Of a stretch of DNA of 64,000 nt, positions 1-64,000 are shown piece after piece. Source of the stretch: Candidatus Limnocylindria bacterium (GTDB taxonomy: Bacteria; Chloroflexota; Limnocylindria; QHBO01); contig JBIOTW010000033.1 in assembly GCA_044866355.1 (NCBI GenBank), forward strand, positions 13,373 through 77,372, written 5' to 3'. The first letter of the stretch is position 1, and the number at the start of each line of letters is the position of its first letter. The translations under genes were made by a program, and so were the position numbers. The notes beneath the pieces were generated by a model. That model searched no databases, had not been told where the DNA came from, and was given only the letters and a program-made list of their open reading frames with translations.

Positions 1-285
1 GTCGCGTATGACTACCGTGGATCGCCTCCAGCCGAGACCGTCGTTCGAGGTCCAAGCCGCCGGACCGTCGGCGTCGGCGCCGGTCATCACCAGCCGGCCA
101 TCCACAGCGGTGATCGCATCGAGGTTCGTGGCCGGGAACTGAACCACGGACCATTCCAGTGTGCCAGTGTCTGTAGGGACGGATGAGCGGTCCAGCAGGT
201 TGGTGAGGCCGATTGCCACGATGCCTCCGGCAGCGACCAGGCCGACCGTTGCCAACGTGGCGGCCCAGGGACGTGTTGTATTCAT
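1..285 (-). CDS. Secreted BNR/Asp-box repeat protein, N-terminal part only (runs off window start)
   Basis: Reverse-strand ATG at 283-285; my translation gives MNTTRPWAATLATVGLVAAGGIVAIGLTNLL... with a signal/TM segment and an S-x-D-G-x-x-W motif (TSNDGLGW), as in the 4806-6008 protein. Start is 4 nt downstream of the ZIP gene stop. Confidence 0.45.
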   Translation of the reverse strand, partial: MNTTRPWAATLATVGLVAAGGIVAIGLTNLLDRSSVPTDTGTLEWSVVQFPATNLDAITAVDGRLVMTGADADGPAAWTSNDGLGWRRSTVVIRD

Positions 286-288
286 CGG

Positions 289-1020
289 TCAGGAAGCCTT
301 TGACAGGAAGAAGGCGACAGAAAACCCGAGGACTGTGGCCAGGCCGGCGGCTTCGCCGCCGTCGGCGTATGCCTCAGGAACCATCGTGTCGGCCAGCATG
401 GTGAGGATCGCGCCCGCAGCAAAGGCCTGGAGGAAGGGGACTGCCGCGGACGTGCCCATCCCATCCAGAATCGCGTACCCAAGCGCGGCGGCGAGCCCGG
501 ACGAGGCCGCCACGCCCACCCAGAGCAAGATGATGAAATGCTTCGAGCGGCGCTCCTTCTTCAGGTCGGCCGCAGCGGCCAGCGCCTCAGGGAAGTTGGA
601 CACGGCGACGGCGGCGAGAAACGGAAGTCCCACGCCGGTTCCTGCCAACAGAGTCGATCCCAGGACGACGGACTCCGGGATGCCGTCCAGCAGTGCGCCC
701 AGGACAATCGCCGAACCGGTCTCGGCCGGGCCTTCACGCATGCGTTTGCGACGGTGAGAGATTGCCTGGGCGTGGAGCAGCTCGTCCCCGACGAAGAAGA
801 CGATGGCTCCGGCCGCCAACCCGATCGCCACTGATCCCGTTCCTCCGATTTCGAAGGCCTCTTCCGTCAGGTCGAACGCGAGCGCGCTGAACAGGGCTCC
901 GGCCCCAAAGCCGATGCCAAGCGCGACCAGCTGCCGGGGAATGTTCAGCAGGGTCCCGGCGATCGCGCCGAACACGAGGAACGAGGCGGCGATAAGCCCC
1001 CAGAATCCCGCCTCGATCAT
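289..1020 (-). CDS. ZIP family divalent metal (zinc) transporter
   Basis: 243 aa, multi-TM, Gly/Ala-rich helices with a His-containing loop (HAQAISHRRKRMREGP) typical of ZupT/ZIP; real ATG at 1018-1020. Confidence 0.75.
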   Translation of the reverse strand: MIEAGFWGLIAASFLVFGAIAGTLLNIPRQLVALGIGFGAGALFSALAFDLTEEAFEIGGTGSVAIGLAAGAIVFFVGDELLHAQAISHRRKRMREGPAETGSAIVLGALLDGIPESVVLGSTLLAGTGVGLPFLAAVAVSNFPEALAAAADLKKERRSKHFIILLWVGVAASSGLAAALGYAILDGMGTSAAVPFLQAFAAGAILTMLADTMVPEAYADGGEAAGLATVLGFSVAFFLSKAS

Positions 1021-1049
1021 CTGACTATCGGCGGAACCGAGAACATCGG

Positions 1050-1784
1050 TCAGTCATCCCCGAACGGATTCGGCCGGGTGGGCTTGGGAGGCAGGCGGAA
1101 CACCTCCTCCTCGCTCGGCCCCTTGGGTAGTGGAAGCGGCCAGGCGTCGTCGTCCGGTGGTCGCGCTTTCTCGAGCAGGTCGCCCCAGCCAACCTCCGCT
1201 CCCCCCGAAAGGTCGCGCCGATAGACGGGGTATCGGTCGTCTCCCGCGACCCGGGCGAAGCCCGCGGACTCGTAGACCGATGCCGGCCCGCCGGGTGGGA
1301 GCCACGGGTCAGCGGCGCGCTCGGGATAAACCTCGACCGCGATGACGCCACGCCGGTCCAGCTCCCCGCAGACCGCCTCCGCCAGCGCCTGACCGATGTC
1401 GAGCCGATCGCGAGCGTCGGGCACGATCTGCAGGCAGGTGACGACCCACGGGGCGGGTGACTGCGGCAGCTCCGGATACCGATCGCGAATGAGCTGGGCG
1501 CGCGGGTAGGCGCTCAACGGACCGAACTGCGAGTAGCCCACCACCGTCCCGTCTTCATCGGTGGCCAGCATCCCGTATGACCCTGCCAGGCGGGCCCCGG
1601 CCAGGAGCGCGGCACGTTTCGCGTCGCGCCGGGAAGCGGATTCCTTGCCCTCAGGATCCGCGTCGCGGCTGCCCTCGAGCCGATCCCAGTAGTCGCAGGT
1701 CTGGCAGCGTGCGCCGGGGCGGGCAGGGGCCGGGATCGCGTCGATGCTCGCCTCGTCGACGAGGGCAAAGGTGAGCTCAGGCAT
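1050..1784 (-). CDS. Hypothetical protein, possible GNAT-type acetyltransferase
   Basis: 244 aa ORF with ATG at 1782-1784, overlapping the hutH stop by 8 nt; C-terminal GVIAVEVYPE...PGGPASVYESAGF is GNAT-like. Weak call. Confidence 0.35.
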   Translation of the reverse strand: MPELTFALVDEASIDAIPAPARPGARCQTCDYWDRLEGSRDADPEGKESASRRDAKRAALLAGARLAGSYGMLATDEDGTVVGYSQFGPLSAYPRAQLIRDRYPELPQSPAPWVVTCLQIVPDARDRLDIGQALAEAVCGELDRRGVIAVEVYPERAADPWLPPGGPASVYESAGFARVAGDDRYPVYRRDLSGGAEVGWGDLLEKARPPDDDAWPLPLPKGPSEEEVFRLPPKPTRPNPFGDD

Positions 1785-3294
1785 CGGTCAGGAGTCCGCC
1801 GCCGCCGATCAGCCGGGCCACCGCCGCGATGTCCGGACCCGGCGGGCGATCCTCGGTCAGGGGGTCGACGATGGCTCGGACTGCGGCGTGGGCTGCCGCT
1901 ACCCCCCGACCGGGACGCAGCGGAGCGCGCAGGTCGAGGCCGCGCGACGCACACAACGCTTCGATGCCCAGCACCGTCGCCACTCGGTCCACGGTCTCCC
2001 GGAGGAGGAGCCCGGACGTGACGCCCATGCTGACGTGGTCCTCCTGGTTGGCGCTGGTGGGGATGGTGTCGACGCTCGCCGGGTGGGCGATCGTCTTCAG
2101 CTCGTTGACCAGCGCGGCCGCCGAATACTGGGCGATCATCAGGCCGCTCTCCAGGCCCGGCTCGGATGCTAGGAAGGCCGGCAGGCTGGACAGCCGCGCG
2201 TCGACGAGGCGGGCCGTCCGCCGCTCCGAGATCGTTGCCAGGGCAGTGAGTGCCACTCGCGCCTGGTCCAGGGCCAGGGCCAGCGGCTCGCCGTGAAAGT
2301 TCCCGCCGCTGATGACGCGTCCGTCGGGGAACACCAGCGGGTTGTCGGTGGCGGCGTTCATCTCCACTGCCAGCACGTCCTCCAGCGGGTGCAGGGCATC
2401 GCCCACCGCGCCGTGCACCTGCGGCATGCAGCGCAACGAGTACGGGTCCTGGAGGCGATGGGGACTGGACCGATGGCTGGCCCCGATCTCGCTGTCGGCC
2501 AACAGCAGGCGCAACCGCTTGGCCGATGCGACCTGGCCGGGATGGGGTCGAGCGCCGATGAGCGCCTCATCGAACGCCGACGCGGTCCCCAGCATGGCCT
2601 CCAGGCTCATGGCGCCCACGACGTCCGCGCTGGCCACCAACCGCCATGCGTCCGCCACCGCCAGGGCGCCCAGGGCGGCCATCAGCTGCGTCCCGTTCAG
2701 GAGGGCCAGGCCCTCCTTGGCCTCCAGCTCCATCGGCTCCAGGCCAGCCGATGCCAGCGCTTCGGCGCCGGGCTGTCGCCGGCCGCCGACGTGCGCCTCG
2801 CCTTCGCCGATGACGACCAGGGCCAGGTGGGCGAGGGGCGCGAGGTCGCCCGAGGCACCGACGCTGCCCCGGGACGGAACGACCGGATGGACGCCGGCAT
2901 TCAACATGGCGACCAGCAGGTCCCCCAGCTCCGGGCGCACGCCGGACAGCCCAACGGCCAGGGCATTCACTCGCAGCACGAGCATGGCCCGCACGACTTC
3001 CTCGGGGAGCGGCTCGCCCACCCCGGCCGCGTGGCTGCGGACGAGGTTGCGCTGGAGGGTGGTGGTCTGCTCGGGCGAGATCCGGACGTCGGCCAGGTCC
3101 CCAAAGCCGGTCGTGACGCCGTAGACGGTCTCACCGGATGCCACGACCCGATCGATCACGGCACGCGAGGCGCCCATCCGCTCCCGGGCCGCGTCGTCCA
3201 GCTCCACCGGCCGCTTTTCGCGTGCCACGGCGACCACGTCCGCGACCGTCAGGTCGCGACCGGTCAGCCGGAGCGGAGCTTGCACGGGTCCCAT
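1777..3294 (-). CDS. hutH: Histidine ammonia-lyase family enzyme (HAL/PAL aromatic amino acid lyase)
   Basis: Contains GSVGASGDLAPLAHLAL (the ASG triad that forms the MIO cofactor) and TGFGDLADVRI. The track ORF (676 aa) is over-extended; an in-frame ATG at 3292-3294 gives ~506 aa, the normal HAL length. Confidence 0.85.
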   Translation of the reverse strand: MGPVQAPLRLTGRDLTVADVVAVAREKRPVELDDAARERMGASRAVIDRVVASGETVYGVTTGFGDLADVRISPEQTTTLQRNLVRSHAAGVGEPLPEEVVRAMLVLRVNALAVGLSGVRPELGDLLVAMLNAGVHPVVPSRGSVGASGDLAPLAHLALVVIGEGEAHVGGRRQPGAEALASAGLEPMELEAKEGLALLNGTQLMAALGALAVADAWRLVASADVVGAMSLEAMLGTASAFDEALIGARPHPGQVASAKRLRLLLADSEIGASHRSSPHRLQDPYSLRCMPQVHGAVGDALHPLEDVLAVEMNAATDNPLVFPDGRVISGGNFHGEPLALALDQARVALTALATISERRTARLVDARLSSLPAFLASEPGLESGLMIAQYSAAALVNELKTIAHPASVDTIPTSANQEDHVSMGVTSGLLLRETVDRVATVLGIEALCASRGLDLRAPLRPGRGVAAAHAAVRAIVDPLTEDRPPGPDIAAVARLIGGGGLLTDA

Positions 3295-3400
3295 ACTACG
3301 GACGTGCGGAGAATCCCGGACCCGACCAGGCGCCTGGTCGCCAACGCGGACGCAAGGGACTGGCTGGGCGGCGCCGTTCCGAGCCCCGCGGCCGCTTTCA

Positions 3401-4083
3401 TGCTCTCCCTCATCCTCATGCCCACTCTCTTCTGGCTCATCGCCCTGAAGCGGACCACCGGCAACCTCGTCCTCGAGGAATGGGTGATGACACAGGGCGT
3501 GCAGCCTTTGCAGGCCTGGGTGGGCGCGAACCTGCCGTTGGTCGACATCGCGCTGACCGCCGTCAGCGCACTGGGGTCCGGATGGTTCGTGGGGCTTGGC
3601 TTCGCGTTCTGTGGGCTGCTGGCCCTGGCCAAAGGGCGCCGTGACCTCGCGCTTCTGCTGGCCTTCGGGACACTCGCGTTCCCGATGGAATGGGCCCTCA
3701 AGTTCTTCGTGGCCATCACACCCATATCGGTCCCCCAGCTGGTGGCAGCCATGTTCAACGTCAACGAGATCGGGCTGGATGACATCGCCGTCTTTCCCGC
3801 CGGACACGCGTTGCGGGCCACGGTCTTCTATGGCCTGGTCGCCTTCTGCATCGCCCGCCTGTCATCGGACCGGCGGCAGGGCCTGATCGCCTATGCCGTG
3901 GCGCTGGTGCTGATCGTGGCCATCGGTCTGGTCCGGATCTACCTCAACCTCCACTACCCGCTCGACGTGCTGGGTGGCTGGATCGCGGGAGCGGCCCTCC
4001 TGTCGGTGCTGGTGTCCGTCCACATCCTCGGGGTCGATGAGCGCATGAACGCCGCCCTGCGGCAGCGTGTGGCGGCGGCCTAG
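3401..4083 (+). CDS. PAP2 superfamily phosphatase (undecaprenyl-pyrophosphate/phosphatidic acid phosphatase type)
   Basis: C-terminal 227 aa of track ORF 2293-4083: six TM helices and PAP2 motifs KRTTGN, FPAGHALRATVFYG, HYPLDVLGGW. ATG near 3401; the upstream ORF portion is antisense to hutH and discarded. Start coordinate +/-1 nt uncertain. Confidence 0.75.
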
Positions 4084-4092
4084 CCTGCCCGC

Positions 4093-4773
4093 GTGCTGGA
4101 GTTCATCGACCAGACGGTCATCCCCTTCTTCCTGGGGCTGTACGACGCCATCGGCTACCTGGGCGTGGCAGTGGGGGTGGGCCTGGAGACCTTCGTCCCG
4201 ATCCTGCCGTCGGAAGTCATCGTTCCCATGGCGGGCTGGAAGGTTGCGCAGTCTGGAGCCGATCCGGCCATCGTCGAGTGGCTGACCAACGGGCCGTGGA
4301 CCTTCGTCGGCGTCATGGTGGCGGCCACCATCGGAGCAGGCGCCGGATCCCTGGCCGGATATCTGATCGGTGCCTGGGGTGGCCGACCCCTGTTGGACCG
4401 ATACGGCCGATACGTCCACATCTACCCCGACGACCTGGATCGCGCCGATGCCTGGTTCGAGCGCTACGGCGGGTGGGCCGTCTTCCTGGCCCGTTTCGTC
4501 CCGCTCCTGCGAGCGCTGATCAACTACCCCGCCGGAGTGGCCCGGATGCCGATTGGCCGGTTCCTGCTGTTCTCGATCCTGGGCTCGATTCCGTGGAACC
4601 TGGGGCTGGTCGGGGCTGGATGGGTGCTGGGCGAGAACTACGAGGCCCTGTTCGAGGCCACCCGGCCGTTCGAGCTCCTGATCTACGTCATCGTTGTGAT
4701 TGGTGTAGTCGTGATCCTCATCCGCTGGGCCCGCGGCCGAGGCTCGCCCGCGCGGCTTGACGAAGAGCGCTAG
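4093..4773 (+). CDS. DedA/TVP38/SNARE-associated family membrane protein
   Basis: 226 aa, GTG start 9 nt after the PAP2 stop; DedA signature (ETFVPILPSEVIVPMAGW...GYLIG...RFVPLLRALINYPAGVARMP). Confidence 0.8.
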   Translation: MLEFIDQTVIPFFLGLYDAIGYLGVAVGVGLETFVPILPSEVIVPMAGWKVAQSGADPAIVEWLTNGPWTFVGVMVAATIGAGAGSLAGYLIGAWGGRPLLDRYGRYVHIYPDDLDRADAWFERYGGWAVFLARFVPLLRALINYPAGVARMPIGRFLLFSILGSIPWNLGLVGAGWVLGENYEALFEATRPFELLIYVIVVIGVVVILIRWARGRGSPARLDEER

Positions 4774-4805
4774 CGTTCGATTCCGATTCGCTCAGGGATC
4801 GCTCA

Positions 4806-6008
4806 GTGGCCAGGTCCGGGATCTCGGCGCCAGTCCTGTTCCTCTTTCTGGTGGTCGTCGCGGTCGTGGTCGCGGGAATCCTGGGGCGGGCAACAGGTCC
4901 AGCGAGCCCACCCGCATCGACCGCGCCGTCGGCCACAAGCCTCGGCGCTGAACCCTCGCCGGCGATCCCGCCAGCCGCACCAGATCTTTCGTGGCGTTCG
5001 GAACCGTTCCCTGGTGGAGGAGTCACCGCCGCCGCTTTCCACGATGCTGTTTGGGTCACCTTGGGACCCGGTGAGGCCTGGGCCTCGATGAATGGCCAAC
5101 CTTGGCAACCAGGAAGCATCGGCGAGATCGAGCCGCCGGAACAGCACGGAGAAGTCCTCTGGGCCTGGGACATCGCTCGACATGCCGACGCATGGATTGC
5201 GGTCGCGGTCTGGGACGGCCCCGCAGATTCTCAGCGGCCCGTCATCTATCAGTCCACCGACGGTCTGGCCTGGAGTTGGGTCCCGTCGTCGGAATGGTGG
5301 GGATTTGGTTCTTTGGCCATCGCCTCGAACGATTCGCTCCTCGTCGCCACGAATTCGAATTTCGGGATGGGGCAGGGATCCGTTTTCGTCTCCGACGACA
5401 TCGTCGACTGGGATGAGCACGTTGCGCCTGGCGGACCGGCCGCGATGGTCGACGTAACAGCGAGCCCGGAGAGGTTCGTCGCCGTTGGTGGACGACTTGC
5501 TGAGGACGGGGGCCTGTGCCCCGTGGCGTGGCAGTCCGGCGACGGAGTGGAATGGGAAGAGTCGGATCCTATTCCCGCTCCCCCGGGAAGGGGGGCAAAG
5601 GCGATCGGTCGGGCGCGTTCGGGCAGCTACGCCATCGTCGGGACGGAAACGCTTATCCCTGAGGGTTGTTCGTCGAATCCGTGCCTGCTTGAGAGAGTGC
5701 TCGCCTGGAGTTCTGCGGACGGGCAGCAGTGGGAACCTGCTGCTTTTCCGGATACGTCCTTCGGATTCGGCACCTTCTACCGCATGGCAATCGTGCCGGT
5801 TGCTGATGGCCTGGTTGCAGCAACGGTCGGCGGAGAGCACGCGAGTGCGTGGATCACTTCCGACGGCACTGCGTGGGAAGATCTGGGCGTGCCCTTCCCC
5901 GACGGTTCTACGATCGAGGCGATCGCCTCGAGCGGCGACGAGCTCCGCATTTTCCTGGCCTCCGACGTCGGGCGGACCGTCCTGATCGGGACTACGTCTC
6001 CGCCTTGA
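4806..6008 (+). CDS. Secreted/membrane-anchored BNR (Asp-box) repeat beta-propeller protein
   Basis: 400 aa, N-terminal TM/signal, Pro/Ala-rich linker, then at least four S-x-D-G-x-x-W boxes (STDGLAWSW, QSGDGVEWE, SSADGQQWE, TSDGTAWED). The 1181-aa antisense ORF over this region is treated as artefact. Confidence 0.6.
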   Translation: MARSGISAPVLFLFLVVVAVVVAGILGRATGPASPPASTAPSATSLGAEPSPAIPPAAPDLSWRSEPFPGGGVTAAAFHDAVWVTLGPGEAWASMNGQPWQPGSIGEIEPPEQHGEVLWAWDIARHADAWIAVAVWDGPADSQRPVIYQSTDGLAWSWVPSSEWWGFGSLAIASNDSLLVATNSNFGMGQGSVFVSDDIVDWDEHVAPGGPAAMVDVTASPERFVAVGGRLAEDGGLCPVAWQSGDGVEWEESDPIPAPPGRGAKAIGRARSGSYAIVGTETLIPEGCSSNPCLLERVLAWSSADGQQWEPAAFPDTSFGFGTFYRMAIVPVADGLVAATVGGEHASAWITSDGTAWEDLGVPFPDGSTIEAIASSGDELRIFLASDVGRTVLIGTTSPP

Positions 6009-6387
6009 CCACGCGGGGCCCGTCAAAGGGTTTGACCGGCTGGTGGGGGAGTGGCACGATCGAACCCAACTGAACGAATCCATCGCCTTCGGGGCGGGGT
6101 GAAACTCCCCACCGGCGGTCGGTCCGCTCAAACGGACCAGCCCGCGAACCCCATAAGTCCGGCGGCCGCGGAGAGGCTCCCGGAGCACCTTGCGGGGCCG
6201 ACCTGACCCCGGCGTCACGCCGGGCAGACAGGGCCGACGGTCACAGTCCGGACGGGAGAGGGCGAGCACGAGGCGTTCCTCCGACGACCCGCGGACCAAT
6301 CGGCGCTGCGCGCCAGATTGGCGTCCGCGCGAACCAGGAGGCGTCAGCGGCTCCCACGTCCCCGTCGGAGATGGCGCAGGGAGACCG
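6009..6387 (+). promoter_or_regulatory. Long structured 5' leader of the ABC transporter operon (candidate riboswitch/attenuator)
   Basis: 379-nt non-coding gap with perfect hairpins GGTCCGctcaaaCGGACC (6121-6138) and GGGGtgaaactCCCC (6096-6110), plus a perfect GTCAAAgggTTTGAC palindrome just after the upstream stop. I could not match it to TPP, SAM, cobalamin or ykkC consensus by eye. Confidence 0.3.
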
Positions 6388-7236
6388 ATGGAGCACCCAA
6401 GCCAGCCGCGCGCAGCACAGCCTGGTCCGGCGATCACGATCGAAGACCTGGCGGTCAGCTTTCCGGCCCCAACTGGAACCCTGACCGCGCTCGAGGATTT
6501 CAACGGCCGGGTCGGGCAGGGCGAGCTCGTGGCTGTGATCGGGCCCAACGGATGCGGCAAGAGCACCCTCCTGCGGGCGATCGCCGGCCTGGTGCCGCCC
6601 AGCGCCGGGCGCATCGGTCTGGGCCGAGATGGCGCGCCAGCCCGGGCCGGTGATGGTCGAATCGGTCTCATCTTCCAGCAGCCCCGCCTGCTCGGTTGGC
6701 GCTCCGCCCTCGAGAACGTGGCACTCCCCCTGGAGCTGGCAGACACACCCCGGGCCGAGCGTCGGGAGGCTGCCGAACGCGGGCTGAGCCAGGTTGGACT
6801 CGCCGACGTCGGCGACCTGCGACCGCGGGAGTTGTCGGGCGGCATGCAGCAGCGCGTCGCCCTCGCCCGCTCCCTGGTCACCGATCCGCCGGTCCTGCTC
6901 CTGGACGAGCCGTTCAGCGCGCTCGACGCCCTGAGTCGCGAGGCGTTCGACGCACAGCTCGAATCGCTGTGGCTCGCCCAGCGGCGGACCGTCGTGCTCG
7001 TCACCCACTCTGTAGGAGAGGCCATCCAGCTCGCCGATCGGGTCTGGGTCATGACCCCGCGTCCGGGGCGGGTCGCGGCGGACGTCCCGGTTCCGCTCTC
7101 CCGGCCGCGACGGACGGGCGTGGCCGCCGATCCGGGCCTGGCCGCGGTCGAGGTCCGGGTACGCGAGGCATTGGCCGCGGTCCACGCCCCCGAGCTCTCC
7201 GGCTGGGCCGAGCCCGGGCGGGAGGCCGCGGCATGA
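6388..7236 (+). CDS. ABC transporter ATP-binding protein (NitT/TauT nitrate/sulfonate/bicarbonate type)
   Basis: Walker A GPNGCGKST, signature LSGGMQQRVALARSL, Walker B LLLDEPFSALD. Internal ATG at 6388 chosen; the 66 upstream codons are Arg-rich junk. Stop overlaps permease start (ATGA). Confidence 0.85.
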   Translation: MEHPSQPRAAQPGPAITIEDLAVSFPAPTGTLTALEDFNGRVGQGELVAVIGPNGCGKSTLLRAIAGLVPPSAGRIGLGRDGAPARAGDGRIGLIFQQPRLLGWRSALENVALPLELADTPRAERREAAERGLSQVGLADVGDLRPRELSGGMQQRVALARSLVTDPPVLLLDEPFSALDALSREAFDAQLESLWLAQRRTVVLVTHSVGEAIQLADRVWVMTPRPGRVAADVPVPLSRPRRTGVAADPGLAAVEVRVREALAAVHAPELSGWAEPGREAAA

Positions 7237-7985
7237 CGGCCATCCTTCGGCGCCTGGGCCTGCTCGCCCTGAGCGTCCTCGCCTTTCTGGCGCTGTGGAA
7301 GGCCGCGGTCATCATCGGCGGCTATCCCGAGTACATCCTCCCCGCTCCGGACGTCGTCGTGGCCCGGGCTGGTGAGGCTATCCAGAACGGGACGCTCCAG
7401 CCCCACCTGGCCGCCACCCTGGAAGAGGCGGTCATTGGCTTCGCTGCCGGGGCCCTGGTCGCCATCGGGGTGGGCATCCTGCTGGCCAAGAGCCTTACCG
7501 CGGAGCGCGTCCTGTCGCCCTACCTCGTCGCCGCCCAGGCCATCCCGATCCTGGCCCTGGCGCCCCTCGTCGACATCTGGTTCGGCAGCGGTCTCACGGC
7601 CCGTGTCGTGATCTGCGCCCTGATCGTGTTCTTCCCAATCGCCATCGCGACCATCGTCGGCATCCGATCCACCGACCCCCTGCTGGTCGAGATGGCCCGC
7701 GCCAACGGCGCTCGGCCCGCCCAGATCACGCGCCTGCTCGAGCTGCCTTCGGCGCTGCCCGTGCTCTTCGGCGGGCTCCGCGTGGGCGTCACCCTGGCCG
7801 TGGTGGGGGCCGTGGTGGCCGAGTGGGCCGGCGCCAGCATCGGTCTGGGCGTCCTCATCAACATCGCCGACCAGGGCCTGTTCGACACTCCGCTCATGTT
7901 CGTGGCCCTCGGCAGCCTGGCCGTGCTGGGCCTGACCTTCTACGGCCTCGTGCTCGTCGCAGAGCGCATGCTCATCCCCCGATGA
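7233..7985 (+). CDS. ABC transporter permease (BPD-transport fold)
   Basis: 250 aa from ATG 7233; six TM segments with an EAA-like loop (EMARANGARPAQITRLLELP). Upstream part of track ORF 6696-7985 overlaps the ATPase and is discarded. Confidence 0.85.
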   Translation: MTAILRRLGLLALSVLAFLALWKAAVIIGGYPEYILPAPDVVVARAGEAIQNGTLQPHLAATLEEAVIGFAAGALVAIGVGILLAKSLTAERVLSPYLVAAQAIPILALAPLVDIWFGSGLTARVVICALIVFFPIAIATIVGIRSTDPLLVEMARANGARPAQITRLLELPSALPVLFGGLRVGVTLAVVGAVVAEWAGASIGLGVLINIADQGLFDTPLMFVALGSLAVLGLTFYGLVLVAERMLIPR

Positions 7986-8002
7986 AGACCGAAAGGAAAC
8001 CG

Positions 8003-9070
8003 ATGCGATCGCGCTCCATCCCCCTGGCAGTCGCGCTGAGCCTGGCCGTTGCGGCCTGCAACCGAACCGCGCCCCCGAGCCAGACCGCCAGTCCCGAGTC
8101 GACCCCATCCGCATCCCCGTCAGGCGAGCTCCGGCAGGTGCGCCTCCTGCTCGGCTTCCGCCCCGACGTCCAGTTCGCGCCGTTTTATCTGGCCCAGCAG
8201 GACGGCTATTTCGAGCGAGCAGCGCCAGCCTTCGGGCTGGACGTGACCATCGACCACGCTGGCGCGGGCGAGCTGATTCGGCTGGTGGCCACCGGCGAAG
8301 CCGAGTTCGGGGTCGCGGACGCCACCGACGTGATGATCGCGAGGACAAGCGGGATCTCGATCAAGTACGTGGCGACCCTGTACCAGTTCTTTCCGGTGGC
8401 CATCATCGGTCCGGTGGGGACGGTGCCGACCGATCCAGCGGACCTGGCCGGCCTTCGGATCGGGACCCCTGGCCGGTTCGGTTCCTCGTGGCACGCGCTG
8501 CTTACCCTGCTTGCGGCCGGGGGGCTGACGGCCGACGACGTGACGATCCGCGAGTACCCGCAGTTCAACCAGGTCGAGGGCCTGCTGAACGGCGACGTCG
8601 ATTTCATCACCGGCTTTCGCAACAACGAGCCGATCCGATTGGCCGCGGAAGGGATGGAGACCGACCTACTCACCATCGACGACATCGCTCCACTCCCAGG
8701 GCCCGGCATCGTCGTCAGCGACGAACTGTTGAAGTCCGACTACGATATGGTCTCCGCGTTTGCCGTCGCGGTAATGAGCGCTCAGCAGGCGATCGAGCAC
8801 GACCCCCAGCTTGGTGTTCGCGCTGCCGTCGCGGCTGTTCCCACCATCGCCGAGGACGAGGCGACCGCGCTTGCCGTACTCGAAGCCACTATCCCGATCT
8901 GGCGTGGCGCCGAGGCCGGCATCTTCGGGAACATCAACGAGTCGGTGTGGCAGAGCGGCTACGAGTCAATGCGGAATCTCGGGTTCATCGATGGTTCGGT
9001 TCCCATGGACGAGATGATCGAGTTCGTTGGGCAGGCAAGCCTGACGCTCAACCGCCGACGAGGAATATGA
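8003..9070 (+). CDS. ABC substrate-binding lipoprotein, NMT1/THI5-like (SsuA/TauA/ThiY fold)
   Basis: ATG 8003 preceded by AAAGGAAA Shine-Dalgarno; lipoprotein signal MRSRSIPLAVALSLAVAAC with lipobox; periplasmic binding-protein body. An alternative ATG at 7982 overlaps the permease stop. Confidence 0.8.
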   Translation: MRSRSIPLAVALSLAVAACNRTAPPSQTASPESTPSASPSGELRQVRLLLGFRPDVQFAPFYLAQQDGYFERAAPAFGLDVTIDHAGAGELIRLVATGEAEFGVADATDVMIARTSGISIKYVATLYQFFPVAIIGPVGTVPTDPADLAGLRIGTPGRFGSSWHALLTLLAAGGLTADDVTIREYPQFNQVEGLLNGDVDFITGFRNNEPIRLAAEGMETDLLTIDDIAPLPGPGIVVSDELLKSDYDMVSAFAVAVMSAQQAIEHDPQLGVRAAVAAVPTIAEDEATALAVLEATIPIWRGAEAGIFGNINESVWQSGYESMRNLGFIDGSVPMDEMIEFVGQASLTLNRRRGI

Positions 9071-9797
9071 GCCCGGCCACGATCAGGACGACCTCGATGA
9101 TGGCCACGAAAACGCGCTCCGGGAGCCGGTCCACGATGCGCTTGCCGATCACCGAGCCGGCGATCATGACCGGCGCCATCAGCAGCCCGATCCCGACGGT
9201 GGCGACGGTCAGGAGCGCCGCGGTCCCGTAGGCGACCAGCTTGGCGACATGCATGACCACCGTCGCGGCGGCCTCGGTGCCGATGTAGGAGCTCTTCACC
9301 AGCCCGGCGGCCAGGAAGAAGGGCGCCATGATCGGTCCGACCGAGCCGACCAGGGCCGAAACGAAGGCAAAGAACGCGCCGACCGCGGTGAACGCCCGAG
9401 GTCCAAGGACACCGCCGGGCTGAGGTCCGAGGTGGCGCCAGGCGACGGAGGCGAGGAGAAATGCGCCGATGAGCCGGGTCAACGCGTCCAACGGCGCAGC
9501 CGCGAACAGGAATCCGCCGATCAGCGCAGCCGGAACGCCACCCAGCGCGAACCAGCCCACGATGCGCCGGTCGACCGCGTCCCGGTTGATGACCACCCGT
9601 GACCCGTTGCCGATCAGCTGGGCGATGGTCAGGATCGGGATCGCGTCGCGCGGCCCGAAGAGCGCGACAAGGACCGGCAGCAGGATCGCTGCCCCGCCGA
9701 ACCCGGCGACCGCGGCCAGGGTGCTGGCCGCCAGCCCGGCTACCAGCAGCAGCGCCAGCTGGGGGAGCAGCTCGGTGAAGGAGCCGGCCCCCGGCAT
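9048..9797 (-). CDS. TauE/SafE (DUF81) family sulfite/anion exporter-like membrane protein
   Basis: 249 aa, ~8 TM helices, internally duplicated Gly-rich segments typical of TauE/SafE; ATG at 9795-9797. Confidence 0.7.
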   Translation of the reverse strand: MPGAGSFTELLPQLALLLVAGLAASTLAAVAGFGGAAILLPVLVALFGPRDAIPILTIAQLIGNGSRVVINRDAVDRRIVGWFALGGVPAALIGGFLFAAAPLDALTRLIGAFLLASVAWRHLGPQPGGVLGPRAFTAVGAFFAFVSALVGSVGPIMAPFFLAAGLVKSSYIGTEAAATVVMHVAKLVAYGTAALLTVATVGIGLLMAPVMIAGSVIGKRIVDRLPERVFVAIIEVVLIVAGLIFLVGG

Positions 9798-9800
9798 CGG

Positions 9801-10667
9801 TCAGTCGGTCAGAACTGGGGTGGGCGCCGCTCGTTCGGCCGCCGTCACGACCTGCTCCAGGAGCATCACGGTGGTGACCGGGCCAACCCCCCCAGGGACC
9901 GGGGTGATGGCCGCGACCAGGGGCTGGACACGATCGAAGTCGACGTCGCCCACGACGCCATCCGGAGTCACGTTGATGCCGCAGTCGACCACCACGACCG
10001 AGGCGTTGACGTGCTCGGGGCCGATGAGGGCGGGGACGCCCGCCGCCGCGACCAGGATCTCCGCCTCTCTCGTTGCACGCCTGAGGTCCTCAGTCTCGCG
10101 GTGGGCGACCTCCACGCTCGCACCCTCGGCCGCCAGCAGGACCGCCGTGGGACGCCCCACCACTCGGGAGCGGCCGACCACGACCGCATGGCGTCCGGCG
10201 AGGGGGATGTCGTAACGCCGCAGGACTTCCATGACGGCCACAGCCGTGGCGGGAACGAAGGTGGGCTCACCATTTGCCAGCCGTTCGGCGCTGATTGGGG
10301 AAGCCCCGTCCACGTCCTTGGCCGGGTCAACCAATGGGCCTACGGCGTCCGGATCGAGGTGAGCGGGGATGGGATAGATGACCACGATGCCGGCCACCGA
10401 CGGATCGTGGTTGAGCGCGCCCAGACCTTCGCCGACCACGTCCATGGTGGCGTCCTCGGCAAGCTGGACGTCCCGGGGTGCGATCCCGATGGCGCTGGCC
10501 GAGCGCGCCAGGCTCCGCGCGTAGGCGACCTCCGGGCCGGCGTCGGCAAATCGAACGATGGCCAGGCCCGGGCTCCCGGCCCGCGCGGTGAGCGTCTTGA
10601 TCCGATTTGAGAGGTCCCGCCGATGGAGATCGGCGATGGGGCGGCCGTCGAGTATCCGGCCGCTCAT
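9801..10667 (-). CDS. folD: Bifunctional 5,10-methylene-THF dehydrogenase / 5,10-methenyl-THF cyclohydrolase
   Basis: 288 aa; MSGRILDGRPIA start, Rossmann GRSRVVGRPTAVLL, and C-terminal VTPVPGGVGPVTTVMLLEQ motif of FolD. Confidence 0.9.
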   Translation of the reverse strand: MSGRILDGRPIADLHRRDLSNRIKTLTARAGSPGLAIVRFADAGPEVAYARSLARSASAIGIAPRDVQLAEDATMDVVGEGLGALNHDPSVAGIVVIYPIPAHLDPDAVGPLVDPAKDVDGASPISAERLANGEPTFVPATAVAVMEVLRRYDIPLAGRHAVVVGRSRVVGRPTAVLLAAEGASVEVAHRETEDLRRATREAEILVAAAGVPALIGPEHVNASVVVVDCGINVTPDGVVGDVDFDRVQPLVAAITPVPGGVGPVTTVMLLEQVVTAAERAAPTPVLTD

Positions 10668-11308
10668 GCAGGCATCCGCTGGCGAACGGCGGCCAGCGCG
10701 TCGGCTTCGCGTCTCGCCACGCGGGCTTCGAGCTCGGCCAGGCGCTTCGGGGCGTCAGTGCGGAGGGCGTGCCCTTCGGGCAGCGAGGGGAGGTTGATCG
10801 TGACGTTGAGCGAAGCTCCACGGACGGCGGTCCCGGCCAACAGAGCCGCCACGCCCGCGTCAGTGACGGCGTTGCGATTCCCGATGGGCGCGATGCCCGC
10901 CGCCAGGTCGAGCACCTCCGCTGCGAGCCGGGCGATGCGGAGTGGGACCTCGGTGGCGGCGACCGATGCCTCGCCGATGGCCGCCTTCCGGGTGGCCCGC
11001 TGCTCGTCGTCCTCGCGCGGCATGCGGCGAGCGGCGACCACGGTCAGATAGGCGGTGGCGTCGTCCTCGGCCGCAGTGAGCAGCGACGCGCGCAGCTCGC
11101 CGGCCGCGGTCCCGATCTGGCGGGCGACAGGGTCGACCTCCTCGTATTCGGGCCGTCCAAGGGTCAGCTCACACACCATCTCGACCAGGGCCGCTCCCAA
11201 CGCACCCGAAAGCGCGCTGGCGCTCCCGCCGCCGGGCACCGGGGCCCGCGACGCGAGGCGCGCGGTGAGGTCGCGAACCGTCAGCTCAGCGATGGACGGG
11301 CTGCTCAT
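10664..11308 (-). CDS. Formimino-THF cyclodeaminase / methenyl-THF cyclohydrolase-like protein (FTCD C-domain, FchA family)
   Basis: ~214 aa; N-terminal SIAELTVRDLTARLASRAPVPGGGSASALSGALGAALVEMV matches the cyclodeaminase domain signature; 4-nt overlap with folD start suggests co-transcription. Start placed at internal MSSPS ATG. Confidence 0.6.
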   Translation of the reverse strand: MSSPSIAELTVRDLTARLASRAPVPGGGSASALSGALGAALVEMVCELTLGRPEYEEVDPVARQIGTAAGELRASLLTAAEDDATAYLTVVAARRMPREDDEQRATRKAAIGEASVAATEVPLRIARLAAEVLDLAAGIAPIGNRNAVTDAGVAALLAGTAVRGASLNVTINLPSLPEGHALRTDAPKRLAELEARVARREADALAAVRQRMPA

Positions 11309-11404
11309 GGGCAGCCGATTGTACGGGCGCAAAGGAGAAGCCCGGCGGGCCCGCGGGAGAGGGACGCGGCGCCAGCCGGGCGGCGGGATGGGCTCCGGGA
11401 GCCG

Positions 11405-11689
11405 TCAGGCGGCTGGATCCAGCGCGTCCACGAACCAGCGGCGGCGTCGAGCGTCGAAGACCAGCTCCAACGACTCCCCGGATTCGACCTCCACCACCAG
11501 CATCAGGCGCGGGGAGCTGCCCGCCGGATAGGCGGCCCGTTCGTCGCGCACGGTGGCCAGGCGCAAGATCCGCAGCTCGCGATCGCCGAAGCGGACGCGC
11601 GTCGGCCGGAGCTGCCCCGTATCCCAGGCGACCGACGCCGCAACCGGGGTGATGGAGACGAGAGCCATGAGGTCGACAATACAGAACAT
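11405..11689 (-). CDS. Small hypothetical protein (94 aa) with a LexA box overlapping its start codon
   Basis: ATG at 11687-11689 (reverse) lies inside AGAACATCTGTTCT; no TM segment, no motif I recognise. Alternative start MALVS at 11668. Begins 13 nt downstream of the dinB stop. Confidence 0.4.
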   Translation of the reverse strand: MFCIVDLMALVSITPVAASVAWDTGQLRPTRVRFGDRELRILRLATVRDERAAYPAGSSPRLMLVVEVESGESLELVFDARRRRWFVDALDPAA

Positions 11690-11695
11690 CTGTTC
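11684..11695. promoter_or_regulatory. LexA/SOS box (GAAC-N4-GTTC type), site 1
   Basis: cAGAACatctGTTCTag, palindromic, Gram-positive/actinobacterial LexA operator class; between dinB and the 94-aa ORF. Confidence 0.6.
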
Positions 11696-11701
11696 TAGTT
11701 G

Positions 11702-12883
11702 TCAAGAGTCGGGACGGCGCTTGCTGAACCGCCGTTCTGGCGCCTCGCGGAGCAGACGGGCACGGGTGATGGCCCGGTCGCCGAACTTCTCACGGACCGC
11801 ATCGGTGGCCTCGGCCAGGCGCTGCACGCGCTGGCCGTCGTCGAACAGGGTCAGCTGCTGGGCGTCGACCAGCGAGATGGCGGTGATCCCGATCAGTCGA
11901 ACCGCCCGACCCGGCTCCAGGGTGCGATCGAGGAGCCGATGAACGACCTCGAGCATGACGTGCGCGTCCGTCGTCGGATGCGGGAGCGTCATCTGGCGGC
12001 TCAGCGTCTCGAAGCCCTCGTAGCGGAGCTTGAGCTGGACCCCGCCCGCCGCCACGGAATGGCGCCGCAGGCGGCTCGCCACCGACTCCGCCAGCCATAG
12101 AAGGGTTCCCTCCAGGCCACTCCGCTCGGTGACGTCCACGTTGAAGGTGTGCTCATGACCGATGGACTTGGGGGCGTGGCCCGACACCACCGGGGATCGA
12201 TCGATACCGCGAGCGCGCTGTCCCAATTCCCCACCGTGCCGGCCGAATCGGCGACGCAGGGTCGCCTCCGGGACCGCCGCCAGCTGGCCGATGGTCGTCA
12301 CCCCGTAGTCCGCCAGCGCCTGCCGCACGCGGGGGCCGATGCCCCACAGGCGCGAGACCGGCAACGGGGCCAGGAACGCGGCCTCCTCGCCCGGAGCCAC
12401 CACGACCAGCGCGTCGGGCTTGCGCAGGTCGGAGGCGACCTTGGCCACCAGCTTGTTGGTGGCGACGCCCACGCTGACCACCAGACCGATCTCTTCGCGG
12501 ATGCGTGACTTCAGCGCCCGGCCGATGGTTGGGCCGTCGCCGGCCGGCGCGCCGGTGACGTCGAGAAACGCCTCGTCCATGCTGATCGGCTCCACGAGTG
12601 GCGTGTACGAATCGAAGACCCGCATGACCTGCAGGCTCAGCTCGGCGTATCGCTCTAACCTGCCCGGCAGGAAGACACCTTGTGGGCAGAGGCGGGCGGC
12701 CGTGCGCAGCGGCATGGCCGAGTGGACTCCGAAACGCCGCGCTTCGTAGGACGCAGCGCTCACCACGCCGCGCGCGTCCGGACGCCCGCCCACGATCACC
12801 GGCAGACCGGCCAGCGACGGGTCGTCCAGCACCTCGACCGAGGCGTAGAACGCGTCGAGGTCGGCGTGAAGGATGGTCCGCAT
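11702..12883 (-). CDS. dinB: DNA polymerase IV (Y-family translesion polymerase)
   Basis: 393 aa; MRTILHADLDAFYASVEVLDDP, SMDEAFLDVTG, Y-family palm, thumb and little-finger regions. Confidence 0.9.
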   Translation of the reverse strand: MRTILHADLDAFYASVEVLDDPSLAGLPVIVGGRPDARGVVSAASYEARRFGVHSAMPLRTAARLCPQGVFLPGRLERYAELSLQVMRVFDSYTPLVEPISMDEAFLDVTGAPAGDGPTIGRALKSRIREEIGLVVSVGVATNKLVAKVASDLRKPDALVVVAPGEEAAFLAPLPVSRLWGIGPRVRQALADYGVTTIGQLAAVPEATLRRRFGRHGGELGQRARGIDRSPVVSGHAPKSIGHEHTFNVDVTERSGLEGTLLWLAESVASRLRRHSVAAGGVQLKLRYEGFETLSRQMTLPHPTTDAHVMLEVVHRLLDRTLEPGRAVRLIGITAISLVDAQQLTLFDDGQRVQRLAEATDAVREKFGDRAITRARLLREAPERRFSKRRPDS

Positions 12884-12894
12884 GGATCCCGCGC

Positions 12895-14055
12895 TCAGTC
12901 CGTCCCGGGATACCGGCTGTAGGCGCCAGGGCCGAGGATCGGCAGCAGCCTGTCAGCTTCCGCCTCCAGGGCGTCGCGGTCGGCCGCCTTCAAGCGCCCA
13001 AACGGGCGGAGCTCGATGCGGGCGGCGCCGCCTCGGTCGCGGCGGGGCAGCCACGTCCCGGCCACCATGCCGTCGACCAGGAACGTGGGCAGGACATCCG
13101 CGTTGCGGGTGATGACTGTCGCCTGGTGGGCCGGCGGCAGGACCCGGCTTCGATGGGCCGTGCCGTAGGCCAGCAGCAGGCTGTCCCAGCGGGCGAGGAG
13201 CCGGGGAGGCGCCGGGGTGTCCGCGTCCGGCCGCGGGGCGTCCGGCAGGTCCAGGAGCGTGCGCCCCGCCTCGTCGGTGAAACGGGTCAGGTCCTCGCTC
13301 CCGTCCCCCATTGCCCTGCGCCAGCGCGTCAGCCACTTGCCGCGCCCGACGTACGCAGCCAGGTCCTCGACGCTGGCCGGCCCGAACGCGGCGAGGTATC
13401 GCCGGGCCAGGCGGCTCGTCGCCGCGTCCGGGTCCACCTGCTCAGGATCCGGCTCGCCCAGCCAGTCGCTGGCCGGCGCATATCGCGCCCGACCGTAGGT
13501 CTCCCCGTCGTGCGGCACCTGGATGAGCGGCACGCCTCCGCTGAAGTGGCGCCACAGGCATCGGTAGGGCGGGATCTCCATCCGCCCGACCTTCTCGGCC
13601 AGGATCGACTCGATCTCGTGGATCTGGAGCGGGCGCTCCGTCATGGCCGCCAGCACCGCCGCGTACCCCTTCCGGATTCGGCGGCCGAGGGGAGACGAGA
13701 CCGGATCGCGCTTGTACAGGATCCGCCACTGATTCCAGCGGAACGGCAGAGTCAGGGTGGACATCGCCCAGAAGTCCGTCGCGCTCACGACGTGAACCGT
13801 CAGCCGCATGAGCGAGGCGCGGACCACGGTCCGTCGGGCCCGGGCTCGGGACAGATCGACTGGTGGCACCTTCGTGGCAAGGCGCGTTTGGAGCGCGAGC
13901 GGCGGCCAATCGGGGTGCTGCGCCTGGAGGGAGCCGATCCGTTCGACCAGCCGGGCCACCGGCGCGCGGGGCAGGGAGCGCAGCAGCCCCTGGCGCGCGA
14001 GCGTTGCCCGATTCAGCTGGCGCTGGGTGAGCGTTGGCTGGGCCATGGGTCCCAC
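12895..14055 (-). CDS. Winged-helix DUF1006 protein, YcaQ/AlkZ-family interstrand-crosslink DNA glycosylase candidate
   Basis: 386 aa. N-terminus TLARQGLLRSLPR...RIGSLQAQ resembles the YcaQ/AlkZ N-terminus (E. coli LHLAAQGLL...LLQID) and carries a Q-phi-Q motif (LQAQ). C-terminal VLPTFLVDGMVAGTW resembles YcaQ FVLPLLHRGQLVGRMD. Judged from memory of family sequences, not a search. Confidence 0.5.
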   Translation of the reverse strand: MGPMAQPTLTQRQLNRATLARQGLLRSLPRAPVARLVERIGSLQAQHPDWPPLALQTRLATKVPPVDLSRARARRTVVRASLMRLTVHVVSATDFWAMSTLTLPFRWNQWRILYKRDPVSSPLGRRIRKGYAAVLAAMTERPLQIHEIESILAEKVGRMEIPPYRCLWRHFSGGVPLIQVPHDGETYGRARYAPASDWLGEPDPEQVDPDAATSRLARRYLAAFGPASVEDLAAYVGRGKWLTRWRRAMGDGSEDLTRFTDEAGRTLLDLPDAPRPDADTPAPPRLLARWDSLLLAYGTAHRSRVLPPAHQATVITRNADVLPTFLVDGMVAGTWLPRRDRGGAARIELRPFGRLKAADRDALEAEADRLLPILGPGAYSRYPGTD

Positions 14056-14095
14056 CAGCCTAGCGGCGGCCGCGCCGCCGCCATCGGTCAGTTGG

Positions 14096-14758
14096 TCAGA
14101 GCTTGCGGATGACGCCGACCACCTTGCCCTGGATCTGGAGCTCGGTGGCGTAGATGGGCTCCATTTCGGAGTTGGCCGGCTGGAGGCGGATCCGCCCGTC
14201 CTCGCGGTAGAACCGCTTCAGGGTGACCCCGTTGTCCTCCAGCAGGGCGACCACGATGTCGCCGTCCCGGGCGGTGGCCTGGGGCTGGACGATCACGAAG
14301 TCGCCGTCGTCGATCAGCGCGTCGACCATGCTCTTGCCCCGCACCCGAAGAACGTAGGAGTCCTCGCGGGCCTGGATCGAGCGCGGGACGTCGATGGGCT
14401 CGGGGTCCTGGTAGGCCTCGATGGGCTGGCCGGCCGCGATCTCACCGACCAGTGGCAGCTGCACGGGGTCGCGCTCGACCGGCATTCGGAAGGGCGTCAC
14501 TGCCCCACGGGCTGGCCGTGCGGGCGGTGCGGCGCCGGTGGCCTTGGCGGTCAGGCGCAGGGCGCGGGACGAGCGGCTGCCGCGTTCCAGCTGTCCCGAG
14601 CGTTCGAGCGCAACCAGGTGGTGATGGACCGCGGACGTCGAGGCGAGGCCGACCGCGTCCGCGATCTCGCGGACCGAGGGCGGGTATCCGCGCTCGGCCA
14701 CGGTTCGGGCGATGTAGTCCACGATGCGCTGTCGGCGCTCGGCGTCGTGCCGCGTCAC
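14096..14758 (-). CDS. lexA: LexA repressor
   Basis: 220 aa; N-terminal winged HTH (GYPPSVREIADAVGLASTSAVHHHLVALE), Ala-Gly cleavage site (IAAGQPIEA), S24 peptidase Ser-Lys dyad (RVRGKSM ... TLKRF). Confidence 0.95.
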   Translation of the reverse strand: MTRHDAERRQRIVDYIARTVAERGYPPSVREIADAVGLASTSAVHHHLVALERSGQLERGSRSSRALRLTAKATGAAPPARPARGAVTPFRMPVERDPVQLPLVGEIAAGQPIEAYQDPEPIDVPRSIQAREDSYVLRVRGKSMVDALIDDGDFVIVQPQATARDGDIVVALLEDNGVTLKRFYREDGRIRLQPANSEMEPIYATELQIQGKVVGVIRKL

Positions 14759-14773
14759 GTCGCCAGAGTATCA

Positions 14774-14785
14774 GAACGCCTGTTC
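14774..14785. promoter_or_regulatory. LexA/SOS box, site 2 (lexA autoregulatory operator; shared with divergent DUF1232 gene)
   Basis: cAGAACgcctGTTCTaa located 16 nt upstream of the lexA ATG (14756-14758). Confidence 0.65.
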
Positions 14786-14849
14786 TAATGTCAACGTCTT
14801 GGTATCATCCCGGCCCACCTCGTCCCGTCTGACCGGAGATCGCAGCGAA

Positions 14850-15350
14850 GTGTTCCGTCCCGGCCGGTGGCGTTATCTGCGCGCCGCCAAAGTTCTGCTC
14901 CAGCTCCCCTCCTACGCCCGCCTGGTTTGGGGGCTGGCCCGCGACGCGCGCACCCCCGTCGCCCTCAAGGCCGTGCTCTTCGCAGCCCTGGTCTACGTCA
15001 TCGCTCCCATCGACCTGATTCCGGACGTCATTCCCATCCTCGGTGCGGCCGATGACCTGACCGTCCTGCTCCTTGTCCTGGACCTGTTCATCAGCAATGC
15101 GCCCGCGGCGGTCCGCGAGGAGCACCTGGCTCGGGCCAAGGCCGGGCAGGCAGTGCTCGACGAGGACCTGGCACGCCTCCGCACGCTGCTTGGCGCTCGG
15201 TACGACCGCATCCGGGACACCTTGCCTGAGCTCCTGGATCGATTCGGCGGCCTGCGGGATGCGGATGAGGTCAAGAAGCAGATCGCCGGGTGGCGTGCCG
15301 CACGAGGCAAGACTGACGCGCGCCCCGAGACGCCCGTGGAGGCGAAATGA
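14850..15350 (+). CDS. DUF1232 (YkvA-like) small membrane protein
   Basis: Track ORF 14724-15350; I place the start at GTG ~14850 (MFRPGRWRYL). Conserved KALLYFISPIDLIPDxIPxLGxxDD-type segment (LVYVIAPIDLIPDVIPILGAADDL). Divergent from lexA. Confidence 0.5.
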   Translation: MFRPGRWRYLRAAKVLLQLPSYARLVWGLARDARTPVALKAVLFAALVYVIAPIDLIPDVIPILGAADDLTVLLLVLDLFISNAPAAVREEHLARAKAGQAVLDEDLARLRTLLGARYDRIRDTLPELLDRFGGLRDADEVKKQIAGWRAARGKTDARPETPVEAK

Positions 15351-15793
15351 AGGTCATCCTCAAGCGCGACGTGAAGGGCCTGGGCCGCGAAGGCGATTTG
15401 AAGGACGTCAAGGACGGCTTCGCCCGCAACCACCTCATTCCCACCGGGGCGGCCGTCCTGGCCGACCTGGGAGCCGTTCGCAACTGGGAGCGTCACCGCG
15501 AGCAGCGCGACGAGCGCGACAGGTCCCTGCGCGCCGATGCCGAGGCCATCGCCGCCCGGCTGGGGGAGCTCACGATCCAGATCGGGGTCAAGGCCGGCGA
15601 GCGGGATCGCCTGTTCGGGTCGGTGACCACCCGGGACGTGGCGGATCGGCTCCGCCAGGAGGGGATCGACATCGATCGGCACGACGTCCACCTGCGGGAG
15701 CCGATCAAGACGGTGGGCGAGCACCTGGTCAGCGTCCACCTCATGCCCGGCCTCGAGGCCCAGCTTCGCGTCGAGGTCGTCGCCGAGCACTGA
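15347..15793 (+). CDS. rplI: 50S ribosomal protein L9
   Basis: 148 aa; MKVILKRDVKGLGREGDLKDVKDGFARNHLIP is canonical L9. Confidence 0.9.
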   Translation: MKVILKRDVKGLGREGDLKDVKDGFARNHLIPTGAAVLADLGAVRNWERHREQRDERDRSLRADAEAIAARLGELTIQIGVKAGERDRLFGSVTTRDVADRLRQEGIDIDRHDVHLREPIKTVGEHLVSVHLMPGLEAQLRVEVVAEH

Positions 15794-15823
15794 ATCGCGC
15801 CGCGCGACGGTCTAGCTGTCGCA

Positions 15824-15835
15824 GAACGGGTGTTC
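15824..15835. promoter_or_regulatory. LexA-like box, site 3, in the rplI-dnaB intergenic region
   Basis: cAGAACgggtGTTCGat, about 145 nt upstream of the dnaB GTG; same extended AGAAC-N4-GTTC core as sites 1 and 2. Confidence 0.4.
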
Positions 15836-15979
15836 GATTGGGGACATGTTCTCCACACCGCGCCGACAGCTTCGGGCGGCTTATCCGCAACGGGGTTTGG
15901 GGTTCGTTCATAAGCCGGCGGTAATCGTTGGCAAATCCATTTCCGTCGCGGGCGATGCCCCGTACGGTCGCCCACACCC

Positions 15980-17338
15980 GTGAGCATCGATCGCGTCGCC
16001 CCCCAGTCGGTCGAGGCCGAGCAGAGCGTCCTCGGCTCGATCCTCATCGACCCCGAGGCCATCCTCAAAGTCGCCGACTTCCTGCACTCAACCGATTTCT
16101 ATCGCCCCCAGCACGCGGACATCTACGAGGCGATGCTGGCGCTCCACAACCAGAGAGAGCCCATCGACCTGGTCACCCTGGGCGACGAGCTGACGCGTCG
16201 CGACCGCCTGGATGGGGTGGGTGGGCCGGCATACCTGGCGACCCTGATGAACGCGGTCCCCACCGCGGTCCACGTGGAGCACTACGGGAGGATCGTCGAG
16301 CAGAAGGCCGTCCTCCGGAACCTGATCGCGGCCGCGGGGCGCATCGCGGCGGTGGGCTACGAGGAGGCCAACGACACGGCGGCCGCCATCGACCGGGCCG
16401 AGGGCATCCTGTTCGAGATCAGCCAGCGCCGCACGGTTGCCGGCTTCGAGACGCTGGCGACCCTGCTCGGGCAGGCCTATGACCGGCTCGAGTACCTCCA
16501 CGAGCACCGCGGCCAGATCCTCGGCATTCCCACCGGGCTGGCCGGGCTCGACACGCTGCTCGGCGGATTCCAGCCCTCGGACCTCGTCATCCTCGCGGCG
16601 CGGCCCAGCGTCGGAAAGACCAGCCTGGCCCTCAACGTGGCGCTGCACGCCGCGATCCACGAGCAGAAACGGGTGGCCATCTTCTCCCTGGAGATGAGCC
16701 GCGAGCAGCTCGCCCTGCGGCTGCTGTCGTCCGAAACGGGGATCAACCCGCGGCCCCTGCAGACCGGATTCATGGAGGAGACCGACTGGTCGAAGATCGC
16801 GCGGGTCATGAACGACATGGCCAGCGCCCAGATGTGGATCGACGACTCGCCCACTCTGTCGGTCCTCGAGCTGCGGACCAAGGCTCGCCGGCTTGAGGTC
16901 GAGCAGCGTGGACTGGACCTGATCATCGTCGACTACCTCCAGCTCATGGAGGCGTCCACCTCCACTCGCGAGCCGAACCGCGTCCAGGAAGTCAGCGAGA
17001 TCAGCCGCGGGCTGAAGAACCTGGCTCGCGAGCTCAAGGTCCCGGTCCTGGCGTTGTCCCAGCTGTCGCGCAACGTCGAGCAACGAGGCGGGATGGGCGA
17101 GCCGCGCCTGTCGGACCTCCGCGAGTCCGGATCGCTCGAGCAGGATGCCGACGTCGTCATCTTCCTGTACCGCGCCGAACAGGAGACCATCGCCGAGGCG
17201 GACCTCGAGCTGGTGAAGGCCAAGGTCGCCAAGCACCGCAACGGACCGATCGGCGAAGTCCCGCTCCAGTTCCGACGGACGCAGACCCGCTTCTATTCGG
17301 TCAGCGCTCGGGAGGACGTGGAGGTCGCGACCTACTAG
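15980..17338 (+). CDS. dnaB: Replicative DNA helicase DnaB
   Basis: 452 aa, GTG start; N-terminal VEAEQSVLGSILIDPEAI, Walker A ARPSVGKTSLALN, no intein. Confidence 0.95.
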   Translation: MSIDRVAPQSVEAEQSVLGSILIDPEAILKVADFLHSTDFYRPQHADIYEAMLALHNQREPIDLVTLGDELTRRDRLDGVGGPAYLATLMNAVPTAVHVEHYGRIVEQKAVLRNLIAAAGRIAAVGYEEANDTAAAIDRAEGILFEISQRRTVAGFETLATLLGQAYDRLEYLHEHRGQILGIPTGLAGLDTLLGGFQPSDLVILAARPSVGKTSLALNVALHAAIHEQKRVAIFSLEMSREQLALRLLSSETGINPRPLQTGFMEETDWSKIARVMNDMASAQMWIDDSPTLSVLELRTKARRLEVEQRGLDLIIVDYLQLMEASTSTREPNRVQEVSEISRGLKNLARELKVPVLALSQLSRNVEQRGGMGEPRLSDLRESGSLEQDADVVIFLYRAEQETIAEADLELVKAKVAKHRNGPIGEVPLQFRRTQTRFYSVSAREDVEVATY

Positions 17339-17492
17339 CCAGAGCCGGTTTCACACCTTCCCTCCCTCTTGACAGCCGCGTATAGTCGGCCGCTGGAACG
17401 TCCGGAACACCAGCTCATCCCAGGTCGCGATCCACGGCCCGAGGAGCCGGAGAACCGAGGGCCGGGCGGCCACGACACGGAGGAGAGGACAG

Positions 17493-17792
17493 GTGTTCAC
17501 CGACAAGACCATCACGTGCCGCGACTGCGGGATGGACTTCGTCTTCTCGGCCGGGGAGCAGCAGTTCTACCAGGAGAAGGGGCTGACCCACGAGCCCCAG
17601 CGGTGTGCCAGCTGCCGCGCGGTGGCGAAGCAGAACCGCGCCCTGGGAATCGGCACCGGTGGCGGAGCCCGCGAGATGCACGCCGCGGTATGTGCTGAGT
17701 GCGGGGGCCAGGCCCTGGTGCCGTTCCTTCCCCGCAACGACCGTCCGGTCTACTGCAGCAGCTGCTTCGACAAGGTTCGCGCCCGCTCCTGA
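17493..17792 (+). CDS. Small zinc-ribbon protein with two CxxC pairs
   Basis: 99 aa; GTG start 8 nt after GGAGGAGAGG; TCRDCGMDFVFSAGEQQFYQEKGLTHEPQRCASCR and CAECGG...YCSSC. Confidence 0.55.
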   Translation: MFTDKTITCRDCGMDFVFSAGEQQFYQEKGLTHEPQRCASCRAVAKQNRALGIGTGGGAREMHAAVCAECGGQALVPFLPRNDRPVYCSSCFDKVRARS

Positions 17793-17853
17793 GCCCGGCC
17801 CACTCCTGACCCGGGCCTGACCTGGCACTCGCCCGCCTATACTGCGGGCCCAC

Positions 17854-19032
17854 ATGGAGCCCGGCACGCTGCTTCGCCCACCGACCGAGGTCGGCGGCCG
17901 TCTGCGCCGGGCATACGGCTTCGAGGAGGTCTCCCTCGTGCCGGGGGCCACGACGGTCGAGCCGGCCGAGGTCGACACCGCAGTCGAGATCGGGCCACTC
18001 CGCATGGAGATCCCGTTCCTGGCCGCCGCCATGGACGCGGTCAGCGACCCCGACATGGCCGTGCGCATGCATCGGCTGGGCGGGCTGGCCGTGGTCAACC
18101 TCGATGGCCTGTACACCCGCTATGCCGATGCCGGCCCGATCATCGAGCAGGTCGTCGAGGCCCCGAATGCGGTCGAAGCCGGGCGGGTGCTGGCCGAGGC
18201 CTATGCGGAGCCGATCCGCACCGACCTGATCGGCGCCCTGATCACCCGCATCAAGTCCGCGGGGGCCGCTGCGGCGGTGGCCACCACCCCGGCCTCCGCC
18301 TGGGACCACGCGGCGGTGGCGGCCGAGGCCGGGGCCGACCTGTTCGTGGTCCAGTCCCAGGTCTCGAGCGCCCGACACATCTCGACCTCGGGTCGAGTCC
18401 TCTCCCTGTCGGACCTCACCGGCGCGCTTCGTCTTCCGGTGTTGGTGGGCAACACGGTGAGCGGCGACGCCGCCTACCAGCTCATGGAGCAGGGCGCGGC
18501 CGGGATCCTGGTCGGAGTGGGGCCGGGTGCGGCGTGCACCACGCGGGAGGTGCTCGGGATCGGTGTGCCGCAGGTGTCGGCCACGCTGGAGGTGGCCGCG
18601 GCCCGGGATCGGTTCCTGGCCGAGACCGGACGGTACGTCCCGATCATCACCGACGGGGGGATGAAGACCGGCGGCGACATCGCCAAGGCCATCGCATCGG
18701 GAGCCGATGCCGTCATGCTGGGGACGCCACTGGCGGGCGCACTGGAAGCCCCGGGTCGAGGTTTCAACTGGGGCATGGCGGCGCCATCGCCGACCCTCCC
18801 ACGTGGGACGCGGATCCACCTCGGGGAGCGTCTGCCTCTGGAGCAGATCCTGTTCGGGCCGGCGAGGACCACCCACGGCACACAGAACCTGGTGGGCGCG
18901 CTGCGCCAGAGCATGGGCGCGTTGGGCGCCCGCACGATTCGGGACATGCACCAGGTGGAGATGGTCGTGGCCCCGGCCATCGCCACCGAAGGCAAGTCCT
19001 GGCAGATGGCCGTGGACGACCCGCTGCGTTGA
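17854..19032 (+). CDS. IMP dehydrogenase/GMP reductase family protein lacking the CBS pair (GuaB3-like)
   Basis: 392 aa TIM-barrel IMPDH-family protein; active-site loop GVGPGAACTTREVLGIGVPQ resembles IMPDH GIGPGSICTTR; no CBS insertion. Confidence 0.7.
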   Translation: MEPGTLLRPPTEVGGRLRRAYGFEEVSLVPGATTVEPAEVDTAVEIGPLRMEIPFLAAAMDAVSDPDMAVRMHRLGGLAVVNLDGLYTRYADAGPIIEQVVEAPNAVEAGRVLAEAYAEPIRTDLIGALITRIKSAGAAAAVATTPASAWDHAAVAAEAGADLFVVQSQVSSARHISTSGRVLSLSDLTGALRLPVLVGNTVSGDAAYQLMEQGAAGILVGVGPGAACTTREVLGIGVPQVSATLEVAAARDRFLAETGRYVPIITDGGMKTGGDIAKAIASGADAVMLGTPLAGALEAPGRGFNWGMAAPSPTLPRGTRIHLGERLPLEQILFGPARTTHGTQNLVGALRQSMGALGARTIRDMHQVEMVVAPAIATEGKSWQMAVDDPLR

Positions 19033-19478
19033 TCCGGTTCTCGCGTCGCGTATCGCTGGCGGCGCCTCCGGAGGCCGTGTGGCCCTGGATCGCCGACCCG
19101 ACACGCTTCGCCGAGTGGCGCAAGGGCGCTGGGGTGACGAGCGCCGCCCCGGTCGACGACGGGCAGATGGGGGTGGGCCGCCGATTTCGGATGGACGTCA
19201 CGGCCCAGGGACGCTCCGCCACGCTGGAGTGCACCGTGACCGCGTACGAGCCGAACCGGCGCTTCGCGTTCGCATCCAAGGATGCCTCCGGCTTCGCCGG
19301 CTCGGCGGACACACGCATCGAGCCGGAGGCAGCGGGCACGCGGCTGGACTTCGCGTTCGAGCTCCAGCTCCCCGGCGGCTGGCGCCTGATGCAACCGGTG
19401 ATCAGCCGCGCCCTCGAACAGGCGGCGGACACCGATTTCGCGACCCTGCAGGCCAAATTGGGGCCCAGCCATGGGTGA
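19029..19478 (+). CDS. SRPBCC (START/Bet v1/polyketide-cyclase-like) family protein
   Basis: ~149 aa from TTG overlapping the upstream stop; [22 protein letters not shown] is a typical SRPBCC N-terminus. Confidence 0.45.
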
Positions 19479-21180
19479 CGCCGAGCAGCGGGGCAGGACG
19501 GTCCATGGCGAGGCGGCCAACGCCGGTCACCGGGTCCTGGCGCCCGATGACGTGGAGGTCGAGGCCTACCTCGAGCAGGCGCTGCAGGCGGGGGCGCCGG
19601 CGCCCGCCACACAGCCCCCCAGCGAGCTCGGGGAACCGCCCGCCGAGCCGCAGACCATCGTGGTGCTCGATTTCGGCGGCCAGTATGCCCAGCTCATCGC
19701 GCGCCGCGTGCGCGAGCTGAACGTCTACTCCGTCCTGCTCCCCCACGACACCCCGTGGGAGGAGATCGCCGCCCGACGTCCGGTGGGGATCATCCTGTCG
19801 GGCGGGCCGGCATCGGTCTATGACGACGGCGCGCCGCAGGCGGATCCGCGTATCTGGGAGGGCCGCGTCCCGGTCCTGGGCATCTGCTACGGGATGCAGC
19901 TGATGGCCCATCAGCTCGGCGGTCGGGTCGCCCCCGCCGATCGCCGCGAGTACGGTCCGGCGACGATCCAAGCCGCGCCTGACGAGCCGCTGCTCGCCGG
20001 CCTGCCGGGGGCCGCGCCGGTCTGGATGAGCCACGGGGACTCGATCCTGGAGCCGCCACCCGGCTTCCGCACGCTTGCTTCGAGCGAATCCACGCCCCAT
20101 GCCGCAATGGCCAACGAGCGCGGCCTGATGGGCCTCCAGTTCCACCCCGAGGTCGCCCATACACCCCAGGGCCGCGAGATTCTCGCCAACTTCGCGCTGC
20201 GCATCGCGGGTGCGCGTGGCGACTGGACCCCGGCCGGGTTCATCGGTGCCACGGTGGCCACCATTCGGGCCGAGGTGGGGGACGGTCAGGTCATCTGCGC
20301 GCTGTCCGGCGGCGTGGACAGCGCGGTGGCGGCGACCCTCGTCCATCGGGCTGTTTCGGACCAGCTGACCTGTATCTATGTCGACACCGGGCTCATGCGC
20401 AAGCGTGAGTCGGAGCTGCTGCGAGCCACGTTCGAGCAGAACCTCGGCATGCAGCTGCGGATGGTCGACGCCCGCGACCGCTTCCTGCACCGCCTGGCGG
20501 GGGTCACCGACCCGGAGGACAAGCGGCGGATCATCGGGGACGAGTTCATCCGGGTCTTCGAGGAGGAAGCCGTCCGCCTCGGACCCATCGACTTCCTGGT
20601 CCAGGGGACGCTGTACCCCGACGTCATCGAGTCCAAGACGGCCGAGTCCAAGGCGGCCGCCAAGATCAAGACCCACCACAACGTGGGAGGTCTCCCCGCC
20701 GACCTCCGGTTTCGGCTGATCGAGCCGCTCCGCCACCTGTTCAAGGACGAGGTCCGGCGGGTGGGGACCGAGCTCGGCCTGCCGGCGGCCATGATCCAGC
20801 GTCAACCCTTCCCCGGCCCGGGCCTCGCCATCCGGGTCATCGGCGAGGTCACGCCCTCCCGCCTGGAGACCCTGCGCGACGCGGACTGGATCGTCCTGGA
20901 CGAGATCAAGGCCGCGGGCCTGTACGACCAGCTGTGGCAGAGCTTCGCCATCCTGACCCCCATCGACACCGTGGGCGTCATGGGCGACGGTCGCACCTAC
21001 GCCAACGTGGTCGCCGTCCGGGCCGTGACCTCCGACGACGGGATGACCGCCGACTGGGCCCGCCTGCCCTACGACCTGCTGGCCCGCATCAGCGCCCGGA
21101 TCGTGAACGAGGTGCCCGGCGTGAACCGGGTCGTCTACGACGTGAGCAGCAAGCCGCCGGCCACCATCGAGTGGGAGTAG
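19471..21180 (+). CDS. guaA: GMP synthase (glutamine-hydrolysing)
   Basis: GATase-1 domain ([28 protein letters not shown], catalytic GICYGMQL), ATP-PPase SGGVDSAV, C-terminal dimerisation domain. The ATG at 19471 leaves a ~60-aa low-complexity N-terminal extension; the true start may be later. Confidence 0.9.
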
Positions 21181-21206
21181 CCCCTCCCCGTAGGATGCGC
21201 TGACCG

Positions 21207-24149
21207 ATGTCCTCGTGGTTCGACAAGCTGCTCGAAGAGATGCAGCGGCGGCAGATGGAGCAGGATCGTGCCCGCCAGGGACGACCGCTGCGCCCCGATG
21301 AGCCGGTGGGCCCGCCGGAGGAGCAGATCCCCGACGACGAGGGTGGCTCCCGACCCCCACCCTTCAGACGGCGCCGCCGCCGGCGCGGCGGGCCCAATCC
21401 ACCCGGCAACTGGATCCGGCCGGTGCTGTTCCTGGCCGGCGCGTTCGTGCTGCTCCAGCTCCTGGGTGGCCTGATCGAGCTGTTCACCGATCTGGCGTGG
21501 TACGACGCCCTGGGGCGCCGCGACGTCCTGCTGACCCGCTTCGTCGCCCACCTGGGCTGGTTCATGGCCGGGTTCGCGCTGTTCACGATTCCGGCCCTGG
21601 TCAGCCTGTGGGCGGCGGCGCGCCTCGGGCCCCAGGTGCCGGTGCGCCGGGTGGGCCCGGTCGAGCTGCCGGATCTCTCCCGCCCGGTCGGGTTCGTGCT
21701 GGGGGCGCTCGCGGTCCTGGGCGGGCTGGTCAGCGGCCTGGCGTGGGGTGGCAGCTGGCAGACAATCCTCCTGTTCTTCAACGGAGGCGATTTCGGGACC
21801 AGCGACGCGGCCTTCGGCCGCGACATCGGCTTCTACGTCTTCGACCTGCCCTTCTGGCGCTTCGCCCAGGGCTGGGTGGTCACCGCGCTGGCCGCCATCA
21901 TCGGTCTGACGGTGGGTGCCTATGCCGTATCCGCCACCAGATGGACGTTCCAGCTGACGGCGCCGGTTCGCGTCCACCTCAGCCTGCTGGGCGCGGCGCT
22001 CCTGCTGGCGATCGCCGGCGGGTACCAGCTGGACATCGCGGACCTGACGTACTCAACGCGCGGCATCGGGGGGACCGTCCAGGCGGCGATGTACACGGAC
22101 ATCAACGCGCAGGCCCCGGCCTACCTGATCCTGAGCGGGGTGGCCGTCGTGTCGGCCGGGCTGCTGCTGGCCAACATCTGGTTCCGCACCCTGTGGCTCA
22201 TCGGCCTGGCGGCAGGCGCCTGGTTCGTGCTGTCGCTGCTCGTGGGCGGCGTCTATCCGGGCATCGTCCAGCGCTTCACGGTGGAGCCCAACGAGCTGGA
22301 TCGCGAGCGCGTCTACCTCGAGCGCCACCTGGCCGCGACCCGGGCCGCGTACGACCTGGAATCCATCGAGCTGCGCGCGTTCACCGGGGAGCAGCGCCCC
22401 ACCCGGGCCCTGTTCGACCAGAACCCGGAGACCCTCAACAACCTGCGCCTGTGGGACTACCGTCCCCTGTTGGTGACCTTCGGCCAGCAGCAGATCCTGC
22501 GCCAGTACTACAACTTCCTGGACGTCGACATCGACCGATACGTCATCGATGACCAGCAGCGCCAGCTGATGCTGTCCGGCCGCGAGATCGAGATCGACCG
22601 ATTGGCGGATGCGGCCCGCACCTGGACCAATGAGCGGTTGGTGTTCACCCACGGATACGGCCTGACGGCGGTGGCATCCAATGCCATCACCCCGGAGGGC
22701 CAGCCCGACTACCTCATCAGCGGGATCAACCGGGAGCCGGACCTGCCAGTGGGCGAGCCGCGGCTCTACTTCGGCGAGGCGACCGACGACTACGTGGTGG
22801 TCCGGACCCGCACCGCGGAGTTCGACTTCCCGCTGGGTGACGAGGGGGGCGAGACGACCTCGTGGGCCGGCCAGACCGGGGTGCGGGTCGACAACGTCCT
22901 GTCTCGCCTCCTGTTCGCCATTCGATTCGGCGACCTGAACCTGCTCATCAGCGACCAGCTCACGGACGACTCGGTCGTCCTTTTCCGGCGGGCCATCTGG
23001 CAGCGGGTCCCGGAGCTCGCCCCGTTCCTGCACTACGACGCCGATCCGTACCTGGTCAGCGCCGACGACCGGCTGGCGTGGATCTGGGACGCGTACACGA
23101 CCTCGGACCGCTACCCGAACGCGCAGCCGCTGCCGCCGGAGACCGCGTTCGGTGGTGCGAACTACGTCCGCAATGCGGTCAAGGTGGTGATCGACGCCTA
23201 CACCGGCGAGATGCGCTTCTTCGTGGCCGATGCGGACGATCCGATCGTTGCCGCGTGGGGCCGGATCTTCCCCGGCCTGTTCGAGCCACTGGCGGACATG
23301 CCCGAGGCGCTGGTCCCTCACCTGCGCTACCCGGAGGACCTGTTCACCGCCCAGAACACGGCGTACCTGCTCTACCACATCGCGCCGACCGCCGCCGGGG
23401 CCGGGACCTTCTACAACCAGGAGGACCGCTGGTCGTTCCCGACCCAGCAGATCGATGTCGCTGGTGAGGGTCGGGAGGTGGAGCCCTACTACGTGATCAT
23501 GAAGGTCCCCGGCGAGGACGCCGGTGAGTTCGTCCTCATCCAGCCCCTGGTGGCCGCCAGCCGGCCGAACATGATCTCCTGGGTCGCAGCGCGCATGGAC
23601 CCCGGGGTCTACGGCGAGCGGATCGAGTTCCGGTTCCCGGTCGACACCACCACCCAGGGACCGGCCCAGATCCAGGCCCGGATCAACCAGGACTCGCGCA
23701 TCAGCGCCCAGTTCACGCTCTGGAGCCAGGCCGGGTCGGAGGTCGTGCGGGGCGACCTGCTGGTGCTGCCGATGGGGGACTCGGTCCTGTACGTCGAGCC
23801 GATCTACCTGCGTTCCACGCAGTCCAGCTTCCCCGAGTTCAAGCGCGTGATCCTGACCGATCAGACCCGGATCGCCTTCGCCGAGACGATCGACGAGGCG
23901 CTGCGCCAGCTGCTGGGGGAGTCCGAGATCCCGGAGCCGGGCGGCGACGGTGACGGGGGTGGGGGTGGCGTGCTGCCCGATGACGTGGCACAGCTCATCG
24001 CCCTGGCCCAGGAGCTGTACGACGACGCGCAAGCTGCGCTGGAGCGGGGAGACCTGGGCGCCTACCAGGACGCGGTGGACGAGTTGGGACGGGTCCTGGA
24101 CCGCATCGCCGAGCTGACCGGATCGCCACCGCCGTCACCCGCCCCCTGA
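21207..24149 (+). CDS. UPF0182-family large membrane protein
   Basis: 980 aa; N-terminal 7-TM block beginning LFTDLAWYDALGRRDVLLTRF followed by a large extracytoplasmic domain, the architecture and length of actinobacterial UPF0182 proteins. Confidence 0.65.
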   Translation: MSSWFDKLLEEMQRRQMEQDRARQGRPLRPDEPVGPPEEQIPDDEGGSRPPPFRRRRRRRGGPNPPGNWIRPVLFLAGAFVLLQLLGGLIELFTDLAWYDALGRRDVLLTRFVAHLGWFMAGFALFTIPALVSLWAAARLGPQVPVRRVGPVELPDLSRPVGFVLGALAVLGGLVSGLAWGGSWQTILLFFNGGDFGTSDAAFGRDIGFYVFDLPFWRFAQGWVVTALAAIIGLTVGAYAVSATRWTFQLTAPVRVHLSLLGAALLLAIAGGYQLDIADLTYSTRGIGGTVQAAMYTDINAQAPAYLILSGVAVVSAGLLLANIWFRTLWLIGLAAGAWFVLSLLVGGVYPGIVQRFTVEPNELDRERVYLERHLAATRAAYDLESIELRAFTGEQRPTRALFDQNPETLNNLRLWDYRPLLVTFGQQQILRQYYNFLDVDIDRYVIDDQQRQLMLSGREIEIDRLADAARTWTNERLVFTHGYGLTAVASNAITPEGQPDYLISGINREPDLPVGEPRLYFGEATDDYVVVRTRTAEFDFPLGDEGGETTSWAGQTGVRVDNVLSRLLFAIRFGDLNLLISDQLTDDSVVLFRRAIWQRVPELAPFLHYDADPYLVSADDRLAWIWDAYTTSDRYPNAQPLPPETAFGGANYVRNAVKVVIDAYTGEMRFFVADADDPIVAAWGRIFPGLFEPLADMPEALVPHLRYPEDLFTAQNTAYLLYHIAPTAAGAGTFYNQEDRWSFPTQQIDVAGEGREVEPYYVIMKVPGEDAGEFVLIQPLVAASRPNMISWVAARMDPGVYGERIEFRFPVDTTTQGPAQIQARINQDSRISAQFTLWSQAGSEVVRGDLLVLPMGDSVLYVEPIYLRSTQSSFPEFKRVILTDQTRIAFAETIDEALRQLLGESEIPEPGGDGDGGGGGVLPDDVAQLIALAQELYDDAQAALERGDLGAYQDAVDELGRVLDRIAELTGSPPPSPAP

Positions 24150-24157
24150 GTTCGGCC

Positions 24158-24991
24158 TTGGTGCGCGACTGGCTGGGCGAAGGGCTGGCCGCCGCCCGGA
24201 TCGCCGCCGACCGACCCGAGCTGTGGATCCCCGGTGCGATCGTGTCGTTCGCCTCCGCGGGCTGGGTCGTGTTCCTGGCGGTCGTCGCCTCGCCGGCCGA
24301 CGAGAACGACGTCCTGTTTCTCGGGATCCGGCTGGCGGCCAGCCCGTGGTGGCCGTGGAACCTGGTCGCCCTGGTGGCGGCGGTGCTGTCCGGAATGGGG
24401 ACGATGCTGCTGGCCGTCGCGTTTGGTGAGGTGGCGCTCCAGATGGGCCTTTCGGAGGATCGGCGCGAGATCCCGACCATCCCGCGCGCCATGGCTGCCC
24501 TCGCACTGCCCGGGGGCGCGGTCCTGATCGTCGCCGCAGCCCTGGTCTGGGCTTCGGTGCCGGCCTTCACCGATGCGCTGATCCATTCCGATCAGGCCGC
24601 CCCATACCTGGTCCGGCTGGCCGTTTCCGCGTTCCCGGCGCTGCTCGCCCTCGTCGTGGCGGCCGTCGTGGCCCAGGCCGTTGGGGCCGTGGCGTTGCGA
24701 CGGCCGTGGAACGCCGCGCTGTCGACGCTCCGACGCCGAGGCGGGCGCCTGGTCGCCCAGGCAGCGGTGACCATGGCCCTGTTCGTCGCTGCTCAGTCGG
24801 TGACCGTGATGGTCCTCGCGGCGCTGTGGCGGCCCCTGTCCGGACGCCTGGCGTCGGGCGGTGTGGCGGAGCCGGCGACCCCTATCCTCCTGCTAGGCTT
24901 CGTGTGGATCTGGCTCGTGCTGGTGATCCTGGCCGGCGTCATCCAGGCCTGGATCGCCGCCTGGTGGAACCGGGAGCTGGAGCGCGAATAG
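24158..24991 (+). CDS. Hypothetical polytopic membrane protein
   Basis: 277 aa, ~6 hydrophobic helices, no motif I recognise; starts 9 nt after the UPF0182 stop. Confidence 0.4.
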   Translation: MVRDWLGEGLAAARIAADRPELWIPGAIVSFASAGWVVFLAVVASPADENDVLFLGIRLAASPWWPWNLVALVAAVLSGMGTMLLAVAFGEVALQMGLSEDRREIPTIPRAMAALALPGGAVLIVAAALVWASVPAFTDALIHSDQAAPYLVRLAVSAFPALLALVVAAVVAQAVGAVALRRPWNAALSTLRRRGGRLVAQAAVTMALFVAAQSVTVMVLAALWRPLSGRLASGGVAEPATPILLLGFVWIWLVLVILAGVIQAWIAAWWNRELERE

Positions 24992-25009
24992 AACGTTGAG
25001 CACACCGCG

Positions 25010-25498
25010 ATGACACCCCATCTGCCGCCTGAGCTCCAGGCCGAGCTCGCCCTGCGCCTGGCCCTGAGCCTGGGCCTGGGTGCTGTCATTGGATTCGAGC
25101 GGGAGTACCACCGCCGGGCGGCCGGCTTTCGAACGCACAGCCTGGTCGCCCTGGGTGCGGCGCTGTTCACCGTGGTGGGCGCCTACGGATTCGAGGAGGG
25201 GGACCCCACCCGAATTGCGGCCCAGATCGTGACCGGCATCGGTTTTATCGGGGCAGGAACCATCCTCCAGTACCGCGGGAGCGTGCGCGGCCTCACCACG
25301 GCGGCTTCGCTGTGGGCCGTGGCCGCGGTGGGGATGGCGGCCGGCGCCGGCCTGTACGTCCTGGCGCTTGTCGGCTCGCTCCTCGTCCTCGTGGCCCTGT
25401 GGCTCATGGATCGGCTGGCGGAACGGGCCCGCGAAGCCGGGCTCCTGCCTCCGGAAGACGACAAGATGCCTGCGCCGCGACCCAAAGACGATCGGTGA
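25010..25498 (+). CDS. MgtC/SapB family membrane protein
   Basis: 162 aa; LALSLGLGAVIGFEREYHRRAAGFRTHSLVALGAALFTVVG is the MgtC signature. Confidence 0.8.
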   Translation: MTPHLPPELQAELALRLALSLGLGAVIGFEREYHRRAAGFRTHSLVALGAALFTVVGAYGFEEGDPTRIAAQIVTGIGFIGAGTILQYRGSVRGLTTAASLWAVAAVGMAAGAGLYVLALVGSLLVLVALWLMDRLAERAREAGLLPPEDDKMPAPRPKDDR

Positions 25499-26283
25499 CC
25501 GACGCTTCCGTGTGCCGGCGCTGCGGCACGGCCAACCGTCCCGGCATCTCCTTCTGCGCGAACTGCGGCCAGCGGCTGGTCGCCGCCGAGGACGCCACCA
25601 TGAGTCGGCCCGGCTCCGTCGCCGAATCGGCGCCCTGCCCGCGCTGCGGTGCGATCAATCGAGCCGGCTCTGCGTTCTGCTCGGAGTGCGGATTCAACAT
25701 TCGGCTGGCGGTGACCCCCGCGGCGGGTTCTTTCGCCAGCCCGGCCGACGCGGCGCTCCACGAGGGCAGACCGGCGCCACTCCCCGAGGCAGCGGCGCCA
25801 AGCACGGACCGACCGGTGCGCGCTTGGCTGGGGCCCATGGTCATGACCATCGCCGCGGTCGGGCTGGGGACGGCCTGGTTCCTGCCCTTCTCCCAGGTCG
25901 AGGGCTCGCTGGCCGATCAGGCCCTCGGCCCCTCGGGCTACGGCCTGGCCTTCTGGACGGCCTATCCCGCCGATGCGGGACTGCTCCAGTCCACCTATTT
26001 CGGCGTGGCCGCTCCGCTGCCGATCCTGGTGGGGATGCTCCTGGTGCTGGCCGGGGTGGGCATCCTGCGCGGGTCGCCGGGCCGGCCGCAGCGGATCGGC
26101 CTGTGGATCGTCCTGGTGTGGTGCGCGGTGCTCGCCATCCTGTTCGTGGTGGTCGAGATCGGATCGGGCCTCGGGGACGACCTCATCGACCTCCTGCGCG
26201 GGCTGTCGCCGGCGGGGCTGATCGGGTTCCTGTCGGGGATCATCGGCGCCATCGGGTCCGTGACCCGCTTGGCCGGAGGCTGA
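25495..26283 (+). CDS. Double zinc-ribbon membrane protein
   Basis: GTG overlapping the mgtC stop; two CxxC-x10-13-CxxC ribbons (CRRCGTANRPGISFCANCG; CPRCGAINRAGSAFCSECG) then ~5 TM helices. Confidence 0.5.
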   Translation: MTDASVCRRCGTANRPGISFCANCGQRLVAAEDATMSRPGSVAESAPCPRCGAINRAGSAFCSECGFNIRLAVTPAAGSFASPADAALHEGRPAPLPEAAAPSTDRPVRAWLGPMVMTIAAVGLGTAWFLPFSQVEGSLADQALGPSGYGLAFWTAYPADAGLLQSTYFGVAAPLPILVGMLLVLAGVGILRGSPGRPQRIGLWIVLVWCAVLAILFVVVEIGSGLGDDLIDLLRGLSPAGLIGFLSGIIGAIGSVTRLAGG

Positions 26284-26294
26284 AGGGGGTCTGG

Positions 26295-28010
26295 CTAGCC
26301 CGCCTGCTCGGCAGGCCGGAGCGGGGATTCGAGACCGGGAGCTTCTCCGGCCGTCTCCGGAGGGCTTGGCACAGGACGTCTGCGTCGCGCGTCCGAGTCG
26401 GCGGCGGCCGCCTCGGCAGGCGGGGCTGGGTGTGCAGAGGAGGCTGCGCCGGCGTTGAGCAGGGCGGCGGCTCGCGGGTCGATCACCTCCAACCCGCCGT
26501 GCGCATACGCATGGAGGCGCTGAACCTCCTCCTGGCCGTCGGACGGGACCTCGTCGCCGAAGACCGCCGAGAAGACCTCGACCACGGTCGGATCGAACTG
26601 GGTGGAAGCGTGGCGCCGCAGCTCGGCCAGGGCCTGGGCATGGGAGAGCGCGGCCTTGTAGGGACGCTCGTGAACCATGGCGTGGTAGGCGTCCGCCACG
26701 GCCACGATCCGCGCCCCGAGCGGGATCTCCTCCCCGCGCAGGCCGTGGGGATATCCCGTCCCGTCGTAGCGCTCGTGGTGGTGGAGGACGATGGGGACGG
26801 CGTCTCGCATGCTGGTCGCCTGCTCGAGGATGACCTGACCGATGCGGGGGTGCTCGCCGACCACCTGCCACTCGAGCTCGGTCAGCGAGGAAGGCTTGTC
26901 CAGGATGGCGTCGGGGAGAGCCAGCTTGCCCAGGTCGTGGAGCAGGGCCGCGATCCGGATTCGCTCCATCTCGATCCGTGACAGGCCCATGTGGAGCGCC
27001 ACCCCGATCGACAGGGCGGCGATCATGTCGGACGGCCGTCCCCGATGATTCGGCTGAGGAGCCAGGACCGATGCCAGCGCCTGCGCGGCGCTGGCGCCGG
27101 CCCAGCGCCCGATGGCCGCCGCCGCATCGCGCCGCTCTGAGGTGATCGCGGCGCGTGGGATCTGCGTGTCGTCGGTGACGTCGCCGGCGAGATAGCTCCG
27201 GTTGCGGCCCTCGGACTTGGCGACGTACATCGCGGCGTCCGCCGCATCGACGATGCGGTCGACAAGCAGGTCGGAGCCGTGGCCACCGGCCACGCCGATG
27301 CTGATCGTCGCATCCACCAGGATGCCCACCCCCACGTTGAGAGGACGCCGCATGACCATCTCTCGCAGCTCCTCGACCAGGACGAGCGCGTCGGCGGGCG
27401 CGGTCTCGGGGAGGATCAGCATGAACTCCTCCCCGCCATACCGACCGAAGATGTCGCTGGCCCGGATGCTGCGTGTGATGAGCCCGGCCAGCTGGCGCAG
27501 GACCGCGTCGCCCACTCGGTGGCCGTAGGTGTCGTTGATCGCCTTGAATCGGTCAATGTCCATGAATGCCACTGACAGCGGCTTCGAATGACGTGTCGCG
27601 CGCTCGACCTCGGCGGTCAGCTGCAGGATCAGCGATTCGCGGTTCGGGACGCCGGTCAGCCGGTCGCGCGTGGCCTGCGCCTCGGCCAGGGCAAAGCTGC
27701 CGGCGGCGCGGTTGAATGCCCGCGCCAGGCGACGCTCGTCGGGCACGCCCGACTCCTTGAGCTGCACCGGCTGCCCCTCATCGACGGTTCTTTCCAGGTC
27801 CCGTGCCAGGCGCCGGAGACGGAGCCCGAAGTAGGCCCAGGTCGCCAGGGCCATGGCCGTGGCGCCCACGCCGATGGCCAGCCCCACCAGCCCGATCGTG
27901 AATCCCCTGGTCTCGGGCGGCTGGTGCACCAGCATCGCTCCCAGGAGTGTCAGGCAAACGGCGGCCAGCGCGGGGTACAGGAAGCCGATGAGCCTCAGAA
28001 GCCCGAGCAA
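26295..28010 (-). CDS. Membrane-anchored GGDEF diguanylate cyclase fused to HD-GYP c-di-GMP phosphodiesterase
   Basis: 571 aa; 2 N-terminal TM helices; GGDEF domain (RYGGEEFMLILPE, product-inhibition site RxxD present); HD-GYP domain (HDLGKLALP ... HHHERYDGTGYP). Confidence 0.85.
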   Translation of the reverse strand: MLGLLRLIGFLYPALAAVCLTLLGAMLVHQPPETRGFTIGLVGLAIGVGATAMALATWAYFGLRLRRLARDLERTVDEGQPVQLKESGVPDERRLARAFNRAAGSFALAEAQATRDRLTGVPNRESLILQLTAEVERATRHSKPLSVAFMDIDRFKAINDTYGHRVGDAVLRQLAGLITRSIRASDIFGRYGGEEFMLILPETAPADALVLVEELREMVMRRPLNVGVGILVDATISIGVAGGHGSDLLVDRIVDAADAAMYVAKSEGRNRSYLAGDVTDDTQIPRAAITSERRDAAAAIGRWAGASAAQALASVLAPQPNHRGRPSDMIAALSIGVALHMGLSRIEMERIRIAALLHDLGKLALPDAILDKPSSLTELEWQVVGEHPRIGQVILEQATSMRDAVPIVLHHHERYDGTGYPHGLRGEEIPLGARIVAVADAYHAMVHERPYKAALSHAQALAELRRHASTQFDPTVVEVFSAVFGDEVPSDGQEEVQRLHAYAHGGLEVIDPRAAALLNAGAASSAHPAPPAEAAAADSDARRRRPVPSPPETAGEAPGLESPLRPAEQAG

Positions 28011-28280
28011 GCGATCCTCCGGATGGTGGGGACGAGCGCAGCATCGGGCCAGCCCGCCGAAAGGGCCATGGCCTGATCGTCAGGTGCGAACTTGCGAGCC
28101 GTGACCGATTGCTTCCGCGGGGGCCGTTGTGGGGTCCGGTGGAGTACTCACCCCGGACCAATGGCGGGGGCCAGAGGTCGTCTGGGGTCGCCGAACGGTC
28201 ATCTGCTAGGATGACGCGCGCGTTTGGCGTGCCATGGAGGCGCGCTCGCCCCGCGTCCCCCCACAGAGAGGCATCGGCGA

Positions 28281-28868
28281 ATGGAAGGTCTGCCGGATCC
28301 CGGCCAGATCTGGAGCGACTTCACCAGCAATCCCGTCGTCCAGCTGGCAGCCACCCTCATCGTCATCTATGTCGTGCTGCTGTGGCTGGGTACCGCCTAC
28401 TGGGCCTTCCGCGACATGCAGGCCCGGACCGAGAATCCGATCCTGCCTTACTTCGCCTCGGCCCTGATCATCTTCTTCACTCCGCTCGTATTCCTGTTCG
28501 CGTGGCTGATGTACATCATCATTCGGCCCCGCGAGACCATGGCGGAGGTCTATGAGCGCTCGCTGGCGGAGGAGTCGTTGCTGGCGGAGATGGAGAAGCA
28601 TCGCAGCTGCCCCACCTGCCGGGCGCGGGTCGACGAGGACTGGATCGTATGCCCCAACTGTCGGACCCGCCTGCACCGGATCTGCCCGGCCTGCCAGCGC
28701 CTGACCGAGCCCGCCTGGTCGATCTGCGCCTTCTGCGGCACCGAGCTCCCGAGCCGGGCCCGCCCGGCCCCCGCCCCGGCGCGCATCGCGGCCACCGCCG
28801 CGAGCGAGCGCGCCCCCGAGTACGGGCCTGAGACGGGCGCCGTCCCGCAGCCGGCAACCAACCGCTGA
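28281..28868 (+). CDS. Membrane protein with C-terminal double zinc ribbon
   Basis: ATG 28281 (MEGLPDPGQIW); two TM helices then CPTCRARVDEDWIVCPNC and CPACQRLTEPAWSICAFCG. Paralogous in architecture to 25495-26283, with reversed domain order. Confidence 0.5.
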   Translation: MEGLPDPGQIWSDFTSNPVVQLAATLIVIYVVLLWLGTAYWAFRDMQARTENPILPYFASALIIFFTPLVFLFAWLMYIIIRPRETMAEVYERSLAEESLLAEMEKHRSCPTCRARVDEDWIVCPNCRTRLHRICPACQRLTEPAWSICAFCGTELPSRARPAPAPARIAATAASERAPEYGPETGAVPQPATNR

Positions 28869-28974
28869 CCGAACCGGCCGACCAGGGGGGCAACGGTCCT
28901 CAGCCGGCACCAGATCCCCTCCTCGCGGATCCTCCCAGGCCGTCCCCGCCACAGTCGCTCCTCCCGGAGCCGCT

Positions 28975-29030
28975 GCCCCCCGCGCCGCTGCCCGCCGCGC
29001 CGCTGCCCCCCGCGCCGCTCCCCCCTGCCT
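28975..29030. repeat. Tandem ~18-nt GC-rich repeat (ccgcgccgctgcccccc x3), encodes PAPLPP repeats in the CPBP reading frame
   Basis: Direct repetition visible in sequence: cgcgccgctgcccgccgcgccgctgccccccgcgccgctcccccc. Confidence 0.6.
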
Positions 29031-29068
29031 GGCCAGCATGGGTCATCGCCGGTCTGGGCCTCATCGTC

Positions 29069-29935
29069 GTGCTGGCCGGGGCGGCGTGGCTCTTCTACGC
29101 GACGGCCCTTTCGGGATCCGCGGAGGGCTGGCTCCTGCCCGCGGGGCTGACCGCGGCCGGCGCGGCCGGACTGCTGGGAGGACTGGGCTGGCTCGGCTGG
29201 CGCGGGATTCTCGCCCGACGCCACCTCCCGCTTCAGCGGTACCGAGGACCGAGCGTCATCCTCCTGTTCTTTGGCGCCATCGCGCTGTCCAACCTGCTGT
29301 CCCTGGTCCCGCTCCTGGCCGCCGCCGCCTCGGGGCAGGACATCACCAGTCCGGGTCCGGTGGCGACCACCGCGCTCCTGCTCCTCAGCCCCCTCGCGTT
29401 CCTGGTCGTGGTTGGCCTGTTCGTGCTACGGCCGCGAGCGCTGGCCGGCGCGCGACTGGGGGACGGACCGCTGACCGGCCGGAACGTGGCCCGGGGCCTG
29501 GCCCTGGGCGCCGCTGCCTGGGTGCTGGCCGCTCTCCTGACCGCCGTTCTCAGCTGGCTGTGGACCCAGGCGACAGGAGAGGAGCCGGCCGAGAGTCAGC
29601 TGGTGGCGACCCTGGCGTCCACGCTGCCGCCCCTGGTCGCCATCGCCCTGATCGGGATCCTGACGCCGGTGGCCGAGGAGCTCTTCTTCCGGTGGGTCGC
29701 CGTCAATGCCTGGGAGCGGGAGCATGGGACGCGCCCGGCCGTCCTGGGCTCGGCGGTGATGTTCGCGATCGCGCACGTCTCGGGTGGGACGCTGTTGGTC
29801 CTGCCTCCCATCTTCGTGCTGGGCCTGCTCCTGGCGGTGGCCTACGTCGCCACGCGGAGCCTGCCTCTCGTGATCGCCACCCACGTCACGTTCAATTGCC
29901 TGTCGGTGGCTGTCCTCTTTGTGGCGGGAGTCTGA
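29069..29935 (+). CDS. CPBP family intramembrane glutamic endopeptidase (CAAX protease/Abi)
   Basis: 288 aa from GTG; motif 1 VAEELFFRW, motif 2 FAIAHV, motif 3 HVTFNCL. The reading frame is open upstream back to 28832 with no ATG/GTG/TTG. Confidence 0.75.
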   Translation: MLAGAAWLFYATALSGSAEGWLLPAGLTAAGAAGLLGGLGWLGWRGILARRHLPLQRYRGPSVILLFFGAIALSNLLSLVPLLAAAASGQDITSPGPVATTALLLLSPLAFLVVVGLFVLRPRALAGARLGDGPLTGRNVARGLALGAAAWVLAALLTAVLSWLWTQATGEEPAESQLVATLASTLPPLVAIALIGILTPVAEELFFRWVAVNAWEREHGTRPAVLGSAVMFAIAHVSGGTLLVLPPIFVLGLLLAVAYVATRSLPLVIATHVTFNCLSVAVLFVAGV

Positions 29936-29995
29936 GGACCCGATGGAAATCGGCCGATAAGTCCCGAGACGGGGCCATCGGCGAAGGTCTGGGGC

Positions 29996-30598
29996 ATGAC
30001 GACCGGCCCTGCGGACGATGAGCTGCTGGCTCTCGTGCTGGGCGGGGCGCATGCACTAGCCACGGCTCGCAGCCTGCTCGACCGCCACGGGCTTGACCGG
30101 CTGCCGCACATGCTCGCCGCCGAGCTGTCGTCGGAGCCGGGCTTGGGCCCGCGCCGCGCGGCGTCCGTGGCCGCCGCGTTCGAGCTTGGTCGGCGGGCCG
30201 CCGCGCGCTGGCCGGCGCGTGGCTGGCAGGTGCGCACCCCGGCGGACGTGGCCGAGCGCCTGCTCCCCGAGATGGGTCATCTCGATCGCGAGGAGCTGCT
30301 GGTCTGCCTGCTGAACACGCGCAACGTCGTGCTGGGTCGGGCCACCGTCTACGTCGGGAACCTGGCCGGGTCCCCGGTCCGGATCGGCGAGGTGTACCGG
30401 GAGGCCATCCGCCGCCAGGCAGCGGCCGTGATCGTCGCCCACAACCATCCGTCGGGGGACCCGTCGCCCTCCGGAGACGACCTGCGGATCACGGCCGACC
30501 TCGCGGATGCGGGCCGGCTGCTGGACATCGAGCTGCTCGACCACCTGGTCATTGGGCACGACCGCTGGGTCAGCCTGCGGGCTGCCGGCGCGCTGTGA
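29996..30598 (+). CDS. radC: RadC-family JAB/MPN domain protein
   Basis: 200 aa; JAMM motif VAHNHPSGDPSPSGDDLRIT; N-terminal HhH-like segment. Confidence 0.8.
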   Translation: MTTGPADDELLALVLGGAHALATARSLLDRHGLDRLPHMLAAELSSEPGLGPRRAASVAAAFELGRRAAARWPARGWQVRTPADVAERLLPEMGHLDREELLVCLLNTRNVVLGRATVYVGNLAGSPVRIGEVYREAIRRQAAAVIVAHNHPSGDPSPSGDDLRITADLADAGRLLDIELLDHLVIGHDRWVSLRAAGAL

Positions 30599-30619
30599 CG
30601 CGCGCCGCCATCGGTCAGC

Positions 30620-31882
30620 TCAGGGGACGACCACGTGGTACAGGCCGCCGCCCGCGAAGTCGACGAGGTACATCTCACCCGCCTCGTCCTCGCCGAATGA
30701 GCTGATCTGCAATCCGCTCTCGAGGACGAGCTTGGGGGTGACGGTTCCCTCGTCCACCTGGAGGGTGAACACGAGCCCGCTGCACCAGTCGCCAAAGACG
30801 TAGATCCCGTTCAACGCCGGCTGGTCCTGACCGCGGTAGACGTAGCCGCCGATCACCGAGCAGCCCTGGTCATGCCCGTACTCGGCGATGGGCTGGACGT
30901 AGCCGGCCACCGTGCAGCTGGTGGCCAGGCAGTGGCGCCCCTCCATGACCGACCAGCCATAGTTCAGCCCACCCCCGGCATCCGCGGGCTGGCGGTCGAT
31001 CTCCTCCCAGCTCTCGCCCCCCACGTCGCCGATGTACAGGTCCCACCACTCTCGATCGAAGCTGATGCGCCATGGGTTTCGCATGCCGATGGCCCAGATC
31101 TCGGGGGCCCCGCCGCCGGCCGCGAACGGGTTTCCAGGGGGGATGGCATACGGGCGGCCCGCCGCGGGTGGCGCATCCACGTCGATGCGCAGGATCTTGC
31201 CCAGCAGGCTGTTGAGGTTCTGAGCGTTGCCGAACTGGTCGTTCTGCCCTCCGCCGTCACCCAGCCCGATGTACAGGTTGCCGTCGGGTCCGAAGGCCAG
31301 CCCTCCGCCGTTGTGATTGGGCGCGGGATCGGGGATGGCGATCAGGGTGCGCTCGCTGGCAGGATCCGCGGCGTTCGAGGAGCTCGAGACGTGGAACTCG
31401 GCAATGACGTTCGCCCCATCCGGCTGCCGCGTGTAGTTGACGAAGAAGCGGCCCGTCGTTCCGTACAGGGGGTGGAAGGCGAGCCCCAGCAGGCCCTGTT
31501 CCAGGCCACTGGTCACGACCCGGCTGTTGATGTCGAGGAAGGGCTGCGCCTCGACCGACCCGTCCGCGTTCACGATCCGAATCCGGCCGCCGCGCTCCAC
31601 CACGAACAGGCGGTCCGACCCATCCCCGGCGTGCGTGACGGCGGTTGGATCGACGAACCCTCCCGCGATCCGTTCGAGGGCGAGCGCATCGGGCCCGCTG
31701 GGGAGGGGTGGGAGGGTGGCTTCGGGTGGCGAATCGACGGGTGGGCTGGCCGATGCGCCGCCCGACGCGGCCGAAGGCGAGGCGGTCGGCGAAGGGCTGA
31801 CGCACCCCGCCATCGTCAGGGCCACCCCGACGACCAGGGCCAGCCGAACTGCGGGCGAACGGCCCAGGCGCGGATGAGTCAT
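30620..31882 (-). CDS. PQQ-dependent sugar dehydrogenase (soluble glucose/sorbosone dehydrogenase family) lipoprotein
   Basis: 420 aa; lipoprotein signal LVVGVALTMAGC; beta-propeller with GSDH-family motifs (HNGGGLAFGPDGNLYIGLGDGG, NYGWSVMEG). Confidence 0.7.
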   Translation of the reverse strand: MTHPRLGRSPAVRLALVVGVALTMAGCVSPSPTASPSAASGGASASPPVDSPPEATLPPLPSGPDALALERIAGGFVDPTAVTHAGDGSDRLFVVERGGRIRIVNADGSVEAQPFLDINSRVVTSGLEQGLLGLAFHPLYGTTGRFFVNYTRQPDGANVIAEFHVSSSSNAADPASERTLIAIPDPAPNHNGGGLAFGPDGNLYIGLGDGGGQNDQFGNAQNLNSLLGKILRIDVDAPPAAGRPYAIPPGNPFAAGGGAPEIWAIGMRNPWRISFDREWWDLYIGDVGGESWEEIDRQPADAGGGLNYGWSVMEGRHCLATSCTVAGYVQPIAEYGHDQGCSVIGGYVYRGQDQPALNGIYVFGDWCSGLVFTLQVDEGTVTPKLVLESGLQISSFGEDEAGEMYLVDFAGGGLYHVVVP

Positions 31883-31929
31883 CGGTCGAACAGCCTACCC
31901 GCTCGGATGGGGTAGGGTTCGATCGCCTC

Positions 31930-34023
31930 ATGACGACCACCCGCTCCAGCCTCCGCCGCCTGGCTCCCGCGGCCGAGCCAGGACCTGAGGCCGTCGGCAC
32001 CGCCCGAACCATCGTCATCGAGCGGGTCGCGCCGGAGCTGGATAGCGGCCGTTACCCCGCCAAGCGCGTGGTCGGTGACTGGTTCACGGTCAGCGCCGAT
32101 GTCATCGCTGACGGGCATCCTGTTCTGGGCGGCGCACTCCTGATCCGGGCTGATGACGAGACGGAGTGGCGCGAAGTCCCGCTGGTACCCGGCCGCCACG
32201 ATCGCTGGAGCGCGCGCATTCGGCTCACGCGAAACATCTGGCATTGGTACACGCTCGAGGCCTGGCGCGATGACGTCGCCAGCTGGAGTGACCGCCTTGT
32301 GCGCAAGGCGAGGGCTCGCATTGGGATCGAGACCGAGCTGGCCGAAGCCCAGCGACTGCTGCTGCGGACGGCCAGGCGAGCGGCCGCGGCCGGAGCCGCG
32401 GCCGACGCCAGCATCCTCCGTCAGGCGCGGTCCCGCCTGGCCGCCGCTCCGGACGCTCGCGCCGCGGCCCGGATCGCCCGCGAGCGAACTCTGCTGGCGG
32501 CCGGCGGCCGCCACCCAGACCGGTCGACGGCCACCCGATACGACCGGGAGCTGGCGCTTGTGGTCGATCGCCCGGCTGCCGTAACCGGCGCGTGGTACGA
32601 GCTATTCCCGCGTTCCCAAGGCCGCGCGTCAGGCCAGGCCACCACCCTGGTAGACGCCGAGTGGCGGCTTCCCGAGCTGGCTCAGCTCGGCTTCGACGTC
32701 GTCTACCTGCCACCCATCCATCCCATCGGGACCACCAACCGCAAGGGCAGGAACAACGCGGTCCAGGCGCAGCCCGGCGATGTCGGCAGCCCGTGGGCAG
32801 TTGGCTCCGCCGACGGCGGGCACGAAGCGGTTGCGCCGGAGCTGGGTGGGCTGAAGGCATTCCTCCACTTCCGGCGCGCGGCGGAGCGCCAGGGCCTGGA
32901 GGTCGCCCTGGACCTGGCCGTTCAGGCATCCCCCGATCACCCGTGGGTTCGCGAGCACCCGGAGTGGTTTCGTCGCGCGCCGGACGGGACCATCCGCCAT
33001 GCGGAGAACCCGCCCAAGCTCTACCAGGACATCTTCCCGTTCGACTTTCACACCCCCGACCCGGATGCCCGCGCCGCGCTGTGGGACGCCTGGCGCCGGA
33101 TCATCCTGATCTGGGTCGAGCGCGGGGTGCGGATGTTCCGGGTCGACAATCCGCACACCAAGCCGGTGGCCTTCTGGGCGTGGCTCATCCGTTCGGTGCA
33201 GTCGCAGCATCCGGACGTCATCTTCCTGTCCGAGGCGTTCACGTCCCATAAGCCCATGCGCCTGCTATCGAAGGCCGGCTTCACCCAGTCGTACACCTAT
33301 TTCACCTATCGGCCAGATCGCAACGGGCTGCGCGACTATCTGACCGAGCTGACGCTGTCCGAGATGCGCCAGTACTTCCGCGGCAACTTTTTCACCAACA
33401 CCCCCGACATCAACCCTCACTACCTGGCCCGCGGCAGAGCCGTCTTCGTGAGCCGTTTCGTCCTGGCCGCGACCATGTCGGGTGTGTACGGGATCTACTC
33501 CGGGTTCGAGCTGCTCGAACACCGGCGGGTCAGGCGCACCGATGAATACAAGGACAGCGAGAAATACGAGATCAAGGTCCGGGACTGGGACGCGCCGGGC
33601 AACCTGAAGCCGCTCATCGCGGCCATCAACCGACTGCGCCACGAGTGGCCCGCCCTGCAGCGGACCGAGACCCTGCGCTTCGAGAACATGAGCGGCGAGC
33701 GCACGATCTTCTATCGAAAAGCACTCCCGGTGGGTCGGATCGACCTGCTGAGCGAGGAGCCCAAGCGCTGGCGGCAACCGATCTGGGTGGCCGTCAACGT
33801 CACGCCCACCCGGTCCGAGGAGGCCATTCTGCGCCCCAACCTGAAGGCGGTGGGGATCGACCCCAAACGGCCGTATCGATACACCGAGCTGCTGACCGGG
33901 GTCAGCCGGCTGCGTCGGGGACGCGAGATCAGCGCGGTCCTGGGCCCGGCCCGCCCGTTCGTGATCTTCACCCTGACGCAGGACAAAGCCGGGCGTGTCC
34001 CCAGGGCCGCGCGGGCTGGCTGA
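31930..34023 (+). CDS. glgE: Alpha-1,4-glucan:maltose-1-phosphate maltosyltransferase
   Basis: 697 aa GH13_3 protein; signature AWYELFPRS, catalytic region RVDNPHTKP, length and domain order of GlgE. Confidence 0.85.
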   Translation: MTTTRSSLRRLAPAAEPGPEAVGTARTIVIERVAPELDSGRYPAKRVVGDWFTVSADVIADGHPVLGGALLIRADDETEWREVPLVPGRHDRWSARIRLTRNIWHWYTLEAWRDDVASWSDRLVRKARARIGIETELAEAQRLLLRTARRAAAAGAAADASILRQARSRLAAAPDARAAARIARERTLLAAGGRHPDRSTATRYDRELALVVDRPAAVTGAWYELFPRSQGRASGQATTLVDAEWRLPELAQLGFDVVYLPPIHPIGTTNRKGRNNAVQAQPGDVGSPWAVGSADGGHEAVAPELGGLKAFLHFRRAAERQGLEVALDLAVQASPDHPWVREHPEWFRRAPDGTIRHAENPPKLYQDIFPFDFHTPDPDARAALWDAWRRIILIWVERGVRMFRVDNPHTKPVAFWAWLIRSVQSQHPDVIFLSEAFTSHKPMRLLSKAGFTQSYTYFTYRPDRNGLRDYLTELTLSEMRQYFRGNFFTNTPDINPHYLARGRAVFVSRFVLAATMSGVYGIYSGFELLEHRRVRRTDEYKDSEKYEIKVRDWDAPGNLKPLIAAINRLRHEWPALQRTETLRFENMSGERTIFYRKALPVGRIDLLSEEPKRWRQPIWVAVNVTPTRSEEAILRPNLKAVGIDPKRPYRYTELLTGVSRLRRGREISAVLGPARPFVIFTLTQDKAGRVPRAARAG

Positions 34024-34026
34024 CCC

Positions 34027-35082
34027 GTGGGCATCTTCGATGGCGTCCTGGGAATCTTCAGCCACGACCTGGGGATCGACCTGGGCACCGCGAACACGTT
34101 GGTCACGGTCCGGCATCGGGGCATCGTCATCAGCGAGCCGTCGGTGGTGGCCATGGAAACGCGTTCGAAGCGGGTGCTCGCCATCGGGGCCGAGGCCAAG
34201 CGCATGGTCGGGCGCACCCCGGCCAACATCGTCGCCATCCGCCCGCTTCGGGACGGCGTCATCAGCGACTTCGACGTGACCGAGCAGATGATCCGGTACT
34301 TCATCGAGAAGGTGCACGATCGCTACTTCCGGATCCCGCGGCCCCGTGTCCTGGTGGGGATTCCGTCGGGCGTCACCGAGGTGGAGAAGCGCGCCGTCCG
34401 GGACGCGACCCTGAACGCGCACGCGCGCTGGGCACGCTTGATCGAGGAACCGATGGCCGCCGCCATCGGCGCCGGCCTGCCCGTCAGCGAGCCATCCGGC
34501 TCGCTCATCGTCGACATCGGTGGCGGGACCACCGAGGTGGCGGTCATCTCCCTGGGCGGGATCGTGGTGAGCCGATCCATCCGCATCGGCGGCGACGAGA
34601 TGGACCAGGACATCGTCAACTTCGCTCGGCGCGAGTACAACCTGCTGATGGGGGAGCGAACCGCGGAGGAGATCAAGATCGCGGCCGGCTCGGCCTATCC
34701 CGACACGAACCCACGAACCGTCACCTTCCGCGGGCGCGACCTGCTGACCGGCCTGCCCCGCAGCATCGAGGTGGGGAGCGACCAGATCCGCGAGGCCCTC
34801 GAGCCGTCCGTGGCGGCCATCATCCAGGCCATCAAGGACACCATCGAGGAGACGCCGCCCGAGCTGGTTGCCGACATCATGGACCAGGGCATCGTGCTGG
34901 CCGGCGGGGGCGCGCTCCTGGCCGGGCTGGATCGTCGCGTGGCGGAGTCGACCCAGATGCCGGTCCACGTCGCGGACGATCCGCTGACATGCGTGGTCCG
35001 CGGCACGGGTCGCGTCCTCGAGGAGCTCGACACGTTGGAACGGGTGCTGGTCAGCGAGCAGTACACCCGAGCCCCTCGATAG
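34027..35082 (+). CDS. mreB: Rod shape-determining protein MreB
   Basis: 351 aa actin-fold protein; DLGIDLGTANTLV, GGGTTEVAVISLGG; GTG start 3 nt after the glgE stop. Confidence 0.95.
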   Translation: MGIFDGVLGIFSHDLGIDLGTANTLVTVRHRGIVISEPSVVAMETRSKRVLAIGAEAKRMVGRTPANIVAIRPLRDGVISDFDVTEQMIRYFIEKVHDRYFRIPRPRVLVGIPSGVTEVEKRAVRDATLNAHARWARLIEEPMAAAIGAGLPVSEPSGSLIVDIGGGTTEVAVISLGGIVVSRSIRIGGDEMDQDIVNFARREYNLLMGERTAEEIKIAAGSAYPDTNPRTVTFRGRDLLTGLPRSIEVGSDQIREALEPSVAAIIQAIKDTIEETPPELVADIMDQGIVLAGGGALLAGLDRRVAESTQMPVHVADDPLTCVVRGTGRVLEELDTLERVLVSEQYTRAPR

Positions 35083-35091
35083 GGTCGACCG

Positions 35092-35982
35092 GTGCGCCGC
35101 GTGCCCGGCCTGCCTGGGCTGTCCCGGCTGTCAGGCTCCAGTCCGTATCGGCGCAGCCGGGGAAGGCAGTGGTGGGCGGTGCTCGCGGTGGTATCGCTGG
35201 CCCTGATCGTCGTGTCGGGGACCGAGGCGGTGCGATCGATTCAGCGCGCAACGACCCAACTCTTGAGCCCCGTCCACGGAACGCTGACCGGGATCGGCTC
35301 CGCCGCGGCCGACCTGGTGGAGACGATCGCAGAGATCGATCGGCTGCGGACCGAGAATGACGAGCTGCGCAGCGCCCTCGCCGGCGCGGAGCAGCGCATC
35401 GCCGAGCTCCAGGAAGCCGCGCGAGACAACGCACGCCTACGCGCCCTCCTGGGCCTGCCGCCGGTGCTCGGGTGGGAGCTCCTTCCGGCCCGGGTGACGA
35501 GCGCGGGCACCAGCGTGCTCAGCTGGGAGGTGGGCGTCAACGTGGGTCGAAACGACGGCGTCCGGGTGGGGATGGCGGTGGTGGGCGACGCGGAGGGGGG
35601 CGGCGGGCTGGCCGGAGTCGTCGTCGAGGCCAGCCCGGACAGTGCGGTGGTCCGGCTCGTCGTCGACCCCCGCGCCCGGGTGGTGGCTCGGGACCAGCGG
35701 ACCGAGGCCCTGGGCCTGGTGCAGGGGCAGCCGGGTGGCCAGCTGATCATGACCCAGGTCACGCTCACCGACGAGGTTGCGGTGGGCGACACGATCGTGA
35801 CCGCGGGCCTGGAGCTGGCGGGCGTCGCCGCCAGTCCGTACCCCCGCGGCCTGCTGCTGGGAACGGTCACCGCGCTCGAGGCCGACGCGAACGGCCTGAC
35901 CCAGACCGCGTTCGTCCGCCCGGCCATTGATCCGCGGACCGTGGAATGGCTGATGGTCGTCCTCTCCACCACGATCGACTGA
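35092..35982 (+). CDS. mreC: Rod shape-determining protein MreC
   Basis: 296 aa; N-terminal TM, coiled-coil (IDRLRTENDELRSALAGAEQRIAELQEA), C-terminal beta domains (GDTIVTAGLE). Confidence 0.8.
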   Translation: MRRVPGLPGLSRLSGSSPYRRSRGRQWWAVLAVVSLALIVVSGTEAVRSIQRATTQLLSPVHGTLTGIGSAAADLVETIAEIDRLRTENDELRSALAGAEQRIAELQEAARDNARLRALLGLPPVLGWELLPARVTSAGTSVLSWEVGVNVGRNDGVRVGMAVVGDAEGGGGLAGVVVEASPDSAVVRLVVDPRARVVARDQRTEALGLVQGQPGGQLIMTQVTLTDEVAVGDTIVTAGLELAGVAASPYPRGLLLGTVTALEADANGLTQTAFVRPAIDPRTVEWLMVVLSTTID

Positions 35983-36159
35983 GCCCGGCCGGGTTCGGCG
36001 TCGGGCCTGAGCCGCCCCCGAGCCGGGCCCACGCCGGGGCGTTGCCGGCGCGCACATGGGCCCAAGGTCCCGCGCTCCACGAACCATCGCCCCATGGGTT
36101 CGACCGCCGGCCGCCCGTAGGGTCGGAGCTGGACTTATCAGCTCTCGCGGGAGACCTCG

Positions 36160-38451
36160 TTGCTCGACCTTACGATGCCGAATCCGGCACGGCTCGCCCT
36201 TTCCTTCGGTCTGGCCCTGGCCATGGCCGTTTCGGCTGCCCTGGTGCCCCATTCGGTGCGGGCGGGAGCCGTTGGTCAGAAGGTGGTCGTCATCGTGGGC
36301 CCGGTCGGCGGCGGCTCGATCCAGGACAACTACCTCAACCGCGGTGAGCAGATCGCCCAGACCGCGGAGAACCTGGGCGCGACAGCGGTCCGCGTGTTCT
36401 CCCCGAACGCCACCTGGACGAACGTGATGGCCGCCGTCAACGGCGCCAACATCATCGTCTACATCGGCCACGGCAGCGGCTTTCCGAACCCATACGGGCC
36501 GAACCTGCTGGCGGACCGGACCAACGGCTGGGGCCTGAACCGGATCGCCGGGGCCGACGCGGCCGACCCCACCGGTCACGGCCATAACCTCTCGACCCAG
36601 ATGGTCTACTGCGGCGAGGCCGCCCTCGAGGGCAAGCCGCTGACGTCCTACAACTCGGCGTACTGCTCGGGTGGGCCTATCAGGCCCGCGCCGGGCTTCG
36701 CGATGGTGTACTCCAACGCGTGTTACGCGCCCGGGGCCGGCGAGACGGAGGAAACGACACCCAGCAGCGAGGCGACCGCCCTGGCTCGGGTGGGGTACTT
36801 CTCGCGGCCGATCCTGGCCCTGGGGGGCACCTACTTCGCCAGCGACGTCGGCTCCACGTCGGTGGTGCGGGAGATCCTCGAAAACCCGAACCGGAGCTTC
36901 GGCGAGATCTTCGCCATGGCCAACGGCTACTCGGCGACCGCTCTGCGGATGTTTCCGCACCCGCAGGTCGCCGGCAAGGAAGCCTGGATCCAGAAGACCC
37001 AGGGCCCCGGCGGCCTGTGGAGCTACTGGTATGCCTTCGCGGGCAATCCCAACCAGATGCCCCAGGCCGGGCCTCCGAACACGAACTTCAGCGCTTCGCC
37101 GACGGCCGGCCTCGAGCAGCTGACCGTGTCATTCACCAACAAGACCGCCACCTATGGCCCGACCACCTACGCGTGGGACTTCGATTCCAACGGATCGGTC
37201 GACTCGACTCAGGAGCACCCGCAGTGGGTGTACCCGACGGCCGGCACCTACACGGTGACGATGTCGGCCACGAGCAGCCTGGGTACCGATACGGAGACGA
37301 AGGCGAGCCACATCACGGTTCGGGCGCCCGTGCCGGGCAGGTATGTCCCGCTGGCTCCCGCGCGTCTTCTTGACTCCCGATTCGGCAACGGACTCTCCGG
37401 ACCGTTCACCGGCTTCGCCCCGCGCACGTTCCAGATCGCCGGCCGCGGCGGGGTCCCTTCCAACGCCGTGGCGGTAACCGGCAACCTGACCGTGACTAAC
37501 CAGGCCGGCGCCGGCTACGTCTACGTCGGCCCCGACCCGGTCCAGGTTCCGACCAGCTCGACCCTGAACTTCCCCGCCGGCGACACTCGGGCCAACGGAG
37601 TGACCGTGGCCCTGGGACAGACCGGGAGCCTGTCCGCGACACTCGGCCCGTCGGGCGGCAGCGCCGACCTGATCTTCGACGTGACCGGCTACTTCGTGCC
37701 CACCGGCGGGGCCACCTACTTCGCCGTGGCGCCGGCTCGCCTGCTTGACACACGCGCCGGCAACGGCCTGAGCGGGCCGTTCACCGCCCACACCCCGCGG
37801 ACCTTCCAGGTCAGCGGCCGGGGCGGGGTGCCGGCCAACGCGGTGGCGGTCACCGGCAACCTGACGGTCACCGGCCAGAGCGGCGCCGGATTCGTGTACC
37901 TGGGTCCCGACCCGGTGGCCAACCCGTCGAGCTCGACCCTGAACTTCCCGGCCGCCGACACCCGGGCCAACGGGGTCACTGTCGCGCTGGGCGCGGGTGG
38001 AACGCTGTCGGCGACATTCGGCTATTCCGGCGCGACTGAGCTGATCTTCGACGTGACCGGCTACTTCGTGAACGACGGGTCGGGGGCGACCTTCGTGCCC
38101 CTGTCGCCGTTCCGCCTGCTCGACACGCGGTTCGGCAACGGGCTGAGCGGGCCGTTCAGCGCCCAGAGCCCGCGGACGTTCCAGGTCCACGGCCGAGGCG
38201 GGGTCCCGGCCAGCGCCGTCGCGGTTACCGGCAACCTGACCGTCACGGGCCAGACGGCCTCTGGCTACGCGTATCTCGGGCCGGATCCCCTGGCCAATCC
38301 GCCAAGCTCGACCCTGAATTTCCCGTGGGGCGACACGCGGGCCAACGGCCTGACGGTGGCCCTCGGCGCGGGTGGGGTCCTGAGCGGGACGTACGGCTAC
38401 GCGGGGAGCACGGCCCTCATCTTCGACGTGACCGGGTATTTCAGGCCCTGA
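36160..38451 (+). CDS. Secreted multidomain protein: clan-CD (caspase/gingipain-fold) cysteine peptidase-like domain, PKD domain, then three tandem ~120-aa repeats
   Basis: 763 aa; signal peptide; His-Gly (IIVYIGHGSG) and Ala-Cys (YSNACYAPG) dyad in caspase-hemoglobinase-fold order; PKD motif AWDFDSNGSVDS; three repeats each starting (Y/F)VPL(A/S)PARLLDTR. Confidence 0.55.
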   Translation: MLDLTMPNPARLALSFGLALAMAVSAALVPHSVRAGAVGQKVVVIVGPVGGGSIQDNYLNRGEQIAQTAENLGATAVRVFSPNATWTNVMAAVNGANIIVYIGHGSGFPNPYGPNLLADRTNGWGLNRIAGADAADPTGHGHNLSTQMVYCGEAALEGKPLTSYNSAYCSGGPIRPAPGFAMVYSNACYAPGAGETEETTPSSEATALARVGYFSRPILALGGTYFASDVGSTSVVREILENPNRSFGEIFAMANGYSATALRMFPHPQVAGKEAWIQKTQGPGGLWSYWYAFAGNPNQMPQAGPPNTNFSASPTAGLEQLTVSFTNKTATYGPTTYAWDFDSNGSVDSTQEHPQWVYPTAGTYTVTMSATSSLGTDTETKASHITVRAPVPGRYVPLAPARLLDSRFGNGLSGPFTGFAPRTFQIAGRGGVPSNAVAVTGNLTVTNQAGAGYVYVGPDPVQVPTSSTLNFPAGDTRANGVTVALGQTGSLSATLGPSGGSADLIFDVTGYFVPTGGATYFAVAPARLLDTRAGNGLSGPFTAHTPRTFQVSGRGGVPANAVAVTGNLTVTGQSGAGFVYLGPDPVANPSSSTLNFPAADTRANGVTVALGAGGTLSATFGYSGATELIFDVTGYFVNDGSGATFVPLSPFRLLDTRFGNGLSGPFSAQSPRTFQVHGRGGVPASAVAVTGNLTVTGQTASGYAYLGPDPLANPPSSTLNFPWGDTRANGLTVALGAGGVLSGTYGYAGSTALIFDVTGYFRP
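37343..38448 (+). repeat. Three tandem ~366-nt coding repeats (~120-aa modules) at the 3' end of 36160-38451
   Basis: Near-identical strings recur (ttcgacgtgaccggctacttcgtg at ~37679 and ~38051; gtcaccggcaacctgaccgtcac at ~37480, ~37855, ~38227). Confidence 0.7.
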
Positions 38452-38649
38452 CGACCACGCCCTGACCGCGCGATGACCACGCCCTGACCGAAGGGGAATC
38501 TCGCTCCGGGCCGGTTGAACCCTGGCAGCCGATCGGCCCGGGAGGTTCGTACCATGGGCTTGCGGCCCTCACGTCGGTACGGTGCAGACCGCTGGAGTCC
38601 GGTGCGGTCGCCCCGGCTACCCGGCAGCTGACGAGGTCAATCGCCCGAC

Positions 38650-41517
38650 GTGCGTCGATTCCCCGCACCGAATTCAGTTGCGTTCACGGTCCTGCTGGCC
38701 GTGGCCACGGCGCTCGGCGCACCCCCGCCGGTCAGCGCCGTGGACCCTCCCGCCGGAGGCGTCCCCTGGCCGGTCCCCCCGACAGTGGCAGACGGACCCG
38801 TCACGCTGCCCAACGGGAAGGTGCTCCCCGTCGCGCCCCAGGGGCTCGGCCAACAGCAGTCGGTGCAGGCCGAGATGGAGGCACAGCACGCCCAGGAGGT
38901 CTTTGACTTCTTGCCGGGCGTGACGCCCGCACCGATGGCAGCGGCCGCCCCCGCATCGCTCGCCCGCGTATCGACCACCGGGAATCCGGCTAGCGCATCG
39001 CTGCTGGGACTGGCCGGCCCCAATGCCGCTCCCCGCGCCATCCCCAACCAGGGCCCCGCCGCCATCTACGCCGCCAGCCTGCCGAACGGGCTGCGCAAGG
39101 AGGTCCTCGGCTTCCTGCCGTACTGGATGCTCTCCGCCGATGAGCTGCAGTGGATGCGGTACGACCTGGTCACGACCATCGCCTACTTTGGCGTCGCCGC
39201 TCAGTCCGATGGCACCCTGGCCACCTACTCGACCGGGTGGTCCGGCTGGAACAGCTCCGCCATGACGGGCGTCATCAACGCCGCTCATGCGCGCGGGGTC
39301 CGGGTCGTCCTCACCGTGACCATGATGGCCTGGGATGGGGGAGCCCAGCAGGCTGCCCTGCTAGGCAGCGGATCGGCCCGGGCGCAGCTCGTCAACGCGA
39401 TCGTGGCCGCCGTTCGCGACCGAAACGCCGACGGCGTCAACCTCGACTTCGAGCCGGTTGGGGTGCCCCAACGCGACCAGTTCACTTCATTCGTGCGCCA
39501 GGTCAAGGCGGCTCTCGTGGCGGCCGGTATCGGCTCCTACCTGACCGTGTGCACCATGGCCGGGGCCGGCACCTGGGCCACCGGCTACGACCTGGCCGGG
39601 CTGGTTGCCGCGGGCGCCGCCGACCAGCTGTTCGTGATGGGCTACGACTACAGTTGGTCGGGCTCGGCTCGAGCCGGCGGCGTGGCGCCCATGGACTCGC
39701 CCTACATGCTCGACGTGAACGAGTCGGTCGCGGACTACCTCGACATCGTGCCCGGTTCCAAGGTCATCTGGGGAGTGCCGTACTACGGTCGGACCTGGCT
39801 GACCCAGTCGGATGCGCTGAATGCGTCGACCGTCCCCGGGGCGTCGGGCTCGTCGCGGGCCTACTACTACGTCGGGAACGTGGTGCTTTCCAACCGCTAT
39901 GGGCGGCTCTGGGACGCGGTCGGACAGGTGCCCTGGTTCCGCTATTACGACAGCACCGCCGCGTCCTGGGTCCAGGGCTACTACGACGATGCGGTGTCGC
40001 TCGCCGCGAAGTGGGACATGGTCAACCAGCAGGATCTGGCTGGCACCGGCATGTGGACGCTCCTTATGGATGGAGGCAGCTCGGACCTGTGGAACGTTCT
40101 CGCCAGCAAGTTCCTGACCCCGCTGCCCTTGCCCGTGTCCGAGACCTACGACCCGCCGCGGACCCTCTATTTCGCGGCGGGCACCTACGTTGGCCGCCAG
40201 TTCAACGCCACCGGCGCCATCACCGCCAGTCTCCCGTACACGCTGGCCAACCCCTCGAACGCGCCGACCAGCCAGCGCAGCACGATCCCCAACCAGCCCG
40301 GGAGCTGGTACCACATCACGGCCGGCGTGTGGGCCGGCTACTGGATTCAGGAGTCGGCCGGGACCGTCCTGGGCCCTCCACCAACGCCACCGCCCACGAC
40401 CTTCGTGCCGCTTTCCCCGGCCCGGGTCCTGGACACCAGGATCGGGACCGGGCTGGGTGGGCCGTTCAGCCCGCATAGCCCGCGCACGTTCCAGGTTGGC
40501 GGCGTCAGCGGAGTGCCTGCCACAGCGACCGCGGTCACGGGCACGCTGACGGTTACGAACACGACCCAGCCCGGGTCGGTGTACCTCGGCCCCAACTCGC
40601 TCACGCACCCATCAAGCTCGACCCTGAACCTGCCCGCGGGCGATACCCGGGCCAGCGGTGTCACCGTGGCCCTCAGCCCGAGCGGGGCCCTGAGCGCGAC
40701 GTTCAGCGCGGCAGGGGGCACTACTGACGTGGTGTTTGACGTGACTGGCTACTTTGTGCCCGATTCGAGCGGGACAACCTTCGTGCCTCTGGCTCCCGCC
40801 CGACTGCTCGATACTCGGAACGGCACCGGCCTGGCCGGGCCATTCAGTCCCCACGCCCCGCGCACGATTGCGGTCGCCGGCTCTGGTGGGGTGCCCGCCA
40901 CCGCGACCGCCGTCACCGGCACCCTGACCGTCACCAACGCGAACGCGCCCGGCTATGTGTACATCGGGCCCGACCCGGTTGCGCAGCCGACCAGTTCGAC
41001 TCTGAATCTGCCGGCCGGCGACACCCGCGCCACCGGGGTGACGGTGGCACTGGGCAGTGGCGGGACCCTGAGCCTGACCTTTGGCGCGGCTGCTGGCCGC
41101 GCGGATCTGGTGTTCGACGTGACCGGCTACTTCGTCCCCGGTGGAAGCGGCGCACGCTTCGTGCCACTCAACCCGGCCCGCCTCCTGGACACCCGGATCG
41201 GGAACGGATTGGCCGGCCCGTTCGGCCCCGGCACCCCGCGCACATTCGCGGCCGCCGGCCGCGGCGGGGTGCCGACCACCGCGACGGGGGTCACCGGCAC
41301 GCTGACCATCACCAACTCGACCGCGGGAGGCTGGGCCTACCTCGGTCCCGCGCCCCTCGCGACCCCGTCGAGCTCCACCCTGAATGTCCCGGCCGGCGAC
41401 ACGCGGGCCACCGGGGTGACGGTCGCCCTCGGCACGGGCGGGACCCTGAGCGCGACCACCGGCTACGCGGGCAGCGCCGACTTGGTGTTCGACGTGACCG
41501 GCTATTTCGTGCCCTGA
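38650..41517 (+). CDS. Secreted glycoside hydrolase family 18 (chitinase/peptidoglycan hydrolase-like) protein with three C-terminal ~120-aa repeats of the same family
   Basis: 955 aa; GTG start, signal peptide; GH18 catalytic motif DGVNLDFEP; ~100-aa linker domain; three repeats matching those of the upstream protein. Confidence 0.7.
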   Translation: MRRFPAPNSVAFTVLLAVATALGAPPPVSAVDPPAGGVPWPVPPTVADGPVTLPNGKVLPVAPQGLGQQQSVQAEMEAQHAQEVFDFLPGVTPAPMAAAAPASLARVSTTGNPASASLLGLAGPNAAPRAIPNQGPAAIYAASLPNGLRKEVLGFLPYWMLSADELQWMRYDLVTTIAYFGVAAQSDGTLATYSTGWSGWNSSAMTGVINAAHARGVRVVLTVTMMAWDGGAQQAALLGSGSARAQLVNAIVAAVRDRNADGVNLDFEPVGVPQRDQFTSFVRQVKAALVAAGIGSYLTVCTMAGAGTWATGYDLAGLVAAGAADQLFVMGYDYSWSGSARAGGVAPMDSPYMLDVNESVADYLDIVPGSKVIWGVPYYGRTWLTQSDALNASTVPGASGSSRAYYYVGNVVLSNRYGRLWDAVGQVPWFRYYDSTAASWVQGYYDDAVSLAAKWDMVNQQDLAGTGMWTLLMDGGSSDLWNVLASKFLTPLPLPVSETYDPPRTLYFAAGTYVGRQFNATGAITASLPYTLANPSNAPTSQRSTIPNQPGSWYHITAGVWAGYWIQESAGTVLGPPPTPPPTTFVPLSPARVLDTRIGTGLGGPFSPHSPRTFQVGGVSGVPATATAVTGTLTVTNTTQPGSVYLGPNSLTHPSSSTLNLPAGDTRASGVTVALSPSGALSATFSAAGGTTDVVFDVTGYFVPDSSGTTFVPLAPARLLDTRNGTGLAGPFSPHAPRTIAVAGSGGVPATATAVTGTLTVTNANAPGYVYIGPDPVAQPTSSTLNLPAGDTRATGVTVALGSGGTLSLTFGAAAGRADLVFDVTGYFVPGGSGARFVPLNPARLLDTRIGNGLAGPFGPGTPRTFAAAGRGGVPTTATGVTGTLTITNSTAGGWAYLGPAPLATPSSSTLNVPAGDTRATGVTVALGTGGTLSATTGYAGSADLVFDVTGYFVP
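40404..41514 (+). repeat. Three tandem ~370-nt coding repeats at the 3' end of 38650-41517, same family as 37343-38448
   Basis: ttcgacgtgaccggctacttcgtc at ~41113 and ~41491 and tttgacgtgactggctactttgtg at ~40738 recur with the upstream gene's repeat ends. Confidence 0.7.
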
Positions 41518-41533
41518 TCCGGGCCGGCCGGGA

Positions 41534-42454
41534 TCAAATCTGCTCTGATCGGGACTGGCGCGCCGCCAGCACCCGCTCCCACACGGTCCGCATCCCGGCG
41601 CGATAGCGCTCCACGCTGAACCGTTCCGCGCCCGCCGCCACCGCGGCGGGGTCGTAGTCCGGAACGCGCGCCAGCGCCCCCGCGTAGTCGCCGTCACGGA
41701 CGAGCGTGCCCGTGACGCCATCGGTCACGATGTCGGCCAGCCCGCCGACCGCGCTGGCCACGACCCACCGCCCGGAGGCGATCGCCTCCGCCGCCACTAG
41801 CCCATACGGCTCCTCGCGCGACGGAACGAGCACCACGTCATGGCTGGCCATCAAAGCGGGCACCTGGGTGGGATCGACCTCGTCGATGCCCGGCCCAACG
41901 AGCGTGTCGGCCAGTTGGCGCGCCACGTCCACGCCCTTGTCCGCAACGTCGCCCCCCAGATACAGGACCCGCCGTTGCGCCGGTCTGGGCGTAGGGCCGA
42001 AGCGGGCGAGGTCGATGCCGGGTGGGATGATTTCGGCCCGCCCACCGAGCCGGGCGACCTGCTCCGCCGTCTCACCGGAATTCGCCAGCACCGCGTCCGC
42101 GGACGCGATCACGCGGCGCGCCAGCCAGCGGTGTAGGGCCGAACGGTGAGCCGCATCCCGGACATCGGTGCCGTGGGCGTACACGACCAACGGCAACCCG
42201 CGCAACCGAGCCCCGATCAGGGCTGCAGGGCCGGTCGCCAGCACGAAGTGCGCCTCCACGCCATCGAATCGGCCGCGCCTGGCCATCGCCTCCCAGACGA
42301 GCCGGGCGAAACGCGCCCAGCGCGGACCGTCATATCGGTGCGGGGCAACCACGGTCGCCTGCAGGCCCGGATCGGCGAGCCGATCCCGGACGAAGGCCCC
42401 GGCCGCTGGTCGATCGGCAGTCGGGTACCGGGCGGTCACGACCAGCAGGCGCAT
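41534..42454 (-). CDS. Glycosyltransferase family 4 (GT-B, group 1)
   Basis: Internal ATG at 42452-42454 ([11 protein letters not shown]) gives ~306 aa; EX7E-like C-terminal region ([15 protein letters not shown]). Upstream part of the track ORF is Arg/Pro junk. Confidence 0.65.
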
Positions 42455-42489
42455 GGAGCTCGACGGTAGCACGCGTAGAATCGCGGGCA

Positions 42490-43224
42490 ATGTCGACCAT
42501 CGCCGCTCCCCGTCGGGCGGATGGGCGCCTGCCCAACCAGCTTCGTCCGGTGAAGATCGTGCCGGACTACCTGAAGTTCGCGGAAGGTTCGGCCCTGATC
42601 CGGGTGGGCGAGACGCGCGTGCTGTGCGCGGCGACCCTCGAGGACCGCGTGCCGCCATTCCTGCGCGGCAAGGGAACCGGCTGGGTGACTGCCGAGTACA
42701 GCATGCTGCCCCGGGCCGGCACCGAGCGCACCCCACGCGAGGCGAGCACCGGCAAGATCGGGGGGCGTACGCACGAGATCCAGCGCCTCATCGGCCGCTC
42801 CCTGCGCCAGGTGGTCGACCTGTCACGCCTGGGGGAGCGCAGCGTGACCCTCGACTGCGACGTCATCCAGGCCGATGGCGGGACCCGGACGGCCTCGATC
42901 ACCGGCGCCTACGTGGCCCTGGCGCGAGCCCTGAATCGGTATGGCATGGGTCACCTGCTGACCGGCCAGGTGGCGGCGGTGAGCGTCGGAATGGCGGGCG
43001 GGACGCTCCTCCTGGACCTCGACTACGCCGAGGACTCGTCGGCCGGGGTGGACTTCAACGTCGTCATGCTCGACAACGGGCGCTTCGTCGAGGTGCAGGG
43101 CACAGCCGAGCAGACTCCGTTCAGCGCCGAGCAGATGACCGAGATGGTGACCCTCGCCGCGGCGGGGATCCGCCAGCTGTACGAGCTGCAACGCGAGGCC
43201 ATCGCCGCCCCAGCCACCGAGTGA
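42490..43224 (+). CDS. rph: Ribonuclease PH
   Basis: 244 aa; [54 protein letters not shown]. Confidence 0.9.
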
Positions 43225-43856
43225 GTCGGCTGCTGGTCGCCACCAATAACCCGGGAAAGCTGGCCGAGTATCGGCGCCTGCTGGCGCCCCTGGACGCGGA
43301 CGTGGTGAGCCCCGGCCAGATCGGCCTGGTGATGGACGTGCTCGAACCGTACGCGACCTACGCGGAGAACGCCGCCGCCAAGGCGACGGCCTTCTGCCTG
43401 GCGTCGGGCGAGATCACGCTGGCCGACGACTCCGGCATTGAGGCGGCGGCCCTCGACTGGGGGCCCGGCGTCCACTCGGCCCGGTCCGCGCCACCAGGCG
43501 GTCCCCCCGGTCCGGATCTGCTGCTCACCCGACTGGCCACTGCCACGGACCGTCGGGCGCGGATGGTGTGCTGGATCGCCCTGGCCGTGCCGGACCCGAG
43601 CCGCCGCACCGCTCCGCGAGTCGAGCTGTTCGAGGGCGTCATGGAGGGCCGGATCGCCACCCAGCGCCGGGGTGAGGGCGGCTTCGGGTATGACCCCATC
43701 TTCGAGCTCCCGGACGGGCGGACCACGGCCGAGATCCCCGAGGCCAGGAAGGATGCCCAGTCCCATCGCGGTCGGGCGGTGGCGTCCGCGTTGCCGCGCC
43801 TGCGGGAGGTCCTCTCGGCCCGCGCTAGAATGCCGGCGACAGCGGAGGACGCATGA
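43221..43856 (+). CDS. rdgB: Non-canonical purine NTP pyrophosphatase (RdgB/HAM1)
   Basis: GTG overlapping the rph stop; [31 protein letters not shown]. Confidence 0.85.
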
Positions 43857-44455
43857 ACGAAGGCTCGTCCGTGCGCATCCACCCAACGGCCGACGTGTCC
43901 GCCGACGCGGTCATCGGCCCCGGCACCAGCATCTGGAACCAGACCCAGGTCCGCGAGCGTGCCCGGATCGGGTCGGACTGCGTGCTCGGCAAGAACGTGT
44001 ACGTCGACCTGGACGTGGTCGTGGGGGATCGGGTCAAGATCCAGAACAACGCCTCGCTGTTCCACGGTGTGACCGTCGAGGACGGCGTGTTCATCGGTCC
44101 CCACGTATGCCTCACGAATGACCGATTGCCCCGCGCGGTGAACCCGGACGGATCAGCCAAGACCGATGCCGACTGGGACGTGGGCCCCATTCGAGTCCGC
44201 ACCGGGGCCGCGCTCGGCGCGGCCAGCGTGGTCCTGCCGGGGGTCACCATCGGGCGCTGGGCGCTGGTCGGAGCGGGCAGCGTGGTGACCCGCGACGTTG
44301 CGGACTACGCGATGGTGCTCGGCAACCCGGCCCGTCGGATCGGGAGCGCCTGCCCCTGTGGAGAGCCCCTGCGCGACGGGCCGGACGGGACGCCGTTCAG
44401 CGGTCCGTGCCCCAGCTGCGGGCGCCAGTTCCCCCCGGTGGAGGATGCCGCGTGA
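43853..44455 (+). CDS. Left-handed beta-helix (hexapeptide) sugar N-acetyltransferase, WbpD/WlbB-like, with C-terminal Cys4 zinc ribbon
   Basis: 200 aa; hexapeptide repeats (IGPGTSIWNQTQV, IGSDCVLGKNVYV, IGRWALVGAGSVV); C-terminal CPCGEP...CPSCG. Confidence 0.7.
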   Translation: MNEGSSVRIHPTADVSADAVIGPGTSIWNQTQVRERARIGSDCVLGKNVYVDLDVVVGDRVKIQNNASLFHGVTVEDGVFIGPHVCLTNDRLPRAVNPDGSAKTDADWDVGPIRVRTGAALGAASVVLPGVTIGRWALVGAGSVVTRDVADYAMVLGNPARRIGSACPCGEPLRDGPDGTPFSGPCPSCGRQFPPVEDAA

Positions 44456-45552
44456 AGGTCGTCTCGGTGGTGGGTGCCCGACCCCAGTTCATCAAGGCGG
44501 CGCCGGTCAGCCGCGTCCTGCGGGAAGACCATCACGAGGTCCTGGTTCACACCGGCCAGCATTACGACGACGCGATGAGCGCGGTGTTCTTCCGCGATCT
44601 CGACATGGCGCCACCGGACCGCGATCTGGAGGTCGGCAGCGGGACCCATGGCCATCAGACCGCCGAGATGCTGCGCCGCCTGGAGCCGCTCCTGACCGAG
44701 GAGGCGCCGGACGTGGTCCTGGTCTACGGGGACACGAACTCCACCCTGGCCGGCGCCCTGGTCGCCGCCAAGATGGTGGATCCCGCGGGGCGCCGGCCGT
44801 GGCTCGCCCACGTGGAGGCCGGCCTGCGCTCGTTCAACCCGGCCATGCCCGAGGAGCGCAACCGGATCGTGGCGGATCATCTGTCCGACCTGGCCCTGGC
44901 GCCCACTCCTGCGGCCATGGCCAATCTCGCGCGCGAGGGCCTGGCTGAACGCGCGGAGATGGTCGGCGACGTCATGGTGGACGCCTTTGTGGCCGCGTCC
45001 GGGCGCGCCGACGACCATTTGCCGGCCGAGGCCGAGCCCGGGCCGTACCTGCTCCTCACCCTCCACCGCCCATCCAACGTGGATGATCCCGCGCGCCTCG
45101 ACGCATGGCTGACCGCGGTGGCCGGGGAGGCGGGTCGCGTCCTGTTCCCGATCCATCCGCGCACGCGGGGCGTCCTCGAGCGGGCGGGGATCGAGGCACC
45201 GTCGGGCGTCACCCTCCTCGAGCCGCAGGGCTACCTGGCGATGGTCGCCCTGGAGCGCGCCGCACGGGTCATCGCCACCGACTCGGGCGGGGTTCAGAAG
45301 GAGGCGTACCTCGCCAGCGTTCCCTGCGTCACCCTGCGCGCCGAGACTGAGTGGGTGGAAACCCTCGAGACCGGCTGGAACCGGCTGTGCCCCGAGCCCA
45401 GCGACGCTCCAGCCGCCATCCGCGCCGCCGAGGCGTTCGACCGCACGGCACCGAGGCCGGCACTCTTCGGCGACGGGCAGGCCGCGGGTCGGATCGTCGC
45501 CGCGCTGGAGCGCCTGACCTTAAGCCGCGCCTCCGCCCTGGTGGCGTCGTGA
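44452..45552 (+). CDS. UDP-N-acetylglucosamine (or diacetamido-uronate) 2-epimerase, WecB/WbpI-like
   Basis: GTG overlapping the upstream stop; KVVSVVGARPQFIKAAPV, HTGQHYD, GDTNSTLAGALVAAK, DSGGVQKEA. Confidence 0.85.
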   Translation: MKVVSVVGARPQFIKAAPVSRVLREDHHEVLVHTGQHYDDAMSAVFFRDLDMAPPDRDLEVGSGTHGHQTAEMLRRLEPLLTEEAPDVVLVYGDTNSTLAGALVAAKMVDPAGRRPWLAHVEAGLRSFNPAMPEERNRIVADHLSDLALAPTPAAMANLAREGLAERAEMVGDVMVDAFVAASGRADDHLPAEAEPGPYLLLTLHRPSNVDDPARLDAWLTAVAGEAGRVLFPIHPRTRGVLERAGIEAPSGVTLLEPQGYLAMVALERAARVIATDSGGVQKEAYLASVPCVTLRAETEWVETLETGWNRLCPEPSDAPAAIRAAEAFDRTAPRPALFGDGQAAGRIVAALERLTLSRASALVAS

Positions 45553-46655
45553 TCCCCATCGCCCGCCCGCTGCTCGGCCCCGAGGAGCAGGCGCTGGTCG
45601 CCGAGACCCTGGCTTCCGGCGCCCTGGCCCAGGGGCCGCGCGTTCGGGAGCTCGAGGAGCGGTTCGCGGAATTCGTGGGCGTGCCGCACGCGGTGGCCAC
45701 CTCGTCGGGGACGACCGCCCTGCACCTGGCGCTCCTGGCCGCGGGGGTCGGACCCGGGTTGGAGGTCGTCACCGTTCCGTTCACCTTTATCGCCAGCGCC
45801 AGCAGCGTCGTGTACACCGGCGCCCGCCCGGTCTTCGTCGACATCGATGCCCGCTCGTTCACGATGGACCCGGCGCAGGTCGAGGCCGCCATCACGCCTC
45901 GCACCCGGGCGATCATGCCGGTCAGCCTGTATGGGCAGCCCGCCGACCTGCCGGCGATCGAGGACATCGCCCAACGCCACGGGCTGGCCCTCATCGAGGA
46001 TGCGGCACAGAGCCACGGCGCCGCCCTCGACGGACGCCGCTCGGGGAGCTGGGGGCAGGGCGTCTTCAGCTTCTACCCGACCAAGAACATGACCGCCGCC
46101 GAAGGCGGCATGATCACGACCTCTGATCCAAGCCTCGCCGAATGGTCCCGTCTCCGCCGGGAGCACGGAATGAAGGTCCGCTACCGCCATGACGTGCTGG
46201 GGTACAACTTCCGGATGACCGACATCCACGCCGCCATCGGCCTGGCCCAGCTCGACAAGCTGCCCGCCTTCAACGCCCGCCGGATGGCGATCGCCGGCCG
46301 CTACGCCCAGTCGCTGCGGGGTGTCGTGACGCCGTGGCAGCGTCCAGACGCGACTCATGTCTTCCACCAGTACACGTTGCGGGTGGTGCAGCGCGATGCC
46401 TTCGTCGAGCGCTTGCGCCAGCGTGGGGTGGGGACCGGCGTCTACTACCCGATCCCGGTCCACCGCCAGCAGCCGTTCATCGACCTGGGCTACGGCGATC
46501 AGTCGTTCCCGGTCAGCGAGCAGCTGACCGAGGAGGTCGTCTCCATCCCGGTCCACCCCGGGCTCAGCGACGAGGACGTGGACACGGTCATCGAGGCGGT
46601 GAACGCGACCACATCCGAGCTGGGTTCGCACCCGGAGAGTCGGGTGGCGGCGTGA
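45549..46655 (+). CDS. DegT/DnrJ/EryC1/StrS PLP-dependent sugar aminotransferase, WbpE-like
   Basis: GTG overlapping the upstream stop; SSGTTALHLAL, FSFYPTKNMTAAEGG (PLP lysine). Confidence 0.85.
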   Translation: MIPIARPLLGPEEQALVAETLASGALAQGPRVRELEERFAEFVGVPHAVATSSGTTALHLALLAAGVGPGLEVVTVPFTFIASASSVVYTGARPVFVDIDARSFTMDPAQVEAAITPRTRAIMPVSLYGQPADLPAIEDIAQRHGLALIEDAAQSHGAALDGRRSGSWGQGVFSFYPTKNMTAAEGGMITTSDPSLAEWSRLRREHGMKVRYRHDVLGYNFRMTDIHAAIGLAQLDKLPAFNARRMAIAGRYAQSLRGVVTPWQRPDATHVFHQYTLRVVQRDAFVERLRQRGVGTGVYYPIPVHRQQPFIDLGYGDQSFPVSEQLTEEVVSIPVHPGLSDEDVDTVIEAVNATTSELGSHPESRVAA

Positions 46656-47650
46656 CCGCCGAGCCGCTGCGGGCGGCGGTCATCGGTCTGGGCATGATGG
46701 GCGCGAATCACGCCCGCGTCCTCAACGAGCTGCCCAACGTTGACCTGGTGGCCGTCGCAGACCTCGATCCGGCCGCGGTCCTGCGGGCGACCTCGGGACG
46801 CACGGCACAGGGTTACACGTCGGCCGCGGACATGCTGGCCGCCGAGAAGCCGGACCTCGTGGTGGTGGCGGTCCCCACCTCCCTGCACCTGCCGACCACG
46901 CTCATGGCCCTCGAGGCGGGGGCGCACGTCCTGGTCGAGAAGCCCATCGCGGCCGAGCGAGACCAGGCCGAGCAGATGATCGCCGCGGCCGAGTCGGCGG
47001 GTCGCATCCTGACCGTGGGCCACATCGAGCGCTTCAACCCCGCCATCCGCGAGCTCAGCCGGCGGCTGGACGCCGGCGAGATCGGCCGCGTGTTCCAGGT
47101 CCGTGCATCCCGCCTGGGCCCATTTCCGGCGCGCGTCCGCGACGTGGGGGTCGTGGTCGATCTCGCGCCGCACGACCTGGACGTCATGCGCTACCTCCTC
47201 CGCTCGGAGCCGATCCGGCTGTACGCCGAGACGGAGCAGCGGATCCACACCGACCACGAGGACCTTTTTACTGGGCTCATCAAGTTCGCCTCGGGGGCCG
47301 TCGGCCTGCTGGAGATCAACTGGCTGACTCCCACCAAGGTCCGCACCCTGAGCGTGACCGGCGAGCACGGCATGTACACCGCCGACTACATCACCCAGGA
47401 CCTCGTGTACCACGCCAATCCGGAGTCGGGCTCGGTGGCCGAGGGCGAGATCATCTGGCGCCACATCAAGCGTCAGGAGCCGCTGGTGGTCGAGCTGACC
47501 GAGTTCGCGGCCTCCATCCGGGATGGGGGCGCGCCGCCCGTCGACCCGCGTGACGCCCTGACCGCCCTGCTCCTGGCGCGCGCCATGGTGGATGCCGCGG
47601 AACGCGGCGTGATGCTCGGGCGGGACGAGCTCGCCCAGATGCTGCGTTGA
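46652..47650 (+). CDS. Gfo/Idh/MocA-family NAD-dependent sugar oxidoreductase, WbpB-like
   Basis: GTG overlapping the upstream stop; Rossmann AAVIGLGMMGANHARVL, EKP motif LVEKPIA. Confidence 0.8.
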   Translation: MTAEPLRAAVIGLGMMGANHARVLNELPNVDLVAVADLDPAAVLRATSGRTAQGYTSAADMLAAEKPDLVVVAVPTSLHLPTTLMALEAGAHVLVEKPIAAERDQAEQMIAAAESAGRILTVGHIERFNPAIRELSRRLDAGEIGRVFQVRASRLGPFPARVRDVGVVVDLAPHDLDVMRYLLRSEPIRLYAETEQRIHTDHEDLFTGLIKFASGAVGLLEINWLTPTKVRTLSVTGEHGMYTADYITQDLVYHANPESGSVAEGEIIWRHIKRQEPLVVELTEFAASIRDGGAPPVDPRDALTALLLARAMVDAAERGVMLGRDELAQMLR

Positions 47651-48921
47651 AGATCGCCGTCGTTGGGCTGGGGCACATCGGTCTCCCACTGGCGGTCCAG
47701 TACGCCAGCCGTGGCCACCAGGTGATCGGCTGCGACGTCGACGCCCGGGTGGTGGAGGCCATCAACCGCGGGGAGTCGCCCCACGCCGACGAGCCGGTGC
47801 TGGCCGAGCGTGTCCCCCAGCTCGTGCGGGACGGCCTGCTGAGCGCTACGACCGACGACGAGGCCGGCGTCCGCCAGGCCGAGGTGGTGGTCGTCATCGT
47901 CCCGGTGGTCGTGGACGACGCGCGCGAGGTGGACTACTCGCACATCGACGCCGCCACTCGCGAGGTGGCGCGAGGGCTCCAGCCGGGAACCCTGGTCATC
48001 TACGAGACGACGCTTCCGATCGGGACGACACGGGACCGCCTGGGACCGATGCTGGAGGCCGGGTCCGGCCTCCAGCTGGACCGCGACTTCGCTCTGGCCT
48101 TCTCGCCGGAGCGGGTCCTCGTCGGCCGGGTCCTGCTGGACCTTCAGCGCTACCCGAAGATCGTGGGCGCTACCAGCCCTGAGGGCACGCGGCGGGCGGT
48201 GGATTTCTACACCGCGGTCCTGGAGCCAGGAACCGAGGTCCGGGCCATGGCCAGCGCCGAGGCCGCGGAGATGACGAAGCTGGCCGAGACGACGTACCGC
48301 GACGTGAACATCGCTCTCGCCAACGAGTTTGCGCAGGTCGCGGCGCGGCGCGGGATCGACGTGACGGAGGTCATCGCGGCGGCCAATTCCCAGCCGTACA
48401 GCCATATCCACCAGCCGGGGGTGGGAGTCGGCGGCCACTGCATCCCGGTTTACCCGCACCTGCTGTTCAGTGCCGAGCCCGGCCTGCAGCTTCCGCCCCT
48501 GTCCCGGGCGGTCAACGACGGGATGGCGGCCTACGCCGTGGGCCAGCTGGCGGAGGCCCTGGGCTCGCTCCAGGGGGAGTCGGTGCTGATCCTGGGAATC
48601 GGCTATCGGGGCGACGTCCAGGAGGACTTCTTCAGCAGCGCCTTCCTGCTCCGCGAAGCGCTGCAGGCCGGCGGCGCCCGCACATACGCGCACGACCCGT
48701 ACTTCGACGCCGACCACCTCCGCCATCGTGGGTTCGAGCCCTACGACCTGGCCGCTCCGCAACCCGTGCGCGCCGCGATCCTCCAGGCAGCCCACACGGC
48801 CTACCGCGACCTGGACCTCGCCTCGATCCCCGGACTGGAGGTGGTGCTGGACGGCCGAAACGCCCTGGACCGGGAGCGCGTTGAATCGGCCGGCCTCCGC
48901 TACCTGGGAGTCGGGCGCTGA
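47647..48921 (+). CDS. UDP-glucose/GDP-mannose dehydrogenase-family nucleotide-sugar 6-dehydrogenase, WbpA/WecC-like
   Basis: 424 aa; MKIAVVGLGHIGLPLAV, catalytic Cys region GVGVGGHCIPVYP. Confidence 0.85.
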   Translation: MKIAVVGLGHIGLPLAVQYASRGHQVIGCDVDARVVEAINRGESPHADEPVLAERVPQLVRDGLLSATTDDEAGVRQAEVVVVIVPVVVDDAREVDYSHIDAATREVARGLQPGTLVIYETTLPIGTTRDRLGPMLEAGSGLQLDRDFALAFSPERVLVGRVLLDLQRYPKIVGATSPEGTRRAVDFYTAVLEPGTEVRAMASAEAAEMTKLAETTYRDVNIALANEFAQVAARRGIDVTEVIAAANSQPYSHIHQPGVGVGGHCIPVYPHLLFSAEPGLQLPPLSRAVNDGMAAYAVGQLAEALGSLQGESVLILGIGYRGDVQEDFFSSAFLLREALQAGGARTYAHDPYFDADHLRHRGFEPYDLAAPQPVRAAILQAAHTAYRDLDLASIPGLEVVLDGRNALDRERVESAGLRYLGVGR

Positions 48922-48980
48922 CGACGGACGAGCCCGAGCCGCCTCCACGCGTCGGCCTGGCCGCCGGCCGCGGCGTCTGG

Positions 48981-49706
48981 GTGGTCCTGCCCACGTTCAA
49001 CGAGCGCGAGAACCTGCCTCAGGTCAGCGAAGCGATCTTGGCGGCCCTCCCCGAGGCTCGGCTCCTGGTCGTCGATGACCGCTCTCCCGACGGGACCGGG
49101 GATCTGGCCGACACACTGGCGGCCGCCAATCCGCGGATCGAGGTCCTCCATCGGCCGGCCAAGCAGGGCCTGGGGGCGGCCTATCGGGACGGATTCCGGC
49201 ACGTGCTCGACAAGCCCGGGACCGCCGCCATCATCCAGATGGACGCCGATCTCAGCCACGATCCAGCTGATCTGCCACGTCTGCTCGCGCCGCTCATGCG
49301 GGACGCGGACCTCGTCCTCGGCACCCGCTGGATGCCCGGGGGCGGGACCCGCGGCTGGCCGTGGCATCGGCGCCTGATCAGCCGCGGCGGAACGCTCTTT
49401 GCGCGAACGGTGCTTCTGCTTCCGTATCGCGACCTGACCGGCGGCTTCAAGGCCTGGCGCCGCGACCTGCTGGACGCGATCCGCCTCCGCGAGGCCGATG
49501 CCCATGGCTATGGGTTCCAGGTCGAAACGACCTGGTGGGCGCACCGCCGGCGAGCCGCGATCCGGGAGGTCCCGATCATCTTCCGTGAGCGGGTGGCGGG
49601 GACCTCGAAAATGACCGGCTCCATCGTCCGCGAGGCGATCATCCTCGTGCTCCGCCTCCGGTGGCAGGCCGTGGTACGGAGGCTCAGCCGGCCGCGTGGC
49701 GACTGA
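48981..49706 (+). CDS. GT2 polyprenyl-phosphate glycosyltransferase (Dpm1/Ppm1-like)
   Basis: GTG start; VVLPTFNERENL, DDRSPDGT, MDADLSHDP (DxD). Confidence 0.8.
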   Translation: MVLPTFNERENLPQVSEAILAALPEARLLVVDDRSPDGTGDLADTLAAANPRIEVLHRPAKQGLGAAYRDGFRHVLDKPGTAAIIQMDADLSHDPADLPRLLAPLMRDADLVLGTRWMPGGGTRGWPWHRRLISRGGTLFARTVLLLPYRDLTGGFKAWRRDLLDAIRLREADAHGYGFQVETTWWAHRRRAAIREVPIIFRERVAGTSKMTGSIVREAIILVLRLRWQAVVRRLSRPRGD

Positions 49707-49785
49707 TGAGCGCTTCGGGTAGCATGCGCGCTCGCCCGGCCCGTCCACCCGACGATCGTCCCTGCCTCGCGCTGACAGGAGCCGC

Positions 49786-51519
49786 ATGACCTACCGCAGC
49801 CGCCCCGCCCCCCGCCGCCGTCATCGGGCGCGCTGGCAGGACGAGCTTCGGACTCAGCGCCTGCTCGTCGCCGGGTTCGCGGCGGCGATTGCCATCGCCC
49901 TCGGCCTGTTCGGGATGACCGCGTGGATCGGTTACTACGACAGCCACCTGCGCCAGATGGCGATCGTCGAGGGCACAACCGTCACGCGCGAGGCGCTGGA
50001 CCTGCGCCAGGCGATCATCGGGGCCGAGCTGCAGGCCACCGGGCTGGACCTGAACGGCCAGCTCGGCGGGGCGCGCGACGCGGTTCTCCAGCAGCAACTG
50101 TCGGTGATCGTGGATCAGTTCAACAACCTCACCACCACCGCCATCGGCTCCACCGTGGACGGCCTGTTCCAGGCGACGCGGGCCGCCGACCTGGGGATCA
50201 GCGTCAGTGATGCCGAGATCGACGCCGAGATCGCGACCCGCCAGACCTTGCCGGCGCGCGTCCAGCTCTCGCTCATCTCGGTGGATGCCCTGCCCGAAGA
50301 CGCACCGATCGGCACCGAGCCGACCGAGGACGACTTCGCCCGAGCCGCGACCGAAGCCGATGACATCCGCGCCGAGCTCGACGCCGGCGGCGACGTCGCC
50401 GCCATCGCCGCCGAGCGATCCGACGATGCGGGATCGGCGCAGTTGGATGGTCTGGTCGGATGGGTGGAGGAGGCCGACGCCCAGTACGGCTACCTGTTCC
50501 CGCTGGCGGAGGGCGCCGAGGCCGGCGACCTGATCGGGCCATCCCGCACCGAGAACGGATTCGTCATCCTCCGCGTGGACGGCCGCACCGACGAGGGCCC
50601 CTTCACCAGCCTCCTCGACCTGCTCGCGTCGGCGCGGGTCACCGAAACGGACTATCGGTCGTACGTCGCCGACGAGCTCCAGCGCCGCGCGTTTCGTGCC
50701 TACTTCGAGCAGGAAGTCGTGGGCTCCCCGGCTCCCCAGCGCGAGATCGCGCAGATCATGATCCTGAACGACCAGGGCGCGCCGGTCCCCAAGCAGCGCC
50801 TTCGCCACCTGCTGGCCCAGCCGCTGCCCGGGGCGGAGGACCAGTCCGTGGCGACCGAGGCCGAGTGGGCGGCCGCGCTGGCCCGGGCGGAGGCCTGGCA
50901 TGCCGAAGTCCAGGAGCCGAACGCCGACTGGTTCGCGATAGCCATGCAGAGCGACGACCCGGGCTCGCGCACCAACGGCGGCGACCTGGGCTGGTATGAC
51001 CCGGCCACCGGCCAGTTCGTGCCGGAGTTCGAGGCCGCCGTGGCCCGGCTCGCGGTGGGGGAGATCAGCGAACCGATCCGCAGCCAGTTTGGCTACCACG
51101 TGATCCAGGTCACCGACCAGCGCACGACGGCCCTGGATTTCGCGCAGAACCTGATCGACGAGCTCCAGGCCGACCCGGATACGTTCGGTGCGGCGGCCCT
51201 GGCCAACAGCGAGGACTCCGCCACCCGGGCGGAGGAGGGATATGCCGGATGGGTGGCCCACTACGAGGAGACCGCGGGTCGGGAGGCGGCCATCTTCGCG
51301 CTGGAGGAGATCGGCGACATCAGCACCACCCCGGTGGTGGAGGGCAATCAGATCTGGATCTTCAAGCTCCTCAACTCGGTCGAGGCGCGCGCCATCGACA
51401 ACACGCGGCTGAGCACGATCCGGTCGACCGGCTACACCCGCTGGTACGACGAGCTGAAGGCGGGTGGACAGATCTGGATCGATCCGCAGCTCCAACTGGA
51501 GGCCGCCTCGGCGGCGTGA
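49786..51519 (+). CDS. Membrane-anchored peptidyl-prolyl cis-trans isomerase, parvulin (PpiC) type, SurA/PrsA-like
   Basis: 577 aa; N-terminal TM; long chaperone-like region; PpiC domain GGDLGWYDPATGQFVPEFEAAVARLAVGEISEPIRSQFGYHVIQV. Confidence 0.7.
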   Translation: MTYRSRPAPRRRHRARWQDELRTQRLLVAGFAAAIAIALGLFGMTAWIGYYDSHLRQMAIVEGTTVTREALDLRQAIIGAELQATGLDLNGQLGGARDAVLQQQLSVIVDQFNNLTTTAIGSTVDGLFQATRAADLGISVSDAEIDAEIATRQTLPARVQLSLISVDALPEDAPIGTEPTEDDFARAATEADDIRAELDAGGDVAAIAAERSDDAGSAQLDGLVGWVEEADAQYGYLFPLAEGAEAGDLIGPSRTENGFVILRVDGRTDEGPFTSLLDLLASARVTETDYRSYVADELQRRAFRAYFEQEVVGSPAPQREIAQIMILNDQGAPVPKQRLRHLLAQPLPGAEDQSVATEAEWAAALARAEAWHAEVQEPNADWFAIAMQSDDPGSRTNGGDLGWYDPATGQFVPEFEAAVARLAVGEISEPIRSQFGYHVIQVTDQRTTALDFAQNLIDELQADPDTFGAAALANSEDSATRAEEGYAGWVAHYEETAGREAAIFALEEIGDISTTPVVEGNQIWIFKLLNSVEARAIDNTRLSTIRSTGYTRWYDELKAGGQIWIDPQLQLEAASAA

Positions 51520-51530
51520 GCGAGGCCAGG

Positions 51531-52652
51531 ATGACCGATGCCTGGCGCGGACTCGACGGGCTCCTGGCTGCCGCCGGGCTGGATGCGGCCGACGGCGTGC
51601 AGGCCGTCTCGGCCGATCGGCTGGTGGCGGTTGCGTTTGACCCGAGCCTGCCGCTCCTGATTTTGGCCACGGCTGCCTCAGCGGGGGATGCCGCCCCCGC
51701 GCTGCCTGGTCGCCATGCTCGATCCGGCCCGCACGCGGTCCTGGCCGCCCTCTACCCGCACGGCCATCCGATCCGTCCCCTGCCCGGCGGTGAGCCCACC
51801 ACCATCGATGCGGTGGACGACGCGATGCTGCGCGCCGGCGACTGGTTCGTCCCGCCGCTGCCCCCCGACGACAACCTCGCCTCCCCGCATGGCATGGCCG
51901 CCATCAGTGCGCGGTTGCGGGCGCCGGACGGCTGCCCGTGGGATCGGCGCCAGGACCACCGCAGCCTGCGGACCTATCTTCTCGAGGAAGCCTACGAGAC
52001 GGTGGACGCCATCGAGCGTGGCAACCCGGCGGACCTCGCCGAGGAGCTCGGCGACCTGTTCCTGCAGGTCGTCCTCCACGCCCAACTGGCAGCCGAGGAA
52101 GGCCATTTCGATCTGACCGATGTGTACCGGACCCTGGGAGCCAAGATCGTCCGGCGCCATCCGCACGTCTTCGGGGGCCTGGCCGTGAGCGGCGTCGAGC
52201 AGGTGCTCCGGAACTGGGAGACGATCAAGTCCGCCGAACGCGAGGAGGCGGGTCGGCCGCCCGCCTCGTTCGAGGGCGTGGCCCGCGCGTTGCCGGCACT
52301 GCCGGCCAGCCGGGAGATCCAGGAGCGGGCCTCGGCCCTGGGCTGGGACTGGCCGGCGATCGAGGGCGTGTGGGACAAGGTCGGCGAGGAGCTGGACGAG
52401 CTTCGGGCCGCGGCTGCGGACTCGCCGATGCCAGAGGCACGCCTGCACGAGCTCGGCGACGTCCTGTTCGCCCTCGTCAACCTGGGCCGCTGGCTGGGAG
52501 TCGATCCCGAGGAGGCGCTGCGGTCCGCCAACCGACGCTGGGTCGAGCGCTGGGCGGCTGTCGAAGCGCTGGCGGCCGAGCGTGGGCTGGTCCTCGCCGA
52601 CCTGGATGCCGAGGGCAAGGACCGGCTGTGGAACGAGGTCAAGGCCAGGTGA
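51531..52652 (+). CDS. mazG: Nucleoside triphosphate pyrophosphohydrolase MazG (tandem MazG domains)
   Basis: ATG at 51531 in the context tgaccgATG; EExxE motifs LLEEAYETVDAIE and DELGDVLFALVNLGR. The upstream part of the track ORF overlaps the PPIase. Confidence 0.8.
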   Translation: MTDAWRGLDGLLAAAGLDAADGVQAVSADRLVAVAFDPSLPLLILATAASAGDAAPALPGRHARSGPHAVLAALYPHGHPIRPLPGGEPTTIDAVDDAMLRAGDWFVPPLPPDDNLASPHGMAAISARLRAPDGCPWDRRQDHRSLRTYLLEEAYETVDAIERGNPADLAEELGDLFLQVVLHAQLAAEEGHFDLTDVYRTLGAKIVRRHPHVFGGLAVSGVEQVLRNWETIKSAEREEAGRPPASFEGVARALPALPASREIQERASALGWDWPAIEGVWDKVGEELDELRAAAADSPMPEARLHELGDVLFALVNLGRWLGVDPEEALRSANRRWVERWAAVEALAAERGLVLADLDAEGKDRLWNEVKAR

Positions 52653-53854
52653 GCGAGACTCGCGTCGCGCTGGTGGCCCACGCGTCGCTCCCCGACGACA
52701 CGCGGGTGCGACGCCAGGCCGAGGCCCTGCGCGACGCGGGCTATGGCGTGGACCTGTTCGGGCTGCGCGATCCTGGGCAGCCGGAGGTCGAGGAGTGGCG
52801 CGGGCTGCGCATCGTGCGGCTGCCGGTCCGGCGTTCGTTCACCGGCTTCGCGGGGCACCTGGCCGAGTACCTGGCCTTCGCGAGCCTGGCCGCCGTCCGG
52901 CTGGCCGCCGAGCATCGGCAGCGGCGGTACCGGCTGGTGCAGGTAGCGACCCTACCCGACTTTCTCGCCTTCGCCGCGCTGCCCGTTCGGCTGACCGGCG
53001 TTCCGCTGCTCCTCGACCTGCACGAGGACATGCCGGCATTCTTCCGAGACCGGTTCGACAGCCCGGTCCTGCTGCCCCTGGTGGGTATCGTGAACCTGAC
53101 GGCGCGGGCGAGCGCTGCCATCGCGGACGCGATCATCACCGTCCATGAGCCGCTTCGCGAGCTGGCAATCGGACGCGGCGTTCCGGCGCACCGCATCTCG
53201 GTCGTCATGGACAGCGCTGACGAGCGCCTCTTCGACCCTGCCCGCCATCCGCGTCGGCCGTTCATGGAGGACGGCCGGCTGCGGCTCATCCACCACAGCA
53301 ACCTGCAGCGGATCTACGGCCTCGACCTGGCGGTGGAAGCCGTGTCGCTGCTCCCCGCGGATCTGCACGCGCACCTCGACGTCTACGGCGACGGTCCGTT
53401 TCGCGGCCAGGTCGAGGCCGCCATCGCCCGCCACGACGTCGCCGACCGCGTCACGCTCCACGGCCGGGTTGCGCAGGACGCGCTGCCCGAGCTCCTGGCT
53501 TCGGCCGACATCGGTCTGGTCCCCACCCGGCCCGAACCGTACATGGCCTACTCGCTGTCGACCAAGCTGATCGAATACGTGGCCATGGGGGTTCCGGTCA
53601 TCGCCAGCGAGCTGCGGACCTTCCGGTCGCACTTCGACGCGGCGGCCGTCCGCTACGTTCCCGGCGGGGATCCGCGCGCGCTGGCGACGGCGATCGAGGC
53701 GCTTGCCGCCGACCCGGCCGGTGCCGAGGCGCTGGCCATCGAGGCCCGACGCCAGGCCGAGCCGTATGCCTGGGCCGTCCAGTCCGCCCACTACCTGGCC
53801 CTTGTCGACGGTCTCCTGGAGCGCGGTAGACTCGTCGCATCCGGCGGGGTGTAG
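52649..53854 (+). CDS. Glycosyltransferase family 4
   Basis: GTG overlapping the mazG stop; GT-B C-terminal domain with STKLIEYVAMGVPVIAS; annotated 3' end overlaps the tRNA 5' end by 10 nt. Confidence 0.75.
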   Translation: MSETRVALVAHASLPDDTRVRRQAEALRDAGYGVDLFGLRDPGQPEVEEWRGLRIVRLPVRRSFTGFAGHLAEYLAFASLAAVRLAAEHRQRRYRLVQVATLPDFLAFAALPVRLTGVPLLLDLHEDMPAFFRDRFDSPVLLPLVGIVNLTARASAAIADAIITVHEPLRELAIGRGVPAHRISVVMDSADERLFDPARHPRRPFMEDGRLRLIHHSNLQRIYGLDLAVEAVSLLPADLHAHLDVYGDGPFRGQVEAAIARHDVADRVTLHGRVAQDALPELLASADIGLVPTRPEPYMAYSLSTKLIEYVAMGVPVIASELRTFRSHFDAAAVRYVPGGDPRALATAIEALAADPAGAEALAIEARRQAEPYAWAVQSAHYLALVDGLLERGRLVASGGV

Positions 53855-53921
53855 CGCAGCCCGGTAGCGCACCTGCTTTGGGAGCAGGAGGTCGGCGGTT
53901 CGAATCCGCCCGCCCCGACCA
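53845..53921 (+). tRNA. tRNA-Pro (anticodon UGG)
   Basis: Hand-folded cloverleaf: acceptor CGGGGUG/CGCCCCG, D-arm GCGC/GCGC, anticodon stem CCUGC/GCAGG with loop UUUGGGA, T-arm GGCGG-UUCGAAU-CCGCC, discriminator A, encoded CCA; 77 nt. Confidence 0.85.
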
Positions 53922-53959
53922 TCCATTCGGTTCACCCAGCGGAGGATGACCGCGCACCG

Positions 53960-54646
53960 ATGACCACGGCCCATCCGAGCCATCCGCCGGCGCATGAGCT
54001 GGTGGTTCCCGAGGCGCCGATGGGAACCGGCTATCGGGTCGCCAAACGCGCCTTCGACGTCATCGGCTCCATCGTCGGCCTGGTTCTGGCGTCCCCCATC
54101 CTGCTTGGCGTGGGAGTCGCGGTCCGGCTCGACTCGCCCGGACCGATCCTCTTCCGCCAGGTCCGGCTGGGACTCGGTGGCCGGCCGTTCACGCTGTTGA
54201 AGTTTCGGACCATGCACCTCAGCGCGGACGAGCGCCGGCACCAGGAGCACATCCGCGAGCTGCTGCCCCCCGGTGGGACCGCCGACGAGGCCATCTGGAC
54301 GCCCATCGCGGCTGACCCTCGGGTCACGGGCATCGGCGCCTTCCTGCGGAAGTCACACCTCGACGAGCTGCCGCAGCTGGTCAACGTCCTGCGCGGCGAG
54401 ATGAGCCTGGTCGGTCCACGGCCCCCGATCCCCTACGAGGTTGAGCTATACGAGCCGTGGCACCTGCCTCGGCTGTCGGTGGCGCCGGGCCTGACGGGGC
54501 TGTGGCAGTCCCGCGGCTGGGGCCAGCTGAGCTTCGCGGAGGGCGTCAAGCTCGACCTCGAGTACGTCGAGCGCCGTTCGTTTGGGCTCGACCTGCGGAT
54601 CATCCTCCGGACGGCGTGGCAATACCTGTTGGGTCGCCAGTTCTAG
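53960..54646 (+). CDS. Bacterial sugar transferase (polyprenyl-phosphate phosphoglycosyl transferase, WbaP/WecA-like small type)
   Basis: 228 aa; KRAFDVIGSIVGLVLASPIL, RPFTLLKFRTM, PGLTGLWQ. Confidence 0.85.
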   Translation: MTTAHPSHPPAHELVVPEAPMGTGYRVAKRAFDVIGSIVGLVLASPILLGVGVAVRLDSPGPILFRQVRLGLGGRPFTLLKFRTMHLSADERRHQEHIRELLPPGGTADEAIWTPIAADPRVTGIGAFLRKSHLDELPQLVNVLRGEMSLVGPRPPIPYEVELYEPWHLPRLSVAPGLTGLWQSRGWGQLSFAEGVKLDLEYVERRSFGLDLRIILRTAWQYLLGRQF

Positions 54647-56171
54647 CCTTCGCCGCCTCGGCCCGGTCTGCCGGTTCGGCCGGTTCGGGCGCCTCCGCCG
54701 GCTTGGCCAGCGATCCAATCCCCAGCAGGAACCAGAACAGGAACGCGACCGTGTTCCCTTCCAGCAGCATGGTGGTGAAGGCCGCCACGCAGACGACCGC
54801 AGCCGCGGACACGATGCCGGCCGGGACACTGAATCGGCTTCCGCTCGCATGGCGCAGCGCGCGGATCGGGGCGAACAGTGCGGTGCCGATCATGGCCAGC
54901 AGGGCGGCGATCCCCAGCCCACCTCCCTCGACGGCCAGGTGCAGCCAGAAGTTGTCGACCGTGCGCTGCTCGCGAAGCAGGTCGTCCGTGCCGTACCGCT
55001 CGTGGATCGGGGATCCGAAGATGGACGCCGACGCGCCCCCATATCGGCCCGGCCCCACGCCGAGGAACCGATGCTCATCGATGATCGGCACCGCGTTGAT
55101 GACGAACAGGGTTCGCAGGTCGCGCCGATCCTTTACCGCCTGGATGCGATTGACCGTGGTGGCGTACGGATCGAAGCCCTGTGTCGCGCCGGTGAGGATG
55201 CCCTTCGGCATGACCACCGCCGTGGCGTACGCCAGCCCCAAGACCACGACCCACACTGCCAGCGCCCGCCGGTCGATGACGAGTGCCACCAGCCCGAAGC
55301 CAGCGGCCAGGCCAATCCAGGACCCGCGCGAGTAGGTCAGCAGCAGGGCCAGAGCCAGCGCGAAGGCCGTCCCCACCGTGATGCGCCATCCCCGTGAGCG
55401 CCAGTTCATGCGCACCAGCGAGAACATCGTGAACGGAACGGCCATGCCGATCAGGGTTCCCAGGATGTTGGGATCGTTCACCAGTGATCCGACGCGCAGC
55501 CCCTCCCCGGACATGCCCTCGACCGGCGTCACACCCAGGAGATCCGGCGTCAGGACGGCCTGGCCGATCGCCAGCACGGAGCCGAGGCCCACGAGGCCCA
55601 CGATCACCCACATCGTCTGGCGTGAGTCGGCGTGGGTGTAGCCCACCATCCTGGGCAGGTAGAAAAGGATCGTCGCGTCGAGGGTGAACAGAAGTCCCGC
55701 GACGGTGACGACCGGCGAAACCCCGTTTGCACCCGCAGAGATCAGGCTGATCAGCAGGAACACGCCCAGGGCCAACGTGAACGGATGGCGCAGCGCCGCG
55801 AGCAGCGTCCCGCGACGGGCTGCCACCACGGCGAGGGCGATCGTCAGCGCGACGAGCAGCGCCTCAGAAAAGAACCGGGCCACCGGCTGCAGGGCCTCGG
55901 GCAGGAGGCGCTGACCGGCGTACAGGTCGACGAGCGCCGGTGACAGGACAACCACCACCAGGACCGCCCGCGGCCACCGCAGCGAGGCCAATCCGAGCAG
56001 CAGGAGCAGACCGATGCCGGCCAGCAGGAAGGCCACGGCTGAGACCTGGGCCGCCACCAGGGCCAGAATGCCGAGGCCGATCGCGAGCCCGCCAACCAGC
56101 GGTCCGGACGGCGTCAGTACCCGGTTGGCGGCGGCAACCCCTCCACTCATCGGATCAACGCGGCGGACCAT
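54600..56171 (-). CDS. O-antigen ligase/polymerase-like (Wzy_C) polytopic membrane protein
   Basis: ~10-12 TM helices with the periplasmic-loop motif LTYSRGSWIGLAAG. Start placed at ATG 56169-56171 (alternative 56150). Confidence 0.6.
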   Translation of the reverse strand: MVRRVDPMSGGVAAANRVLTPSGPLVGGLAIGLGILALVAAQVSAVAFLLAGIGLLLLLGLASLRWPRAVLVVVVLSPALVDLYAGQRLLPEALQPVARFFSEALLVALTIALAVVAARRGTLLAALRHPFTLALGVFLLISLISAGANGVSPVVTVAGLLFTLDATILFYLPRMVGYTHADSRQTMWVIVGLVGLGSVLAIGQAVLTPDLLGVTPVEGMSGEGLRVGSLVNDPNILGTLIGMAVPFTMFSLVRMNWRSRGWRITVGTAFALALALLLTYSRGSWIGLAAGFGLVALVIDRRALAVWVVVLGLAYATAVVMPKGILTGATQGFDPYATTVNRIQAVKDRRDLRTLFVINAVPIIDEHRFLGVGPGRYGGASASIFGSPIHERYGTDDLLREQRTVDNFWLHLAVEGGGLGIAALLAMIGTALFAPIRALRHASGSRFSVPAGIVSAAAVVCVAAFTTMLLEGNTVAFLFWFLLGIGSLAKPAEAPEPAEPADRAEAAKARTGDPTGIATPSGG

Positions 56172-57627
56172 CGGCCGCTGATCCAAGATACCAGCCGACC
56201 AGCGCCGCTTCGCCGCCGAAGATGCGCGCCATCTCCTGGCGGACGGCGTCTCGCTGGGGGATAAGCAGGTAGTAGGTCTGCGGGTCAACCGGCAGGTCGA
56301 CGTATCCCGGCCAGCCCAACACCACCCGATCGACGTCCCCGGATGCGATCAGCGGCCCAAGGCTGGCCAGGTTGCCCGCCTGGGCCCGCGGGAAATCGGT
56401 CGTCACCGTCTGGGAAACGGCGTCCAGCAGCCCGGGAAGCGAGATCAGCAGGTTCGTGTTGGCGAACTTCTGGCGCAGGGCGAGCAGGAACTCCTGCTGG
56501 CGGGCCGCGCGCAGGAAGTCGTTCTGCTCCTCGACCGTCCCGTCGGCCAGGGTCAGCGTGCCGAGCCGAATCCGGGCATAGGCCAAGGCGTGTGCTCCGT
56601 CGTAGTGGTGGCACCCCTCTTCGAGAACGATTCCCTGCCCCTCCCAGGTTGGGCCGCCGTACTGGGGATCGGCCAGGACGCCGGGCAGGCAGAGGTCCAC
56701 GCCGCCAATCGCATCCACCAACGCGGCGAACCCCAGCAGGTCGACCCAGGCCACGTTGTGGATCTCGACGCCGAGATACAGGCCCACCGCCTGCCGCAAC
56801 ATATGCAGCCCGCAGTCCTCGCCCTCGGCCAATGACGGGCACCAGGTGGCCGGCTCCGCCTTCGCATCCGAGGCCAGCTGGTTGATCCGGCGTGGGAAGA
56901 TGCCGTCGGGGTACACGCTGCGGTCGGGGAGCGGGACGTACCCCGTATCGCGCGGGATGCTGACCATGGCCGCGGTCCGGGACACCGGATCGAGGCTGAC
57001 CACCATAATCGTGTCGGTCAGCTCGTCCGTCCGCCCGGGCCCGGCGTCGGACCCGATGAGCAGGATGTTGACCCGCTCGGTTCCCTCCCAGCGGTACTCG
57101 GGTGCGACCGGGTCCGCGTGCCCGAATACCGGCGGCGCCGTTTGGTCCGGCGGGGTGAAGATGCGGCCCAGGGCCACGTCGGCAGAGATCACTGCCACGC
57201 CGACCCACAGGTGCGTGGCAATGGTCACGACCATAAGCAGGCTCACCACCGTGACCGTCACCGCTGATCGCCGGGCGGTGGTCGCGACGGCATGTGCCTC
57301 CAGCGTGCGAGCGCGGTTTGCCGCCCCGGCCTGAGCAATGGCGATCACGCGCCAGACCATGAGCCCCAGGTTCAGGGCGAAGAGCGCCAGCAGCGCCCCC
57401 GGGAGGAGCAGCGTGCGCAGCAGCGTGTCGGTCCCCGCGGCAAGCCCTCCGAGCACCATGCCGATGAGGACCAGCACCGGGGCGGCGAACAGCAGGCCCA
57501 GCCGCGGCTGGCCGGCGTAGACCTGTCCCAGGCCAGGCACGATGAACGACAGCGCCGCGGCAAGCGCGGCGCTGGACCGCCGAATCCCCCGGCGGGCCGG
57601 GGGCGGGTGAGTCATCGGAGACACCAT
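56155..57627 (-). CDS. LytR-CpsA-Psr (LCP) family cell-wall glycopolymer ligase
   Basis: LCP core NILLIGSDAGPGRTDELTDTIMVVSLDPVSRTAAMVSIPRDT; N-terminal two-TM module with PGLGQVYAGQ; ATG 57625-57627. Confidence 0.8.
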   Translation of the reverse strand: MVSPMTHPPPARRGIRRSSAALAAALSFIVPGLGQVYAGQPRLGLLFAAPVLVLIGMVLGGLAAGTDTLLRTLLLPGALLALFALNLGLMVWRVIAIAQAGAANRARTLEAHAVATTARRSAVTVTVVSLLMVVTIATHLWVGVAVISADVALGRIFTPPDQTAPPVFGHADPVAPEYRWEGTERVNILLIGSDAGPGRTDELTDTIMVVSLDPVSRTAAMVSIPRDTGYVPLPDRSVYPDGIFPRRINQLASDAKAEPATWCPSLAEGEDCGLHMLRQAVGLYLGVEIHNVAWVDLLGFAALVDAIGGVDLCLPGVLADPQYGGPTWEGQGIVLEEGCHHYDGAHALAYARIRLGTLTLADGTVEEQNDFLRAARQQEFLLALRQKFANTNLLISLPGLLDAVSQTVTTDFPRAQAGNLASLGPLIASGDVDRVVLGWPGYVDLPVDPQTYYLLIPQRDAVRQEMARIFGGEAALVGWYLGSAADGPPR

Positions 57628-57786
57628 GAACCGGGGTCTGGGGGGAGCGGGAGGCCGAGTATAGCAAGGGACGCTCGGGCGCCCAGAAGTGTTGCCAGAG
57701 CGCACCGATTGGGGGGTACGGACGGGTTAGTACCTTTGCGCCCGTCGTCGGGCCGCTCCCATACTGTGGGAGGACCGAGACGGAGC

Positions 57787-59058
57787 GTGACGACCGAACT
57801 CATCTTCCTCATCGTGAGCGCCGCCGTGGCCGGGCTGATCGTGATCGCCGGCCTGTTCGCGTTGCTGTCTGGTCGGTCCACAACGTCCGAATCGGGCCTC
57901 GAGCCGGTGGGACCCGGCGCCACGACCGATGTCCCGCCTCGCGACAAGTACCTGTCAACCGCTGAGCCCGCTTCCCCGGCGCTGTCCTGGCTGGGCGCGG
58001 ACCGGTTCCGATCCACGGTTCGCGCCATCTGGTGGGCGACGATCGCCGGCGTCCTCATCAGCGTCGGCCTGACCGATGTGTTCGCGGAGTCCCAGTTCGA
58101 GATCTTCGCCCTGGGCGGGTTGGCGGTGATCGGCGTCGTGGTGTTCCACGAGCTTGTTCCGGAGCAGTGGCGGTCGACCGCGACCTCGGCTGCCGAAGTC
58201 GCCAGCGCCATCGGTCTGCTGGGTGCGCTGGTGATCCTTACCGGTCGAAGCGCGTCCCCGTTCGCTCCGCTCCTCGTCCTGCCGGTCCTGGGCGTCGCCC
58301 TCGGCGGCCGGCCGACCGCTGGCCTGGCCGCAGCTCTGGCCGCCAGCCTGGGCTTCGTGGTCGTGGTGGCGACGGACCCGAGTCGACCCTTCGCGGCGGC
58401 TGACCTGCTGCCCGCGGCGGTGGTATTGGGCGTGGTCTGGCTGGGGACCGTGTCGGCGGTCGTGTTCGCGTCCCAGCAGCGCCGACTCCAGGCTGAAACC
58501 CTCGCCCTGTCGGTCACCGATCCGCTGACCGGGCTCTTCAATCGGGCCCAGATCTACGTGGCTCTCGACCAGGAGGTGCGTCGCAGTCGGCGTTCACTGC
58601 GACCCTTCTGCCTGTTGATGGTCGACATGGACGGTCTGAAGGCGATCAACGACACGCTCGGCCACGAGCGCGGGGACGCGGCGATCCGCGGCATCGCGGC
58701 GGTGATCCGACGCTCGATCCGCACCGTGGACTCGGCGTACCGGTACGCGGGCGACGAGTTCGTGGTCCTGCTGCCCGAGACCGATTTTTCCGGCGCGTTC
58801 GTGGTCGCCGAGAAGATCCGCCAGGGCGCCGCCGACCTGAGCGCGACCCTGGCGCGCGAGGAGGCGCCCACCACGGTCAGCATCGGTCTCGTTTCCCACC
58901 CCGAGGATGGCTCCACCGATGAGGAGCTCATGCTCGCCGTGGATCGCTCCATGTACGCGGCCAAGGCCGGAGGCAAGAACCGCATCAGCGGCTATCCCCG
59001 GCCCCCCAGGGCCGCAACCCCGGCCGAGGCCGTCAGCCAGGTGTCTGCCCTGGGCTAG
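57787..59058 (+). CDS. Membrane-bound GGDEF-domain diguanylate cyclase (AGDEF variant)
   Basis: GTG 57787 with GGAGGA ~12 nt upstream; ~6 TM helices; GGDEF domain with RYAGDEFVVLLPE, product-inhibition site RxxD present. Confidence 0.75.
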   Translation: MTTELIFLIVSAAVAGLIVIAGLFALLSGRSTTSESGLEPVGPGATTDVPPRDKYLSTAEPASPALSWLGADRFRSTVRAIWWATIAGVLISVGLTDVFAESQFEIFALGGLAVIGVVVFHELVPEQWRSTATSAAEVASAIGLLGALVILTGRSASPFAPLLVLPVLGVALGGRPTAGLAAALAASLGFVVVVATDPSRPFAAADLLPAAVVLGVVWLGTVSAVVFASQQRRLQAETLALSVTDPLTGLFNRAQIYVALDQEVRRSRRSLRPFCLLMVDMDGLKAINDTLGHERGDAAIRGIAAVIRRSIRTVDSAYRYAGDEFVVLLPETDFSGAFVVAEKIRQGAADLSATLAREEAPTTVSIGLVSHPEDGSTDEELMLAVDRSMYAAKAGGKNRISGYPRPPRAATPAEAVSQVSALG

Positions 59059-59130
59059 TTGAGCCCTTCGGTATACTCGCGGGCCGCTGGGTGGACTGAG
59101 CCGCCATCCGGCGATGGCCAGGGAGGGGCC

Positions 59131-60492
59131 GTGGACCAAGCTGCTGGAAGACGTCCGAATGCGCGCGCGCCGCTGGCGGCTTTCTTCTCGTTCGTCCTAC
59201 CGGGATTGGGTCAGGCCTACAACCGCCAGTTTCGCCTCGCCCTGCTGCTCGGCCTGCCCGCGGCCGTGCTTGGCTGGTTGGTGGCAGCCGCCGTCGGGCG
59301 CGGCGGGGAGGCGGTGGCAGCGCTTCTCGACGTCCGGGTCCTGGTCGCGATCATCCTCCTCAATCTCGGACTGCTCGGCTGGCGGGCGGTCGCCATCTAC
59401 CAGGCGCATGCGGCCCGTGAGGCGCCCGCCCTGCGGCGCTGGACGACGTGGGCGACCGCGGCCCTCCTGCTCGCGACCGTCGGCATGCACCTGGTGCCGG
59501 CCTGGTACGCAACCGCGACCATCGACACCCTGAACACAGTCTCGCTGGGCGGCGGGGGAGGGGGAGGACTCCTGGACGCGAGCGAGGTCCGGGAGCCACG
59601 CCGCAGCGGTACCGTCCCGCCGTCGGCGTACCCCGAGCCGGAGCCGGTACCAGCCGGCCTCTCAGGTCGCTTCACGGTGCTGCTGGTGGGCGTCGACGTT
59701 GGCCCCGGCCGCCGGACCTACAACACCGACACGATGATCGTGGCCACCCTGGATCCCCAATCGGGTGCATCGCTGATCTCCATTCCGCGCGACACGTTTG
59801 CGACTCCGATGGGGGACGGGCGCGTCTACAACGCCAAGCTGAATTCGCTGTGGGCCTACGCGCGCCTCGATCCCACCACCTACCCGCTTGGCGGGCCCGA
59901 GACGCTCAAGGCGGCCGTTGGCGCGCTGCTCGGGACGGAGATCGACTACATCGCCGCCGTTGACTTCCTGGGCTTCACGAGCGCGGTGGATGCCGTCGGG
60001 GGAGTGGACGTCACGGTCGAGCGAGCGGTCCACGATTACGCGTACCCGGACGAGTTCAACAACGTCGTCGGCTTCCACATCGAGCCGGGCACCCATCACA
60101 TGGACGGCTACACGGCTCTGGCCTTCGCCCGTTCGCGCCTGGGGGCGGGAGACAACGACTTCACCCGGGCCGACCGCCAGCAGCGGGTAATCGAGGCCCT
60201 GGGTACGCAGATGCGACGCGGAGGATGGCTCCTGAACCTGCCTTCGCTGTTGAACGCCGTCGGCGACGCGGTGGCCACCGATATTCCCGTCGAGCTCCTG
60301 CCCCACGTGGCTCGTGCTCTGCTCGACGCGGACCTGTCGCACATCCAACGCCTGGTCATCGAGCGCCCGCTGGTCTATTCCGACACGCTGACTGATGGCA
60401 CGTACGTCCTCATTCCCGACCTGGAGGCCATACGGGCGGCCGTCCACGACCTGCTGTCCGTTCACCGGGCGCACGTCCCAACCCCCGACTGA
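59131..60492 (+). CDS. LCP family protein, paralog of 56155-57627
   Basis: GTG 59131 with GGGAGGGG upstream; N-terminal FVLPGLGQAYNRQ two-TM module; LCP core FTVLLVGVDVGPGRRTYNTDTMIVATLDPQSGASLISIPRDT. Confidence 0.8.
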   Translation: MDQAAGRRPNARAPLAAFFSFVLPGLGQAYNRQFRLALLLGLPAAVLGWLVAAAVGRGGEAVAALLDVRVLVAIILLNLGLLGWRAVAIYQAHAAREAPALRRWTTWATAALLLATVGMHLVPAWYATATIDTLNTVSLGGGGGGGLLDASEVREPRRSGTVPPSAYPEPEPVPAGLSGRFTVLLVGVDVGPGRRTYNTDTMIVATLDPQSGASLISIPRDTFATPMGDGRVYNAKLNSLWAYARLDPTTYPLGGPETLKAAVGALLGTEIDYIAAVDFLGFTSAVDAVGGVDVTVERAVHDYAYPDEFNNVVGFHIEPGTHHMDGYTALAFARSRLGAGDNDFTRADRQQRVIEALGTQMRRGGWLLNLPSLLNAVGDAVATDIPVELLPHVARALLDADLSHIQRLVIERPLVYSDTLTDGTYVLIPDLEAIRAAVHDLLSVHRAHVPTPD

Positions 60493-60552
60493 CCCAGGCT
60501 CCCACCAGACCGATCCAGGTTGTCACGCGACGGCGGGTAGACTCTGAGACCG

Positions 60553-61728
60553 ATGCCAGGATTCTCGACGCGCGCGATCAGGGCTGCCGGCCGCATGCCG
60601 GACCTGGCGCAGACGCCGGTCACGGTACCGATCTATCAGACCAGCACCTTCGGCGTGGGATCGGCCGCCGAGCTGGAGGAGATCCTCGAGTTCCGCCAGC
60701 CCGGGTACTCGTACACGCGCTACTCGAACCCGACGCACGCCGTCCTCGAGGCCGCACTGGCCGATCTCGAGGGCGGGGAAGCCGCGCTGGCCACGGCATC
60801 CGGCATGGCTGCCATACACGGAGCGATGCTCTCACTGGTCCGGGCCGGCGACGAGGTCCTCGCCCCCGCGTCGATGTACGGCGGCACGCTGGGCATGCTG
60901 GCTTCCGTGCTGCCGCGATACGACATCTCGTACCGCATGGTGCGCTCCGGCGACACGAAAGCGGTGATTGCGGCCATGGGACCGCGGACCCGGCTGGTGT
61001 GGCTCGAGACGATCGCGAACCCCACCACCGAGATGCCGGACATCGCCGCCGTCGTGGAGGCGGCGCGCGAGCGCGGGATCCCGGTCGTGGTCGACAACAC
61101 GTTCGCCTCCCCCTACCTGTGCAATCCTCTCCTGCTCGGCGCCGACCTCGTCATTCACTCCCTGACGAAGTACATCGGTGGGCACGCCGACCTCATCGGA
61201 GGCGTCGTGGTCGGCAGCGCCGAGCGGGTCGCCGCGGCTCGCGAGATCGTGGTCAACACCGGCGGAAGCGCCAACCCGTTCGAGGCCTTCCTGGCGCTTC
61301 GCGGCCTGCGCACCCTGGTCGTTCGCATGGAGCGCCATTCGGACAACGGGTTGGCGGTGGCGCGTGGGTTGGAAGGCCAGCCGGGGATCGCCCGGGTCCT
61401 GTATCCCGGCCTGCCGTCACATCCCCAGCACGAGCTGGCACAGCGCCGCCTGCGGGACGGTCGAGCCGGCGGGATGATGGCCATCGAGCTGTCCGGCGGC
61501 CGGGCCGCCGCGGAGCGCTTCCTTGATCGGGTCCAGGTCGCCATCCACGCCACCAGCCTGGCCGGGGTGGAGAGCCTGGTAAGCCACCCCGCCTCGTCGT
61601 CGCACCGTCAGTATGGTGAGGCCGAGCTGGCGGCCGCCGGCCTTTCGGCGGGAATGCTCCGTGTGTCGATCGGCCTCGAGGATGCCGACGACCTGCTCGC
61701 CGACCTGGCCTCCGCGGCGGCCGGCTGA
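60553..61728 (+). CDS. PLP-dependent Cys/Met metabolism enzyme (cystathionine gamma-synthase/lyase or methionine gamma-lyase family)
   Basis: 391 aa; YSRYSNPT, PLP-lysine motif IHSLTKYIGGH. Confidence 0.85.
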   Translation: MPGFSTRAIRAAGRMPDLAQTPVTVPIYQTSTFGVGSAAELEEILEFRQPGYSYTRYSNPTHAVLEAALADLEGGEAALATASGMAAIHGAMLSLVRAGDEVLAPASMYGGTLGMLASVLPRYDISYRMVRSGDTKAVIAAMGPRTRLVWLETIANPTTEMPDIAAVVEAARERGIPVVVDNTFASPYLCNPLLLGADLVIHSLTKYIGGHADLIGGVVVGSAERVAAAREIVVNTGGSANPFEAFLALRGLRTLVVRMERHSDNGLAVARGLEGQPGIARVLYPGLPSHPQHELAQRRLRDGRAGGMMAIELSGGRAAAERFLDRVQVAIHATSLAGVESLVSHPASSSHRQYGEAELAAAGLSAGMLRVSIGLEDADDLLADLASAAAG

Positions 61729-61737
61729 GCCGGAGCC

Positions 61738-62769
61738 ATGCCGCGCCTCATCGACGTCTGGCGGGCGATCGACCCCGAGGCTCGCCTGGTGGCCGGCGAT
61801 CGGTCGAGGAGCACCATCATCCTGCGCGGCGTGTCGCGGACACGGGCCGCGCCGCCCCACCTCCCGCCACCAGCCGCGGCCCACCTGCTGATCGTGGACG
61901 GCGCGATGCTCGTCGCCCTGTCCCCTGACCGGTTGATGGCGGAGATCGCGGCCTCGGGGAGCGAGCCGGCGGCACTGCTCGTGGCCGATCCACCGTCGGG
62001 CCGCGGCGCGGAGTGGCCAGACTCCGACGTGCCGATCCTGACCAGCCGCCGGTCGGCGGCCAGCCTGGCCGCGGCGGCCAGCGCCTATCTCGCCGACGAG
62101 GCAGCTCACCTCGAGCGGCTCAGGGCGGAGCTCCGCCTGGCCGGCGCGGAGTCCGCGCTCGCGGACCCCACGCCGTCGGCCGCGTCCGGCGTGGTGGCGC
62201 ACCGCATCCGCCGGGGTGTGGCGGTCGTGGCCGATGGGGAGCTGGTCGCCCTCCATGCGCGACCCGCCGGGCGCGCCCTGGCCGCCCGATTCGCGGCGGC
62301 CTTCTCGCGCCTGTTCGGCACGCCGAGCGCGCGGGCCATGGCCACTCGCCGCCTCCGGGACGGCCTGTGGATCCACGAGCACCGCATCCGCCCAGGCGCC
62401 GCGGTGTGGCTGTTCGACGACCTGCCGATGGCCCGCGTGGACGAGGCCGCGGCCGAGGCCCTGAGCGTCACCCTGCGGGCGCTCCTGCAACGGCCGCCCC
62501 GGCTCGCGCGCGCGCAGACTGCGGGCCGCCCGCCCACGCCTTCGCGGGCTGCCCGAGCGACCACCGCCCTCGACCAGGCGCCGCTGACCGCGACCCTGCT
62601 GGCGGTGGCACGCGCCAACGGCCGGGTGGCGCCTGCCGCCCGCAGCCTGGGCGTGCATCGGAATACGGTGCTGTATCGGCTCCGCATCGCCCGGGACCAA
62701 CAGGGGATCGACCCGCGTCGACCCGAGGACGCGCTTCGCCTGCTCCGCGAGGCTGACCGCTCGGCCTGA
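61738..62769 (+). CDS. PucR/CdaR-like transcriptional regulator with C-terminal HTH
   Basis: 343 aa; C-terminal LLAVARANGRVAPAARSLGVHRNTVLYRLRIARDQQGID resembles the PucR-type HTH_30. Confidence 0.55.
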   Translation: MPRLIDVWRAIDPEARLVAGDRSRSTIILRGVSRTRAAPPHLPPPAAAHLLIVDGAMLVALSPDRLMAEIAASGSEPAALLVADPPSGRGAEWPDSDVPILTSRRSAASLAAAASAYLADEAAHLERLRAELRLAGAESALADPTPSAASGVVAHRIRRGVAVVADGELVALHARPAGRALAARFAAAFSRLFGTPSARAMATRRLRDGLWIHEHRIRPGAAVWLFDDLPMARVDEAAAEALSVTLRALLQRPPRLARAQTAGRPPTPSRAARATTALDQAPLTATLLAVARANGRVAPAARSLGVHRNTVLYRLRIARDQQGIDPRRPEDALRLLREADRSA

Positions 62770-62771
62770 CC

Positions 62772-62792
62772 GTTTGTGCAGAATGCACAAAC
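62772..62792. promoter_or_regulatory. Perfect 9-bp-arm palindrome GTTTGTGCAgaaTGCACAAAC upstream of glnA (candidate operator)
   Basis: Read directly from sequence; lies 3 nt after the regulator stop and ~95 nt upstream of the glnA ATG. Confidence 0.4.
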
Positions 62793-62886
62793 CATTGCCA
62801 CACGTGGCGAGCTCGGGGGGACGCTCTGGGCGCCGCCAGGAGCCTAGGCTCGGCTCCTCATCGGTCTGTCACCACGAGGAGACCCC

Positions 62887-64000
62887 ATGGCCAAGAAGGA
62901 ACTCACCGCTGCCCTGAAGCTTGCCGAGGAAAAGAACCTGCGGTTCGTGAGCCTCCACTTCACGGACATCACCGGTCACATCAAGTCGGTGCAGGTCCCC
63001 CTGCATCAACTGGAGGAGTCGTCCGAGCACGGGACCTGGTTCGATGGGTCGAGCATCGAAGGGTTCGCCCGCATCGCCGAGTCGGACATGTTCCTGGTGC
63101 CCGATCTGTCGACGTTCTCACCCATCCCCTGGGAACCGGGCTTCGACGACGCCGGGCGACCGACCGAGACCGGGGCCGCGCGGGTCATCTGCGACGTGTT
63201 CACCCCCAACGGCGAGCCGTTCCCCGGCGACCCGCGGCATGTCCTGCGTCGCCAGATGGATCGGGCGGCCAAGCTGGGCTACACCTTCAACACCGGCCCG
63301 GAGCTCGAGTTCTTCCTCCTCCGCCTCCGCGACGGCGGCCCGGTCGAGCCGTTGCCACACGATGCGGCCGGGTACTTCGACCTTTCCACGGACCTGGCCA
63401 CCGAGGTCCGCAAGGAGATGACCAACGACCTCGAGGAGATCGGGATCGAGGTCGAGACCGCGCACCATGAGGTCGCGACCGGCCAGCACGAGATCGATTT
63501 CAAGTACGCCAACGCGCTGCGGACGGCTGACAACGCGGTGACCTTCCGCGCCACGCTCAAGGCGGTTGCCGCACGGCATGGGCTGCACGCCACCTTCATG
63601 CCCAAGCCGATCTTCGGCATCAACGGATCCGGCATGCACACCCACCAATCATTGTGGGACGACAAGCGCGCCCGCAACGCCTTCGCCGATGAAAAGGATC
63701 CCTACGGTCTGTCGACCGTCGCCCGGAGCTACATCGCGGGCATCCTCGAGCACGCGCGGGGCATGATCGCGGTCCTGGCTCCGTTGGTGAACAGCTACAA
63801 GCGCCTGGTTCCCGGGTACGAGGCGCCGGTGTACATCAGCTGGGCCCGGATCAATCGCTCGGCCCTGGTCCGCATTCCGCAGATCAGCCGCGGACGGCTG
63901 GAGTCGACGCGGATCGAGGTCCGCTGCCCCGACCCGTCGTCGAACCCGTACCTCGCGTTCGCCGCCATGCTGGCCGCCGGCCTGGATGGGGTCGAGCGCA
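62887..64000 (+). CDS. glnA: Glutamine synthetase type I, 5' portion (continues beyond window)
   Basis: Own translation from ATG 62887: MAKKELTAALKLAEEKNLRFVSLHFTDITGHIKSVQVP...; later FMPKPIFGINGSGMHTHQSLWD and NSYKRLVPGYEAPVYISWA are GSI signatures. Not in the ORF track because it is open-ended. Confidence 0.9.
   Translation, partial: MAKKELTAALKLAEEKNLRFVSLHFTDITGHIKSVQVPLHQLEESSEHGTWFDGSSIEGFARIAESDMFLVPDLSTFSPIPWEPGFDDAGRPTETGAARVICDVFTPNGEPFPGDPRHVLRRQMDRAAKLGYTFNTGPELEFFLLRLRDGGPVEPLPHDAAGYFDLSTDLATEVRKEMTNDLEEIGIEVETAHHEVATGQHEIDFKYANALRTADNAVTFRATLKAVAARHGLHATFMPKPIFGINGSGMHTHQSLWDDKRARNAFADEKDPYGLSTVARSYIAGILEHARGMIAVLAPLVNSYKRLVPGYEAPVYISWARINRSALVRIPQISRGRLESTRIEVRCPDPSSNPYLAFAAMLAAGLDGVER

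What the first reader, a model, noticed from the sequence alone, without database searches (positions are those of the whole stretch)
48981..60492. Envelope glycopolymer locus: GT2, GT4, initiating transferase, Wzy-like polymerase and two LCP ligases with a GGDEF cyclase wedged between the LCP paralogs
Together with the sugar pathway above, this is a self-contained synthesis, polymerisation and attachment system for a secondary cell-wall polymer. A membrane GGDEF protein lies between the two LCP genes, and a GGDEF+HD-GYP enzyme lies 30 kb upstream. This suggests c-di-GMP control of wall-polymer attachment, which is not established for LCP systems. A SurA-like PPIase and MazG are embedded in the same gene string.
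Basis: inference. Interest (0 to 1): 0.5.

Follow-up and report, generated by a model that had tools for sequence, protein, structure and literature searches.

The report
Wall-polymer genes beside a diguanylate cyclase
This stretch of an uncultured soil Chloroflexota (Limnocylindria) genome carries ordinary genes for building a sugar polymer and fastening it to the cell wall, and nothing tested shows that the signalling enzyme lying between the two fastening genes controls them.

Summary
They are GT2, a SurA-like PPIase, MazG, GT4, a Bac_transf initiating transferase, a Wzy_C protein, two LCP ligases and a membrane GGDEF protein between them. Four details need correcting. Wzy and LCP1 are on the minus strand, divergent from GGDEF. 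A tRNA-Pro interrupts the string. The cyclase motif is AGDEF. No flippase lies in the window.

The organism is a Limnocylindria (Chloroflexota). The polymer genes most resemble a Wzy-type, teichuronic-acid-like pathway built on a diacetamido-hexuronic acid.

Comparison with 35 related loci shows a class-wide housekeeping backbone with polymer modules inserted into it. In the main clade, GGDEF is followed by CysMet in 22/22 loci, PucR in 19/19 and GlnA in 16/17. An LCP lies upstream in 23/25 and downstream in only 12/23. Deeper relatives of the cyclase have no LCP nearby (0/4).

LCP1, GGDEF, LCP2 and CysMet each have their own conserved -10 box. No PilZ domain, riboswitch or other c-di-GMP receptor is present.

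The locus is a new member of a known kind. c-di-GMP control of LCP attachment remains an untested idea based on adjacency. Interest is low to moderate.

The parts
43853..44455 (+). Hexapeptide-repeat sugar N-acetyltransferase (WbpD/NeuD-like). First gene of the nucleotide-sugar operon. A -10 box TAGAAT lies at 43826.
   Evidence: Pfam Hexapep; NCBIfam NeuD/PglB/VioB subfamily as best hit, below cutoff; -10 box
44452..45552 (+). Non-hydrolysing UDP-GlcNAc 2-epimerase (WecB). GTGA overlap with the preceding gene.
   Evidence: Pfam Epimerase_2, 298 bits; TIGR00236 equivalog, 256 bits against a cutoff of 210; start codon
45549..46655 (+). DegT/DnrJ/EryC1 sugar aminotransferase
   Evidence: Pfam PF01041, 428 bits; 4-nt overlap
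46652..47650 (+). GFO/IDH/MocA oxidoreductase. Best match is UDP-GlcNAc 3-dehydrogenase.
   Evidence: Pfam; NF040723, 277 bits, below the equivalog cutoff
47647..48921 (+). NDP-sugar 6-dehydrogenase (closest to UDP-ManNAc dehydrogenase)
   Evidence: Pfam UDPG_MGDP_dh N, central and C domains; TIGR03026 subfamily passes its cutoff
48981..49706 (+). Small GT2, of the polyprenyl-phosphate sugar synthase type
   Evidence: PF00535, 105 bits; best NCBIfam hits are PpgS, AglJ, dolichyl-P hexose transferase and ArnC, all below cutoff
49786..51519 (+). Membrane-anchored SurA_N + PPIC parvulin foldase (PrsA/SurA-like). Housekeeping backbone gene.
   Evidence: Pfam; single N-terminal TM helix; conserved in relatives, including the deep relative L033
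51531..52652 (+). MazG NTP pyrophosphohydrolase. Housekeeping backbone gene. Its stop overlaps the GT4 start by 4 nt.
   Evidence: Pfam MazG, 108 bits; start and overlap; the same overlap in L001, L002, L083 and L084
52649..53854 (+). GT4 glycosyltransferase
   Evidence: Pfam Glyco_trans_1_4, Glyco_trans_4_4 and Glycos_transf_1
53845..53921 (+). tRNA-Pro (anticodon TGG), with a -10 box TAGACT at 53827-53832
   Evidence: ARAGORN; Rfam RF00005, 68 bits; -10 box
53960..54646 (+). Small polyprenyl-phosphate glycosyl-1-phosphate transferase (initiating transferase, Bac_transf)
   Evidence: PF02397, 200 bits; TIGR03025, 261 bits. Replaced by PF00953 at the same position in L002, L008, L016, L020 and L021.
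54600..56171 (-). Wzy_C-domain polytopic membrane protein (putative polymerase). Its start overlaps the LCP1 stop.
   Evidence: PF04932, 56.7 bits against a cutoff of 31.7; about 10-12 hydrophobic segments; start codons
56155..57615 (-). LCP1: LytR-CpsA-Psr glycopolymer ligase with an N-terminal multi-TM region (PGLGQ motif)
   Evidence: PF03816. 35% identical to LCP2 over the full length, with TDT, SIPRD and R..RQQ motifs. Start set at 57615 because the upstream ATG is out of frame in L001.
57658..57663 (-). Extended -10 box TGCTATACT for LCP1, conserved in relatives
57728..57765 (+). GGDEF promoter region: invariant 15-mer TAGTACCTTTGCGCC (contains a -35-like TTGCGC), an 18-nt spacer, and the -10 box CATACT (TAGACT in relatives)
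   Evidence: Alignment of 16 loci. The 12-mer occurs once per locus in 17 loci, always upstream of GGDEF. It is unique in the window at up to 3 mismatches.
57787..59058 (+). Membrane GGDEF protein: TM1, a disordered loop, a 6-helix bundle of unknown family, then a GGDEF domain with AGDEF and an RTVD I-site
   Evidence: PF00990 and TIGR00254; motifs; AF2 model, pLDDT 76; the N-terminal domain has no Pfam hit and matches only 33 clusters among 1.84 billion representatives
59072..59077 (+). -10 box TATACT (GGTATACTCG) for LCP2, 14 nt after the GGDEF stop, conserved in relatives
59131..60492 (+). LCP2: second LytR-CpsA-Psr ligase, paralog of LCP1
   Evidence: PF03816, 117 bits; matches solved LCP structures TagV, TagT, Cps2A and Lin1025; present downstream of GGDEF in only 12/23 related species
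60553..61728 (+). Cys/Met-metabolism PLP enzyme. Backbone gene, not part of the polymer system. Has its own -10 box at 60538 and is probably leaderless.
   Evidence: PF01053, 420 bits; -10 box; follows GGDEF in 22/22 main-clade loci

Best explanation
The interval is part of a fragmented cell-wall glycopolymer pathway in an uncultured Limnocylindria (Chloroflexota). The pathway genes are inserted as modules into a housekeeping gene backbone that is conserved across the class.

Inferred mechanism, based on the established roles of these families:
1. A translationally coupled five-gene operon (43853-48921) converts UDP-GlcNAc into a UDP-2,3-diacetamido-2,3-dideoxy-hexuronic acid.
2. The Bac_transf enzyme primes undecaprenyl phosphate.
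3. The GT4 enzyme or enzymes extend the repeat unit.
4. A Wzx flippase encoded outside the window exports the repeat unit.
5. The Wzy_C protein polymerises it.
6. The two paralogous LCP phosphotransferases transfer the polymer from the lipid carrier onto peptidoglycan.
7. The small GT2 probably makes a polyprenyl-phosphate sugar used for decoration outside the cytoplasm.

The PPIase, MazG, tRNA-Pro, CysMet, PucR and GlnA genes are backbone genes, not pathway components.

The membrane GGDEF protein is also a backbone gene. It is probably an active, product-inhibited diguanylate cyclase. It has an AGDEF variant motif, but all other catalytic residues and the I-site are invariant. Its seven-helix sensor domain is lineage-specific, and it is transcribed from its own strongly conserved promoter. 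Its position next to the LCP genes most likely reflects conserved gene order rather than a dedicated regulatory circuit. Any c-di-GMP it makes most likely acts on targets not identifiable here.
For: - Domain identities.
- Taxonomy: named homologues and MAG titles.
- GTGA overlaps in the sugar operon and at MazG->GT4.
- LCP1-Wzy coupling.
- LCP catalytic motifs against solved LCP structures.
- A different initiating transferase family at the same position, PF02397 or PF00953.
- Flippase located beyond GlnA in relatives.
- Backbone against modules in the main clade: CysMet 22/22, PucR 19/19, GlnA 16/17, against LCP upstream 23/25, LCP downstream 12/23, Wzy 11/21, PF02397 transferase 10/21.
- In L014, MazG directly abuts GGDEF.
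- Deep relatives have 0/4 LCP neighbours and are flanked by AsnC, ResB, CysMet, GlnA, MreB and RadC.
- Separate conserved -10 boxes for LCP1, GGDEF, LCP2 and CysMet. All 7 TA[TG]A[CA]T sites in the window lie within 60 nt upstream of a gene or tRNA start, on the coding strand.
- Invariant catalytic and I-site residues across 52 orthologues.
- AGDEF can be catalytically active (VCA0965): PMC3974145, found.
- LCP proteins are already known in Chloroflexi: PMC2632651.
Against: - An LCP gene lies divergently next to the cyclase in 23/25 main-clade species. It stays there even where GT4, Wzy and the PF02397 transferase are missing. In the two species without LCP1, LCP2 is present. This is compatible with a selected association.
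- In the window's own clade only about 72-82 nt and no recognisable terminator separate GGDEF from LCP2. Read-through co-transcription cannot be excluded.
- The promoter assignments rest on sequence conservation only. No transcript data were available.
- The identities of the sugar product and of the acceptor (peptidoglycan, protein or released polymer) are inferred from family membership. Only WecB passes an equivalog cutoff.
Confidence: 0.68

Rival explanations
1. The membrane cyclase produces a local c-di-GMP pool that controls synthesis or LCP-mediated attachment of the wall polymer, transcriptionally or by binding a membrane component of the pathway.
For: - LCP|GGDEF adjacency is conserved in 23/25 species whose cyclases are only 47-85% identical.
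- GGDEF and LCP2 are 72-82 nt apart in the window clade.
- A second c-di-GMP enzyme, GGDEF+HD-GYP, lies in the same 64 kb.
- c-di-GMP control of exopolysaccharides in monoderms has precedent: Pss (PMC4125290) and Yda (PMC5422440).
Against: - Unrelated neighbours (CysMet, PucR, GlnA) are conserved even better.
- Deep relatives lack LCP neighbours.
- LCP2 is absent in 11/23 species and is separated from GGDEF by an opposite-strand DUF3048 gene in most sister-clade loci.
- Each gene has its own conserved -10 box.
- No PilZ or other receptor domain and no riboswitch is present.
- The LCP catalytic domain is extracytoplasmic, and the cytoplasmic parts of both LCPs are very short.
- No paper in the searched library links LCP and c-di-GMP mechanistically.
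Confidence: 0.13
2. The GGDEF protein of the window clade is not a cyclase. It is a c-di-GMP receptor of the PssE/YdaK type: a membrane protein with a degenerate active site and an intact I-site, which activates the adjacent glycopolymer machinery when c-di-GMP made elsewhere rises.
For: - The AGDEF motif replaces GGDEF throughout the window clade, while the RxxD I-site is intact.
- The protein is membrane-embedded and sits among polysaccharide genes, like PssE (PMC4125290) and YdaK (PMC5422440).
- Some AGDEF domains are inactive (NbdA preprint listed).
Against: - All other GTP- and metal-binding residues are invariant across 52 orthologues, including the AGDEF clade.
- The sister clade keeps canonical GGDEF in the same genomic position.
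- An AGDEF enzyme is a proven cyclase (PMC3974145).
- The gene has its own promoter and is not inside a synthase-type operon.
Confidence: 0.07
3. The polymer is not a peptidoglycan-anchored secondary wall polymer. It is instead a capsule, exopolysaccharide or protein-linked glycan. The LCPs would serve a different acceptor (for example protein glycosylation, as in Actinomyces, from my own knowledge) or a different polymer made elsewhere in the genome.
For: - Wzy_C/Bac_transf/GT4 sets are shared by capsule, EPS and O-antigen-like pathways (family descriptions).
- Polymer genes vary between species while LCP1 stays, and it then pairs with a WecA/TagO-type transferase.
- More GT4 genes and a Wzx lie beyond GlnA in relatives.
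Against: - LCP1 overlaps the Wzy start, so the two are translationally coupled.
- Cell-wall-binding CWB2 proteins are encoded next to the locus in relatives.
- LCP enzymes characterised so far mostly attach polymers to peptidoglycan (review PMC7831098, listed).
Confidence: 0.12

Closest known systems
Bacillus subtilis teichuronic acid pathway (tuaA-H) with TagTUV LCP ligases
   Same: - Monoderm-type anionic uronic-acid wall polymer.
- Bac_transf initiating transferase (TuaA-like), NDP-sugar dehydrogenase (TuaD family), GT4 and GT2 transferases, a Wzy_C-type polymerase (TuaE-like), and LCP enzymes for attachment.
- LCP2 aligns to the solved TagV and TagT structures. TuaD and TuaH appear among the NCBIfam hits.
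   Different: - All tua equivalog scores are far below cutoff.
- The sugar is predicted to be a 2,3-diacetamido-hexuronic acid, not glucuronic acid.
- The genes are split among housekeeping genes and a tRNA rather than forming one operon.
- The flippase lies outside the window.
- The LCP genes lie inside the locus.
UDP-2,3-diacetamido-2,3-dideoxy-uronic acid pathways (Pseudomonas WbpA/B/E/D/I; archaeal UDP-GlcNAc 3-dehydrogenase route)
   Same: The same five enzyme families are encoded contiguously with overlapping stop and start codons: 6-dehydrogenase, GFO-type 3-dehydrogenase, DegT aminotransferase, hexapeptide acetyltransferase and 2-epimerase.
   Different: Only the epimerase passes an equivalog cutoff. 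The best matches of the GFO enzyme and the dehydrogenase are archaeal-type models, below cutoff. The order of the steps and the gluco or manno configuration of the product are not determined.
PssE (Listeria pssA-E) and YdaK (Bacillus ydaJKLMN): membrane GGDEF proteins encoded in monoderm exopolysaccharide loci
   Same: A membrane-anchored GGDEF-domain protein with an intact I-site, encoded among polysaccharide genes of a monoderm (PMC4125290, PMC5422440).
   Different: - PssE and YdaK are catalytically dead receptors inside synthase-type operons.
- Here only the first Gly of the motif is changed and the sister clade is canonical.
- The gene has its own promoter.
- The pathway is Wzy-type.
- The adjacency is no tighter than adjacency to unrelated genes.
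Vibrio cholerae VCA0965 (AGDEF diguanylate cyclase)
   Same: An AGDEF active-site variant with the other catalytic residues intact. VCA0965 synthesises c-di-GMP (PMC3974145).
   Different: The sensor domain, the organism and the genomic context are unrelated.

Membership tests
LytR-CpsA-Psr (LCP) glycopolymer phosphotransferases (both LCP1 and LCP2) | LCP catalytic domain (PF03816) above the gathering score | tested here: met
   LCP1 84 bits and LCP2 117 bits against a cutoff of 24.6
LytR-CpsA-Psr (LCP) glycopolymer phosphotransferases (both LCP1 and LCP2) | Conserved Asp/Arg motifs of the pyrophosphate-binding site (xTDTxxV, SIPRD, RxR...DFxRxxRQQ) | tested here: met
   Present in both paralogs. 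LCP2 aligns through these motifs to Lin1025 (3owq) and TagV (3nxh, 6uf3).
LytR-CpsA-Psr (LCP) glycopolymer phosphotransferases (both LCP1 and LCP2) | N-terminal membrane anchor with an extracytoplasmic catalytic domain | tested here: met
   Three to four hydrophobic helices precede the domain in both proteins. The topology itself is inferred.
LytR-CpsA-Psr (LCP) glycopolymer phosphotransferases (both LCP1 and LCP2) | Transfer of a lipid-linked polymer to peptidoglycan | not testable with these tools
   Biochemical property
Wzx/Wzy-dependent glycopolymer assembly | Polyprenyl-phosphate initiating transferase | tested here: met
   PF02397, 200 bits; TIGR03025, 261 bits, just below its subfamily cutoff of 295
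Wzx/Wzy-dependent glycopolymer assembly | Wzy-type polymerase | tested here: met
   PF04932, 56.7 bits against a cutoff of 31.7. This domain also occurs in WaaL-type ligases, so the polymerase role is inferred.
Wzx/Wzy-dependent glycopolymer assembly | Wzx (Polysacc_synt) flippase in the locus | tested here: not met
   None in the window. In L001 and L083 a PF01943 gene lies about 7-9 kb beyond LCP2, past GlnA, which would fall outside this window.
Wzx/Wzy-dependent glycopolymer assembly | Chain-length regulator (PCP/Wzz) | tested here: not met
   No such domain in any scanned protein of the window or of L001, L002 or L083
Diguanylate cyclase (GGDEF domain) | GGDEF domain above curated cutoffs | tested here: met
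   PF00990, 133 bits; TIGR00254, 152 bits against a cutoff of 37; Foldseek matches to WspR, PleD and DgcR GGDEF domains
Diguanylate cyclase (GGDEF domain) | GG(D/E)EF active-site motif | tested here: not met
   AGDEF at residues 321-325 in the window and in all orthologues 70-96% identical to it. The 50%-identity clade has GGDEF. AGDEF is active in VCA0965 (PMC3974145).
Diguanylate cyclase (GGDEF domain) | Metal- and GTP-binding residues (DxD...K..ND...GD, R before the motif, K...K/R after it) | tested here: met
   Invariant columns D280, D282, K285, N288, D289, D297, R319, D323, E324, K393 and K397 across 52 sequences
Diguanylate cyclase (GGDEF domain) | RxxD inhibitory site five residues before the motif | tested here: met
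   RTVDSAYRYAGDEF. R312 and D315 are invariant.
Diguanylate cyclase (GGDEF domain) | c-di-GMP synthesis | not testable with these tools
   Enzymatic assay needed
c-di-GMP-controlled polysaccharide systems (Bcs, Pel, Alg, Pss, Yda type) | A c-di-GMP receptor module (PilZ, PelD-like, or degenerate GGDEF/EAL) in or fused to a biosynthesis protein | tested here: not met
   No such domain in any protein from 41.5 to 64 kb. The only I-site is in the GGDEF protein itself.
c-di-GMP-controlled polysaccharide systems (Bcs, Pel, Alg, Pss, Yda type) | GGDEF gene is part of the biosynthesis operon | tested here: inconclusive
   Own conserved -10 boxes for GGDEF and for LCP2, but there is no terminator between GGDEF and LCP2. 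In the sister clade an opposite-strand gene intervenes.
c-di-GMP-controlled polysaccharide systems (Bcs, Pel, Alg, Pss, Yda type) | c-di-GMP riboswitch upstream of pathway genes | tested here: not met
   An Rfam scan of the whole window at gathering thresholds found only the tRNA
UDP-2,3-diacetamido-2,3-dideoxy-hexuronic acid pathway | All five enzyme families encoded together | tested here: met
   Hexapep, Epimerase_2, DegT, GFO_IDH_MocA and UDPG_MGDP_dh are contiguous with 4-nt overlaps
UDP-2,3-diacetamido-2,3-dideoxy-hexuronic acid pathway | Equivalog-level identity of each enzyme | tested here: inconclusive
   Only WecB passes its equivalog cutoff. The others are best hits below cutoff.

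The most novel reading that the evidence does not exclude
In Limnocylindria, a lineage-specific seven-helix membrane diguanylate cyclase is functionally paired with the divergently transcribed LCP ligase. It would sense the state of the lipid-linked polymer or of the wall, and would tune glycopolymer attachment through c-di-GMP. That would be a second-messenger input into LCP-dependent wall assembly that has not been described in any bacterium.
Probability: 0.12. Interest if true: 0.65.

Novelty: new member of a known kind. Interest (0 to 1): 0.3.

Why it matters
Limnocylindria are abundant, uncultured soil and freshwater Chloroflexota whose cell envelope has not been characterised. The locus gives a concrete, testable prediction for their wall chemistry: an anionic polymer containing a diacetamido-uronic acid, attached by LCP enzymes.

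The analysis also shows why adjacency alone is weak evidence in lineages with strong long-range gene-order conservation. Here the same logic would link the cyclase to methionine and glutamine metabolism even more strongly than to LCP.

If the minority reading were true, it would be the first link between c-di-GMP and LCP-mediated wall-polymer attachment.

Tried and rejected
- The consensus promoter and terminator scan of 48-62 kb found nothing informative. The conserved -10 boxes emerged only from alignment of related loci.
- The Rfam scan found no riboswitch.
- A word-indexed homologue search with the cyclase's membrane domain alone returned only fragments. The exhaustive HMMER search found just 33 clusters, all apparently of the same architecture, so no other output domains could be linked to this sensor.
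- The N-terminal domain has no Pfam match.
- Foldseek against the PDB matched only the GGDEF domain. The best full-length hit was ImcA (8wcn), with TM-score 0.34.
- The afdb50 library was unavailable.
- The GGTAC-N10-GTACC inverted repeat upstream of GGDEF was considered as an RNA hairpin or palindromic operator. This was rejected because the 5' half is not conserved and does not covary.
- An 'at least one LCP is always retained' constraint was considered. It was rejected as not significant: with independent loss rates of about 2/25 and 11/23, about one double loss is expected and none was observed.
- The 49 GGDEF-domain-only loci from other phyla had no LCP neighbour. Most are diderms, so this control is weak.
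- Literature searches for a link between LCP and c-di-GMP found co-citation only.

Full report
**Observation**

The window has 70% GC, so real genes were separated from spurious ORFs by third-position GC and frame plots.

- GT2, 48981-49706
- SurA_N/PPIC parvulin, 49786-51519
- MazG, 51531-52652
- GT4, 52649-53854
- Bac_transf initiating transferase, 53960-54646
- Wzy_C, 54600-56171
- LCP1, 56155-57615
- GGDEF, 57787-59058
- LCP2, 59131-60492

The GGDEF+HD-GYP protein 30 kb upstream is real. It lies at 26295-28079 on the minus strand and carries GGEEF, RxxD, HD and GYP motifs. The upstream sugar operon is also real.

Five corrections are needed:

1. Wzy and LCP1 are on the minus strand. The LCP1 stop overlaps the Wzy start. 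The pair diverges from GGDEF across 171 bp.
2. A tRNA-Pro(TGG) lies at 53845-53921.
3. The cyclase motif is AGDEF, with an intact RTVD I-site.
4. LCP2 most likely starts at GTG 59131, as the gene calls in relatives indicate.
5. No flippase or chain-length regulator is present anywhere in the window.

**Organism**

Close homologues of the cyclase (up to 96% identity) and the related contigs are named Candidatus Limnocylindria or Chloroflexota. LCP proteins are known to be common in Chloroflexi other than Dehalococcoides (PMC2632651).

**The polymer genes**

Five genes from 43853 to 48921 have GTGA stop/start overlaps. They encode a hexapeptide acetyltransferase, WecB, DegT, a GFO-type dehydrogenase and an NDP-sugar 6-dehydrogenase. 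WecB passes its equivalog cutoff. The GFO enzyme's best match is UDP-GlcNAc 3-dehydrogenase, and the dehydrogenase is closest to UDP-ManNAc dehydrogenase.

This is the enzyme set of the known UDP-2,3-diacetamido-2,3-dideoxy-hexuronic acid pathways. That assignment comes from established knowledge of the Wbp and archaeal routes. The product here is inferred.

The small GT2 resembles polyprenyl-phosphate sugar synthases. Together with Bac_transf, GT4, Wzy_C and two LCPs, the closest known system is a Wzy-type teichuronic-acid-like wall polymer with LCP attachment. Both LCPs keep the catalytic motifs of solved LCP enzymes, and they are 35% identical full-length paralogs.

**Comparative genomics**

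Loci around orthologues of the cyclase came from two sources. One was look-ups of contigs that encode identical proteins (L001, L002, L083, L084). The other was a scan of GTDB species representatives (L003-L082). L003-L033 contain full-length orthologues at 39-85% identity. L034-L082 match only the GGDEF domain and serve as weak controls.

Neighbours were mapped by tblastn and by an LCP profile HMM built from the loci. The whole order seen in the window recurs even at 50% cyclase identity:

GT2, PPIase, MazG, GT4, initiating transferase, Wzy(-), LCP1(-) | GGDEF, LCP2, CysMet, PucR, GlnA

The elements are not equally constant. Frequencies in the main clade:

| Neighbour of GGDEF | Loci with it / loci covered |
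|---|---|
| CysMet | 22/22 |
| PucR | 19/19 |
| GlnA | 16/17 |
| LCP upstream | 23/25 |
| LCP downstream | 12/23 |
| Wzy | 11/21 |
| PF02397 transferase | 10/21 |

Other findings from the comparison:

- In L014, MazG abuts GGDEF directly, with no polymer genes between them.
- Where LCP2 is missing, LCP1 is convergent with a WecA/TagO-type PF00953 transferase. This is a non-orthologous replacement of the initiating enzyme. It supports a wall-polymer role for LCP1 whichever polymer is made.
- In most sister-clade loci a minus-strand DUF3048 gene lies between GGDEF and LCP2 or CysMet.
- Five deeper relatives of the cyclase (39-42% identity, same membrane domain) have no LCP within 10 kb. They are flanked by AsnC-type regulators, ResB, CysMet, glutamine synthetases, MreB, RadC and Rce1.

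The cyclase therefore belongs to a housekeeping backbone. Polymer modules have been inserted into that backbone and exchanged. By the logic of adjacency, the cyclase would be linked at least as strongly to CysMet, PucR and GlnA as to LCP.

**Transcription signals**

Alignment of the intergenic regions shows conserved -10-like boxes:

- TGCTATACT, 42 nt before LCP1
- CATACT (TAGACT in relatives) before GGDEF
- GGTATACTCG, 14 nt after the GGDEF stop and 53 nt before LCP2
- TAGACT, 9 nt before CysMet

The motif TA[TG]A[CA]T occurs only 7 times on the two strands of the window, about the number expected by chance. However, all 7 lie within 60 nt upstream of a gene or tRNA start, on the coding strand. 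Such positions make up about 3% of the sequence. Several of the genes would be leaderless: RNase PH, CysMet and the IMPDH-like gene.

Upstream of the GGDEF -10 box lies an invariant 15-mer, TAGTACCTTTGCGCC. It contains a -35-like TTGCGC at an 18-nt spacing. Its 12-mer core occurs once per locus, always at this position, in 17 loci. It is unique in the window. It is retained in the loci that lack LCP1, so it belongs to the cyclase promoter.

These data indicate separate promoters for LCP1, GGDEF, LCP2 and CysMet. No terminator was found between GGDEF and LCP2, so read-through cannot be excluded.

**The cyclase**

The GGDEF domain is canonical apart from the first Gly. The metal-binding, GTP-binding and I-site residues are invariant in 52 orthologues, and the sister clade has GGDEF. 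An AGDEF enzyme, VCA0965, is a proven cyclase (PMC3974145). An active, product-inhibited cyclase is therefore the most likely reading.

The N-terminal part consists of one TM helix, a disordered loop and a six-helix bundle. It has no Pfam match and no structural relative in the PDB beyond other membrane cyclases at low TM-score. It matches only 33 clusters among 1.84 billion representative proteins. It is a lineage-specific sensor of unknown ligand.

**Tests of the c-di-GMP idea**

- No PilZ domain, PelD-like domain or degenerate GGDEF/EAL receptor is present in any locus protein.
- No c-di-GMP riboswitch is present.
- The cytoplasmic portions of both LCPs are very short.
- The literature library contains no mechanistic link between LCP and c-di-GMP.
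- The nearest precedents are PssE and YdaK. These are catalytically dead I-site receptors inside synthase-type exopolysaccharide operons of Firmicutes, and the present protein differs from them in its intact catalytic residues, its own promoter and its Wzy-type context.

**Verdict**

The wall-polymer interpretation is reasonable, but the locus is not self-contained. The regulatory hypothesis rests only on adjacency, and that adjacency is no stronger than adjacency to unrelated genes.

The locus is a new member of a known kind, a Wzy-type, LCP-attached anionic wall polymer in a poorly known phylum. The cyclase is an uncharacterised but conventional membrane diguanylate cyclase. I give about 12% to a genuine cyclase-LCP functional pairing.

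Noticed in passing
window 57728-57742: An invariant 15-mer, TAGTACCTTTGCGCC, lies 18 nt upstream of the GGDEF -10 box. Its 12-mer core occurs exactly once per locus, always at this position, in 17 related loci whose cyclases are only 47-85% identical. It is much more conserved than the flanking DNA, so it may be a transcription-factor site or a special -35 element.
   Followed up: partly
window 17838, 42476, 43826, 53827, 57663(-), 59072, 60538: All seven TA[TG]A[CA]T hexamers in the window sit within 60 nt upstream of a gene or tRNA start on the coding strand. For RNase PH, CysMet and the IMPDH-like gene the start codon follows 8-11 nt after the box, which suggests leaderless mRNAs in this lineage.
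   Followed up: partly
window 53845-53921: tRNA-Pro(TGG) overlaps the last 10 nt of the GT4 gene and has its own -10 box inside the GT4 coding sequence.
   Followed up: yes
L002 4795-5742; L008 7050-8156; L016 7068-8132; L020 6939-8165; L021 7337-8302: At the position of the window's PF02397 initiating transferase, these species carry a WecA/TagO-type PF00953 transferase. This is a non-orthologous replacement next to the conserved LCP1.
   Followed up: yes
L005 11747-12937(-), L008 11334-12503(-), and the same position in L009, L014, L016, L020, L022: A DUF3048 (N- and C-domain) secreted or lipoprotein-like gene with a Pro/Ser/Thr-rich linker lies on the opposite strand between GGDEF and LCP2 or CysMet in the sister clade. 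It is absent from the window clade.
   Followed up: partly
window 51531-52652 / 52649-53854: The MazG stop overlaps the GT4 start by 4 nt (GTGA), and the same overlap occurs in L001, L002, L083 and L084. A housekeeping NTP pyrophosphohydrolase therefore appears translationally coupled to a glycosyltransferase.
   Followed up: partly
alignment A1, columns 600-650 (sister-clade cyclases such as P0069, P0106, P0116): Sister-clade cyclases carry a C-terminal extension of about 130 residues. It is low-complexity but ends in a conserved motif, RSFDPDHQIRRAMDAFL. The window clade (AGDEF) lacks this extension entirely.
   Followed up: no
window 4773-6157: A stretch of about 1.4 kb has lower GC (0.66) and no codon-position bias in any frame. 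The one long ORF tested there (4806-6008, + strand) has no Pfam hit, and the Rfam scan found nothing there. It may be non-coding, a decayed gene or foreign DNA.
   Followed up: partly
L004, L008, L024: These contigs are titled Steroidobacteraceae, Candidatus Binatia and Candidatus Angelobacter. They nevertheless carry the Limnocylindria-type LCP1|GGDEF-CysMet order, with cyclases 48-53% identical to the window's. They are probably mis-binned contigs.
   Followed up: no
window 26295-35982 and L032 8347-14410: In the window, the GGDEF+HD-GYP gene lies near Rce1-like, RadC, MreB and MreC genes. In the deep relative L032, the membrane-GGDEF family gene sits directly between MreB and RadC/Rce1-like genes. 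c-di-GMP genes and cell-shape genes therefore recur together in this lineage.
   Followed up: no
window 36121-42736; L002 17043-21420; L008 3994-6987: The window encodes large secreted proteins next to the locus: a PKD-domain protein and a 961-aa GH18 protein, followed by a further GT4 on the minus strand. Relatives encode CWB2 (cell-wall-binding repeat 2) proteins near the locus, including a subtilase, which fits a wall polymer acting as an anchor for surface proteins.
   Followed up: partly
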